50,658 bases of DNA. Source: a virus. Its lineage: Duplodnaviria > Caudoviricetes. A model generated the notes under the pieces. It saw only the letters and a program-made list of their open reading frames with translations. It searched no databases and was not told the DNA's origin. The stretch lies in IMG/VR virus record IMGVR_UViG_3300025834_000001, positions 1 to 50,658 of that record; one strand, written 5' to 3'. Positions 1 to 50,658 of the stretch are shown here, in pieces. The translations under genes and the position numbers were made by a program. Every line of letters starts with the position of its first letter. The stretch's first letter is position 1.

Positions 1-127
1 TAATGCATGGATGTAGTATTGTGCTTCTATATCGGTTTCGATGGTAACATCCTTACCCATCTTATTGTAAATACCGTAGATTAACTTGGATGGATCTGCA
101 GGTAACTCCATGGTTATCCACTCCAGA
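1..127. repeat. Terminal direct repeat, identical to 50532-50658 (circular assembly overlap)
   Basis: The first 127 nt match the last 127 nt exactly, and the terminase reading frame continues across the join. Non-redundant length is 50,531 bp. Confidence 0.95.
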
Positions 128-1545
128 GCATTAATCCCATGGTTGTCTTTATCCTCGGGCTTATTACTCCAACCCGAACTTTCTAAGGTACCTGCCTTAA
201 ACTTATACTTTCGGATTTCCCCGATAAGCCCCTCACAACAATCCATTATTTCAAGGTACCCTGCCTCTATATAGGTATTAAGTCTGAATACCCTGGCGTC
301 AATATTAATGGCCCCGGGTATAAAGCTGATTCCATAATCTAAAAAGTGATCTGCTAAAGTCTTTTTATCGTAGTCTCGCTTCGGAGCTGATTTTGGGTCT
401 ATGATTGGTGGACAAACCATCCCCCCGAACGGTATGTCTTTTGTTTCCTCGTGGAAGATCTTGGCGAGCTGCTCCACACTTTTGTTATTAGTACGAACTT
501 CTTTGTACATAACTACCTTCTTGTTCGCCTCGTCTATCGCACTGAACAGGAATACGCTATCATCACTTAATCCATAATCGTAGGAGATGATTCTTTTCCA
601 ACTTCTTGGGATTTCTCTACGGGGTACGATGCAGGTTTGGGCGTTAGGATAAACCAAGCCTTCAGCATAATTAAAACTACCATAAACAAAACGTCTGACC
701 CACCACGCAGGTTTATTTTTCGTAATGGTATCAATGAAATTCTTCGGTAAGAACTCATTGGCCTCTGTGCTTGTGACATGCGTGGATATTGCCACGTCTT
801 TTTCCTTATCCATGATGATATAGTCATCCAGTATCCTCCCGTGCTTATGTATTTCGTCTGAATATAATAGAACTTCTTCCCGTATCCAACCGCTGTCCGG
901 ATTGGATTCTACGATTCCTGTACGCCAATCTGCCTGTAATACTGGGATATGAACCCCGTTTTTAGCGACTGTGAACATAGGCACTCCGTTAGAGTCTAAC
1001 TTTGGCACTGTAGCTGAAAGGTTTCGCAATCTAGTCTTCAACTGCTCAAAGGCCGCCGGCTTTACCTCGGATGCTTCCAGGATAATAAACATATCAATAT
1101 TATAAGATCGTAGTTTGTTTACATCATCGAATGGTCTAAACATAACCCTATGCCCGTTCTGGAAATCTATGTACTGTTTCTGATTACTTATATATTTAAC
1201 GAACGAGCCTGGAAGATCTGCCTCAATGTCCCGTTTTATAGTCATCTCGTACTGGCTTGTTACATTAGCCCCTATGACCGTATTCCCCCCAGGTGAGATA
1301 AACATATGCTTATAAAACTGCTGTCTGCTCGTGAGGGTTTTCCCAGACCCATACCCCCCAAAGTTACCCTTGATAAGATGGGGGTCTGTATGAAAACTCT
1401 CCTGGTGTGCTTGTGGTTTATAACTGTTGTAAAAACTATTACACTTATTATTGGAGCACTCATACCAGAACTCGCTGTCGCCCCCGTTAATAGCAATAGC
1501 TTTGTTCATAAAATGCCCACACCTAGGACAAACTGGTTTAGTCAT
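1..1545 (-). CDS. terL: Terminase large subunit, 5' part (continues across the junction into 50531..50451; about 541 aa in total)
   Basis: Absent from the ORF track because it runs off the end. Read by hand from ATG 1545: MTKPVCPRCGH...KGNFGGYGSGKT (Walker A), FIILEASE (Walker B-like), ESNP coupling motif, a YDYG-type nuclease motif and a C-terminal DKDNHGINALEW. It lies upstream of the portal gene. Confidence 0.88.
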   Translation of the reverse strand, partial: MTKPVCPRCGHFMNKAIAINGGDSEFWYECSNNKCNSFYNSYKPQAHQESFHTDPHLIKGNFGGYGSGKTLTSRQQFYKHMFISPGGNTVIGANVTSQYEMTIKRDIEADLPGSFVKYISNQKQYIDFQNGHRVMFRPFDDVNKLRSYNIDMFIILEASEVKPAAFEQLKTRLRNLSATVPKLDSNGVPMFTVAKNGVHIPVLQADWRTGIVESNPDSGWIREEVLLYSDEIHKHGRILDDYIIMDKEKDVAISTHVTSTEANEFLPKNFIDTITKNKPAWWVRRFVYGSFNYAEGLVYPNAQTCIVPRREIPRSWKRIISYDYGLSDDSVFLFSAIDEANKKVVMYKEVRTNNKSVEQLAKIFHEETKDIPFGGMVCPPIIDPKSAPKRDYDKKTLADHFLDYGISFIPGAINIDARVFRLNTYIEAGYLEIMDCCEGLIGEIRKYKFKAGTLESSGWSNKPEDKDNHGINALEWITMELPADPSKLIYGIYNKMGKDVTIETDIEAQYYIHAL

Positions 1546-2014
1546 CTATCTTCTTTTTCGCTGTCTTCTTGGTCACGGGTTTAGCTGCCTCATTATGAAC
1601 TTGGGCGGCTCTAGCTTTGGCTACCTGTGCAAGACTAACTGGTGCCTTATGATCTTTCGGTTTCGCTGCTTCTAGCCTAGCTTGCTTCGCAAACTCGGCT
1701 TCAATAATTTCATTCTCAGCCTTCAGTATGGCCGCCTCAGTTAATCCTGTGGAAAACTTGTGGGCAGGTTCTGGGTCAAGCTGGTCGAGCAAAGAAGCTG
1801 CCGCAACATTGAAAAGGTTATAGATATCATCCCTCACAACCTTCTGATCTTCTTCGGTTGGGGCTGCGTCTACTGTTGCGTGCATAGCACTGGCAATGGC
1901 AGAAAGTTGAATCTGGAGAAAATCTGGGAAAGGGATTGGTGGCATAACGGACATCTGGATCTTTCCGTCTTCCGACATGTGCGTGACTATCTTGATATTT
2001 TTAACATTCATCAT
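1538..2014 (-). CDS. Hypothetical protein immediately upstream of terL (possible small terminase position)
   Basis: An AAGGAGG RBS precedes ATG 2014, and the stop overlaps the terL start. Lys-rich C-terminus. Function is inferred from position only. Confidence 0.6.
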   Translation of the reverse strand: MMNVKNIKIVTHMSEDGKIQMSVMPPIPFPDFLQIQLSAIASAMHATVDAAPTEEDQKVVRDDIYNLFNVAAASLLDQLDPEPAHKFSTGLTEAAILKAENEIIEAEFAKQARLEAAKPKDHKAPVSLAQVAKARAAQVHNEAAKPVTKKTAKKKIDD

Positions 2015-2051
2015 AATCCTCCTTAAGAATTGAGCGTTATTTACTACCATA

Positions 2052-2080
2052 ATTATACATTGTATTGGATATGAATGCAA
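2052..2080 (-). promoter_or_regulatory. SigmaA/sigma70-type promoter for the packaging operon
   Basis: TTGCAT-N17-TATAAT on the minus strand, with TG just before the -10, about 40 nt upstream of ATG 2014. Confidence 0.7.
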
Positions 2081-2323
2081 TAGTTTGACGGGGGGTCAAT
2101 AATAAAGGGGGGGGTAAAATAAAAGCAAAAGTCAAAATAATATATAAGATTACTAATAGAAGGTTACACCAAAAAGAAGAATATTATATATGTGTATATA
2201 GAGTAAAGCCCAAATATGAAATTTTAAACCCCACCCCCATCGTAAAGTAAACAAGTGTACTATATCTTATTATATGTATCAGTTCGATTGCTGTCCCAAT
2301 CATAGAAAGAAAGAGGTAATACA

Positions 2324-2557
2324 ATGCTAAATGTAACACTACACTACACACCAGAAGAAAGATTCACATCATGGCAGTACACATTCAGAGAAGAAGACAA
2401 CTCATTACCAGACACAGAAGAACTACTAGAACTACACATGCTAGACTTATCAGTTATAGAAGCAGACTACAAGCATGACATGCAGCTATACCAAGAAGAC
2501 CTACACTCATACGACTCAGCCTTTATCAACCTATCTAAGTTAATAAGAAACATATAG
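2324..2557 (+). CDS. Hypothetical acidic early protein
   Basis: 77-aa ORF with an AGAGGT RBS; first gene of the + strand arm. Confidence 0.7.
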   Translation: MLNVTLHYTPEERFTSWQYTFREEDNSLPDTEELLELHMLDLSVIEADYKHDMQLYQEDLHSYDSAFINLSKLIRNI

Positions 2558-2570
2558 AAAGGAGCACATC

Positions 2571-2663
2571 ATGACAGAGTTAATACTTACTTACACAGTT
2601 AATGCAATCGTACTACTACCAATGTTATACGTTATAGTATGGATAATCAAAGGAGGCAACTAA
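2571..2663 (+). CDS. Small hydrophobic hypothetical protein (30 aa)
   Basis: Read by hand: MTELILTYTVNAIVLLPMLYVIVWIIKGGN. GAAAGGAG RBS; the stop overlaps the next ATG. Confidence 0.6.
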   Translation: MTELILTYTVNAIVLLPMLYVIVWIIKGGN

Positions 2664-2800
2664 TGTACTACATTACGTTTATCAACAGTAAGAATGTAAG
2701 GTTTACAAAGCACTATGAGTATGTAGCCTACATCAAAGCACTCAACAAGTACAGGCATAGTATCAGAATCGTTATTGTTTCACATGGAAAGGAGAATTAG
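2663..2800 (+). CDS. Small hypothetical protein (45 aa)
   Basis: Read by hand: MYYITFINSKNVRF...HGKEN. AAGGAGG RBS; TAATG coupling with the previous gene. Confidence 0.6.
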   Translation: MYYITFINSKNVRFTKHYEYVAYIKALNKYRHSIRIVIVSHGKEN

Positions 2801-2801
2801 C

Positions 2802-4037
2802 ATGTTACAAATCGCTAGAGTTTACTGGAAGACACCAGCAGACTATCAGAACACAGAGGTTAAGATTGACATCAACAGTGAGAACTTTACAGATCTAGTT
2901 TATCAAGCAGCTAGACTCAACCCAAGACGTATATCCATTACAGACATTGAGGAAATACCAGAAGACTATCTACAACTGTTAGGATTACAAAACAGGGAGT
3001 ACGACATCAAATTAAATGGCACAACTATTCCATCAATGAACATACCTACAGCTTACTTCAAGTTTGTAGACCTAGACTATAACAGAATACCCAATGGACT
3101 AGGAGATATATTCATAGATAAGGACAGCACTTGCAAAGAAGTATTGCTCAAGTACAAAGGTAAGAAGATACCTACAGAGTTATTCCCAAAAGTAATGGAA
3201 GCATTCAAGCTATACACTGACAAAGCCAATGCTAAGGTCAAAGAGCTCAATCAAATCAAAGAATGGAGACTAATAGAAGACTTCTATGTACAAGCCATGT
3301 ATATAGGACACAAATCAAAGCCAACATTCAAGGTATTCAGTCCAAGTGCCAAGACATTCCTAGAAGAAAAGTTCTATTCTGAGTACATGGAAGACATATC
3401 CGACTTAGAGCAGCCATTAGTAGAGCCATTAGAGACAATTCAGCTAGAAATGCGAACTTACGACCTCAATGTACCAGACATCAGAGTAATAAGAGACTCA
3501 AAACCCGTATGGAAAAACAAATATGTCAAGGTAACGTACGAAGATACCTGCCTAGACAACTATGTAGCCTTCAAACCAACCAAATCAGAACCACCTAAGT
3601 TCCAAGGATTCACGAAACCACTAGAAACTGTAGTATACTGGCCAGATAAAGACACACTACTCAAGAAATACTACAACGATACCAAGGAATTAAACATCCC
3701 AAACAGCATTAGAGAAGAATTAGTGACAACAATGATACAACCTAACTGGTGGTACAACATTAATCATCTCTATACACAATGGTTAAACTCTCAAGATGAA
3801 ACGATTCAGACAGAATTCTACCCATTAGATAGTGAGATATGTCCAGTCTGCCAAACAAGGTACAACATCTACCAAGGATGCTTAGATCAGCTTACAGAAG
3901 AATATCATGTAGAACCTATAATGGAACTACCAGATAATATTGCTGATACATCTAATGATTACTACGATCAATTTGGTGACGAATGCTTCTGCAAAAGAGT
4001 TGAGGCATATCTAGAGAATCTACACAGAAATAAATAA
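2802..4037 (+). CDS. Hypothetical protein with a C-terminal Cys cluster (CPVC...C)
   Basis: Long ORF; the GAAAGGAG RBS favours ATG 2802 over the track start at 2775. Confidence 0.8.
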   Translation: MLQIARVYWKTPADYQNTEVKIDINSENFTDLVYQAARLNPRRISITDIEEIPEDYLQLLGLQNREYDIKLNGTTIPSMNIPTAYFKFVDLDYNRIPNGLGDIFIDKDSTCKEVLLKYKGKKIPTELFPKVMEAFKLYTDKANAKVKELNQIKEWRLIEDFYVQAMYIGHKSKPTFKVFSPSAKTFLEEKFYSEYMEDISDLEQPLVEPLETIQLEMRTYDLNVPDIRVIRDSKPVWKNKYVKVTYEDTCLDNYVAFKPTKSEPPKFQGFTKPLETVVYWPDKDTLLKKYYNDTKELNIPNSIREELVTTMIQPNWWYNINHLYTQWLNSQDETIQTEFYPLDSEICPVCQTRYNIYQGCLDQLTEEYHVEPIMELPDNIADTSNDYYDQFGDECFCKRVEAYLENLHRNK

Positions 4038-4048
4038 CAGTTAATTGT

Positions 4049-4076
4049 TAGGGCACTTTCAAACGAGAGTGTCCTA
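4049..4076 (+). other. 12-bp stem-loop flanked by AGTTAATTGT direct repeats (terminator or processing site)
   Basis: TAGGGCACTTTC-AAAC-GAGAGTGTCCTA, including G-U pairs. AGTTAATTGT occurs at 4039 and 4080. No U-tract follows. Confidence 0.5.
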
Positions 4077-4139
4077 TAGAGTTAATTGTCGCAGTCTATC
4101 CTCCCAATAAGATAAGATAAGGGTCAGCCTTCAAGTTTT

Positions 4140-4860
4140 CAGAATAGTTTGTATTGTTTATAATATTACAATATTATATATAATATATAATATATATATA
4201 TATATATATCTATATATATAACTATATAAAAATGTATAAAAATACACAAAAAAAACCTCAAAAACCTATAAACGAAATTTAAAAAAGCAAATTTATACCA
4301 CTAACTGTGACATTTTAAGGTAATGACCTACCTCAATTGACATATATTTCTTATTTTGCAACAAACAGTGGTACATTTGATACTTTTTAAAAATAGAAAT
4401 AAATTCAGCGTCACTTTTCTATTTATATTTATGCATAAAAATGTATAGCCTTATTTACACCACTAAATAACCCTATCCAATATCACCAAAACACGAACGA
4501 TTATGCCCAAAACCAGTTTATCGTTCGGAACTACACGAACAATAGACCCTTAAGGAAAACCTCTCCGACAGTAGTAAAAAACACGAACATTCATTTTATG
4601 CATAAAAAAGTATTAACATAATCTGTGTTATATTCAAACTCGACCAAAACATCTATACCACTCCCCCCTCACGTCTCAAACCCCTTCCAATTACTATCTT
4701 CCCAGCCTATACGTATAAAGGGTATGACTTTGTTCTTGTTTTAGTACAAGATTTCATTCAATATCATTACGTTACTGATTATGAATTAAAAAAAAGTAGA
4801 GATTTTCAGTTGTGAATTTTAATAAGTAATATTAATAATAATATTGCTTACACCAACCTT
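4140..4860. other. AT-rich non-coding region with a (TA)n tract, short direct repeats and palindromes; candidate replication origin
   Basis: (TA)n run at about 4159-4228; ACACGAAC at 4491, 4533 and 4581; palindrome TTTATGCATAAA at 4428 and 4595; no ORFs. Confidence 0.45.
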
Positions 4861-4896
4861 TTAACATAAGACCCATTGATGGGCAGAGAGGCTACC

Positions 4897-5358
4897 ATGT
4901 CACTAAGAAACAACGCTCCATTACTTCCAGCATTAGCAGAAGGCTCCCATGACGCTACACTATCCGCTTTCACTTATTTCCCAGCTACTGAAACTGCATC
5001 CGATGGCTATGCACTTCAGATTAAACTATCCGATAGAATCATTACTGAAAGGAAATTTGATCAGAGTTTCACTATCTCAATTAGCCACCTTCGTAAACAG
5101 CTGGGTGACGACAGCATCATCGCTCCTAAATTGGATAAAGACGGCAACTTGGTTAGCACATCATCCGAGTTATTTCTGAAGAACCTAATGGACAAAGCCA
5201 CTCCATTTAAAATCTACGTTGAGACTGTAGAAGTTACTCGTAGAAATGGCAATGTCTCAAATCAAAGAAACATCAACTTCCTTCCACCGTTAACCAAAGC
5301 CAAATCGGCTGAGTTGGTTATCACTAATCTAGATGATGGTGAAATCGTAGTTGATTAA
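4897..5358 (+). CDS. Hypothetical protein
   Basis: Open frame followed by a clear intrinsic terminator; start codon uncertain (4876, 4879 or 4897). Confidence 0.75.
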   Translation: MSLRNNAPLLPALAEGSHDATLSAFTYFPATETASDGYALQIKLSDRIITERKFDQSFTISISHLRKQLGDDSIIAPKLDKDGNLVSTSSELFLKNLMDKATPFKIYVETVEVTRRNGNVSNQRNINFLPPLTKAKSAELVITNLDDGEIVVD

Positions 5359-5362
5359 CCCT

Positions 5363-5386
5363 AAAGGGCCTTCGGGCTCTTTTTTT
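5363..5386 (+). terminator. Rho-independent terminator
   Basis: AAAGGGCC-TTCG-GGCTCTTT followed by a T-tract. Confidence 0.85.
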
Positions 5387-5487
5387 ATGCCGGTCAAGTT
5401 AATAGTTCCATTTACATTAAAAAAGTAGTAATATAAGTGGTATATCCGTGGAATGGATAGATATATAATTGAATAGGAGGTTTGGAT

Positions 5488-5931
5488 ATGCGAGACGCTA
5501 AAGGAATGATGTTTAGCCAGATTGGGCACTGTGATGTAATTTGTATAACTACTAATGGATTTGTCAAAGCAAACGGACAGGCTGTAATGGGCAGAGGTTG
5601 TGCTTTAACCTATAGTAAAATGTATCCCGGGGCTACTAAAATCCTGGCTAATAAGATACAGAGGAATGGTAACCATGTTTCTAAATTGGGCACTGATAAA
5701 GGCACTGAATTCTGGTCATTTCCTGTTAAACATAATTGGTGGGAAAATGCTGACTTAGAGCTAATCGAACGATCTGCCAGAGAATTAGTAATATTCGCTA
5801 ATGATGATCCTACTTGGACTAAAATCCTAATCCCTAGACCGGGTTGTGGTAATGGACACCTTGACTATGCTGTTGTTAGACCTATTCTAGCCCCTATATT
5901 AGACGATAGATTTTTAATTGTTACATTTTAA
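5488..5931 (+). CDS. Macrodomain (ADP-ribose binding/hydrolase-like) protein
   Basis: ITTNGFVKANGQAVMGRGCA, FPVKHNW and PRPGCGNGHL match the phage macrodomain pattern (MGxGxA, FPxK, GCGxGxL). AGGAGG RBS. Confidence 0.8.
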   Translation: MRDAKGMMFSQIGHCDVICITTNGFVKANGQAVMGRGCALTYSKMYPGATKILANKIQRNGNHVSKLGTDKGTEFWSFPVKHNWWENADLELIERSARELVIFANDDPTWTKILIPRPGCGNGHLDYAVVRPILAPILDDRFLIVTF

Positions 5932-5950
5932 TAGAAAGGAATTGAATAAT

Positions 5951-6166
5951 ATGAAGAAAGCATTATTGAAACTGCTGGAACAAGAGCAACTTTGCATTAG
6001 TAACTTAGACGCAGACAAACGCCTTAGAGATCTGGATCACAAATACCTTACTTCTAATAATATGCAAGCAAAATTCAGTGAGACTGCTCGATTAGAAAAG
6101 GAAGTATTCCAAGCCCAGCTTCAAATCAAGAGATATTTTAAAGAGCTATTATTCGAAGGTGATTAA
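5951..6166 (+). CDS. Hypothetical protein
   Basis: ORF in the tightly packed early cluster; GAAAGGA RBS. Confidence 0.65.
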   Translation: MKKALLKLLEQEQLCISNLDADKRLRDLDHKYLTSNNMQAKFSETARLEKEVFQAQLQIKRYFKELLFEGD

Positions 6167-6167
6167 T

Positions 6168-6488
6168 ATGGCAAGTTGCTCAAAACACTGTAAACATTAT
6201 CTTTGTGCTTACTGTGGTAAATTCAATGAATCTTTATGTATATCTCAAAATATAATGCACCCGGGCTTGATATTTCATCCAATGCTACCATTATGGCATT
6301 TTGATAAATACACCGATAGTGCACTCATGAATATGGCATACCAAACTGACCCTTGTAATCAACCTATGATGTATGTTGAAATCTATAATGACATTATTAA
6401 ATTCTGGCTGAAACATGGAAAAATCAGTAAAAAACAACGTGATTGCATTTGTAGAACCCTCGTTAACTCTTGTTTTGAAAGTAGGTAA
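6168..6488 (+). CDS. Cys-rich hypothetical protein
   Basis: N-terminal CSKHCKHYLCAYC; operon packing. Confidence 0.65.
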   Translation: MASCSKHCKHYLCAYCGKFNESLCISQNIMHPGLIFHPMLPLWHFDKYTDSALMNMAYQTDPCNQPMMYVEIYNDIIKFWLKHGKISKKQRDCICRTLVNSCFESR

Positions 6489-6493
6489 TTAAT

Positions 6494-6664
6494 ATGAAAA
6501 CACCACCATTAGGTATAATGCCTAAATTTATCTGGGAAACAAAACGATATAATGCTCTCAACGCAGCTATTGCTCGATACCACAACGCCCAATTAGTAAT
6601 ACCTGTAGAATGGGTAACCGAACGTAATGAACTGCTTTTAAAATTAAAGGAGGAATACAAATGA
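6494..6664 (+). CDS. Small hypothetical phage protein (56 aa)
   Basis: Read by hand: MKTPPLGIMPKFIWETKRY...IPVEWVTERNELL. Fills the gap, and its stop overlaps the next ATG. Confidence 0.7.
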   Translation: MKTPPLGIMPKFIWETKRYNALNAAIARYHNAQLVIPVEWVTERNELLLKLKEEYK

Positions 6665-7056
6665 AAGAACAGATTACAGAAGCAATCAAAGAATACACTG
6701 AATTAGGCTTAACTGCCAGAGCAGCAGAACTCCAGAAATTATCAGATCAAATCCCTTTTGTAGTTAAACTAGATACCTCTGAAGTATGGGCAGACTTTTA
6801 TCTTAGTATTTTCAAACCGGAAAAATACCCCCATAGAAATTACACAGAAAGCCCAGAGACTATCAAAGAACTAAATGAAATTAAAATCATGGTTGTAGAT
6901 GCTTGTATGCGTATGGCCCCTATGGGTGGGTTTGGTCTAATGTACCTTATAGAAGGTGATGGTGTCTATGGTGGAGGTGTCTTCAGCGGTAACTTTAGTC
7001 ATTCACCTGTAAATATAAACTTTAGTAACTTATTTAATACGGAGGTAACCAAATGA
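6661..7056 (+). CDS. Hypothetical protein
   Basis: AAGGAGG RBS; ATGA overlap. Confidence 0.75.
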   Translation: MKEQITEAIKEYTELGLTARAAELQKLSDQIPFVVKLDTSEVWADFYLSIFKPEKYPHRNYTESPETIKELNEIKIMVVDACMRMAPMGGFGLMYLIEGDGVYGGGVFSGNFSHSPVNINFSNLFNTEVTK

Positions 7057-7268
7057 TAACAGAAACAGGCGGGAGCTTACTATTTATAATTGTACTTTAT
7101 TTATTCGTAAGTTATGGAATCACAATAGTTTTATTTAAGGGGAATACATACTATGCAGAAGTGACACTCAAAGAATACTTATTAACTGCACTGGTTATCG
7201 TACCAATTATTATAATAGGCATAGTCATTATATTAATTGGATTAAGCCAGTTAGCTAACCTATTTTAA
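7053..7268 (+). CDS. Small membrane protein (two predicted TM segments)
   Basis: GGAGGT RBS; two hydrophobic stretches. Confidence 0.7.
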   Translation: MITETGGSLLFIIVLYLFVSYGITIVLFKGNTYYAEVTLKEYLLTALVIVPIIIIGIVIILIGLSQLANLF

Positions 7269-7280
7269 GGAGGAAATCAA

Positions 7281-7559
7281 ATGAATGACAATCTAGGATT
7301 AAAAAAGTATACCCTAGTCCAATCTTTAAAGAAATCTGGTAAAGTTACTAATTGTATGGACGCTCTGGGTAAAGCTATGCTAATCATGTGGGCACTCAAG
7401 AATACACCTCAGAATAAACAATGCATTATATTTGAGGCAGAAACTGGACTAATTACAGCTCGATTCCATGGTAATAAATCTGGTTTTCCAACTGTAGAAA
7501 AAGACATTGAACATTTAGAGCTTTATGCTGAACTGGTTGAAAAGAAAGGAGTGCATTAA
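7281..7559 (+). CDS. Hypothetical protein
   Basis: AAGGAGG RBS. Confidence 0.75.
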   Translation: MNDNLGLKKYTLVQSLKKSGKVTNCMDALGKAMLIMWALKNTPQNKQCIIFEAETGLITARFHGNKSGFPTVEKDIEHLELYAELVEKKGVH

Positions 7560-7780
7560 TGGTGTCATTTATTTTAATAGGAACTATCATTGCCTTACTT
7601 TTAATTCTTCTGATTGAGTACCTCGCCAGACCTAAAGAAATAGACATCCTTAACATGGATGAAGCTATGGAGTATTGCATGAAACACCAGTGTAACTATT
7701 GTAAGTACGAAACATATTGTGAAGATTGCAGATTGTACCACTGTAGTATATTTGCAAACTGGAAAGGAAACAGAAAATGA
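7559..7780 (+). CDS. Membrane-anchored Cys-rich hypothetical protein
   Basis: N-terminal TM segment followed by several Cys residues; AAGGAG RBS. Confidence 0.65.
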   Translation: MVSFILIGTIIALLLILLIEYLARPKEIDILNMDEAMEYCMKHQCNYCKYETYCEDCRLYHCSIFANWKGNRK

Positions 7781-7881
7781 GTGACATATTCAAAGACGCA
7801 TTAATATGTGCTGCAGGCAGTGCTATAACAGCATTTTGCTTATCTTTTATCATCATCTTAGTAATAGGTTTAGTACGATGA
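7777..7881 (+). CDS. Small hydrophobic protein (34 aa)
   Basis: Read by hand: MSDIFKDALICAAGSAITAFCLSFIIILVIGLVR. ATGA overlaps at both ends. Confidence 0.55.
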   Translation: MSDIFKDALICAAGSAITAFCLSFIIILVIGLVR

Positions 7882-8687
7882 ACGAAAAAGCTGCCCAAAG
7901 CGTATATAATCTAATCAAAGAATTAGAAAAAACTGAACCTAAACCCTACTATAGTGCCGAAAGAACATTAGCCGACAGAAACCAACGCATTAAAGAAAAC
8001 GAACTTGCAGATTGGACAAAAAGACACCCCAATACTACCCGATTAGACCCCGGCTTATTCCCAGAAGGCACTATTAATATGTTAAGAACTTTACCCGATG
8101 ATCAAGTAGACGCTGTACAATTTAATTATGCTGCTTACGTTAGAGGTGAGTTTGCAGACCCTGTACAACCAGAACAAGTTTATACTGCGACTGAACTAGC
8201 TGAACGACAACACAGACTAATGATAGACGGGCAAAACCGACCAAGACCTTTTGAACCTTGGCGAGATAGTATAATTCCTTCGGAACATGAAAAAGAAATG
8301 CGGAACTATGTCAAACAAAAGGAAAAAGAGCTGTTCGATCGGTATATAAAACAACTTGCTGACGGGGAACAATTAACTAAATTAGAGCAAGACTATATTA
8401 TAAATTATACTCGAATGAAACCTAAAGAAACTGGAACTGTAAATGTAGAAGAAGACTATTCCTGGTGGAGAGACCAAGAGGGAGAATACCATGAAATTGC
8501 TAAAATGCAAACTCATTATTTACAAAATGTGTATGTGTTTATCTTAAGACGTAATGGCAATCCAGAATGGCAATCTTATCTCCCAGTAATAAAGAGAGAA
8601 TTAATTAAACGACACGCAGAATCTAGAGTACCCTATGATACCACACAACGGGGGATGTTATGTAGAAAGGATCAATTGGTGAAATAA
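7878..8687 (+). CDS. Hypothetical protein
   Basis: Long ORF; likely start is MNEKAAQ at 7878 by translational coupling. Confidence 0.75.
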   Translation: MNEKAAQSVYNLIKELEKTEPKPYYSAERTLADRNQRIKENELADWTKRHPNTTRLDPGLFPEGTINMLRTLPDDQVDAVQFNYAAYVRGEFADPVQPEQVYTATELAERQHRLMIDGQNRPRPFEPWRDSIIPSEHEKEMRNYVKQKEKELFDRYIKQLADGEQLTKLEQDYIINYTRMKPKETGTVNVEEDYSWWRDQEGEYHEIAKMQTHYLQNVYVFILRRNGNPEWQSYLPVIKRELIKRHAESRVPYDTTQRGMLCRKDQLVK

Positions 8688-8689
8688 TT

Positions 8690-8881
8690 ATGAACGATTT
8701 AGAAGATGTACAGATCATCAGAATAACAGATTGTTTTGGCTTAGAGATTGATAAAGAAAAGTGGGGGGTTACCCTACCTATAAATTCCCTCAAAGATATT
8801 GTAGGTATCCAGCCCAGCCTTACCCATGAATCAATTATCATTCACTGTAAAGGAAAGATTATAGAGGCAATGCCACTATGA
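8690..8881 (+). CDS. Hypothetical protein
   Basis: Operon packing with an ATGA overlap. Confidence 0.6.
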   Translation: MNDLEDVQIIRITDCFGLEIDKEKWGVTLPINSLKDIVGIQPSLTHESIIIHCKGKIIEAMPL

Positions 8882-9195
8882 TAAAGACCTGTCAACTCTG
8901 TGATAAAGAATTTAATGCTAAAACCAAACGAGAAAAATACTGCCCTGTACCCTGTCGAAAACAAGCCGCACTTAAAAAACAAAAAGACTGGGCTAGGGAA
9001 CATGCTACAAAAATTAAAGGTTATGTACCAGCATATCGCTTTGCTAAACCGGAGAACGAAGAAATCAATATTATACCACCTAGAAAGCCCTCAACTTTAG
9101 ATGCCAAAATGAATTTAGCTGCAGCACAAGGTATGACTTATGCTGAAATGCAAAAACAAGAAACACTTAACAGAGCTGGCAAAATACAAATATAG
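8878..9195 (+). CDS. Zinc-finger-containing hypothetical protein
   Basis: CQLC...YCPVPC followed by a basic helix. Confidence 0.7.
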   Translation: MIKTCQLCDKEFNAKTKREKYCPVPCRKQAALKKQKDWAREHATKIKGYVPAYRFAKPENEEINIIPPRKPSTLDAKMNLAAAQGMTYAEMQKQETLNRAGKIQI

Positions 9196-9228
9196 TTTTA
9201 TATAGTTTAAAGAAAGAGAGGAATTAAA

Positions 9229-9459
9229 ATGCTTAAATATCACAATGATGGAAAAGAAAAATACCAATCACACGAAGTTTACGAAAGCGATTTTCAAGAT
9301 ATTGAAACAGGGTATGGCGAAACAAAAGAACAAGCGTACTTGAATTTCCAACACAATGTAGGGGTTTATATAGAAACGTTAAGATTATATAAAGAAATGA
9401 ACCTAGCAATTGAAAATTTAGTTCCTGTTGATTGCTCTGGAATTATGTTAAAGAAATAG
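9229..9459 (+). CDS. Hypothetical protein
   Basis: AGAGGA RBS; GYGETKEQA motif. Confidence 0.7.
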   Translation: MLKYHNDGKEKYQSHEVYESDFQDIETGYGETKEQAYLNFQHNVGVYIETLRLYKEMNLAIENLVPVDCSGIMLKK

Positions 9460-9486
9460 TTTCTACTATGTAAGAAAGGGAAAGTT

Positions 9487-9696
9487 ATGGATAGAATGTC
9501 AGAAGTAATCCTTCGTGGAGTTGAGCAGATGAATAAAGAGTGGTCTAATTTGGGGTTAGAAATTACTATAAATGACCAAGCAATCCCATTAATTGATATG
9601 CCTAAACACCTTAAAGATAGGGATGAAATTGGAATAAGATTTGAAGATAAAGTGTGCAGACAAGCACTTTTAACTTTCACAAAAATGCGAACATAG
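9487..9696 (+). CDS. Hypothetical protein
   Basis: ORF with a purine-rich RBS. Confidence 0.6.
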   Translation: MDRMSEVILRGVEQMNKEWSNLGLEITINDQAIPLIDMPKHLKDRDEIGIRFEDKVCRQALLTFTKMRT

Positions 9697-9796
9697 TGAT
9701 TAATAGTTATACATTTAATTGGTTAAAAATAATACAACACTTGATTAGAAAAAAGTAGTAAAATGGGTAGTGTATCAAGGAAAGAGGTATGTAGAT

Positions 9797-10231
9797 ATGA
9801 ATTATAAACATATAGCAGTTCCACGACTAATTGTTCTTATACTACTACTGCTATTTATTTTAACGCCAGGACAACCCGAGCCCTCAAAGAGTACGCCGGC
9901 CCAGGTTATTCATAGAACATACCCCTTGACTGATGAAAGATGGACTGAGGTTACAGCTACGGGTTATTGTAAATGCATTGTTTGCTGTGAAAAAATCAGT
10001 GAAAATGCCGTTACTTATTCTGGACAGATCGCCCGAAGTTCCAGAACCATAGCTGCTAACCTCAGTTTTTATCCCATTGGCACTCGTCTTTACATAAAGG
10101 ATTTAGGTATCCGAGTAGTTGAAGACACAGGAGGGGCACTGCACAATAAGGATATTGACATCTATTTCAACACACACAATGAAGCACTGCAATTTGGCAG
10201 ACAAACTATTTTAATTAAGGAGATATTATGA
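9797..10231 (+). CDS. 3D-domain (peptidoglycan lytic transglycosylase-like) protein with an N-terminal membrane anchor
   Basis: VTATGYC, TIAAN...YPIGT, VEDTGGAL and DIDIYF form the 3D domain signature; hydrophobic N-terminus. Confidence 0.85.
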   Translation: MNYKHIAVPRLIVLILLLLFILTPGQPEPSKSTPAQVIHRTYPLTDERWTEVTATGYCKCIVCCEKISENAVTYSGQIARSSRTIAANLSFYPIGTRLYIKDLGIRVVEDTGGALHNKDIDIYFNTHNEALQFGRQTILIKEIL

Positions 10232-10650
10232 GTAAAGTAAAAGAAGCAATTGAAGCTACCAAAAATGATCTACCAACTCTTAAAATGATGGTAAAATTAG
10301 CTCACGCAATTGAGATACTCTTATCATTGACAGACGACTTCAAGGAATTCTTTCCAAACAAAATGAAACCAAACTGCAAAGACTGTGACGACTGTAAAGA
10401 ATGTGGAGAACACACCGCTGCAGAACTTGACGAGCTAATGGGAGAACTTGATAAACTTGTAAGTGCAGACATATCTAAACAAAAGAGCGTTATGTTAGCC
10501 TTCGATCCAAAAAGAAAAGTAGCTACAATTGACGCAAAAGAATCCGATTTTGATCCGAAATTCCTAACGTATTTACTGGAAAGCATAGGGCTTCCAAAGA
10601 ATACAAAAGTTGAATTTAAAGTAGCAAAGGAGAAAAGCAATGAAAACTAA
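10228..10650 (+). CDS. Hypothetical protein with a CxxCxxCxxC cluster
   Basis: AAGGAG RBS; CKDCDDCKEC. Confidence 0.7.
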   Translation: MSKVKEAIEATKNDLPTLKMMVKLAHAIEILLSLTDDFKEFFPNKMKPNCKDCDDCKECGEHTAAELDELMGELDKLVSADISKQKSVMLAFDPKRKVATIDAKESDFDPKFLTYLLESIGLPKNTKVEFKVAKEKSNEN

Positions 10651-11032
10651 AATCATGGGCAACATCGCCATCATCAGCTCAAGTCTAACCCAGACAGAAA
10701 TCAAGGGCCTTGAAAGACATAATCCAGACGCTTTATGTCTAAAGGACGAAAAGGGTAGCACTAAATATAGAATCACTTCTACATCTGGTGCAGCATCAAT
10801 CACAAGAAACGGAGTCTCCTTCAATGAAATAGATGAAACTACTGGACAGGTTTACATCACTGTAGCACTCCCAGTTGGAACTGAAAACAAAGCTGTTTAC
10901 ATTGCTGAAAACTTTGGCAAAGCATTGACAGATTTGAGAACAGTAGAAGCAGCTGCATCAGAAGCATTCGCTGAAGTAACAGCCAACATCGAAGCAGTAG
11001 CTGACGCTATTGACGTAATCGAAGCAGTTTAG
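10640..11032 (+). CDS. Hypothetical protein upstream of the Ubl gene
   Basis: AAGGAG RBS; Ala/Glu-rich helical C-terminus. Confidence 0.75.
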   Translation: MKTKIMGNIAIISSSLTQTEIKGLERHNPDALCLKDEKGSTKYRITSTSGAASITRNGVSFNEIDETTGQVYITVALPVGTENKAVYIAENFGKALTDLRTVEAAASEAFAEVTANIEAVADAIDVIEAV

Positions 11033-11066
11033 TTAACACCAATTTGAAACATAGGAGGAAATTCTA

Positions 11067-11300
11067 ATGATCAGAGTAACTATTGGAACAAACACGGACA
11101 GGACAAATGTAGTCCTTGACCCTAACACAACCCTTAAAAAAGCACTTGAAGATGCAAATGTCGATATCGGCGTGTCTTCAATAACACTTGATGGTGCAAC
11201 CTTAAAACCAGGTGACATCAACAAGACATTCGCAGAAATGGGAGTAACTGAAAACTGCTTCCTAATTGTCTGTGCAAAAGTGGAAAATGCAGTAGCATAA
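11067..11300 (+). CDS. Ubiquitin-like (beta-grasp) small protein
   Basis: 77 aa with a Ub-like pattern (IRVTI, NVVLDPNTTLKKALE, ITLDGATL, KTFAEMGV, FLIV) and an AGGAGG RBS. Lies directly upstream of the E2-like, JAB and ThiF genes. Confidence 0.7.
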   Translation: MIRVTIGTNTDRTNVVLDPNTTLKKALEDANVDIGVSSITLDGATLKPGDINKTFAEMGVTENCFLIVCAKVENAVA

Positions 11301-11316
11301 TCCAAACCTCTTTCTT

Positions 11317-11346
11317 AAAGGCAGGCTTTAGCAACCTGTCTTTTTT
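11317..11346 (+). terminator. Rho-independent terminator after the Ubl gene
   Basis: AAAGGCAGG/CCTGTCTTT stem followed by a T-tract. Confidence 0.75.
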
Positions 11347-11348
11347 AT

Positions 11349-11408
11349 GGCCCGGGTCTCGGCGACTATTCAGCCCTACTGATATCTGGTTCGATACCAG
11401 ACTGGGTC
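11349..11408 (+). ncRNA. 60-nt tRNA-like element (non-canonical)
   Basis: 7-bp acceptor-like stem GGCCCGG/CTGGGTC, a canonical T-arm TCTGG-TTCGATA-CCAGA, and two short inner hairpins (GTC/GAC, TCAG/CTGA). Too short for a standard tRNA; no CCA. Confidence 0.5.
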
Positions 11409-11441
11409 TTTTAAATTAAATAAATTGAAAGGAGCTATATA

Positions 11442-13073
11442 ATGATAAACCTAACTCAATATTCCAAAGACTACATTGACGACTTAATTTCCAAAGACGT
11501 AAAGAAAGTTGTGAGTAATAATGTATACTCCAGTTTAAGTTGGTCTCATAATGGTGTATCTTCTTTTGCATATGACTATCCTATAAAACTGGTAAACACA
11601 ACAATAGATGAACTATTTCGTGAGATTAAAGAGCCGGTTAGCTTAAGACTTGACAAACTAAACCTCACACAAGAAGACGTAGACCTTTTAAAACATAACC
11701 CAACAAACCCTGGGAGCTGGCCTTATCCATTAAGAGAAACCATACGTCGTGTAAACGAATATAGATTTAATACTCCAGCAGCAGACAGAAAATTTCCTCA
11801 TATTACAATAGCACATATTACAAAAGGATATTCTGGGATCAACTCGATTGGACAAGAATCTTCCAACAATGCAATACCTTTTAAAAGATTAGAATCAGCT
11901 ACGACACTACTGAAACAAAATGGAAAGCACAGACACGCAATGCTTGAAGTTGGCCCATCACAATACCTGTACATCACTAATCAATGGGGCTCAACATTAA
12001 TGTTTGCCATGTATTCTTGTATGCTCTTACTATTCAAACATATGTTATCAGAGGAAACAGCCGCAAAAGCAGAAGAACTAGCTCTTGATATATTCACAGA
12101 CAGGATAAGTACAGAAGCACTGGTTCATAAACTCGCTTCTATAATCGTAGACCCTAAAATACAACAAGAGCAGTTTAGAAAAAGCATCCAAGGTATCGAA
12201 TACAAATTACGAGTTAAAGAAAAACAACAATATGAAAAAGAATTAACTGACGTTACAGTTTCTCTACGAGACTTAGAAATAGAAATAACAGACTTGTGGA
12301 CAAAACATTCTTTCCTTAATCGACAAATAGATTATCGTAATGCATCTCCAGACGCTGAAGATGAAAGCAACGCACTATCTGAATTTATTATGAGAACTCA
12401 AGAAATAGTAGGCCAAGCATATAACCCAGAAACTCAAGTGCTTCAACTCGCTATTGTAAACGAATTGGAATATTATGAACGAGACGCATTCATAAGCTCT
12501 ATCAGAAATAAAGATTCAAGATGGTGGGAAACAAACGACTTTAGTATGTCTTCACTTTTAACTTTAATTATTTGTTTCTTAACTGAAAAGTATTCTTTAA
12601 TAACTAAAAGCATGATAACCCTAAACTTTGCGAGAAAAGAAGTAAATAGAGATTCCTCAACAGCAGCTCTAGCTGAATTAAGAGAATACATGGGAATGTC
12701 ACATCCGCATATTATGGGTATTAGTTGCTTTGGTTCAAACAGAAGTCAGATTATAGCAGGAATGGGGAAAGGAAACTACATAGGGTCTGTTGCCCAAACT
12801 ATAGCTGCCTGTAAAAACATGAATATGACTGACAGAATGGCTATAGGAAAACTGCTAGAGTACACAAACATTGCAATCGTTCAAGGTAAGCCATTTATCA
12901 AGAATAACAGAACTGGAGAAATATTAGATTATGCACACTTCTATGAGGAAAATAGAGATAACATTCAGCTTATGTTTAACTCAGAAGCAACTGCAAAAAG
13001 AACAATGACTCAATCAAAAGAAGATGTAGAAACTATCGCTGATATATTTGATAAGGAGGAAGATAATGAGTGA
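11442..13073 (+). CDS. Large protein with a coiled coil and a putative C-terminal E2/UBC-like domain
   Basis: SHPHIMGISCFG resembles the HPx(I/V)...C catalytic motif of prokaryotic E2 families. It lies between the Ubl and JAB/E1 genes. Confidence 0.5.
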   Translation: MINLTQYSKDYIDDLISKDVKKVVSNNVYSSLSWSHNGVSSFAYDYPIKLVNTTIDELFREIKEPVSLRLDKLNLTQEDVDLLKHNPTNPGSWPYPLRETIRRVNEYRFNTPAADRKFPHITIAHITKGYSGINSIGQESSNNAIPFKRLESATTLLKQNGKHRHAMLEVGPSQYLYITNQWGSTLMFAMYSCMLLLFKHMLSEETAAKAEELALDIFTDRISTEALVHKLASIIVDPKIQQEQFRKSIQGIEYKLRVKEKQQYEKELTDVTVSLRDLEIEITDLWTKHSFLNRQIDYRNASPDAEDESNALSEFIMRTQEIVGQAYNPETQVLQLAIVNELEYYERDAFISSIRNKDSRWWETNDFSMSSLLTLIICFLTEKYSLITKSMITLNFARKEVNRDSSTAALAELREYMGMSHPHIMGISCFGSNRSQIIAGMGKGNYIGSVAQTIAACKNMNMTDRMAIGKLLEYTNIAIVQGKPFIKNNRTGEILDYAHFYEENRDNIQLMFNSEATAKRTMTQSKEDVETIADIFDKEEDNE

Positions 13074-13770
13074 CAGAGTAATTGACTTAGTCAAAGCCAA
13101 CTGGGATGTATTACTAGAAAAACATGGCAAGTCACTATACGCTATGAGAATTGAAGACATTTATTCTTTAGTAGCACCAAAACCAATGATACTATACACA
13201 CCACTAGCTGAAATGAAAATACACGCTTTGGTTAAAGAAAGCACAATTGAAATAAGCTGGCATGGTTTAGTTGAAAAAATCAACGATATGACCTACCTTA
13301 TCACAGATATCCTAATGTACCCACAAACTTGTACAGCAGCAACAGTAACCACTGACGATGAAAAATACACCAATTGGTTACATAGCCAACCAGATGAAAT
13401 CTTTAACAAGATAAGATACCAAGGACACAGTCATGTTAGAATGGGAGTTATGCCATCCGGAGTTGATCTGAATTACTACAGAGATATGATTAAGAATCTG
13501 AAAAAAGATGACTTTTATCTCTTTGAAATCAGAAACAAAACAAACGAAATGAACATAAGACTGTACCAAAATAATGATATACCAGAATGGTTTGTCAATC
13601 GAGAACTACAGACAACAATAGCAATTAATGGAACTCCTAGTGATGTATATGCTCAAAGAATCATGAGTGAATTCATACAAAAAAAGGAGTATCCAAAACC
13701 CCCCTTGGAAGACAAACTAAACAAAGCACCTAAAACTATTAAAGGTAAGAAAGGGGACATCAAACTATGA
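13066..13770 (+). CDS. JAB/MPN+ (JAMM) metallopeptidase
   Basis: N-terminal Glu (IEISW) plus GHSHVRMGVMPSGVD, matching HxH-x7-S-x2-D. The AGGAGG RBS favours ATG 13066. Confidence 0.88.
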   Translation: MSDRVIDLVKANWDVLLEKHGKSLYAMRIEDIYSLVAPKPMILYTPLAEMKIHALVKESTIEISWHGLVEKINDMTYLITDILMYPQTCTAATVTTDDEKYTNWLHSQPDEIFNKIRYQGHSHVRMGVMPSGVDLNYYRDMIKNLKKDDFYLFEIRNKTNEMNIRLYQNNDIPEWFVNRELQTTIAINGTPSDVYAQRIMSEFIQKKEYPKPPLEDKLNKAPKTIKGKKGDIKL

Positions 13771-14432
13771 ACTTAAACAAACATAGGGAATTCTTTGATC
13801 CCGTGCAAACAGAATTGGCTATTCATATCATAGGTGTAGGAGCAGTAGGTTCAACCATAGCCGAGCAATTGGTAAGACTCGGACTGGCTTCCTTACACAT
13901 CTATGATATGGATATTGTAACAGAGCACAACCTAACCAACCAAATGTATTACCATCACCAAAAAGGAGTGCTGAAAACAACAGCTTTACGAGAAACATTA
14001 GAACGAATAAACCCAGAGGTATATGTTGTAAAACACGAAAAAGGGTACATCAAACAACCCTTAGGAGGAATTGTTTTCTTATGTGTAGACAGCATCGACC
14101 TTAGACGTAAGATAGTGGAAAACAACCAATATAACCCTAACATTTCCGCAATGTTTGATTGTAGAATGGAATTAACTGGAGCTCAACATTACGCTGCAGA
14201 CTGGAAAGACCCATACTCCATCCAAGTTTTTTTAGACTCTATGCAATTTTCCAGTGCAGAAGCCAAAGCTCAAACACCGGTCAGTGCATGTGGAACATCC
14301 TTAAGTATTAACCCAACAGTTAGAACTTTGAGTAGCTATTGCATAAGCAACTATATTAACTTCATAAACACAGGAAAACTGAAGAAGTTTATAATATTCG
14401 ATGCTTTCAGCTACGACACTTACGCAATTTAA
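13767..14432 (+). CDS. ThiF/E1-like adenylating enzyme
   Basis: IIGVGAVGS nucleotide-binding loop, DMDIVTEHNLTNQ, LCVDSIDLR and a candidate catalytic Cys in SACGTS. Confidence 0.92.
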   Translation: MNLNKHREFFDPVQTELAIHIIGVGAVGSTIAEQLVRLGLASLHIYDMDIVTEHNLTNQMYYHHQKGVLKTTALRETLERINPEVYVVKHEKGYIKQPLGGIVFLCVDSIDLRRKIVENNQYNPNISAMFDCRMELTGAQHYAADWKDPYSIQVFLDSMQFSSAEAKAQTPVSACGTSLSINPTVRTLSSYCISNYINFINTGKLKKFIIFDAFSYDTYAI

Positions 14433-14443
14433 AATGTACTAAA

Positions 14444-14839
14444 TGATACAACGCAATTTAAGTTTCAATCCTAAGCAATGGATTCAACTTAGCTTTATGT
14501 GTTCCACTAAAGTATCAAATGCTTCGGAGGGGAAACACCCGCAGATGACGCCCCAGTAGGAGGCCGCATCCTGTGGGTCACCTGGAGATGGATATGTTAT
14601 AGCGTAATTCCGGTTAAGATTCAATAGTTTTTACAAATTATTAACCCAAAAGGGCTACGAACTATAACATTTCAACACAATTCCCCTAAGAGCATCAGAC
14701 ATTCAACAGTCTGCAGAGCCAACAGCTCTCAATTTCATCAGAACTACCAGCAAAAGTTAACTTACTTCTGGCACCCTGAGCTAAGTTGATCACCGTGCAG
14801 CACTGCATACTCCCGTATACCACAGTTTAGGTTGTATCA
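14444..14839 (+). ncRNA. Retron-like ncRNA unit 1 (msr/msd-like, upstream of the RT)
   Basis: Terminal inverted repeat TGATACAAC (14444-52)/GTTGTATCA (14831-39) with G14453 and G14830 just inside. Conserved hairpin CTTTA-T-GTG-TTC-CAC-TAAAG at 14493-14512. Many internal stems. Confidence 0.75.
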
Positions 14840-14863
14840 AACCAAAAGAAAGGAAGTACACAA

Positions 14864-16021
14864 ATGTTTTATTTAACTTACAAAAGAACCATAACACAAC
14901 GACCTACACCAGCACCATCAATAGAGTATTTAATAAAAAACTTCCATAACGTAAATCAAACCCCAGTTTACCCACTAGATCCTATCCCATCATTTGCAAC
15001 AGCAACAAAAATAATAGACCATATAAGCAATACAATGATAGATACTTACGCACCTTATATTGCTCAGCAAAAACTGATTGCACTATGGAACGAAAGTAAG
15101 TACCTACTGGATGAAGATATGTCCAAACATTATTACTCTTTCTTAATCCCAAAGAAAACAGGTGGTCAAAGAAAAATCATGGCCCCCAACGACGAGCTGA
15201 AACATTACTTAAGACGCTTTGTAGATATTATACAAGACGATTTTCACATCTTATTTCATGACGCAGCTTATGCTTATACTAAAGGTCGGTCAACAACTGA
15301 CGCAGTTAAAAAACACCAAAACAATGAAAGCCAATGGTTCTTAAAGATAGACCTTAAAGATTTCTTTCCGAGCTGTTCATACAATAAAGTTAACACAGCA
15401 CTACAAAGTATATTCCCATTATGTTGCCTTTATGATAAAGTAGAAACCAAGGAAGCTCTTGAAGGAATGTTAAGATTATGCTTTGTAAATGATGAACTTC
15501 CACAAGGTACCCCAGCAAGTCCGTTACTAACGAACCTGTTAATGTTACCTCTGGACTACACCATCAAAAATAGATTCAAAGACTTCAACAAAAGCTACTT
15601 TGTATATACCAGATACGCAGATGATATCTTAATATCTTGTAAATACAATTTCAATTGGAGAGACGTTGTAAAAGAATTAGATCATGTTCTAAAGACAATG
15701 GGCTTAACCATTAACACAGAAAAAACAAGATACGGTAACCGAAACGGAAGAAACTGGAATCTCGGATTAATGCTTAACAAAGACAACCAAATTACAGTTG
15801 GGCATAAACGAAAGAAAGAAATCCGAGCAATGATTCACAACTTCCTAGAAGATTACCACAAAGGTGAACCGTGGTCGAAGCAGGATACACAAATATTCCT
15901 TGGACAACTCAGCTACGCTACACAAGTGGAACCAGATTATTTCAACCATGTTATTAAATTAGCAGGCCATGGACGAAAATATGACCTCAGAACAGCTTCA
16001 TTGCAAATTCTGAAAAGCTAA
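14864..16021 (+). CDS. Retron-type reverse transcriptase (stand-alone, 385 aa)
   Basis: IPKKTGGQRKIMAP, HDAAYAY..GRS..DAVKKH (region X-like), KIDLKDFFPS, LPQGTPASP, YTRYADD and INTEKT. No maturase or endonuclease extension. Confidence 0.9.
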   Translation: MFYLTYKRTITQRPTPAPSIEYLIKNFHNVNQTPVYPLDPIPSFATATKIIDHISNTMIDTYAPYIAQQKLIALWNESKYLLDEDMSKHYYSFLIPKKTGGQRKIMAPNDELKHYLRRFVDIIQDDFHILFHDAAYAYTKGRSTTDAVKKHQNNESQWFLKIDLKDFFPSCSYNKVNTALQSIFPLCCLYDKVETKEALEGMLRLCFVNDELPQGTPASPLLTNLLMLPLDYTIKNRFKDFNKSYFVYTRYADDILISCKYNFNWRDVVKELDHVLKTMGLTINTEKTRYGNRNGRNWNLGLMLNKDNQITVGHKRKKEIRAMIHNFLEDYHKGEPWSKQDTQIFLGQLSYATQVEPDYFNHVIKLAGHGRKYDLRTASLQILKS

Positions 16022-16026
16022 TTAAA

Positions 16027-16383
16027 ATCTTACAATAGCAATTACTAATTAAAAGGTTAGCCCCCTAATTAGACTTTAAGTGCTACACTAAAGAAAGAAA
16101 AATACTAATAGTACAAAATTCCAGGATCTTCAGACCGTCTCGGTTAAACTTCGCCGTACTGCTCCGGGCCTCCAGTGGAAAAGCAAGCTACGGATCCAAC
16201 CCGGCGTAGCACATTTTGTAAAGTTCATTTCGCAAAAGCACTACACTCACTTTACAAAACGTGCACTGCCGGAGTGGATTCCTCAGCTTGACTTTTCCCA
16301 CCTGGGGCCCAGGAGCATACCGGCGAAAGTTAACCCAGACCGCCTGAAGATCCTCGAATTTTAATTTTTAAGTATTGTAAGAT
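16027..16383 (+). ncRNA. Retron-like ncRNA unit 2 with a ~110-bp imperfect stem
   Basis: Inverted repeat ATCTTACAATA (16027-37)/TATTGTAAGAT (16373-83) with G16038 and G16372 inside. Hairpin CTTTA-A-GTG-CTA-CAC-TAAAG at 16074-93. Long stem 16115-16224 pairs with 16249-16362. Confidence 0.8.
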
Positions 16384-16389
16384 ACAAAA

Positions 16390-16510
16390 CTACATATTAG
16401 AGATATAGGCGTAAGTCTAGTTTCAAGTGCTACACTGAAATAATATAAAGTCAAGGTATCACGTCTTTCCCATACGAGGGGAAACCCGTTTTAATTTAAG
16501 TAATATGTAG
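16390..16510 (+). ncRNA. Retron-like ncRNA unit 3 (short)
   Basis: Inverted repeat CTACATATTA (16390-99)/TAATATGTAG (16501-10) with G16400 and G16500 inside. Hairpin TTTCA-A-GTG-CTA-CAC-TGAAA at 16421-40. Shares the 3' motif TTTTAATTT(TT)AAG with unit 2. Confidence 0.72.
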
Positions 16511-16525
16511 ACAAGGAGTCGAATT

Positions 16526-17008
16526 ATGAGTAATATAGAAGATAGATGGATTGAACTTCAACTCTACCAACTTCTAGCAGATTTACAGGACTTCTCCAGA
16601 AATCAACTAAGTGTCCTCGATGCTGTCGAAGTATTAGCGGTATGGGGGAAATTCAGTTCAACAAAAGCAGAAAAACTTGTCTTAGATGTTATGAGTTGGC
16701 CCCACTTTAGACCTGCAAGAGAAGAACTAGCAATCCTAGCACATAAAGCCGGAGTCGATATGCCAGAAATTACAAGAGTAACACAACTGGAAAGACACAC
16801 CATCTACAGAGCAATTCAAAATGAAGCAAAAAACCCAAAGATGTGGGTGCCTAGACTTACCTTAGAAAACACCAAATTAGCCAAACAAATCATTGATAGC
16901 CACATCAATCTAAGAAAGGTAGGAATTTATGGATCACGAACAGTTAAAGAGACTGAAGAACATGCACAAAATGCTTGGACAAGAGGCATTTACTCTGAAC
17001 CATTATGA
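16526..17008 (+). CDS. Hypothetical protein with a probable helix-turn-helix
   Basis: MPEITRVTQLERHTIYRAI resembles an HTH; AAGGAG RBS. Confidence 0.65.
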   Translation: MSNIEDRWIELQLYQLLADLQDFSRNQLSVLDAVEVLAVWGKFSSTKAEKLVLDVMSWPHFRPAREELAILAHKAGVDMPEITRVTQLERHTIYRAIQNEAKNPKMWVPRLTLENTKLAKQIIDSHINLRKVGIYGSRTVKETEEHAQNAWTRGIYSEPL

Positions 17009-17324
17009 TTTCGCAGAAAAAACGGCAGAACCAGACGAAGAAATATGGAAAGAGTTTTTAGCTATCCCAGAAATTATGGAATGGCGTAATGCAGAATTTC
17101 AGATCATATCAGACACAGAACTAAGAAAAACAATTCATGGAATTAACACTTCCAAATCAGTAGGGCAGTCACAGCTTATTGGAGCACTTTCCAAAATTAA
17201 TGAGGTCAGTGTACAAAAAACTGGGCCTGCCTTTGTTTACTGTTATACCCCGTTAAACTCTGAAGAAGCTCAAGCTCCGGATATCAAAATCTTAACCAAA
17301 AACCCATTTGGAGACCCCGAATGA
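16929..17324 (+). CDS. Hypothetical protein
   Basis: RBS present; ATGA overlap with the helicase gene. Confidence 0.7.
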   Translation: MDHEQLKRLKNMHKMLGQEAFTLNHYDFAEKTAEPDEEIWKEFLAIPEIMEWRNAEFQIISDTELRKTIHGINTSKSVGQSQLIGALSKINEVSVQKTGPAFVYCYTPLNSEEAQAPDIKILTKNPFGDPE

Positions 17325-18673
17325 GCCCCGAATTACGACCATACCAACAAGAAGATGTAGCATTCCTAGAAAAATTAGACAGTGCAGGTTGTTTCAACGA
17401 ACAGCGAACAGGAAAAACACCCACTGCCTTAATTTTAGCTTCGCCATATAAGAAAATACTCATTATATGCCCTGGATCGGCAATGCCACAATGGAAAGAC
17501 GAATTTGAGAAATGGTTAGGTCGGCCATGCATTACCTTAATTGGTACACCTCAAAAACGTAACGATTTATTCGCACAATGGACAGATGGACTGATTGTAT
17601 CCTATGACATCTTTAAAAGTACACTGAAAGGTGCAGGACTCGTAAAAGACATAGTAAAACATCCCCCAGATTTTATGATCGTCGATGAAGCACATAGAAT
17701 CAAAAACCCCAAATCAGCAGCAGCTAAATCCGTATTTGCTTGTAAAAAGTTTACTAAAAAATTGGCATTAACGGCTACACCTGCTCACGGCAAGTCTCAA
17801 GAAATATATTCTATCTTACATTGGCTATACCCAACACGATTTACAGGATATTGGGCATTTGTAGATGAATTCTTTGCACAAGAGAAGAAATGGGGAGCAA
17901 ATGGAACTCAATTTATAGATATTGGGGGCTATTTACCAGGAAAAGAACTGGAATTACAACAGTACCTCGCTACTATCTCTACTCAGCGTAAACGAAAGGA
18001 AGTAATGCCATGGTTACCTTTGAAAGATTATACACAAATCCGATTAGAACCGACAAAGCACCAAACCAAGTACCTCGCCGAACTCCAACAGTTTTACGAA
18101 ACAGAACACGTAATTACGCAAGGAACACTCGACAGGCTAATCCGATACCGACAGATATGCTTAGCACCAGCACTTCTAGACCTCAAAGGAGAATCCCCGA
18201 AGTCAGAGTGGATTAAACAGTATCTTAAGGATTACCCAGAGGAATCTGTTATCATATTCTCTAAATTTACAAGCTATTTGAAGTTACTACAGCAGGAATT
18301 ACTAGAATTTGAACCAGCTTTAATGATAGGAGCAACTCCAATCCCATTTAGAAAAATATTAGTAAATGAATTCCAGAAAAAGAGAACTAGAATCCTATTG
18401 CTTAATCTAGATGTAGGCAAGGAGGCCCTTACCTTGGACACAGCGACGACAACAATCTTTTGTGATAAGTACCCTCCAATTGGAGATATTGCTCAAGCAG
18501 AGGACAGATTCGTGTCAACCACAGAGGACAAGAAAGACAAACCACACAAAATTATTGAGTTAATGATCAAAGACACTTACGATGAAGAACTCTATAAACT
18601 TTTAGAGAGCAGAGCAAGTGAAACAGACGTACTCAATAACTATAAATTATACTTAGAAAGGAGAAAATTATGA
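17321..18673 (+). CDS. SNF2-family (SF2) helicase
   Basis: LRPYQ, EQRTGKT, IVDEAH, LTATP, IIFSKF and QAEDR motifs. Confidence 0.92.
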   Translation: MSPELRPYQQEDVAFLEKLDSAGCFNEQRTGKTPTALILASPYKKILIICPGSAMPQWKDEFEKWLGRPCITLIGTPQKRNDLFAQWTDGLIVSYDIFKSTLKGAGLVKDIVKHPPDFMIVDEAHRIKNPKSAAAKSVFACKKFTKKLALTATPAHGKSQEIYSILHWLYPTRFTGYWAFVDEFFAQEKKWGANGTQFIDIGGYLPGKELELQQYLATISTQRKRKEVMPWLPLKDYTQIRLEPTKHQTKYLAELQQFYETEHVITQGTLDRLIRYRQICLAPALLDLKGESPKSEWIKQYLKDYPEESVIIFSKFTSYLKLLQQELLEFEPALMIGATPIPFRKILVNEFQKKRTRILLLNLDVGKEALTLDTATTTIFCDKYPPIGDIAQAEDRFVSTTEDKKDKPHKIIELMIKDTYDEELYKLLESRASETDVLNNYKLYLERRKL

Positions 18674-19653
18674 CAGTAACAAACAATCCAATTTTCAATT
18701 TCAAAAAAGCTGAAAGAGTACAGTGTAAAGCATCTATTATGTTACAAGGACTATCTGGCACTGGTAAATCTGGGCTGGCATTAGCACTAGCCGAAGGATT
18801 AACCAAGCACGATTGGGACAAAGTATTCGTAATAGATACTGAAAACAAATCAGCACCACTATTCGTAGGAATTCCCTTCACATCGGGGGGCACATTCGGT
18901 TCATTTAACGTAGGGGAGCTAACAGCAGACATTGGATTCAAGCCTTCATTCTACTTAGCATTTAGAGATCACGCAGTTCTCGCAGGTGCAGAAGTAGTTA
19001 TTGAAGATAGTATCTCACACGCATGGCAATACAAAGGTGGCGTCCTTGATATGGTTACGGCAGCAACTAATAAGTCTACTAACAAAGCAGATAAGTATGC
19101 AAGTTGGAGAGACCCAGAAGTAGCTTCTGAAAAACAATTACTATTAGACCTTATCAGAGATCCAAGACTTCATGTAATCACAACAGTCCGTGTCAAAGAG
19201 AAGTATGAATTTGAAGAAGACTCAGCAGGTAAAAAGAAATTGGTATCTATGGGAGAACAACAAATCATGCAGGATGACCTTAAATATGAGCCCGATCTAG
19301 TTCTTGAAACCATCGAACCAGGCCATGTTTACAGCAAGACTAAGATTCAGTACCCTAAAGCGAGATGTACTAAGACGAGATATGCTATATTCAACAGAGG
19401 CGAAACTTACGAGTTCACTCCAGAATTAATAGAACAGCTCAGGCAGTACCTTAATGAAGGTGCAGACCCAGAAGTGTTGCTAGAAGCTCAAAGACAAGAC
19501 TACATCATCGGTGTAACAGAGTACATTGACAATAAACCAAACGCTAAAGTAATCTGGTCAGAACTGAAGAAACAAGCAGGTTACGGCGACACCAAATTAA
19601 GTGAAATGCCCCTTGATGTTATCAAAGAGCTATTCATAAAACTAACTATATAA
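18670..19653 (+). CDS. AAA-family P-loop ATPase (Sak4/AAA_24-like)
   Basis: GLSGTGKS Walker A, VIDTEN, IEDSISHAW; adjacent to the SSB-like gene. Confidence 0.8.
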   Translation: MTVTNNPIFNFKKAERVQCKASIMLQGLSGTGKSGLALALAEGLTKHDWDKVFVIDTENKSAPLFVGIPFTSGGTFGSFNVGELTADIGFKPSFYLAFRDHAVLAGAEVVIEDSISHAWQYKGGVLDMVTAATNKSTNKADKYASWRDPEVASEKQLLLDLIRDPRLHVITTVRVKEKYEFEEDSAGKKKLVSMGEQQIMQDDLKYEPDLVLETIEPGHVYSKTKIQYPKARCTKTRYAIFNRGETYEFTPELIEQLRQYLNEGADPEVLLEAQRQDYIIGVTEYIDNKPNAKVIWSELKKQAGYGDTKLSEMPLDVIKELFIKLTI

Positions 19654-19665
19654 AGGAGAAAGACA

Positions 19666-20046
19666 ATGACAGACGGAACACAAACAACGCCAGAATTGGT
19701 AAATGAAACAGAACCAAGCACAGCAATCGCAACCAAAAACATGGACGATTACAACAGAGCAGCTGGAACAAGACCAATGCCTGTAGAAGCACCTAAAAAG
19801 AAAAGAGCCCCAAGAGGAACAAAATCAGTTAACCCACTAGCAGAAGCAAAAGCAGAAGTCAGACTACTTCAAGCTAAAAATGAAATGCTCAATGAGCAGA
19901 TAAAAAATGCCTTTGCAAGAGAAAGAGCTCTTATAGAGTCTGTTGAAAGCATGGCTGTAAAAGTACAGAACCAAAGTACAAAATTAGCACTTATAGAAAG
20001 ACAAATGAGAAATGTTGTCGATACCATCAACCTAGGAGGCAAATAA
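19666..20046 (+). CDS. Coiled-coil hypothetical protein
   Basis: AAGGAG RBS; heptad-like C-terminal half. Confidence 0.7.
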   Translation: MTDGTQTTPELVNETEPSTAIATKNMDDYNRAAGTRPMPVEAPKKKRAPRGTKSVNPLAEAKAEVRLLQAKNEMLNEQIKNAFARERALIESVESMAVKVQNQSTKLALIERQMRNVVDTINLGGK

Positions 20047-20047
20047 T

Positions 20048-20614
20048 ATGGCTATCAACTTTAACGAACTGCCAACTACCAGTGGATTCGCAGTACCCCC
20101 TAAAGGGAACTACCTAGCATTGGTTGAAGTAGCAGAAATGAAACAGGGGCAGAATATGGACAAACCACCATATCTAAACCTAAGACTTGCACTAACTGAC
20201 CCAGACGGAACATCCCATGGCAAAATATTTGATATCATCTCAGAAAGTGAGCATGAAGTAATGAAATTCAAATTAAGAAGATTCATTGAAGCATGTGAAA
20301 TTCCAATCACAGGAAACTTTGACTTAAAAGACCTAGTTAAAATACTTCCTGGAAAGCAGATTATAGTGCAAACTACAATTGAGCCTGCTAAAGATGGTAG
20401 ACCCGAAAAAGGTACAGTAAATATTTTTGCAGAAGGTGTTTACTACCCTAAATCCAAAATGAACGAAATCTTCGGAATACCAACTGTAGCAACTACACCA
20501 ACAAAACCTACGGCTCCAACTCCAGCACCAGCTACAATTAATGCAGCAGACGCTGAAGACGACGCAGTAGAAGTATTTGGTGTAGACCCTATAGAACCTG
20601 CAAACGAATATTAA
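20048..20614 (+). CDS. Single-stranded DNA-binding protein (DUF669-like)
   Basis: PPKGNY...V...E, YLNLRL and GKIFD pattern; Pro/Ala linker and acidic tail; lies between the AAA ATPase and primase genes. Confidence 0.7.
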   Translation: MAINFNELPTTSGFAVPPKGNYLALVEVAEMKQGQNMDKPPYLNLRLALTDPDGTSHGKIFDIISESEHEVMKFKLRRFIEACEIPITGNFDLKDLVKILPGKQIIVQTTIEPAKDGRPEKGTVNIFAEGVYYPKSKMNEIFGIPTVATTPTKPTAPTPAPATINAADAEDDAVEVFGVDPIEPANEY

Positions 20615-20617
20615 AGT

Positions 20618-23398
20618 ATGAGCTTTTTAACAGAATTCTTCGACATAAACGAGGAATCTGGCGAAGTTGCCGTATGTTGCCCCTTCCCACACATTACTAC
20701 AGGAGGGATGACATACTTAGAACACAATCCTTCTGCACATGTAAACACTACAACAATGTTATATCATTGTAAAGTATGTGGTACAGGTTATTCAGAGGCT
20801 CAGTTCATACAACAGCTTCTAGGTTGTGGTGTCGCAGATGCTAAAAAAATACAGCACTGCTTCACTACTACAGAGGATTTACACGATTGGAACGATTCAA
20901 CAATACTAACAACAGCCTCAAAAGAACGAGGTCTAGCCCTTGGTATTTCAGAAGAAGTTCTGAGAGAACTCAATGTTAGCACCCCAGCTGGAACCGGTGA
21001 CCTAATTGCATTCCCAGTATTCATGTTTGACCATCTTTTAGATATACGCAAATATGACCCTGGTAACAAACCTAAAGTCAAATCTAGAGCTAAATGTGTC
21101 AGTGGATTAATTATCCCATTTGATACTTGGAGAACATCACCAACAACCCGTACAACAATAGTTTGTGCAGGAGAGAAAGATATGGCTATCGCACGATCAT
21201 ATGGTTTCAATGCAATCACCATTACAGGTGGGGAGGCTACATTACCTAAAGCACCAAAATACTTTAAGGACAGAAAAATAGTTATTGCTTATGACAATGA
21301 CGGAGCAGGTATCTCGGGAGCAAAAAGACTAGCTGCCACTTTAAAACCTTATGCCGAAAGTGTAAAGGTACTGACCAATTTCCATGAAGTATGTACAGAG
21401 CAAGGCGAAGACATAACAGACTACTTTATGAAGTATAACAAGACTAGAAACGACTTAATCAAATGTATATCAAATACAGACGAGTACATACCTACATTGG
21501 AAGACCTAAAGAAAGACTACCCAATCGTAGACCTTCTAACAGCAAGTCACCCAGATAACATAGGTAAAATACTAAGGAGTAATGTACAAATCGTAGCTGT
21601 ATCCGAAGCAACTTACGCCACACCCTCAGTGATCACAGCAGATAAATTTAGAACCGGTGGAGAAAACGACGGTATGAAAGTAGGAGAAACTCGAGACTGG
21701 GAGTTAAATGAACAAACCTGTCAAGACATCCTACACCTTATGGACAACAACTTCACAGAAGAAACCATAGCAAAAAATCTACGTGGTATGCTAAAGATTA
21801 TGCTGAAAGAAAAGTATGTGCATATTAAAGCACTAGAAAAGAAAACAATATTCAAGGCTTATCTAACAGATATGTTTGAAACATCCGATACAGATACACA
21901 GCCTATGGAGTACACAGCTTACTCAATTGGTAACAAATTAGAGTCTGGTAAAAAGTACATGGCGACTTACAAATTGGTTCCTCACCCATATAAAGGACAA
22001 CAACTAACGATGATTGTTCTGGATGTAGTGCAGGCTAACGATTCCGTTTCAAACTTTCAACTGACTCCAACTGTTAAAGCAAATCTCCGAGCCTTTCAAA
22101 AGGTCAAAGGAAGTGTAGCTGAAAAAATGGAGCACATTACAGAAAGAGCAAAAGGATTAATAGGATACGATGGTAATAACCAACTGATCCAGACAATCGA
22201 CTTAGCATTTCACACAGTGTTACAATTCAGATTCGGAAATTTTAAAAGTGTACGAGGTTACCTTGACACCATTATTGTAGGAGAAAGCAGAACTGGTAAA
22301 TCCAGCACTGCCGATATACTCAGAACAACATACGCTCTAGGAACATTTACATCATTGGCAGGAAATAGTGCAACAATAGCAGGACTGGTCGGAGGCTCAA
22401 ACAAAACAGCCACTGGCTACCAGACTAGAGCAGGTACTATCCCCCAGAATCATAAGGGATTAATCATCTTTGAAGAATTTGGAAAGTCCAACGCAAATGT
22501 AACTGCAGAGCTGACTGATATTCGATCTTCCAATGAAGTACGGATAACCAGAGTTTCTGGGACTATCACATTACCTGCAATGGTAAGAATGATAGCATTA
22601 ACAAATACTAAAGCATCTGGTGGAGCCATTAGACCTATTGCAAGTTACCCAAACGGAATAAGTATTTTACAGGAATTAGTCGGAACAGCAGAAGATATAG
22701 CACGATATGACATCGCACTTGTATCAGCTGACCGAGGCAACAGCCAAATCGACCCATTATGGGAACCTCTAGAACCTTTTACAATAGAAGAATATAGAGC
22801 TAGAATTCGATGGGTATGGAGCCGAACTCCAGATCAAATAATTATCTCGCCAGAACTGAGCAAATATATAATGGAATGTGCTAACACATTAAATAAAGAA
22901 TATGCTTGTCATATTAAAATATTTGGTACAGAAGCATGGAAAAAACTAACTAGACTTGCACTAGCAGTAGCAGGGTATCTAGTTTCCACCGATCATGAGT
23001 ATGAAAACCTTATCCTACAAAAAGAGCACATAGACTATGCAAGAGATTATCTCGTCAGTATCTATGATAACTCTACTTTCAAGCTCAAGGAATATGCAGA
23101 GCATGAAAGAAAGTATTCCACGATAGACAAAGAGGGCGTAGACAACCTTCAAGATATCTATCAGAAATCTCCAAGTATGATACTTCAGTTAGAACAGAGC
23201 TCGGCTGTAACTAAAAATATGTTAGCTGCTGCTACTGGACTGGATACTGGAGAATTAAATGCTGTGTTAATGCGATTAACAAAAGGACTGTTCATTCAGA
23301 TTCAGAACCATGACATTGTTCCAACTGAAAGATTCAGACTTGGTTTAGGAAAACTCAATCGTTCAACCAGCATGGCAAGGCTAGGTGAACCCTCATGA
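20618..23398 (+). CDS. Primase-helicase fusion (Zn finger, TOPRIM, MCM-like AAA+ helicase)
   Basis: CCPFPH...YHCKVC; CAGEKD and AYDNDGAG (TOPRIM); VGESRTGKS, AGLVGG, IIFEEFGK and IARYD (MCM-like AAA+). Confidence 0.85.
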   Translation: MSFLTEFFDINEESGEVAVCCPFPHITTGGMTYLEHNPSAHVNTTTMLYHCKVCGTGYSEAQFIQQLLGCGVADAKKIQHCFTTTEDLHDWNDSTILTTASKERGLALGISEEVLRELNVSTPAGTGDLIAFPVFMFDHLLDIRKYDPGNKPKVKSRAKCVSGLIIPFDTWRTSPTTRTTIVCAGEKDMAIARSYGFNAITITGGEATLPKAPKYFKDRKIVIAYDNDGAGISGAKRLAATLKPYAESVKVLTNFHEVCTEQGEDITDYFMKYNKTRNDLIKCISNTDEYIPTLEDLKKDYPIVDLLTASHPDNIGKILRSNVQIVAVSEATYATPSVITADKFRTGGENDGMKVGETRDWELNEQTCQDILHLMDNNFTEETIAKNLRGMLKIMLKEKYVHIKALEKKTIFKAYLTDMFETSDTDTQPMEYTAYSIGNKLESGKKYMATYKLVPHPYKGQQLTMIVLDVVQANDSVSNFQLTPTVKANLRAFQKVKGSVAEKMEHITERAKGLIGYDGNNQLIQTIDLAFHTVLQFRFGNFKSVRGYLDTIIVGESRTGKSSTADILRTTYALGTFTSLAGNSATIAGLVGGSNKTATGYQTRAGTIPQNHKGLIIFEEFGKSNANVTAELTDIRSSNEVRITRVSGTITLPAMVRMIALTNTKASGGAIRPIASYPNGISILQELVGTAEDIARYDIALVSADRGNSQIDPLWEPLEPFTIEEYRARIRWVWSRTPDQIIISPELSKYIMECANTLNKEYACHIKIFGTEAWKKLTRLALAVAGYLVSTDHEYENLILQKEHIDYARDYLVSIYDNSTFKLKEYAEHERKYSTIDKEGVDNLQDIYQKSPSMILQLEQSSAVTKNMLAAATGLDTGELNAVLMRLTKGLFIQIQNHDIVPTERFRLGLGKLNRSTSMARLGEPS

Positions 23399-24810
23399 GA
23401 CAATGGATATCAACAACAATAACGACCAACAGACAAGCCAATGAAATGCTAGACCTGTTGAAATTACTCGCTCCCAAGGTTGGAGCCTTTGACTCTGAAA
23501 CTAACGGACTGCATATTATAAACAGTACACCATTCCTGTTCCAGTTTGGATATTTACATCCAACAAAACACGTTGGTTACTCATATGCAGTTGACCTAGA
23601 GAAACAACCACTGTTGGGCCGGCAAGTGATAACTTGCTGGCACGACTATGTCTCTAAAAACTTTATAAAGTATTTAGCTCATAACACTAAGTTTGACTTA
23701 CATATGCTTTGCAATATTGGCTTACCATATCTTACGGAAAACTTATCCGATTCAATGTTCTACATTAGATATGCTCATGACGCAGTTCAGCCTGCAAATG
23801 GGGGCCCACCACTTGCACTAAAAGATTATGCTTCACAATACATCGCACATAATGCGAAGTATCAAGATAAACTTTTACAGAGTGAACGGGCATCCATCAC
23901 AAAGGAATTAAATCTGAAACTGAAGATTAGGCTAAAAGGATTAGTTCCTCCAACGGACTGGAACGCCAAAGCCTATACATTAGGTGTACTCACTGACATG
24001 TTTAAAGACCCAGTCTCTGACTGGACTTGGCTACCTGAAGATGCCCAAAAGGTATATCAAGAGTGGCTTAACATAGACGTGCCAGAAGTTATTCGACCAA
24101 GCGTAGTAGCTTTGGTGGAATCAGACTTCATACCATATACTATTCTGAATAGAGAAACTCTAATCAAGTATGCTCATTTAGATATAGTATACGCACTAGA
24201 AATCTATGACCATCTGGAGCCTATAGTTTTGGCTCGTGGTAACGAGACAGCCATTGAAATAGAGGAATCATTAATAATTCCACTATGGGAAATGGAACGA
24301 ACTGGATTTAACTGTGATATAGATTACTTAATCGAATCACAGGGTAAAGTCAAGGAGTACATTCTGGAAAGGCGACAAGCACTTTACGACCTTTGCCAGA
24401 GGAAAATCAACATAGGGCAACACGCCTTGGTTAAAGAAATACTTGAAACTGATTTCAATGTCAAATGCACATCAACAAACAAAGATATCCTGGATGTGGT
24501 AGTCTCAGATATAATCCGTGCAGGAGACAATCCCGAAGCAGTTGAATTTATTAGCACTATCCAAGAACTGAGAACCCTTGAAAAATGGTACTCTGCCTAC
24601 ATCATGCGGTTTATTAGACAAACCAAAGGTGGAGCAACTAGGCTGTACACAACCATCAACCAAGTTGGTGCTGTTACAGGCAGAGTAACATCTGATTTCC
24701 AACAGTTTCCAAAACAAGGTATAACCAAAGTTGACGGAACTGAATTATTCAATCCACGACGCATGGTAATCTGTACTGGTGGAGCTTACAACTCCATCAT
24801 CTATCTCGAT
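23395..24810 (+). CDS. polA: Family A DNA polymerase, exon 1 (3'-5' exonuclease and N-terminal polymerase region)
   Basis: FDSETNG, AHNTKFDLHM, YAHLD and TGRVTS. Ends at ...IIYLD, the catalytic Asp of motif A. Confidence 0.92.
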
Positions 24811-24947
24811 TAATACAATGGTCGAGAATAAACCCCGAGAATTGCTGGAACATCCCACCGGGACAATCAGCAGCCGAGCCTGGTAACAGGAAGGTTCAAC
24901 GACTAGTCGAAAGACGTACACTCAAGTGAGTGGAAGCACGGGGAAGT

Positions 24948-24976
24948 TTGACATCAAGTTCAACTTGTGGTATCAT
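24948..24976 (+). promoter_or_regulatory. Intron-internal sigmaA-type promoter for the HNH gene
   Basis: TTGACA-N17-TATCAT with an extended -10 TG; palindrome CAAGTT-C-AACTTG in the spacer. Confidence 0.7.
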
Positions 24977-24998
24977 CTAATTGAAAGAAGGTGATAAC

Positions 24999-25403
24999 AT
25001 GGCAAAAGGATTTAAACAAATAAAATATTCCAAAGCTGATGAACAATTTCTTATAGATAATTATGCAACATTAGGTAACAAAAAATGTGCAGAATTACTA
25101 AACAGAAGCATAACAGCACTAAACCATAAAGTAAAAAAGATGAACCTAACTATCGACTGGAGTTATACTTACACTTCAGTACAAGGATACTTAGTAGACT
25201 GCACAGACCGAAATAATAAACAGGCTAAACATCGTCAAATTATGGAACAAAAAATTGGAAGACCTTTAACCGCACAAGATATAGTTCATCACATAGATGA
25301 AAACAAGTTGAACAACAATCCAGAAAATCTGGAACTGCTAACACGGGCATCACATATAAACCTACATCGCCCTAAATTAATGGCTGCCAAACTTATGATA
25401 TAG
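24999..25403 (+). CDS. Intron-encoded HNH homing endonuclease
   Basis: HRQIME...VHHIDENKLNNNPENL...H. The AAGGTGA RBS favours ATG 24999. The ORF lies in the P8 loop and its stop overlaps the S element. Confidence 0.9.
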   Translation: MAKGFKQIKYSKADEQFLIDNYATLGNKKCAELLNRSITALNHKVKKMNLTIDWSYTYTSVQGYLVDCTDRNNKQAKHRQIMEQKIGRPLTAQDIVHHIDENKLNNNPENLELLTRASHINLHRPKLMAAKLMI

Positions 25404-25474
25404 TCTACTCTGCATAGTAATATGCAGCAGTCACATTGACGAATTAGAATTAACGACTCTAGTTGAATATAAGG

Positions 25475-26287
25475 TATTCGCAGATAGAATTAAGATTCCA
25501 AGCATTCTACACTATATTAGTAGGCCACCCAGATTTAAACCTGTGTCGTGCCTACATGCCATACAAATGTATCAACGGGTTAGGCGAAACTTTTGACTAT
25601 AACAATCCAGATCACATTCAAAAATGGAATCAAGATTGGTACTACGAAGAAGACGTTACTAAACACTGGGAACCTACTGATGTACATGGTGCCACAACTA
25701 TGAGTGCAACTGGACTTACTCCAGCTGATCCAGAGTTTAAAACATTACGGTCAACCATAGGTAAGCGTCTGAATTTTGCGAAAAATTATGGGGCCCAAAA
25801 GGGACGCATCCGACAGATGTTCCCAGAATGTACTGAAGAAGAAGTTGTCAGAATCAACGACGCTTATTATAATACATTCCCGGGTGTTAAAGAATACCAT
25901 AACTATTGCTACGGCAGAGCCAATATGTACAGTTACACCGAAAACTTATTCGGTGTGCGATACTACGGAGTCAATGGTCATAAACTTATTAACTCACTTG
26001 TTCAAGGAAGTGCAGCGTTCTATCTGAAAAAGAAGATACGAGAAGTATATGACTACTTCAAGTCCAATGAACTTCAGTCCACATTCCAGATGAATATACA
26101 TGATGAACTATCATGGGAAGTATTCGATGGAGAAGAACCACACTTCTTTGAAATCAAAAGAATTATGGAAGACTGGGAAGACGCCCTTGTCCCTATAGTT
26201 GCTGAAATGGACATCACCAACAAGACTTGGGCAGACAAAAAGGGGGTGGTATCAATTGCAAATATCTACGATTATCTTAGCGATTGA
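25475..26287 (+). CDS. polA: Family A DNA polymerase, exon 2 (spliced product about 742 aa)
   Basis: YSQIELR (motif A), KRLNFAKNYG (motif B), NSLVQGSAA and NIHDEL (motif C). Confidence 0.92.
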   Translation, partial: YSQIELRFQAFYTILVGHPDLNLCRAYMPYKCINGLGETFDYNNPDHIQKWNQDWYYEEDVTKHWEPTDVHGATTMSATGLTPADPEFKTLRSTIGKRLNFAKNYGAQKGRIRQMFPECTEEEVVRINDAYYNTFPGVKEYHNYCYGRANMYSYTENLFGVRYYGVNGHKLINSLVQGSAAFYLKKKIREVYDYFKSNELQSTFQMNIHDELSWEVFDGEEPHFFEIKRIMEDWEDALVPIVAEMDITNKTWADKKGVVSIANIYDYLSD

Positions 26288-26793
26288 CCCCTAGTGGGAG
26301 CTTTGAAGAAGGCAAAGGCACGACTGGTTGGTGCTTGTTTAACAGCACCACAAAAGAAGTTCTCCAGATCGGAGAAATCTGTGCCTCATACTTCACTCGT
26401 TCAGAGTTATACTGGGCAGCTCACACTGCATTAATAGAACAAATGAATCAAAGGTATGGGCCAGACATTACTATAGTATGCGAAGACTATATCCTATATG
26501 CAAACAAAGCAAACAGCCAAATCAATTCCAGAATGGAAACACCAAAGTTGATTGCTATATTGCAAAACTTCGCATACATGCTAAACATCCCATTCAAACT
26601 CCAACTAGCAGGGCTTGTAGCCAAGCGTTGGGCTGACGAAATCCTTGAGCATAAAGGGTACATTGAAAAGTATGGCAAACGTAGTTATGTATTAAACCAC
26701 GAAGACTACAAACACAATCTCTCTCAGCATGAACGAGATGCCATACGCCATGCAGTACACTACAGTTATTTTGGGAAGGAGAAAAAGAAATGA
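26256..26793 (+). CDS. RuvC-like Holliday junction resolvase, split by a +1 frame change at CCC-TAG (26289-26294)
   Basis: AGGGGGTGG RBS, then TTG 26256 gives MQISTIILAIDP-stop. The +1 frame continues SGSFEEGKGTTGW...IVCEDY...HERDAIRH, supplying the remaining RuvC acidic residues. Confidence 0.75.
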
Positions 26794-27701
26794 GCGAATT
26801 TGAAACAAGTTATCTCTACAACCAACCGGCTGTAGATGAAATCAAAGTAGGCAATGCAATGCAAGAGGGTAACTTCACTATGAATTTAGAAGGACTCCCA
26901 ATTGTGGTCGATGTAGTAAACATCGGCCAGTATGCAAATGAAGACTATGCTATCCTCCGTAAAAACGGATTAGGTGGTTCTGATTCCTCCAGTGTACTTG
27001 GTGTAAACCCATACACTTCCAGAGCAGAACTTATCCAGGAAAAAGCTAGACGACATTTAACAGAAGAAGAAAAGCTCATTGGAGAAAAGACTGCTGTTAA
27101 AAAAGGACGTGATCTAGAACCACTAATTATCCAGAAGTTTGAAAATTACTTTCAACAAGAAACTTTCAAACCTGCAGATATGTACGGCTACATTGACCAA
27201 CCATATTTGAAAGTTAATTTCGATGGTGTCACAGGAATTCCTGGGCAATACATCCCTGCAGAAATAAAAGTGGTCACAGCCTACGGACAGAAACACTATT
27301 CCCCAGAGCGAGCAATGTTCAGTGAGAACATGGGCTTCAGACCACTCCCCGATAATATCTCAATGAACAACTGGTCAATAGAAACTAAGGCTGGGTTCTA
27401 TGGAATCCCACCATATTACTATACCCAGTTACAAGCACAGATTTCAGCACTGAATGCACCCTTCGGTCATCTGTCAGTTCTGTTTGATAAGGATTGGAAA
27501 TTCTATTCCTTCTTTATCTGGAGAGACGATGCAATGATCTCTGCATTAAAAACAGAGAGTTACAAAGTCTGGGAACAGGTTTTAGCCCTTAGAGCTACTA
27601 AATCAGAGTGGGCAACCAATCCGATAGACATATCCACTATGAAACCCATGGAACCGTTGCAATTACACGCTTCCAGCCCGGGCTTCAAAATTGAGTTCTA
27701 A
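26790..27701 (+). CDS. YqaJ-like (lambda-exonuclease family) nuclease
   Basis: RKNGLGGSD, GRDLEP, NFDG, AEIK and YYYTQLQ. Confidence 0.88.
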   Translation: MSEFETSYLYNQPAVDEIKVGNAMQEGNFTMNLEGLPIVVDVVNIGQYANEDYAILRKNGLGGSDSSSVLGVNPYTSRAELIQEKARRHLTEEEKLIGEKTAVKKGRDLEPLIIQKFENYFQQETFKPADMYGYIDQPYLKVNFDGVTGIPGQYIPAEIKVVTAYGQKHYSPERAMFSENMGFRPLPDNISMNNWSIETKAGFYGIPPYYYTQLQAQISALNAPFGHLSVLFDKDWKFYSFFIWRDDAMISALKTESYKVWEQVLALRATKSEWATNPIDISTMKPMEPLQLHASSPGFKIEF

Positions 27702-27737
27702 GCGATTTAATTTTAAATTAGGTAATAGTAGTCCACG

Positions 27738-27771
27738 AAAAAACCAGAGAAATCACTCTCTGGTTTTTTTT
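27738..27771. terminator. Bidirectional terminator between the convergent genome arms
   Basis: AAAAAACCAGAG-loop-CTCTGGTTTTTTTT. Confidence 0.9.
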
Positions 27772-27784
27772 ATGCCAATCAAGT

Positions 27785-30700
27785 CTACCTATAGTAATAA
27801 AACATATCTTTCAGTCTAAACTGTAACATCTTCGGTGTTAGCTTGGTCATTCTCATAGATTGTTTACTGTTACCTTTCTTACTGTAATGTTTCTTAAAGA
27901 AAGATTCATAACGACCAGCCTTCTGGTTAGGGTAATACTTCTTAAAGTATGATCGTCTTCCACTCTTGCTGTATGCTTTACCTGCCCCCGAATAAGAACT
28001 GTACTTCTTGCCACTTGATTTCTTCTTTGGACTTCTTGGTTGCCATCTCATGTTTGCTCCAAATACACTTGGTGCGATCTGGGATAGAGCTTGAGATATA
28101 GGGTGCCCTTCTAATCTTTCAGAATACCTTGGTATCTGCTCTCCAATACGTTGAGCTAGTGGCCCTATCGCTGGTAGATATGCTGCAGCCATTTGAAGAT
28201 TGGTTTGAGCTTCTTGATCTTGCATCGCTAACAACATCGCTGTAATAGGATACTTCAACCCAGCATTTACCCTGTTCCACATCGATCCATCTATCGTACC
28301 CTCGTCTGTTCTGAGAGGGGGCTGTGTTAACAGGTTATACACATCCATATACGACGGATTCAACTTCAATGTCATGTTGGTATCTTCAAACTCTATATTA
28401 CCTTGAAGGAGACTATACTGTAGTGACCTATTATTTTCTAGTTCTTCCTGTGGAATAGAATCAAAATTCCAGATAGGCCTCATAGTATCTCCCATCATAC
28501 TGAACAACCTAGGATTGTTACTCATGACATCTATCCAAAACTCCAAGTTCCTCATTGTGAATGTATAGAACGGGATTACTAACTCAGCGATATATTCTGA
28601 AGGGTTCTTCAACCCATATTCAAAATGCGTTTTAGCTACCATTGTATACGCTTCTGATTGTGACCTACCACCTTTTTCAAGTGCCCATAAATACTCAGCA
28701 TACCGGGCAATTGATTCTACCTTTTGAGTAGGCTGTAACATAAACTCTACACCTATGTTTGCTGTCTGCCAAAGCTCATGTTCTACAGTCCTGTCTTTAG
28801 AAGCAATCATTTGCTTGTAGTAGTCTATACTTAATTCATCACCTTTTTCTCGGGCTTCTTTAAGTTTATCTCCCCAACCTTTATAAGTCTGGTTGAAGGA
28901 TTCCTGGTATGCCTTATTCATCTCAGCTGCTTGTCCTGCGGCTGGGCCATCTTGATGAAAAATATGAATTCTGCTAAATTCTTCTCTAGTCATTTTAGAT
29001 GGTTGTGGATTAGCACTAGAGAAATACCAATCAATACTTTGTAATTGGATTCTATTATACTTGCTATGGCTAATTATGTCTTTTAGTGCAGTATTATATC
29101 GACCTTCATCTCGTAAGGCTCTACCATAGAATGCCATCATTTCTAAAGGGCTCTCTGTGACAATTGCATTCTTTACGAAAGCATCTACAGCATTACGGAA
29201 TACAGCACCTCCTGTCATTAGATACCCCATCTTAGATAGATAGGTAAACTTCTGTACAGTTCTTAACCACATATTATCAAAATGGAAATCATTGATTGTT
29301 TGGAACGCTTTACTGTATGTCTGGTAATGCATGAACACTGGATTAAGTTTACGAGCTGCTGCTAAATCAGCCTCATTCCTAATCATAAGTTCTACTACAC
29401 GAGCTCCTGTCTTTGACTTAGGGTCTTTTATAAGTGCTACAAGTCTTTGTTCTGGAGCTGCCTTCAATGCTTTTACAATTTCTATATCATCCATTTTTGA
29501 TAACAGCCCTGTATTAATACTATGCATTTCATCGAAGAATAATTGCATGTATCCTACAACAGCATCTACAGTCATAGCATGATACTTAGCACTGTTTATT
29601 AAGCCTTGTGCCATGGAACCGGGGTACCCTTGCTGGAATATACGACGGTATTTGGCTGAGCCAATAGAGGAAGTGAATGTATCTGAGGCATCCATCCGAG
29701 TGTGATGTAACAGTTCGTCAGACTCTGGTAGAGCTTGACGTAATCTATCGGAGAATGTGTTATAGTAATCCTCATATAAACTAGGGTTGGCGATCTCTCC
29801 CATGGAGAAATCAATTTTATCCCCAACCAAAATCTCTTGCTGTGCATGGACATCCATGTATAGTTTAGATAACTCAAGATTACCCGTCAGTTTTGATTCC
29901 TTAAGGGCTTGGGCCATGTTCAGTCGTGGTAGAGTGGTTGGCACAACACTGGAATCTGGTCTAACACGGGAAAGCACTAATCGAATTTCATCCCCTATGA
30001 AAACCTTTTTAGGGTTATTAAATTTACTATTATACAATTTTATAAGATGGGAGTTAAGAAAGTCTTCCAATACTTTTGGATCCCCCAGCTTTCTAACTGA
30101 TTTACTAGCTTCAAATAAACAACTGTCAATTTTTTCTTTGGTTGCTCTTAACGCTTTAGAGGCATCTGTAACTTCTATATCTGCTTCCTCATGTAGCCTA
30201 TTACGAATTTCTATTAAGCCTTCTTTTATTTCATCCCAGTTTTTGTACTGTTTGCCTGTCACTAAATTGGCTATCTCGTTATATACCTCTGGTGTTTTAG
30301 CTATGACATCTGGGATAGTGTGTTGATTCACAATATCCTCTGTGACTGTAACCATATTACTTTCAAACTCGATACCAGTTCTAGCTGTAAATTCTGGAGT
30401 GAGTTTCTTTTGGAAAGCAACAAACATATCTACAACATCCATGTCTTGCTCAAACCCTAGTATGCATATCTTCATCATACGCTTACTTCTTAACAATGCC
30501 CATGCCAATGTGTCTTCATCAAAGGATAATACTATCTTCATCTGCTGTCTTGCCATTGCATGTTGTACTGCTTTATGATAGCTCATGTATTTTTGGAATC
30601 CTTCGGCATCTACGGAACCATCCCCTTTAATAAATGCTCTAACATCTTTAGCAATCTTGCGTCCTAACATATAGGATGGTTTCAGTAAGGCAGCTCTTTT

Positions 30701-33700
30701 GTCATATAGTGCTCTTGCAGCCTCTCCTAAAGAAGCTACGTTTGCAGCTTGGTGCAGAACATTCATGAAGTCGGCCTGTCTTGCGTACACATCTTCCACA
30801 GCATCTATGATTTTAACAAGGTCTACTTGTGGTGTGTTAACGCTGACAGAGTCTATCAGTTTGTAAATCTGGTCAACGTCAAATTCATCCACAGGGCGTT
30901 CCTCATTATGGAACTTATTAAACTCTTTATTAAATTCATCCATCTGTCTTGCACGGAAGTTCAATTCATTCTCACTAAATACTAGCTTTCTTGAGTTCTT
31001 GAAATCAAGTAATAGTTTGACTACAGCTTTAGAGTCTGCGTCAGTAAGTAGGTCTAGGGCTGCACGGAACTGCTCTCCCATTGAACTTTTTAATAGGAAC
31101 CTTGCAGTAGCGTAATCTACCAAAGTATCCTTATTTAATTTAACATGTTTTAAATAAGGGTGTGCCTTGATCATATTGGCTACTAACTCATTTATCTCTG
31201 GTGTGAACGGGTTACGTTTGAACAGAGCTGTGTTTGCAATACTGTCTGCTGTACGCCCCACAATATTAATAACCTTACCAAAGGTAATGATATACTGTTT
31301 ATCATCTACGATACGTAGGATATTCTGGATATCATCTACTGCAATTCTAGAAACCATTATCGGGTCGTAGTTCTTTTTAATTCCGTATAGTGGAGCTGGG
31401 TTTAAATGTTTCACACCATCAGCATCTACATAGCTTCTGTAAATCTGGTTAATATTAATAGGCTCATATATTGCAGACCTTGTGGCTAAAATTGCATCAT
31501 CATATTGTGCACCCCTTTTAGCAATGACATACTGGTGTGCCATAGCTCTATTAGAATTTTTAATACCCAAATACACCGACCTTAATTCATAAGCCAGTGT
31601 GCTTAAATTTTTCAATAGTGGAGCTGATACTCTAAACCCATCGTGCTCAAGTTCGTACTTTTCAAAAGCACCTTTAACATTGTCTATTAGATTTAACAGC
31701 TTGGAATCGGGCAATTGCAACAGGTCTAGCTCAAAGTTAGAGTCTCCAGATACCAATGCTTTCTGCCTATAAAATAACTTCTGTGTTAAAGCAGACAGCA
31801 CATGCTTCTGTTCTCTACTTATTTCAGCAGCTCCTAGCTTCTTTTTATACAACTCCATAGCATCTACATGGGATACGTTCTTGCTTTGTAATAATGACCT
31901 CATTGCATTGATACGAGTTACCTCTACTAAGAATTTCTCTGGGCTTAGATCTATCCTAAGCCTAGCTTCTTCTCGATCAAGTATTTTCTTAAGGAACGGT
32001 AAATCGAAGTCTCCACCATTCCATGTAATAAATCTTACTTTACCTGTTTCCCCAGGACCCCCAATACGAGCTCCTATCTTTTTCTTGTAACTAAACATTG
32101 GAGCTAACGCATCTTCAATTAACTCATACTGTGCTTTGTCATGGTGTGTGGCAGTTGACTTCATATACTTAGCATATACTTTCTCATATGTCGTCTTGGG
32201 GTTTTTCTTAAATGCCTTAATGAAGAACTCATTTTCACTATACAGTTCCTCCATAAGTTCTGCACTTGGTGGTCTCTCTGGCATTTGTATAACTTCATTA
32301 ACATCAACACCCTTACTACCAGAAGCTCTCAAAACTAATTCAGTTACATCTCCGTTAGGTCTACCGTCTGTTTCAATATCAAAGTAGATTGGGCGTATGC
32401 CTTTTTCTTCCATCTCTTTGATTAACTCTGGGAATTCTCTTTGAGTTATAAGTTCAAGTGCATGTGTGTCCCCTCTGCCTGTATGTGGGGTTCCCTCTAC
32501 TTGGGCTAAAAACTCTGGGTCAAGATAGAATAAATCCTGCTTGTAAGACCTATCTTGCAATATGGTTTGCAGTTGAGTTTCCGTATCTTGAATGATATGG
32601 TATACTGCATTGCTTATATCGTCATCTGTCATTTCACTTGTTATTTTATTACGAGCCGAACTATGTATAGAGTTTAGAAAGGCTACTCTTACATCCGGGG
32701 CAACTACTTCTGAAATTCTACCGTATACTTCAGAAACAAAATCTCTACTGTTGGCGACACTACTTTGTATCATAGTCATTGCATCTGTTAATTCAGCTAC
32801 TTCTTCTATTCCTTTTGTAGTGGTGTCTACCATATTGATTTCGTCAAGCACAGCCTCCATAGCCTCATGAACATTAGACTCAACCAACATAGTTTCAAAC
32901 CCTTGCTGTTGGTCAAATTTATAAGTGTACCAAACACTTTTCATGTTCATATTCCCTATAGGAGAGTGTATCAAAGAATCGCTTAATTCGTCAATCATAT
33001 CCATCATCTTGTATGCATGAGTGGCAAATTCATCTTTAGTAAATGGTAGTTCTAGGAATGCATTAGTGGTTTTATCTTCTTTTATCTTTCTAAGAGTATG
33101 CTCCATACTTGTTTTTATACTTCTTAAGACAATTAAGTATTCTTTGACTACAGTTACAGTCTTTAAATTTTTATCGTCAAAGGATTTTAAAGCATCTGTG
33201 TATCTACTCCAAGTTTGTTCCAAGTACATAGGGTCTTTAATAGGGGCCCCTTTAGTAATTTCATCCCCTTGTATCAACTTATCTCTATACCCTGTTGGAG
33301 AGTCAGCGTCACGAACAACACCTTTAACTCCAACATCTGCATGGTCTATAGGTATGTCATTTGCAGGTGTGTCGGTGTATTTACCAACTACATCTCCAGT
33401 GGAGCGTTGTATAATGTCCCCTTTATTAGTAAGTATCTTACCTACCTGTTCCTCGGGCACAGCTTTTGCAATATTACCTAGGTATATTTGGTTTATTAAA
33501 TTCTTATTAAAGGTGGTTATGTTAACCCCTTTAGGTATCTGTATCTTATAAGTAAACTCTTGGAAGTGTTTCGTAATATCAAAAGGAACCTTAGTAAACT
33601 TTGCATTAGCTTCACCTGTTTTAGTTAGCGTATCCTTGATTAATTTGAGCATAGCAACTTCATCTGGAATTTCTCCATTGGCTCCGATTGTCACACGCTG

Positions 33701-36082
33701 TGCGTCACGAGCTTCCTTGATCGCTGCCTTTAAATATTCGATATGGACTTCTTGCTGTGTGATAGTTTCTATATCCAACAATCTTTGGAGTATATTATTA
33801 GGGCCGCCTTGCTTCAATGGAGACCTATCTAATAATGTAGCGTATTCTTCTCTAAGATTCTTCAAAGCTGTTTCAGCGTTATCCAACGCTATAGACGCTT
33901 CTTTAACTTTATCATGTGCTGCTTTTGCTTTTACGTTACTTTTAATACTATCCTGCTGTCCTTCTGCACTTAATAAATCAGCTTTAGCTTTAGCCACTTT
34001 ATCCATGGCGACAGGAACCTCAGTAACAGAACGCCTATTGACTTCTAACATTGCTTCTTCTGGAGTTGCAAACTTTAATTTATATAATGTAGCTTCAACC
34101 CAGTGTTTGGTGTTAGTATATAAGTCTTGGGTAGATTTAGACATTTTGGTAAAACCCTCTGATCGAACAACAGTATCTAATACTCTATCAATTCTAGATA
34201 AATTTTTAGTTCCTTCCTCACCCATTAATTTTTCTGCTAATCTCTGCATTATCTTCTGCTGTCTGATAAATGCAGGGGGAACGATTGGATCCTCACTTAA
34301 GTTCTTAGTATAGTAATTGATATCGTCATAATGTTTTGCCATAGCTCGTTTAAATGCTCTGTCAAAGTTAGCTTCTGCTCGAAGTTCTTTATACACCCCT
34401 ACCCAGTAAGTGTGGTATCTCTCATACATTTCTGGATGATCCACAGCCAAATCTCTTAATTTACGTATTAAGTCTACCATGGTTGTAGCCTCTGGGTGGA
34501 GCTCTCTTACCTTTTGATCTACCAAAGTCCGCTGCATCTGAGATGTCATTTCAGAGTTTCTGGACGCAGCAAAACGGATGTCTCTCAACATCTTATCTAG
34601 ACTTGCAGCATTATGGGATATGCGATCATAATACTCTTTGAATTTAGTGTCTAATGCCATTGGAGGTCTATCATTACTTTTCATATATTTTAGAATTGCA
34701 TCGGCTCCTGCATCATCAACTAAAAATATATCTCTTATATTCCCCCGTAGTATATACATATTTTCTTGTACTGTATGTACCTCGTCAAACAAGCCACCTC
34801 TTAAGCTGTAAAGTGTTTTCTTAACTTCAGCAGTGTTAGACCTTATGGACTCTCTCAATAAACTTTCGTGTATTGCTTTGTAATCCATATCATCGCCTGT
34901 CTTGACTAGAGCTTGATTCAATGGCAATATTCCTCGTTCCATTGCGTCAAGAGCATCAACAGCACGTAGTATATTTAATGTGTTACGGGGAGTAAAGAAT
35001 GATTGTGCAATATTAACCATTCTGTTATTAGCTAATTGTTTTGCACCTCTAATGCCCTTGTATAATAAGTACCCTGTTGCTCCAACCGGTGTTCCGTTCA
35101 AAGCTCCTAGTAACATATTCTTCTCAAAGGCTTGTGCAGGTGCCAGAAGTTTAGATGTACTTTCTAGGATACGAATAGATTGGTCATCCAAGGCTTGTTT
35201 CCTCAGCAGTTCCCCAATCTGTTTCAAGGCATCCATACCTTCTGGGGTAGCCATATACCTTGCGGCGAAGTCATTGGACGCATGAAACTCTATACTTTTA
35301 ACTATGGCTTCATCAAATGTTTTATAGATTCCATTCTGTACAGCTTCGGTTGCTTCCTTAACTGTTTTCTTTATAAACTTTTCAGCCCCAGCTTCGGCCA
35401 CATCTACAACACCTTTAGCAGCCACATCTCCTAATGCAGTAGTCATTGCTTTTCTTAGACCTGCTTTAGTACCGGCTGTTACAGCTGACTTGGCCCCGAG
35501 TGTAACCCAGTTTAAAGGGTCTATGATAACTTCCATAAAGATATCTGCTGCCAGATTACCTGTATCGAAGTCGAAGTTCTTTCTACCCGGAGTATCATCA
35601 TCCCAACCTATGGCTTGTTTGAACCCGTCCCAACCGTAGCCTTGTGCTACAGCTTTGATAGGATTGGCTAGAATATCTATATTCTCTGTAAATGACATAA
35701 GGTTATTCAACGCCAAAGCAGTCCAATCATTTTCTTTGATTGGGCGTATGGTTGTTTTGTATAATACTTCAGCCATTCCTGGGATAATATTAAGGATTGG
35801 AATATCAGACATTCCACCCCACTTAAAATCTCTGGTTAAAGAGCTTGGATTTAATAGTGTGGAGAATATATCTGCAAAGGAATTCAGTTCAGTTGGATCA
35901 TTGTAGTTTATAAAAGGACGGTCTGGCATATCCCAAGGGGTTGACTTCCAGTAACCATAGGGGTTCTTATACTTATTATCATAAGGGTTCGGATATTTGT
36001 CACCATATGGAGAAGAAGAACTCTGGTATGAGTCCTTCTTTTCATATGAATTAGGATACTTATAGCTTACGAATTTAGCCAT
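27785..36082 (-). CDS. Giant (2765 aa) probable internal virion/ejection protein with an embedded DEDD exonuclease-like domain
   Basis: Last gene of the structural arm, mostly helical, with an AAGGAG RBS. Internal motifs IYFDIET, ITWNGGDFDLPFL and HVDAM. Confidence 0.65.
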   Translation of the reverse strand: MAKFVSYKYPNSYEKKDSYQSSSSPYGDKYPNPYDNKYKNPYGYWKSTPWDMPDRPFINYNDPTELNSFADIFSTLLNPSSLTRDFKWGGMSDIPILNIIPGMAEVLYKTTIRPIKENDWTALALNNLMSFTENIDILANPIKAVAQGYGWDGFKQAIGWDDDTPGRKNFDFDTGNLAADIFMEVIIDPLNWVTLGAKSAVTAGTKAGLRKAMTTALGDVAAKGVVDVAEAGAEKFIKKTVKEATEAVQNGIYKTFDEAIVKSIEFHASNDFAARYMATPEGMDALKQIGELLRKQALDDQSIRILESTSKLLAPAQAFEKNMLLGALNGTPVGATGYLLYKGIRGAKQLANNRMVNIAQSFFTPRNTLNILRAVDALDAMERGILPLNQALVKTGDDMDYKAIHESLLRESIRSNTAEVKKTLYSLRGGLFDEVHTVQENMYILRGNIRDIFLVDDAGADAILKYMKSNDRPPMALDTKFKEYYDRISHNAASLDKMLRDIRFAASRNSEMTSQMQRTLVDQKVRELHPEATTMVDLIRKLRDLAVDHPEMYERYHTYWVGVYKELRAEANFDRAFKRAMAKHYDDINYYTKNLSEDPIVPPAFIRQQKIMQRLAEKLMGEEGTKNLSRIDRVLDTVVRSEGFTKMSKSTQDLYTNTKHWVEATLYKLKFATPEEAMLEVNRRSVTEVPVAMDKVAKAKADLLSAEGQQDSIKSNVKAKAAHDKVKEASIALDNAETALKNLREEYATLLDRSPLKQGGPNNILQRLLDIETITQQEVHIEYLKAAIKEARDAQRVTIGANGEIPDEVAMLKLIKDTLTKTGEANAKFTKVPFDITKHFQEFTYKIQIPKGVNITTFNKNLINQIYLGNIAKAVPEEQVGKILTNKGDIIQRSTGDVVGKYTDTPANDIPIDHADVGVKGVVRDADSPTGYRDKLIQGDEITKGAPIKDPMYLEQTWSRYTDALKSFDDKNLKTVTVVKEYLIVLRSIKTSMEHTLRKIKEDKTTNAFLELPFTKDEFATHAYKMMDMIDELSDSLIHSPIGNMNMKSVWYTYKFDQQQGFETMLVESNVHEAMEAVLDEINMVDTTTKGIEEVAELTDAMTMIQSSVANSRDFVSEVYGRISEVVAPDVRVAFLNSIHSSARNKITSEMTDDDISNAVYHIIQDTETQLQTILQDRSYKQDLFYLDPEFLAQVEGTPHTGRGDTHALELITQREFPELIKEMEEKGIRPIYFDIETDGRPNGDVTELVLRASGSKGVDVNEVIQMPERPPSAELMEELYSENEFFIKAFKKNPKTTYEKVYAKYMKSTATHHDKAQYELIEDALAPMFSYKKKIGARIGGPGETGKVRFITWNGGDFDLPFLKKILDREEARLRIDLSPEKFLVEVTRINAMRSLLQSKNVSHVDAMELYKKKLGAAEISREQKHVLSALTQKLFYRQKALVSGDSNFELDLLQLPDSKLLNLIDNVKGAFEKYELEHDGFRVSAPLLKNLSTLAYELRSVYLGIKNSNRAMAHQYVIAKRGAQYDDAILATRSAIYEPININQIYRSYVDADGVKHLNPAPLYGIKKNYDPIMVSRIAVDDIQNILRIVDDKQYIITFGKVINIVGRTADSIANTALFKRNPFTPEINELVANMIKAHPYLKHVKLNKDTLVDYATARFLLKSSMGEQFRAALDLLTDADSKAVVKLLLDFKNSRKLVFSENELNFRARQMDEFNKEFNKFHNEERPVDEFDVDQIYKLIDSVSVNTPQVDLVKIIDAVEDVYARQADFMNVLHQAANVASLGEAARALYDKRAALLKPSYMLGRKIAKDVRAFIKGDGSVDAEGFQKYMSYHKAVQHAMARQQMKIVLSFDEDTLAWALLRSKRMMKICILGFEQDMDVVDMFVAFQKKLTPEFTARTGIEFESNMVTVTEDIVNQHTIPDVIAKTPEVYNEIANLVTGKQYKNWDEIKEGLIEIRNRLHEEADIEVTDASKALRATKEKIDSCLFEASKSVRKLGDPKVLEDFLNSHLIKLYNSKFNNPKKVFIGDEIRLVLSRVRPDSSVVPTTLPRLNMAQALKESKLTGNLELSKLYMDVHAQQEILVGDKIDFSMGEIANPSLYEDYYNTFSDRLRQALPESDELLHHTRMDASDTFTSSIGSAKYRRIFQQGYPGSMAQGLINSAKYHAMTVDAVVGYMQLFFDEMHSINTGLLSKMDDIEIVKALKAAPEQRLVALIKDPKSKTGARVVELMIRNEADLAAARKLNPVFMHYQTYSKAFQTINDFHFDNMWLRTVQKFTYLSKMGYLMTGGAVFRNAVDAFVKNAIVTESPLEMMAFYGRALRDEGRYNTALKDIISHSKYNRIQLQSIDWYFSSANPQPSKMTREEFSRIHIFHQDGPAAGQAAEMNKAYQESFNQTYKGWGDKLKEAREKGDELSIDYYKQMIASKDRTVEHELWQTANIGVEFMLQPTQKVESIARYAEYLWALEKGGRSQSEAYTMVAKTHFEYGLKNPSEYIAELVIPFYTFTMRNLEFWIDVMSNNPRLFSMMGDTMRPIWNFDSIPQEELENNRSLQYSLLQGNIEFEDTNMTLKLNPSYMDVYNLLTQPPLRTDEGTIDGSMWNRVNAGLKYPITAMLLAMQDQEAQTNLQMAAAYLPAIGPLAQRIGEQIPRYSERLEGHPISQALSQIAPSVFGANMRWQPRSPKKKSSGKKYSSYSGAGKAYSKSGRRSYFKKYYPNQKAGRYESFFKKHYSKKGNSKQSMRMTKLTPKMLQFRLKDMFYYYR

Positions 36083-36097
36083 GTTTCTCTCCTTATT

Positions 36098-37396
36098 TTA
36101 ATGAAATTCCATAGGGACAAACTGTATGCCTTTTCCTGGGATAAGTTTATACTGCTCCGTTATTATCTTACCCTGTTGTGGAGAGCTCGAAGTGTACATA
36201 AACTTGGCGTCTTTGCCTGCTTGAGCTTGGCCTTCTTCAAGTGTAGCTACGATTCCTGCCTCTTTAAGAATCATCGCTGCTTGGCTTGGTTGCTTGTTTC
36301 TCAAAGCGTTCTGGTAGTCTGTCCAGAAATCACTTCCTGTCGCTGGATTAGTACCATTAGCGTTGTAGCTTGAACCACCTTTGTAACTTGCTGCGTTTAT
36401 TCTAGCTGCATCAGCCTGCCCTTTAGCGTTTATATTAGCTGCTTCAAGGGTACCTTTTAACTGTGTATCTGCTGTGTAGTTTCTAGCATTAGAATCAAGA
36501 GCACCAACACCATACTGTGTATCAGCGGCGTACTTACCTGCATCAATTCCTGCAAGACTTGTACCTGCACTATTGGCTGCCTGTAATGCAAGAACTGCAT
36601 TCTGTGCCATCGCTGCCTGTTCTTTATCGTTAAGCATTGCACCAGTCTGTGCCACATTAGTAGCCCCGGCTGCGTTAACTTGTGAATTCTGGAGAAGTGC
36701 TGACATCTCTTGTGCTGCCTGCATCCCTCTGGAAGCTCCAGTTGCTACAGCTGCTGCGTTTGATTTACGTATAATATCGGCTTGGGTCTGTTGCCCAGTG
36801 AAGATCGAATCCATAAACTGATTGGCTACCATCTTCTGTTGGCCTTGCTGTACTCCAAAGGATTTAGCAGTAGCATCATTGTAGATTCCTTCAATGGTGC
36901 CTCTGTCAGTTGTAATCCCATACAGTTTAGCAAGTGCTGCTGCACCTACCATATTAGCAGGATTCTGTGAAGGTGTAACCCCGGGGATCATTGGTGCTTC
37001 TGCAACTGCCCCTTGTGGCCTTGATGTTTCAACTCCACCTTTGTCGGTCATAAGATAATACTTTCCGTTCTCACTTACAACGGTGTCACCAACACCAACC
37101 CTAGATCCATTAGCATAGAAGGTTTGTCCCCCAGAGTTGTATCCCATAGCAGAAGTTCCATCTGCCTTAAATATTTCAGCTCCAAAAGATTTAGCTGCTG
37201 GGGCTGGAGTTGGAGTTGGAGTTGGAGCAGGTTTACCTGCATTAGAATACTGTGTTGCTACACCTGCTTGGGATCTAATAGCATTGGCTGCTTTATTAGC
37301 TGCAAGCATTCCTGCATCATCTTTATTCTTTTGTGCTTTTGCATACGCTGCACTTTGTGCTGCAATTAATTTAGTTTGTGCTGCTGTTAGTGCCAT
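36098..37396 (-). CDS. Ala/Gln/Gly-rich probable internal virion protein
   Basis: Low-complexity A/Q/G composition typical of podovirus ejection proteins; AGGAGGT RBS. Confidence 0.6.
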   Translation of the reverse strand: MALTAAQTKLIAAQSAAYAKAQKNKDDAGMLAANKAANAIRSQAGVATQYSNAGKPAPTPTPTPAPAAKSFGAEIFKADGTSAMGYNSGGQTFYANGSRVGVGDTVVSENGKYYLMTDKGGVETSRPQGAVAEAPMIPGVTPSQNPANMVGAAALAKLYGITTDRGTIEGIYNDATAKSFGVQQGQQKMVANQFMDSIFTGQQTQADIIRKSNAAAVATGASRGMQAAQEMSALLQNSQVNAAGATNVAQTGAMLNDKEQAAMAQNAVLALQAANSAGTSLAGIDAGKYAADTQYGVGALDSNARNYTADTQLKGTLEAANINAKGQADAARINAASYKGGSSYNANGTNPATGSDFWTDYQNALRNKQPSQAAMILKEAGIVATLEEGQAQAGKDAKFMYTSSSPQQGKIITEQYKLIPGKGIQFVPMEFH

Positions 37397-37407
37397 TAAT
37401 ACACCTC

Positions 37408-37683
37408 CTATTCCCCGTCTACTTTATTAAAATTAGATAGCCCATTTGCACCCAAACTGACCGAGATTGATGTCAGCAGATAAAGCACTAGGTCAAAGGG
37501 AACGAATGTGCCTCCTTGAAATTGTACTAATAGGATTAGTATAAACGCTACTAAAGCCGAGTAGTATTTAGTTTCAAGGTATTTAATATATGGGAGTCCT
37601 TTTGTAAACTCCACAACCATAAACACAATTGTTACGAATGTTGCATACGCCGTGAGCAAATCCCATGTAATATAATCATTCAT
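37408..37683 (-). CDS. Holin-like membrane protein
   Basis: 91 aa with three hydrophobic segments, near the endolysin gene. Confidence 0.7.
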   Translation of the reverse strand: MNDYITWDLLTAYATFVTIVFMVVEFTKGLPYIKYLETKYYSALVAFILILLVQFQGGTFVPFDLVLYLLTSISVSLGANGLSNFNKVDGE

Positions 37684-38102
37684 TGTCCTGCTCCTTTTCT
37701 CGTTCGAGCACTAGTCTCCCGGGTGTTAGTACAATTTCTAACACGCTCTTTAATCTCTGTTGTATTTGCGAGTAAGGAATTAACTTGGAGTTCCATTCGA
37801 TCTACGTTAGCAACATGGTAATCCAACTTAGTTTCCATTTTACTTACCTGTCGTTCTAATGAGTTTATGGATGCAGTAGATGCTGCTTGCATATCACTCA
37901 TAGTTTTATTTAAGACATCTATGGCAGATCCTAATGCCTGCACTGCTTTTGAAAGTGTATCCCCAACACTCTTTAATGCTGGGATGAATTCTTTAATCAC
38001 AAAGAAGACAATTGCGAATATAATCCCGAGGGCTATGACGCCAGCTCCGAATGTTTCGATCTGCTGTAATGCACCCGTATTGTCTATTATTTGTTCTGCC
38101 AT
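37680..38102 (-). CDS. Membrane-anchored coiled-coil protein (lysis cassette)
   Basis: One TM segment followed by a coiled coil; GAGGTGA RBS. Confidence 0.6.
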   Translation of the reverse strand: MAEQIIDNTGALQQIETFGAGVIALGIIFAIVFFVIKEFIPALKSVGDTLSKAVQALGSAIDVLNKTMSDMQAASTASINSLERQVSKMETKLDYHVANVDRMELQVNSLLANTTEIKERVRNCTNTRETSARTRKGAGQ

Positions 38103-38179
38103 CTAGTCACCTCACTAACTTGCATTCGCAATAACTTCTATAGTCATATTTTAACATTTTTTGTATAATTATGCAATGG

Positions 38180-39388
38180 TTACGCTATCCATGTCTTACC
38201 GAAATATTCTACCACTGCCTTGGCATAGGCTACCCCGAATGCTCCCTGCTCTGCCTTGGTATCAATGGCTTTGACATCGTTCACATTATCTAGGAACGCT
38301 GTCTCTATAATGATAGACGTAGCATAGATCTCTCGAAGGAACCCATAGTAGTCCTTGCCATAAGAGTTGAGTCTTGTCTTAACCCCTCTGCTGTTCTGCC
38401 CCAGTGCCTTGGCATACTTTTCACAAAGCAGTGCAAGTTTTAAACTGTCAGTACCAACGATTGATCTAAAGGCTTCAAACCCATCTCCACCGCCTGCATT
38501 GTTGTGGATTCCTATAGCAATATCTGGTTTGAACGCATTACATTCCTTGATTTCGTCAACCAATGGGTCGTACACATCACTGGTTCTGCTGAGTAAAGTA
38601 ATGTACCCTTGCTTTATCAATGCAGCGTTCAGTGCCAATGCCATAACAAGGTTTACATCCTTCTCATTGAGGCCGTTTGCAACAGCCCCAGAATCTGAAC
38701 CACCATGCCCTACCCCTATAAATATCTTCTTTTTTAAAGTAGTGGTTGGGGGAGCAACTGGATAATCAATCCCTTGAGTAGCAAAGCCCTGCTCGATATA
38801 TAGATTGTGCTTGCATTCTGCAGTGCTGCCATTGATTGCTGGGATATGCCCACCATCTCCAATGATGGCCAGCTCAAATCCTTGAGCCTTTACCCATAGG
38901 TTGATCTGGTAAGCACTCATGCTATGGATATAAATCTGGTAGCACTTACCTGCCTTCATGGCAATAACAGTATGGGCAGTCTTGCGTAACACGTCGGTAT
39001 AGTTGTAGTACTTTCCATTTTTATAGAACTTGGCAAAGCCTTCCACAGATGGTTTGTAATTACCTATCAGTCCTACACCACCAACAGCCCACAGTACGTT
39101 GGCTCTATCGGGAATTTCTGTGTCATACTTGTATCGTCCGTACCCGAATGTGCCATCTTTATATCTGTAGATTACTGATTCTGGGTACCCTAACCAAGCA
39201 TGGCAGGCAGACCCACATACAGCCTTGCCTTTATTTACAAGTATTGATCCTGGAATTTTCCCACTAGGCCATGTAAAACTAGCAGACATTGCATCCTTGT
39301 AATTCTTCAGTGGGCCATTAGGGTCAAACACCAGTAAATCATCACTTACTATTGCATGTTCATATCCTATCTTAATTGTCTTTGGCAT
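38180..39388 (-). CDS. Endolysin: phosphodiester-glycosidase (NAGPA)-like N-terminal domain plus Amidase_3
   Basis: C-terminal IFIGVGHGGSDSGA, NEKD, IHNNAGGG and IIETAF (Amidase_3 zinc ligands). N-terminal AVGGVGL...HTVIA...GDGG pattern. Confidence 0.8.
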   Translation of the reverse strand: MPKTIKIGYEHAIVSDDLLVFDPNGPLKNYKDAMSASFTWPSGKIPGSILVNKGKAVCGSACHAWLGYPESVIYRYKDGTFGYGRYKYDTEIPDRANVLWAVGGVGLIGNYKPSVEGFAKFYKNGKYYNYTDVLRKTAHTVIAMKAGKCYQIYIHSMSAYQINLWVKAQGFELAIIGDGGHIPAINGSTAECKHNLYIEQGFATQGIDYPVAPPTTTLKKKIFIGVGHGGSDSGAVANGLNEKDVNLVMALALNAALIKQGYITLLSRTSDVYDPLVDEIKECNAFKPDIAIGIHNNAGGGDGFEAFRSIVGTDSLKLALLCEKYAKALGQNSRGVKTRLNSYGKDYYGFLREIYATSIIIETAFLDNVNDVKAIDTKAEQGAFGVAYAKAVVEYFGKTWIA

Positions 39389-39434
39389 AATAGCCTCCTT
39401 ATAGGGGTATTGCTACCCCTTTGATTTTACCTAA

Positions 39435-39593
39435 TTAGTCAACACTAATTCCTAAATATCCTTCAATTACTTCAATTCTTTTTAGCAAGTCGTTAGTTTT
39501 TGTGCTTTTTTTGTCAATTAGCTTTCGTTTTTCCTTAACACTATTCACCTTTTGAATCTCTTCATCAGACTTCACTTTCATTTTTTCTATCAT
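39435..39593 (-). CDS. Small hypothetical protein after the tail fibre gene (52 aa)
   Basis: Read by hand: MIEKMKVKSDEEIQK...LKRIEVIEGYLGISVD. GGAGGT RBS; ATGA overlap. Confidence 0.6.
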   Translation of the reverse strand: MIEKMKVKSDEEIQKVNSVKEKRKLIDKKSTKTNDLLKRIEVIEGYLGISVD

Positions 39594-42355
39594 ATTGAAC
39601 CTCCCCAAGCAACCGCAAGTAATTTTACATTCCCATCAAGTATAATTTTCAATACAATGTTTGTTCCTGCTGATTGTGCGGATATACCTGTTACTGTATC
39701 CAAGCCACATTCTGTAAACGTAACTCCATTATTTCTTGATATGTAGCATAATATACTTCCAGTTCCAATAATTGACATTACTTCTACTATTGCATTAACC
39801 AGTGTCCCTTCTGATGTTGTTGCATTCCAAACAATAATTGCAGTATCTAATGCAGCTTCTTTCATTTCGATTTCTGCTATTTTTATATATATTCCTGCAC
39901 CAATAGCGGCTGATAGGACTCTCCAATATCTAACATTAGTAGTTGTCGATACATCAAAAGTTTGAACATCAGTTGTTGCAGAAGTTACCAAATCTCTTAC
40001 GGTAGTCCAAGTTGTACCGTCGGGGGAACTTTGAAAATGTAGAGTGCTATTTGAATTAGAGGCTCCTAATTTAATAGTTACTTGTCTAACACACGTAGGT
40101 AATGCAAATACATATCCAACACTAGCGGTTTCATACACGCCAGTACCTGATTGAGATGATTGCCAATACGTTGAAATATTATCATCAAAAGCGTTGTTTG
40201 GAGATGACCCTGCATATGTACCATTACTAATGGTAGTTCCACCAACACATTTATCAAGTGTATAAACACCTACAAGTGCCGCACATTGTAAGGATTTAGC
40301 ACTATTATCAAAATAATATCCACTTGATAGTGCAACATTAATACCAGTTATATCTTCCAAAGTATCACTCCAAGCATTAGGGTCTAAATTCAATCCAGTT
40401 TGTCGCATCTTCATTCGCAAAATATCACGTTGAAGGAGAGAATTTACTGTAGATAAACTACTCAAGTTACTGCTGACTATGTCATTAATTAATTTAACTT
40501 GATGAACCGATGCAGCATTGACTGCACTGTCTGATGTTAATGAGTTTTCTACAGTTGTAACAGTATCTTGTGCAGGGATGCCTAAAGCAGTGATATCAGC
40601 CTTTACTGCAACTGCAACTTTACCACCAGAACCTTTAAGAAGCCCAGTTAATACTGTGTCGGTTGTAGTACCAACGCTATTAGGCCCCACATCACCTTGT
40701 ACACCTTGGCTACCCGTTGTACCAGTATCTCCCTTAACACCTTGTATGCCTTGGGCACCATCGGCTCCTGTGTTTCCAGTATCACCTTTAACACCTTGAA
40801 TACCTTGAATACCTTGAATACCTTGGATACCTTGAGAACCTGTTGTACCTGTAGCACCATCTGCTCCTGGGGCACCTTTACTTGCCATTAAACCCCAATA
40901 GGTTGCATTTGGTGGAAGGTTTCCTGCTGAAGATGTATGTGATAATTTACAGAAATATGAATTACCTAAATACTCAACTGTGTCTATTTGAGCTACAGTA
41001 TTTACATATGGGTTAGCAGTAATCCAAGTACCTTGAGGATAATAACCTTTTCCAGTTATACCTTGAATTCCTTGAATTCCTTGCGAACCTGTGGCTCCAG
41101 TCTCTCCTGCTACACCCTGGGAACCTGCATTACCTTGAATACCTTGAATCCCCTGTGCTCCTTGTGGGCCTTGCAGTGAACCTAGATTAACCCACTGGCC
41201 TTGAATCGTATCCCAGTTGTAAATTACATTTGTTATTTGCGTTCCTACTGCGTAAGCATCTCCTGTTGCTCCAGTGGGTTGTGCTGTCTGCAAAGCAAGT
41301 AATGTAGCGTAAATACCTTTAATTGCAAAGGACGCTCCGTCTGCACCATTATTACCTTTAAGACCTTGAGGACCTCCTGGGCCTTGTGCTCCTACGCCCC
41401 CTGCTGCACCAGTTAAACCAGTGTCACCTTTGTCGCCTTTGTCTCCAGTAATACCTTGCAGACCTCTTGCTCCAATGTCACCTTGAGCTCCAGTCGCACC
41501 TGTGCTACCTGCAGGGCCTTCGACACCTTGGACGCCTGGTACGCCTTGTGTTCCTTGAGATCCTTGAGCACCAATATCACCTTGTGCACCAGGTGCACCT
41601 GTAAGACCTATGACACCTTGGCTTCCTGTGTCACCTTTAATACCTTGACTCCCAGAAACACCTACAAGCCCACGGTCACCTTGAGCTCCTTGAATACCTT
41701 GGTTCCCTTGGGCACCTTGTGCACCGGTAAGTCCTATTGACCCTTGGGGGCCTTGAATTCCTATAGGGCCTATACTGCCTTGATTACCTTGGACACCTTG
41801 GGCACCCTGTGGGCCTTTTACATTTACTACTGACGGGATAACCCCGGCTTGACCTTCTGTGAAGGACATTGTTCCAGAGACTTGATCCACAGAAGGAATA
41901 ATAGAGTTTCCTTTAAGTCCCTGTATTCCTTGAACACCTTGGGCTCCAGTTAAACCTTGTATTCCTTGTATACCTTGCAACCCAGTTATTCCTGTAATAA
42001 TAGTTTGTACTCCATCATCGGACACAACTACATTATTAAACTTCAATCTGGATCTTTGAGGAAGCCCCTCTCCTACACTGTTGATTATTAAATGACCACT
42101 GGAGCCTGTAGCAAACCAGTCAACTCCATTAATAGTAGTCTCAATAACATTGTCTACATTAAGTCTTAACTGAAGGATATCGTCAGAGACTATAGACTTG
42201 TTTACAACTTCAACCACATCGACAAGAATCTCTGCAAGGTAATCCCCCTGGATAATATTCAGATTCCAGAGTTCATTCCACTTTGCTGCAGTGACAACAA
42301 ACTTGCCAACTTGCGTCTCAGTTTGATTTATATATTTGGGAATGTAATTTATCAT
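39590..42355 (-). CDS. Collagen-like tail fibre with a C-terminal discoidin (F5/8 type C)-like domain
   Basis: Long Gly-X-Y runs; NAFDDNISTYW, FQSSPDGTTWT, RYWRV and IAEIEM. Confidence 0.85.
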   Translation of the reverse strand: MINYIPKYINQTETQVGKFVVTAAKWNELWNLNIIQGDYLAEILVDVVEVVNKSIVSDDILQLRLNVDNVIETTINGVDWFATGSSGHLIINSVGEGLPQRSRLKFNNVVVSDDGVQTIITGITGLQGIQGIQGLTGAQGVQGIQGLKGNSIIPSVDQVSGTMSFTEGQAGVIPSVVNVKGPQGAQGVQGNQGSIGPIGIQGPQGSIGLTGAQGAQGNQGIQGAQGDRGLVGVSGSQGIKGDTGSQGVIGLTGAPGAQGDIGAQGSQGTQGVPGVQGVEGPAGSTGATGAQGDIGARGLQGITGDKGDKGDTGLTGAAGGVGAQGPGGPQGLKGNNGADGASFAIKGIYATLLALQTAQPTGATGDAYAVGTQITNVIYNWDTIQGQWVNLGSLQGPQGAQGIQGIQGNAGSQGVAGETGATGSQGIQGIQGITGKGYYPQGTWITANPYVNTVAQIDTVEYLGNSYFCKLSHTSSAGNLPPNATYWGLMASKGAPGADGATGTTGSQGIQGIQGIQGIQGVKGDTGNTGADGAQGIQGVKGDTGTTGSQGVQGDVGPNSVGTTTDTVLTGLLKGSGGKVAVAVKADITALGIPAQDTVTTVENSLTSDSAVNAASVHQVKLINDIVSSNLSSLSTVNSLLQRDILRMKMRQTGLNLDPNAWSDTLEDITGINVALSSGYYFDNSAKSLQCAALVGVYTLDKCVGGTTISNGTYAGSSPNNAFDDNISTYWQSSQSGTGVYETASVGYVFALPTCVRQVTIKLGASNSNSTLHFQSSPDGTTWTTVRDLVTSATTDVQTFDVSTTTNVRYWRVLSAAIGAGIYIKIAEIEMKEAALDTAIIVWNATTSEGTLVNAIVEVMSIIGTGSILCYISRNNGVTFTECGLDTVTGISAQSAGTNIVLKIILDGNVKLLAVAWGGSI

Positions 42356-42362
42356 ATTTCAC

Positions 42363-44810
42363 CTACCTCGCATTCATCATTCGATATACCCACGCCATAT
42401 TGAGTATCTCGTAGGATACTTCATTCTGGGAGATAAATCTCATTCTTGGGTTATAACCTTTTCCCGAAACGATCATACGGATTTTCCACAATCTCATTTC
42501 TGGAAAACCAGAGCCATCCAATGTCCAAGCACCCCAGTCTTGATCGTCCTCTGCCAACATCGTTTCTCCTGGGAGAATCGTTGGATCAAGTAGTTCTCGC
42601 TCTAAACTAATCAAGCCATAGTCTGGATTAGCTGGGTCTACTTCTTGGTGCATTACATATTTAAACATATTGTAACGCTGCTCTCCATCTATAAAGAAGT
42701 CTGTATAAAACTTCAACGACTCTACAGATGTATTATTGAAAAGGAACTGGAGCTCACGATATCGTTTCTTATTACTGTTCAGTTGATCACGATAACCTGT
42801 GTCCCAGAACTGCCAATTTTTAAACAACTTTCTAAGTTCTAAAGCTCCGATTATTTCTGGGAGAAAAGTGGCTGCCGTTGTGAAGACACTTCCGTTAGGG
42901 ATATATAAGTCTTGTCTAGTCAAGGAATCTTTCTCTAGGAACTGGATTACAGGAACTGTATAAGCCCCTTTAACCACAGAACTCAACTCCATGTACATAC
43001 CAGACTTTGTCATATCCTGTTGGAAGGAACTCATAATGACTTCACTCTCTAGAGTATAAACTCTCCAAGATCTCGCTAGAGTATTGTATAGTAGCATTAC
43101 ATTTATTAATCTACCTGTGTCGGTTTTGAATACATACACATTGTGTACATCTTCAAAGTCTAGGAAGTTATAGTAATGTACTAACTCAATCCCACCTCTG
43201 TAGTCAAATGTACTGTTAAGTATTTCCTTAACGGTATCTTCAAAATCATCTAACATCGCTATGACGTTTTTAGAGATTGGAGCTACCACTAGGTTCTCTG
43301 CGTTAAGTTTACTAGGCACTACCATGTAATAGTAATTACCAGACTTAAAGAAAACCATTCCCTTAACAACTTGGATTAAGTGGATATCCCAAGTAGAAAT
43401 ATTCAGATTGCTTTGTATCTTTTTCTTGTACCAACCTAATCCGTCTGGGCTTGGGTTTAGCATAAACAAACTAGATGTGGTAAACACAAGCATAGCTTCA
43501 TTTACTGGGATACAATGCACGATTGGTTCTTCAAAGATATCAGACCCGGATGGGTATGGGAAATAGCTAGGATCGTTGATATCACTCATAAATAGGGATA
43601 GTGGGTTGCTTGGAATCCCCCACAATACCAACCTATTTTTCCAATAAGTCATACCTGCTGCTGTGCTTAGATCGTAGTTTTTCATCTTGGTGTTGTTCTT
43701 GTTTTCTTCTTTCAAGAAGGATATACCCATGGCAATAACCTTTTCTGGCATTGTTTCTGGCACACCCCCTATTACTTTAGTTGCAGTCAGCTGAATAATT
43801 ACGTTAGCTGCAGGAGAACTAAAAGATACCTTTAATTCTGGGAGAGTAGTTAAGGTCAATCGTTCGGTTTTCAATGTTGCGAATGTTGAACTGCCAGAAT
43901 CTTTCCACTCCCATTTAAAATCATAAACATTACCTGTGTTGCCTGCATAGAATGCTTCAAATGTTAAGTTCTGATTTAACAGTGGGTTCATTACAATCTC
44001 TCCATCTGCTCCATAAGGCAACAAACCTAACAGTTGAATTGTACCTGCAAAGTTTGTGTTCTCAAAAGTAAATGGGTTTTCCTTAAGCATATTGTAACCC
44101 CACATTACTGCTTCAGTTGGGCTTACTTCTTTAGGCACAAGAGCTTCACTAATATAAGAATCGTCAGTGTGTAGCTTAGTTTGATACAACTTTTTAGTTG
44201 TAACAGCCGGAGCTCCTATGGTCTCTTGTCCGAAGTAATAGTACATATTATTAAAAGCGTAACATCCAACTTGTCTTGATATGTTTTCTGTATCAACCAA
44301 AGGTAAACCATGGATTGACGCAGCTTCTGGTTTAGTGAAATAGACCTTACCTAGCTTTGTAGAATCAGCCATTTCTTTAAGGAGCATAGGGTACTGGGTT
44401 AGATTTGGATCACCTCCTACAACTGGTGCATCTTGCTGCACTGTAGCAATATGGCCCACACCTACATAAAGCTGCGTGTCAGCAATCTTATCTGTTGTAG
44501 GTTGACCAATAATAATCTGTCTGAAGGTTTTAGTCGATTCGGCTGAAATCTTACGCCCTGTGTAAAGAGACATAGATTCAGCATACTCCACAGGCACTGC
44601 AGCCAGGGACATTCCAAACGACTTAACACGAACACCGGGTCTTGGAGTTAATATAGCTCCAGTGGCATCTGTGTCGTAGTTAACTAAAAGACGAGACAGT
44701 CCTTCTGCGATTGGTGCGTTTGAATAAAGCATCCCCAATGTGAATACTTCGTCTACGTTTACCGATCTGGACTGCCTCATATTTTGTTTGTAAGCTACTC
44801 CTGTAATCAT
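42363..44810 (-). CDS. Probable tail tubular/nozzle protein
   Basis: 815-aa beta-rich protein (WKNRLVLW, LFMSDINDPSYFP) after the adaptor-like gene; podovirus gene order. Confidence 0.6.
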   Translation of the reverse strand: MITGVAYKQNMRQSRSVNVDEVFTLGMLYSNAPIAEGLSRLLVNYDTDATGAILTPRPGVRVKSFGMSLAAVPVEYAESMSLYTGRKISAESTKTFRQIIIGQPTTDKIADTQLYVGVGHIATVQQDAPVVGGDPNLTQYPMLLKEMADSTKLGKVYFTKPEAASIHGLPLVDTENISRQVGCYAFNNMYYYFGQETIGAPAVTTKKLYQTKLHTDDSYISEALVPKEVSPTEAVMWGYNMLKENPFTFENTNFAGTIQLLGLLPYGADGEIVMNPLLNQNLTFEAFYAGNTGNVYDFKWEWKDSGSSTFATLKTERLTLTTLPELKVSFSSPAANVIIQLTATKVIGGVPETMPEKVIAMGISFLKEENKNNTKMKNYDLSTAAGMTYWKNRLVLWGIPSNPLSLFMSDINDPSYFPYPSGSDIFEEPIVHCIPVNEAMLVFTTSSLFMLNPSPDGLGWYKKKIQSNLNISTWDIHLIQVVKGMVFFKSGNYYYMVVPSKLNAENLVVAPISKNVIAMLDDFEDTVKEILNSTFDYRGGIELVHYYNFLDFEDVHNVYVFKTDTGRLINVMLLYNTLARSWRVYTLESEVIMSSFQQDMTKSGMYMELSSVVKGAYTVPVIQFLEKDSLTRQDLYIPNGSVFTTAATFLPEIIGALELRKLFKNWQFWDTGYRDQLNSNKKRYRELQFLFNNTSVESLKFYTDFFIDGEQRYNMFKYVMHQEVDPANPDYGLISLERELLDPTILPGETMLAEDDQDWGAWTLDGSGFPEMRLWKIRMIVSGKGYNPRMRFISQNEVSYEILNMAWVYRMMNAR

Positions 44811-44811
44811 A

Positions 44812-45243
44812 TTAACTACCTATGTCTTCCCAAGATAATTTAATGACAGCGTCAGAACCCGTCACAGACCCTAGCGTTGTATTATCTTGATACAGTGGGT
44901 CTACAAAGTCAATGTAGTCCCGTACCATTTTGAATAAATTATCTTTGTACTCCCAGCCATAAGCTGTAGATGTTGCAATACCTTCCTCGTCAGATGTAAA
45001 GTATTTATACGCGGCACCTATACAAACGATGTTACGTATATACTTATCTGGAAAAAAGTTATAATTAGGCCATATTCCTGGGAATGCTGCTTCTGTAAAC
45101 TCTGTAAGCATTGGGTATTTAGAGTTCATTTGTTGATTTATATCGTCAACTGCTCTATCAAGAAACCTAGACATTTGACCAAATGTTAAGATTTCTCCAG
45201 CAAGTAACTCGTTTACTGTGGCAACTATTTGTGTCAGTTGCAT
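44812..45243 (-). CDS. Probable head-tail adaptor
   Basis: 143-aa helical protein between the capsid and nozzle genes; AGGAGGT RBS. Confidence 0.55.
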   Translation of the reverse strand: MQLTQIVATVNELLAGEILTFGQMSRFLDRAVDDINQQMNSKYPMLTEFTEAAFPGIWPNYNFFPDKYIRNIVCIGAAYKYFTSDEEGIATSTAYGWEYKDNLFKMVRDYIDFVDPLYQDNTTLGSVTGSDAVIKLSWEDIGS

Positions 45244-45263
45244 ACCACACCTCCTATAAATAA

Positions 45264-45290
45264 AATAGGAGAGGATTTCTCCCCTCCTAA
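45264..45290 (-). terminator. Terminator-like hairpin after the capsid operon
   Basis: On the minus strand, TAGGAGGGGA/TCCTCTCCTA is followed by TTTTATTT. Confidence 0.7.
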
Positions 45291-45295
45291 TTGTT

Positions 45296-45676
45296 TTAGT
45301 ACAATTCTAATTCCCCCGGTGAACCTTCCTGGTTCTCTCGAGAGTTACCCATTCTGGTCTGCACTTTAATATTTCTATTAATATGTGCAATTCTAGAATT
45401 GATTTCATCTGCGAAAGTCTCTGGAACGTTGTGTATAGTGCCATCCACTCTTACATATACACTGATACCATTAATCATAACCCTCATGGTTCTGCCAAAG
45501 TATGGTGCATACAGTGGTGATACGTTAACCGGTACCAGTGGCTCAGCCTTGTAGACCTTGAGTAATGCTTTCCTGCGAGCCTCGGCTCCCTGCATTGCTT
45601 TCTGAGCTGTCAGCTGAACGTCTGGTGGAATTACCTGTGCTACAACTTCTGGGGAATCTGTCTTTTTCTCTGCCAT
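45296..45676 (-). CDS. Hypothetical structural-region protein downstream of the capsid gene
   Basis: AAGGAGG RBS; position. Confidence 0.7.
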   Translation of the reverse strand: MAEKKTDSPEVVAQVIPPDVQLTAQKAMQGAEARRKALLKVYKAEPLVPVNVSPLYAPYFGRTMRVMINGISVYVRVDGTIHNVPETFADEINSRIAHINRNIKVQTRMGNSRENQEGSPGELELY

Positions 45677-45701
45677 TTAGGTTGCCTCCTTATAAGGTAG
45701 C

Positions 45702-46925
45702 CTATACTGGATTAACCTGTGTTGGAACACAAATGTAATCTACAACTGCTTCAAGTCTAGTTGATCCGAAACCAATTGAATTGATTTTGAAACCAATGGA
45801 CTGTCTCTGGTCGATAGGATCTAGCACACCAGATGAACCCTTTTGCTTAACATACATTCTAGTCTGGTCTTCACCAGTAAGACCTGTTCTAGTAAGGGCA
45901 TCCTTACCAATAACAAGTATATGCTGAGCTTTGAATTCAACCCATGCTTCTCCACCACCTTGATTAGCTGTGTTGTATGCTGCGATATCCCAGATCATTT
46001 GACCAGGAATATAGGAAGCATCGTCACCAGTTCTGCTATCTTTAACATAGCCATCTACTGCAACTCCTGCTCCACCTACTGCTGCATCAATTGCTACTGA
46101 AGCATACTCATAAGTGTCAACGCCAGTTGATCTGTATAGTCTCTTAGTGATTTTTGCGGTCTTAGTGAAATCTCCGTGAGTAGGTACTAACAAAGTCTCA
46201 TAGAACTCTAAGTCAAACATAGGCACCAGTGAACTGTTGTCATACATTGTCTTAGTAGTGTTATTGATTGTCATGTACTTCTCAACGATAGGATCTGAAA
46301 TCATATCATAGAAAAATTCCGGTGATGCAATTACATGGTATCTTCCGTTCAATCTTGGCTTAACAAGAGCCTTTTTCAAGGACAAAGTGATAAGTCTAAG
46401 GTCTGCGATTGACGGAATAGATGCTACTGTAAGAGCTTCAAAGTTAGCTGCCCCACCTGCATAGTATTTCTGTGCGATTGAGAACAAAGTTTCCTTAGCT
46501 AAAAGGTCTAATGTCTCCATTGCTACAAGAGAATACTCTCTAGTGTAATGAGCAACAACAGGGTCTACTACTGCGAAATCTACTTTATCAGTAAATTCCA
46601 TGTAACGACCATATTGGTGAGCGTGCAATTCATACTTTTCTACAGATCCCTTATCTGATTTAGGAGGAACTCCCTCGTCAAGAGGAACTGTATGAGCCTG
46701 CAATGGTGCCCATCTTCTAACCATTAACTTGTCTGCCTTCTCCTGGATAGGGGAAACGTCAGCAAGTCTGAAATAAACATACTGAGACGCATCATATCTG
46801 ATGGTGTCCAACAGCTGTTTTGAATAAAATACTTCTGGGTTTACAACGCCTGCTCCAGCGTTATTAGCCATTTCAACCCAAGAGTTGATATCAGCTACGG
46901 GGTTTAATGCGTTTAAAGTTGCCAT
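45702..46925 (-). CDS. Major capsid protein (N4-gp56-like family)
   Basis: FYSKQLLD, PLDEGVPP, QYGRYMEFTD and DPIDQRQSIGFK; follows the scaffold gene; strong RBS. Confidence 0.85.
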   Translation of the reverse strand: MATLNALNPVADINSWVEMANNAGAGVVNPEVFYSKQLLDTIRYDASQYVYFRLADVSPIQEKADKLMVRRWAPLQAHTVPLDEGVPPKSDKGSVEKYELHAHQYGRYMEFTDKVDFAVVDPVVAHYTREYSLVAMETLDLLAKETLFSIAQKYYAGGAANFEALTVASIPSIADLRLITLSLKKALVKPRLNGRYHVIASPEFFYDMISDPIVEKYMTINNTTKTMYDNSSLVPMFDLEFYETLLVPTHGDFTKTAKITKRLYRSTGVDTYEYASVAIDAAVGGAGVAVDGYVKDSRTGDDASYIPGQMIWDIAAYNTANQGGGEAWVEFKAQHILVIGKDALTRTGLTGEDQTRMYVKQKGSSGVLDPIDQRQSIGFKINSIGFGSTRLEAVVDYICVPTQVNPV

Positions 46926-46959
46926 GGATAAATCCCTCCTTCATTGTTTTCACGTCACT

Positions 46960-47733
46960 TTACAAGTCTTTGAAAAGTGCGTCTAAACCTTTAACTGTGT
47001 TAATTGGTGTTCCTGGGGGTGTTCCTTTGCCGGTACCATTGGTTGGTTCAGTTGAATGATTGGTTACATTCGCTAATCGTGCAGCCTCTTTTGCAATACC
47101 TTCTTTTCGTGCGTTCTCCATGAGTACGTCATGATTTTGGAGTATGTACATTGAGGGTAGGTCTATATCCATTTCATACGGATTAATACCTACATTTTTT
47201 AGAGACTGTGCAAAATTCTGAATGCCCGTTTCATCTAACTGGAACTTTTTTGCAACGGCAGCGAAACCTTCATTGGTGGCATTCCTTCTGACCTCGGCCT
47301 CTCGGGATGCTCTATCTGCGTCGCTTGCATCTAGCCTTGCTAAAATGTCTACGGGGATATTCTCTTTCTTGCTTTGAGCTTCCAGTATTTTAGCCTGGAT
47401 AGCCTGGGCTACTTTCTCTGGGTCTTTTTCGTCCAGTCCTAGTAGTTTAGCCATTCCGTCTACTGCTTGTTTGTAGGATTTGTTCTCTACTCTCATAGCA
47501 GCAAAGGCAGCTTCGGCTTTGCTTACATCTACTGGTTTTTCTACTGCAGGTGGCTCTGTTGCTGTTCCCGGTTCTGTTGCAGGTGGCTCCGTTGCTGGTG
47601 GCTCTGTAGCAGGGGGTTCAGTTGCAGGTGGCTCAGTCGCAGGTGGTTCTGTTGCAGGTGGTGTCTTATCCTCCACTTTTGGTGCAATACCAAATGTTTC
47701 AAGTAAGAAGTCTGCTTGTTCTTTTCCGTCCAT
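46960..47733 (-). CDS. Capsid scaffolding protein
   Basis: Acidic, helical and Pro-rich; lies between the portal and major capsid genes. Confidence 0.7.
   Translation of the reverse strand: MDGKEQADFLLETFGIAPKVEDKTPPATEPPATEPPATEPPATEPPATEPPATEPGTATEPPAVEKPVDVSKAEAAFAAMRVENKSYKQAVDGMAKLLGLDEKDPEKVAQAIQAKILEAQSKKENIPVDILARLDASDADRASREAEVRRNATNEGFAAVAKKFQLDETGIQNFAQSLKNVGINPYEMDIDLPSMYILQNHDVLMENARKEGIAKEAARLANVTNHSTEPTNGTGKGTPPGTPINTVKGLDALFKDL
47572..47661 (-). repeat. Six tandem 15-bp coding repeats (PPATE x6)
   Basis: Visible in both the translation and the DNA, with synonymous variation. Confidence 0.9.
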
Positions 47734-47826
47734 CTACCATTGTCTCCTTTCGTGTGTACCGGCGAGTACACGGAGTGCCAGGATTACGCACAATTAAGGT
47801 TGTGGAACCTATCCTTTGCTACCTTA

Positions 47827-47855
47827 AGTATAAACTTAACAATAAAATTTGTCAA
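47827..47855 (-). promoter_or_regulatory. SigmaA-type promoter upstream of scaffold/capsid
   Basis: TTGACA-AATTTTATTGTTAAGTT-TATACT (17-nt spacer). Confidence 0.85.
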
Positions 47856-47877
47856 CGATTTAACACTGCTTTTAAAT

Positions 47878-47902
47878 AAAAAAAGCACCCGTAATGGGTG
47901 CT
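47878..47902 (-). terminator. Rho-independent terminator
   Basis: On the minus strand, AGCACCC-ATTAC-GGGTGCT is followed by a T-tract. Confidence 0.85.
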
Positions 47903-47907
47903 CAATT

Positions 47908-48186
47908 TTAGCCTATAATACGGGGTCTCAAAACACCTGTTACTTGCAGAGCTAATAACAAAGCATTGAATTCCGCCGTAGTAGGATGTAGTGCCTCAAC
48001 ACTATCTGGGGGGCTGTCAGTCTGTCGAGCGAGAGCTGTGTTTGCACGCCCTAGCACTTCATTAATAGCACCCACCATATCTTTTGCTGATGTGTCTAGT
48101 TTAGCAACTACAGTAAAATCGTCCGTTGTAATACTCTCCAACGGAGTCTGGATTCTTGCAGGGAATCCTGCACGGGAATCAAACAT
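47908..48186 (-). CDS. Small virion-associated protein (head-fibre/decoration-like)
   Basis: The AGGAGG RBS favours ATG 48186. AKDMVGAINEV and AEFNALLLAL are fibre-type motifs. It has its own promoter and terminator. Confidence 0.55.
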   Translation of the reverse strand: MFDSRAGFPARIQTPLESITTDDFTVVAKLDTSAKDMVGAINEVLGRANTALARQTDSPPDSVEALHPTTAEFNALLLALQVTGVLRPRIIG

Positions 48187-48232
48187 AGGGGATCCTCCTA
48201 TTCTATCAGAAACCCATCGTTCTGATAAGTTA

Positions 48233-48261
48233 AGTATATTCTTAACACTAAAATTTGTCAA
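48233..48261 (-). promoter_or_regulatory. SigmaA-type promoter, near-identical to 47827-47855
   Basis: TTGACA-AATTTTAGTGTTAAGAA-TATACT. Confidence 0.85.
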
Positions 48262-48329
48262 TAAAAGAACACCCCACAACAGGGTGTTCCTAAGAGAATT
48301 ATGACACACTGCACGCACAGTGTTTTTGC

Positions 48330-50189
48330 TTAAGTTGGCATCATTCCTGCTGGAGATAGTCCTGGCATTCCTGGTGCTGGCATTCCTGGGTTTACAATCG
48401 GTGATCCTGCAGGAGATGCGAATCCAGTCATGTCTCCACCCGGAGGTGCAACCAGACTTCCTGGGTCTTCCATCATTCCGTTACGTTTAGCTTTTAGGGA
48501 ATCTGCTACAGCCATGATTGCTTCATCTGGGCTCATTCCATTCTTAACAAGCTCTGCGTATTGGAACAACACTTGACTTACTTCTTCCTGTGCATCCTGT
48601 AATCTCTGGAGTCCCATTCGTTCCATCATGAATTCCTTCATTGGGATATCTTGGAACATCAACCATTCTTCCTCTGTGATTAACTGGACAGCTGAACCTT
48701 CCTGTTGATATTGCATCTGTTTTTCCATGATCATATTTGCTGCGTTCATTAATCTCGCCTTAGTTCTTGGTAGTTCTGAGCTGATATTAATCTCATAAGC
48801 AAATATGGCGGCGTCAGTTACTTGACTGAACGGTACAGATACAGTTTTCTTTTCTAGCTTTCCTGGAACTTGCACGATGTATTCTCTATCTGGGGAATAC
48901 TCAATTAAGTTAGCTAGTATCAGATGGGTTAAGTGTTTTGAGTAAGTCTCATAGTTACGAATCTTTGGCACGTCTATCGTAGTTACACGATTCAACATTT
49001 CCTCGGTTCCTCCTGTGGTAATTATACTACCGGTGTCACGTCCGGTGTATCTACCATCTACGCCACTTACTAATTCTATGTTCATCATCAAATCCTTACG
49101 CATGAACGGAATACCCGGGCCTGCTGATGGGAACTGGTGATAGTACACTGCTTTTTCTGGGAAACCATTAACAGTAAAAGTTCTGTCAGCTTCATCCCCA
49201 TGCATAGCAAACGCTTTGACGTTCAACCCCGATTGGTTGTTTATAAACTTCGGAGGTCTCTGGTTCTTATACTCTGCTGTCAGAGAAATAGAATCCAGGA
49301 TGTTGTATGCTATGGCATTGGATAAGATCTTGGCTGAAGGGCTAATACCTACAAGCATCCCCGGAGCTGGTAAATTACAATACAGCTCAGCTATCGGGAA
49401 CGTGTTTGGTTTAATGTCTTCCTTGTACATCAAGATTTCCTGCATGTTTAGTACATGAATCTCGTGTACTTTATCTTCCTTGTAAATCCAGAAGATTGTC
49501 AGCTCATAATAACCATCTGTGGAAGTTGGTGTCTTAACCCCGGTTGCTTGTGGCATCTGGCTGGAACTAGCTGCACTAATTCTAGCTTTTGCTGTTGCAA
49601 ACTTTTCCTTGTACTTCGGCGATCTTGCAAACACAGTCTCGTGGAAGCTCTCGGTGTAACAGCAATGAGCTGAAGTTTTAAGTGATTCTGCAAACGGGTC
49701 TCTCATAAACTTCAACGGATCGAGGTTCTTAAGAACTACATTCTTCTTGAACATCGGGTTGGTGGCTCCAATTACATTTTCAGACCAACCTACTTGGGTG
49801 TACCCTACATTTAAAAGTGAGGCTCTCTCGCCTGCCTTATATTGTAGGTCTCCTACCTCAGCACTGGCCCAAATCGAATCAAGTGCAAGATTAACATTTG
49901 TAACTATCTGCTTATCCCGTTCTCCAGTAGGAGTTACACTAGCACTTTTGACAACAGTGTACAAACTGGCCAAGATGTTTTCCTTAACATAACTGACGAA
50001 GTTACTGTCTGGCTTAACTTGATAAGCTGGAAACTTTGCTCCGATTGCTCTCCAAAAATCTGTCTTATCAATAGCATCCAATAGAACCATCCTACGATGT
50101 TCGGGTGCGTACTGGGCCAACATGACATTCTTGGTCTCTTGTAATTCACCAACGGTGTAGCGATTTGTATCTTCTTTTTTATCTGCCAT
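48330..50189 (-). CDS. Portal protein
   Basis: 619 aa, between terminase and scaffold; LDPLKFMRDP and IELVSGVD...G motifs; Pro/Gly/Met-rich tail. Confidence 0.8.
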   Translation of the reverse strand: MADKKEDTNRYTVGELQETKNVMLAQYAPEHRRMVLLDAIDKTDFWRAIGAKFPAYQVKPDSNFVSYVKENILASLYTVVKSASVTPTGERDKQIVTNVNLALDSIWASAEVGDLQYKAGERASLLNVGYTQVGWSENVIGATNPMFKKNVVLKNLDPLKFMRDPFAESLKTSAHCCYTESFHETVFARSPKYKEKFATAKARISAASSSQMPQATGVKTPTSTDGYYELTIFWIYKEDKVHEIHVLNMQEILMYKEDIKPNTFPIAELYCNLPAPGMLVGISPSAKILSNAIAYNILDSISLTAEYKNQRPPKFINNQSGLNVKAFAMHGDEADRTFTVNGFPEKAVYYHQFPSAGPGIPFMRKDLMMNIELVSGVDGRYTGRDTGSIITTGGTEEMLNRVTTIDVPKIRNYETYSKHLTHLILANLIEYSPDREYIVQVPGKLEKKTVSVPFSQVTDAAIFAYEINISSELPRTKARLMNAANMIMEKQMQYQQEGSAVQLITEEEWLMFQDIPMKEFMMERMGLQRLQDAQEEVSQVLFQYAELVKNGMSPDEAIMAVADSLKAKRNGMMEDPGSLVAPPGGDMTGFASPAGSPIVNPGMPAPGMPGLSPAGMMPT

Positions 50190-50445
50190 CGTTATCTCCT
50201 TCCATTATGTCATGTACAGTTTTCCAGACTGTCTCCATAGGGTCAACCTTTTCCTTATAAAGTTTCTCCAACTCCGGGTCTTCCTCAAGTGGTGTGTATG
50301 TGGAAGTTGGTTTCGGGGTTGTGTCTTTATATTGACTTTCAATGATATGGTTGTGGAAATGTCTCAGCTCGATCTTGATTGCCCTACCTGTGATAACCGT
50401 TACGGTCAAAAGAACTAACAAAGCCAGTATAAGATAATCTAACAT
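50179..50445 (-). CDS. Small membrane-anchored hypothetical protein
   Basis: N-terminal hydrophobic helix; GGAGG RBS; lies between terL and portal. Confidence 0.65.
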   Translation of the reverse strand: MLDYLILALLVLLTVTVITGRAIKIELRHFHNHIIESQYKDTTPKPTSTYTPLEEDPELEKLYKEKVDPMETVWKTVHDIMEGDNDGR

Positions 50446-50450
50446 AATAT

Positions 50451-50658
50451 TTACCCTCCGTTATAACTATAATTTATTGTCCCAAATGGGGTGGCTGCAT
50501 CTTCGTGATAAGCTGTAAAGTCATCCTCGGATAATGCATGGATGTAGTATTGTGCTTCTATATCGGTTTCGATGGTAACATCCTTACCCATCTTATTGTA
50601 AATACCGTAGATTAACTTGGATGGATCTGCAGGTAACTCCATGGTTATCCACTCCAGA
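50451..50658 (-). CDS. terL: Terminase large subunit, 3' end (continuation of 1545..1; 50532-50658 is the duplicated part)
   Basis: The frame reads ...YYIHAL|SEDDF...NYSYNGG-stop continuously across the junction. Confidence 0.88.
   Translation of the reverse strand, partial: LEWITMELPADPSKLIYGIYNKMGKDVTIETDIEAQYYIHALSEDDFTAYHEDAATPFGTINYSYNGG

Follow-up and report, generated by a model that had tools for sequence, protein, structure and literature searches.

The phage genome studied here probably carries a mobile cassette in which a retron, consisting of a non-coding RNA (ncRNA) and a reverse transcriptase (RT), is coupled to a complete ubiquitin-like (Ubl) conjugation set; we put the probability of this reading at roughly 0.6. 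What the observations show directly is the gene content, the folds, the conserved residues, the structure of the ncRNA and a strict synteny. The window, by which we mean the whole stretch of DNA that was analysed (50,658 nucleotides), is a complete phage record: its completeness is estimated at 100, and it has direct terminal repeats. It encodes a terminase, a major head protein, a tail fibre, an endolysin, a primase and a DNA polymerase. The cassette runs in the order O130, Ubl, ORF543, JAB, E1, structured ncRNA and retron-type RT, with the following features:

10640..11032, + strand: O130, conserved 130-aa protein of unknown fold, first cassette gene; beta-rich N-terminal half and C-terminal helix
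11067..11300, + strand: Ubl precursor, ubiquitin-like beta-grasp protein, 77 aa; conserved core up to ...K-V-E-N-A, then a 2-residue tail
11317..11347, + strand: hairpin and U-run 3' of the Ubl gene, candidate intrinsic terminator or attenuator
11442..13073, + strand: ORF543, candidate E2-like carrier, 543 aa; N-terminal alpha/beta part (~1-235), coiled-coil helix (252-301), C-terminal UBC/RWD-like domain (~305-510)
12354..12971, + strand: stretch of ORF543 coding for the UBC/RWD-like domain, limits taken from model secondary structure and aligned ranges; Cys429 codon at 12726-12728
13048..13770, + strand: JAMM/JAB metalloprotease, 240 aa, candidate Ubl tail-trimming/deconjugating enzyme; its 5' end overlaps the 3' end of ORF543 by 26 nt
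13767..14432, + strand: minimal E1-like adenylating enzyme, ThiF fold, 221 aa; Pfam ThiF, Cys175 invariant
14436..14860, + strand: retron-like ncRNA; inverted repeats 14444-14452 with 14831-14839, msr-like hairpins 14458-14492 and 14493-14513, variable msd-like body
14864..16021, + strand: retron-type RT, 385 aa; intact YADD box, Pfam RVT_1 1.4e-26

The six genes occur in identical order and on the same strand in the window and in 17 other loci, i.e., in every source with both flanks, a locus set that is partly redundant (L008 and L025, for example, are one contig in two collections, and the gaps of L007 and L024 are identical). A further 12 loci, truncated at contig ends, hold contiguous gene subsets in unchanged order. 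This linkage to the RT covers one ORF543 subfamily plus the window. When window ORFs of at least 90 aa were compared with the 17 loci at 1e-5, only cassette genes matched, and the flanks differ from those of the window; because only cassette genes are common to the window and these loci, the cassette appears to travel as one unit. O130 homologues stand directly 5' of the Ubl gene wherever a locus retains its upstream flank, and O130 has no match in Pfam, PHROG, PADLOC or NCBIfam. Chance or mis-called ORFs were rejected, as the genes are conserved across loci. The four ORFs from Ubl to E1 lie on the + strand exactly where the initial annotation had placed them, but it described them as a self-contained operon, whereas they form part of a larger conserved unit, six genes and an ncRNA in all, to which the retron-type RT, its structured RNA and the 130-aa protein also belong. 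A functional account must therefore take in the RT. GenBank phages, searched at the nucleotide and protein level with the operon, ORF543 and one family member, gave zero matches, and scanning viral contigs with single cassette proteins yielded nothing useful. For the cassette, four DNA contigs are on record and no RNA data set or raw-read run.

Ubl, JAB protease and E1

The structure model of the 77-aa protein and a fold search bear out its earlier description as beta-grasp-like. Its fold matches comprise ubiquitin, SUMO and bacterial Ubls, with conjugating Ubls on top, and a likeness to the Ubl of a bacterial E1-E2-Ubl complex was also found. Ubiquitin-like modifiers have a flexible C-terminus with a small end residue, classically Gly-Gly, and are often made as a tailed precursor. 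In 33 Ubl sequences, 0-7 tail residues stand behind a conserved C-terminal end, [D/E]-[G/N/S]-[A/G]; four sequences stop right at the conserved ...NA, and the remainder carry tails of 1-7 residues. In most cassette relatives this conserved end reads Gly-Ala; in the window it reads Asn-Ala. The C-terminus thus appears precursor-like, with a small end residue and a tail, as a variant of the classical end. The term 'DUF2604' was not mentioned in the literature searched.

The hairpin at 11317-11347 has a 9-bp stem, a 9-nt loop and a U-run (-10.1 kcal/mol, z -2.9). The initial annotation had placed a terminator after the Ubl gene, and the evidence on this claim is divided: the hairpin with its U-run folds better than shuffled sequences (one of 200 shuffles was equally stable), but a consensus terminator scan reported no + strand site after the Ubl gene. 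That scan takes loops of 3-8 nt only and missed the hairpin because its 9-nt loop falls outside this range. A Ubl-gene terminator at this position is plausible. It would be specific to the window, since the spacing between Ubl and ORF543 in relatives is only ~25-30 nt.

The JAB protein carries the zinc site HSH-x7-S-xx-D with an upstream Glu, and the residues E68, H127, H129, S137 and D140 are invariant in all 15 family members, which upholds its earlier assignment as a JAMM peptidase. The window protein matches a PADLOC JAB model at E 2.8e-4, and 4/15 family members match PADLOC JAB models (best E 1.6e-4). None of the 15 matches Pfam, and the family profile found nothing among PDB sequences. 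The downstream enzyme scores 63.3 bits against Pfam ThiF (cut-off 28.1, E 2.5e-17) and 2.4e-15 against PADLOC models of Cap2-type E1-E2 proteins, and its PDB profile matches are UBA5, UBA1, UBA6, MoeB, ThiF, Cap2, BubCD, MccB and TcdA. GxGxxG, D108, R113 and C175 are invariant in 12/12 sequences. The ThiF score above the cut-off bears out the proposed ThiF/E1 protein, and the invariant Cys175 is a candidate for its catalytic Cys; HMMER alignments to solved E1s end near residue 120, short of this candidate residue.

ORF543 as a candidate E2-like protein

The gene for ORF543 lies between the Ubl and the JAB/E1 genes in all loci, and the protein belongs to a large family of 232 cluster representatives. 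Its HPH...C motif, pointed out in the initial annotation, proves to be the hallmark of this family, with H-x5-C-x-G present in 143 of 150 representatives; H423 and Asp464 are invariant, and conservation reaches at least 90% for P422, C429 and G431. E2 enzymes carry HPN...Cys after the fourth strand of their fold. The ORF543 motif is a variant of it: HPH, with five residues between it and the Cys, after the fourth strand. The structure model is confident, and the order of elements in the domain (alpha, four strands, His-Pro-His loop, Cys, helices) matches that of RWD/UBC domains. Among the language-model neighbours of ORF543 in Atlas, leads to Prok-E2_D, with scores of 0.84-0.85, and to RWD were obtained.

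Sequence searches tell less. Neither ORF543 nor its relatives match an E2 family (UQ_con, Prok-E2 family), Pfam gave only scattered single matches over 60 family members, and sequence profiles of the whole family and of its C-terminal domain drew coiled-coil noise and no E2 from PDB. An hhalign comparison of the C-terminal domain with one Prok-E2_D protein was not significant (probability 0.5%); Prok-E2_D itself was found in 1/401 genomes searched. Foldseek with the ORF543 model against PDB returned nothing at E<=1e-3, and the BFVD search retrieved one uncharacterised phage protein and nothing else. A convincing fold match for the N-terminal region was absent. The E2 call, which had been named the weakest link at the outset, is still that: the UBC/RWD-like fold and the conserved His and Cys speak for it, and sequence-level support is lacking.

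It is worth weighing whether ORF543 is a catalytic E2 at all. It may instead be an RWD-like adaptor, a metal binder or a substrate, with the E1 working without an E2 in a SAMP/Urm1-type or MccB-type manner. RWD domains are not known to be catalytic, and residues ~295-466 of ORF543 superpose best on RWD domains rather than on E2 enzymes (in two aligner modes). The missing sequence link to E2, the fact that the His, Cys and Asp could equally bind metal, and the additional E1 profile matches to MccB and TcdA point the same way. However, the conserved His-x5-Cys occupies the position of the E2 HPN...Cys after the fourth strand, the language-model neighbours carry Prok-E2_D, and the gene keeps its place between the Ubl and the JAB/E1 genes throughout. 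We therefore consider a role other than that of an E2 unlikely, and retain the E2-like carrier within the retron-coupled cassette.

Retron-type RT and its ncRNA

The RT is probably of retron type. Its top 25 PADLOC matches are all retron RT types, with RT_II-A as the best (4.4e-57), and Y/F-ADD is found in all 23 RT ORFs that reach the box; in the 24th (L009), the contig ends before it. RNase H follows 3' of the RT in 7/12 loci examined, and an RNase H-like ORF could be read between E1 and the ncRNA in the sequences of L029 and L030.

The gap between E1 and RT contains a conserved structured RNA. Related loci share in this gap a 5' block that is conserved and inverted repeats at the termini; the repeats carry CTAATAAA/TTTATTAG in 10 of the 18 gaps examined, while those of the remaining gaps differ, some of them lying at the matching alignment position. 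The two hairpins show covariation, with 91.3% of cells paired versus 77.4% in shuffles (0/500), and compensatory changes occur in 10/15 pairs. The window ncRNA folds with a z of -5.48. A search of Rfam with positions 10000-17500 gave one sub-threshold RNA-OUT match (E 0.37).

These observations bear on the original proposal that the four genes form a self-contained conjugation and deconjugation operon that would tag host proteins or subvert host Ubl defences, in which case the RT would be functionally unrelated. All four components are indeed present and co-oriented, the Ubl resembles that of a bacterial E1-E2-Ubl complex, and boundaries between transcription units might lie at the hairpin/U-run after the Ubl gene and at the 431-nt gap 5' of the RT. 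Yet in the window and in 17/17 sufficiently flanked loci the four genes come together with the RT, the ncRNA and O130, although the genes around the cassette are not those of the window, and the gap before the RT is a conserved structured RNA instead of a spacer, so that an independent four-gene system seems decidedly improbable. A ThiS/MoaD/CysO-type sulfur-carrier relay, in which E1, Ubl and JAB would not tag proteins but add sulfur to a small molecule or to nucleic acid, perhaps the RT product, is highly improbable, as the cassette and the scanned flanks showed no rhodanese, no cysteine desulfurase and no synthase partner, the top structural matches of the Ubl are conjugating Ubls, and such a relay leaves no place for a UBC/RWD-like protein with a conserved Cys. 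As the initial annotation had remarked, thiamine, molybdopterin and sulfur-transfer genes are missing among the window ORFs scanned, which include some but not all of the small ones.

Proposed mechanism and known systems

For the cassette as a coupled retron and Ubl system, we infer the biochemical steps and the link between RT and Ubl as follows. The JAMM protease would cut off the short variable tail of the Ubl, leaving a small C-terminal residue (Ala here; Ala or Gly in relatives). The minimal E1 would then adenylate the Ubl C-terminus and probably load the Ubl on Cys175, after which it may be transferred to Cys429 in the UBC/RWD-like domain of ORF543, with the N-terminal and coiled-coil parts of this protein perhaps selecting the target. 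The E3-like role that the initial annotation gave the N-terminal region is speculative, and so are the tagging of host proteins and the subversion of host Ubl defences. The JAMM protease may also remove the Ubl mark. Known retrons rely on an RT-msDNA complex that controls an effector; by analogy, the RT with its RNA/cDNA, perhaps together with O130, could act as a sensor, regulator, scaffold or target in the Ubl pathway. The most likely biological role, although a guess, is mobile-element conflict, i.e., exclusion of competing phages or counter-defence. A bolder version is possible and is put forward tentatively: the cassette would represent a new type of retron whose RT-cDNA complex gates the Ubl cascade or is modified by it, phages would carry and exchange it to fight competing phages or the defences of the host, and ORF543 would found an unrecognised E2-like family widespread in phages. 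If true, nucleic-acid sensing would be linked directly to protein tagging.

Bacterial Ubl conjugation and retrons are both recent phage-host conflict systems that were hitherto studied separately. A strictly conserved joint cassette suggests that reverse-transcribed DNA and protein tagging can share one pathway, and its location on phages, not in host defence islands, is unusual. The large phage family of ORF543-like proteins is a candidate divergent E2 family, which would extend the known reach of UBC-fold enzymes in viruses. With six genes and one RNA, the system is compact and tractable. Searches of the literature for a link between retrons or RTs and ThiF, JAB or ubiquitin-like genes turned up nothing beyond reviews and papers on other subjects, and ThiF, JAB and ubiquitin do not appear in the main text of a retron classification (PMC7736814).

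The cassette shares with retrons, of which the St85 and type II-A RTs are the nearest, an RT that best matches retron types, conserved accessory genes alongside and, on the strand of the RT and just 5' of it, an ncRNA that has two 5' hairpins and inverted repeats at its termini. It differs from them in that the RT scores below the curated cut-off of NCBIfam retron_St85_RT (213 vs 235 bits), the accessory module is a Ubl conjugation set and the whole is carried in phage genomes. Bil (bacterial ISG15-like, BilABCD) and related bacterial E1-E2-Ubl-JAB operons are anti-phage systems. The cassette genes, in contrast, are carried by phages, the E2-like protein has several domains, is 450-540 aa long and represents an undescribed family that sequence searches do not connect with E2, the E1 is minimal (221 aa), and in every case the set comes with an ncRNA, a retron-type RT and the 130-aa protein. 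In CBASS, Cap2 is an E1-E2 fusion that conjugates a C-terminus with a small end residue, and Cap3 is a JAB. The cassette resembles type II CBASS in the match of its E1 to Cap2-type models and of its JAB to Cap3-type JAB models. Neither a CD-NTase nor a CBASS effector turned up in the cassette and the scanned flanks. Unlike in type II CBASS, the E1 and the E2-like protein of the cassette are separate polypeptides, and a dedicated beta-grasp Ubl is present.

Conservation of the gene cassette

The four ORFs that the initial annotation described as a phage-encoded ubiquitin-like (Ubl) conjugation operon were confirmed by an ORF check at the coordinates given there, all on the + strand. They are rightly called phage-encoded, since this 50,658-bp window is classed as a complete phage, has direct terminal repeats and carries genes for terminase, major head protein, tail fibre, endolysin, primase and DNA polymerase.

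11067–14432, +, Ubl (ORF77), E2-like candidate (ORF543), JAB (ORF240) and E1 (ORF221)
14436–14860, +, ncRNA
14444–14452 and 14831–14839, terminal repeat pair of the ncRNA
14864–16021, +, retron-type reverse transcriptase (RT)

A subfamily alignment of ORF543 relatives was used to fetch 31 loci from viral, metagenome and genome collections, some of which are the same contig present in two collections. Profiles derived from the window and three loci served to annotate these. The window and 17 loci, the full set of sources whose flanks are long enough on either side, have six genes in one order and on one strand: O130 (a protein of 130 aa), Ubl, the ORF543 homologue, JAB, E1 and, approximately 290–940 nt further on, the RT. 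Twelve loci are cut by contig ends and hold contiguous subsets in the same order. One locus (L003) retains only the first three genes, with opposite-strand genes in place of JAB, E1 and RT, and looks like a broken copy; its ORF543 homologue (L003:7713-8966) is shortened to 417 aa and ends just past a conserved helix. Two further loci (L001 and L022) gave no match to the cassette profiles. When window ORFs of 90 aa or longer are compared with these loci, matches at 1e-5 are confined to the cassette genes; the cassette is therefore common to them, while the surrounding phage genomes differ. Loci from the genome collection lie on MAG contigs titled Christensenella, Clostridia, Lachnospiraceae, Eubacteriales or Bacillota. 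The originally proposed component list (Ubl, E2-like, JAB, E1) stands, but we read the whole cassette, and not these four genes alone, as the functional unit.

Components of the proposed conjugation arm

The model of ORF77, built from a 33-sequence alignment, reaches a pLDDT of 83.8 and has the order beta-beta-alpha-beta-beta-beta followed by a floppy tail. Foldseek returned 53 PDB matches at E ≤ 1e-3 and, among the matches listed, these are ubiquitin, SUMO, NEDD8 or Ubl domains. Weak Pfam matches to DUF2604 (12 of 33 members), which we take to be a member of the ubiquitin clan, and to TUG-UBL1 (3 of 33) agree with this. At its C-terminal end the conserved core reads Lys-Ala/Val-[Asp/Glu]-[Gly/Asn/Ser]-[Ala/Gly]; this is exactly where four of the 33 sequences stop, and the rest bear one to seven unconserved extra residues, as expected of a modifier synthesised in precursor form and then trimmed to bare a small C-terminal residue.

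ORF543 has no match in Pfam, PHROGs, PADLOC or NCBIfam. An exhaustive HMMER search assembled a family of 232 cluster representatives, mostly 450–500 aa long, in which His423 never varies and the conservation of Pro422, Cys429, Gly431 and Asp464 is 90% or higher. The HPHI...C motif noted earlier is so highly conserved (H-x5-C-x-G in 143 of 150 representatives) that it constitutes the family signature. With a pLDDT of 89.7, the AF2 model is a confident one: an alpha/beta region at the N-terminus is followed by a helix of 50 residues and by a C-terminal domain, the latter running helix, two strands, two inserted helices, two strands, His-Pro-His loop, Cys429 and helices. E2 enzymes carry HPN and then the catalytic Cys after the fourth strand. 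Foldseek against the PDB found no match at E ≤ 1e-3. For residues 300–500, the first three named Atlas clusters all include Prok-E2_D (11–39% of members), and one row of the structural Atlas search carries Pfam RWD (TM 0.47); RWD and E2 have the UBC-like fold in common. We treat these matches as leads only, and a rival reading is that ORF543 is a non-catalytic adaptor or substrate in an E2-independent chemistry.

ORF221 is unambiguously assigned by sequence to the ThiF family (Pfam, 63.3 bits against a cut-off of 28.1), and also matches Cap2-type E1 models in PADLOC. No variation occurs across 12 cassette E1s in the glycine motif, Asp108, Arg113 or Cys175, although the HMMER alignments end near residue 120, short of Cys175. 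The E1 family profile matches UBA5, UBA1, UBA6, MoeB, ThiF, MccB, Cap2 and BubCD in the PDB. Pfam gave no match for ORF240 or 14 relatives, a PDB profile search with the family found nothing, and PADLOC JAB models matched 4 of 15 members (window ORF240 at 2.8e-4). We nonetheless accept ORF240 as a predicted JAB because of its JAMM motif: Glu68, His127, His129, Ser137 and Asp140 are invariant in all 15 members, with the spacing HxH-x7-S-xx-D.

The reverse transcriptase and its ncRNA

The top 25 PADLOC matches of the window RT are all retron RT types (best II-A, 4.4e-57), and it scores 213 bits against NCBIfam retron_St85_RT, just below the cut-off of 235. An intact Y/F-ADD is present in all 23 RT ORFs that extend as far as the catalytic box, L009 being truncated ahead of it. 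On these matches, the cassette RT is retron-like.

At its start the E1–RT gap has a conserved block, whose first words recur as their reverse complement at the end of the gap. In 10 of 18 gaps examined, the longest repeat contains CTAATAAA...TTTATTAG, approximately 285 nt apart; the remaining gaps have different repeats, those of L021 and L029 at the same aligned position. Downstream of the 5' repeat lie two hairpins, in which 91.3% of cells pair in an 18-sequence alignment versus 77.4% in shuffles (reached by 0 of 500). Compensatory changes occur at 10 of 15 pairs, pairing falls to 26–51% when the partner is slid, and the window region folds with a z of -5.48. Conserved block, terminal inverted repeats and covarying hairpins rule out a mere spacer. 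The layout of the gap is that of a retron, in which an msr-like portion is conserved and the body varies; msDNA would be its predicted product. In L013:8779-9713, the 935-nt gap holds two full tandem ncRNA copies and the start of a third, each with its own 5' block and with differing bodies.

Downstream of the RT, 7 of 12 loci scanned (L002, L004, L010, L012, L023, L026, L027) encode RNase H (PF00075, E about 1e-43) followed by a DUF6273 protein. In L029/L030, an RNase H-like ORF was read from sequence between E1 and the ncRNA. The window phage has no RNase H.

Proposed reading and genomic surroundings

We propose that the cassette is a retron with a Ubl-conjugation machine as accessory arm, of which we infer every biochemical step. 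JAB would trim the Ubl tail, E1 would adenylate Ubl and then carry it as a thioester, and Ubl would move to Cys429 of ORF543 and be conjugated onto some target. In this scheme, the pathway would also involve O130 and the complex of RT with its RNA/cDNA. The synteny across loci contradicts the rival view that the Ubl operon is independent and the RT next to it unrelated. A further rival is that E1, Ubl and JAB form a sulfur-carrier relay. At listing and abstract level, the literature searched offered nothing specific that combines a retron or RT with ThiF, JAB or ubiquitin-like terms, and these words (ThiF, JAB, ubiquitin) do not occur in the main text of a retron classification (PMC7736814) or of an RT review (PMC8632793).

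Just upstream of O130, 5 of 12 loci encode a DUF2828 + DUF7788 (vWA-like) protein (L002:5328-6845, L004:4630-6465, L010:3042-4790, L023:3188-4783, L027:3033-4556), which has no counterpart beside the window cassette. Other features of the window are:

9770–10231, +, 3D-domain protein two genes upstream of the cassette (Pfam 4.3e-10; PHROG peptidase-like families), not a cassette member in other loci by ORF comparison
23395–24813 and 25463–26287, +, DNA polymerase over two ORFs, both PHROG 17
24981–25403, HNH endonuclease ORF between them
27785–36082, -, giant 2765-aa ORF between the replication and structural modules, without PHROG match

The interruption of the polymerase may reflect a split gene or the insertion of an intron- or intein-like element. 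The listed public runs matching window positions 11000–16100 are only four DNA contig sets labelled glacier metagenome. Cassette relatives come largely from MAG contigs with gut-type Clostridia titles.
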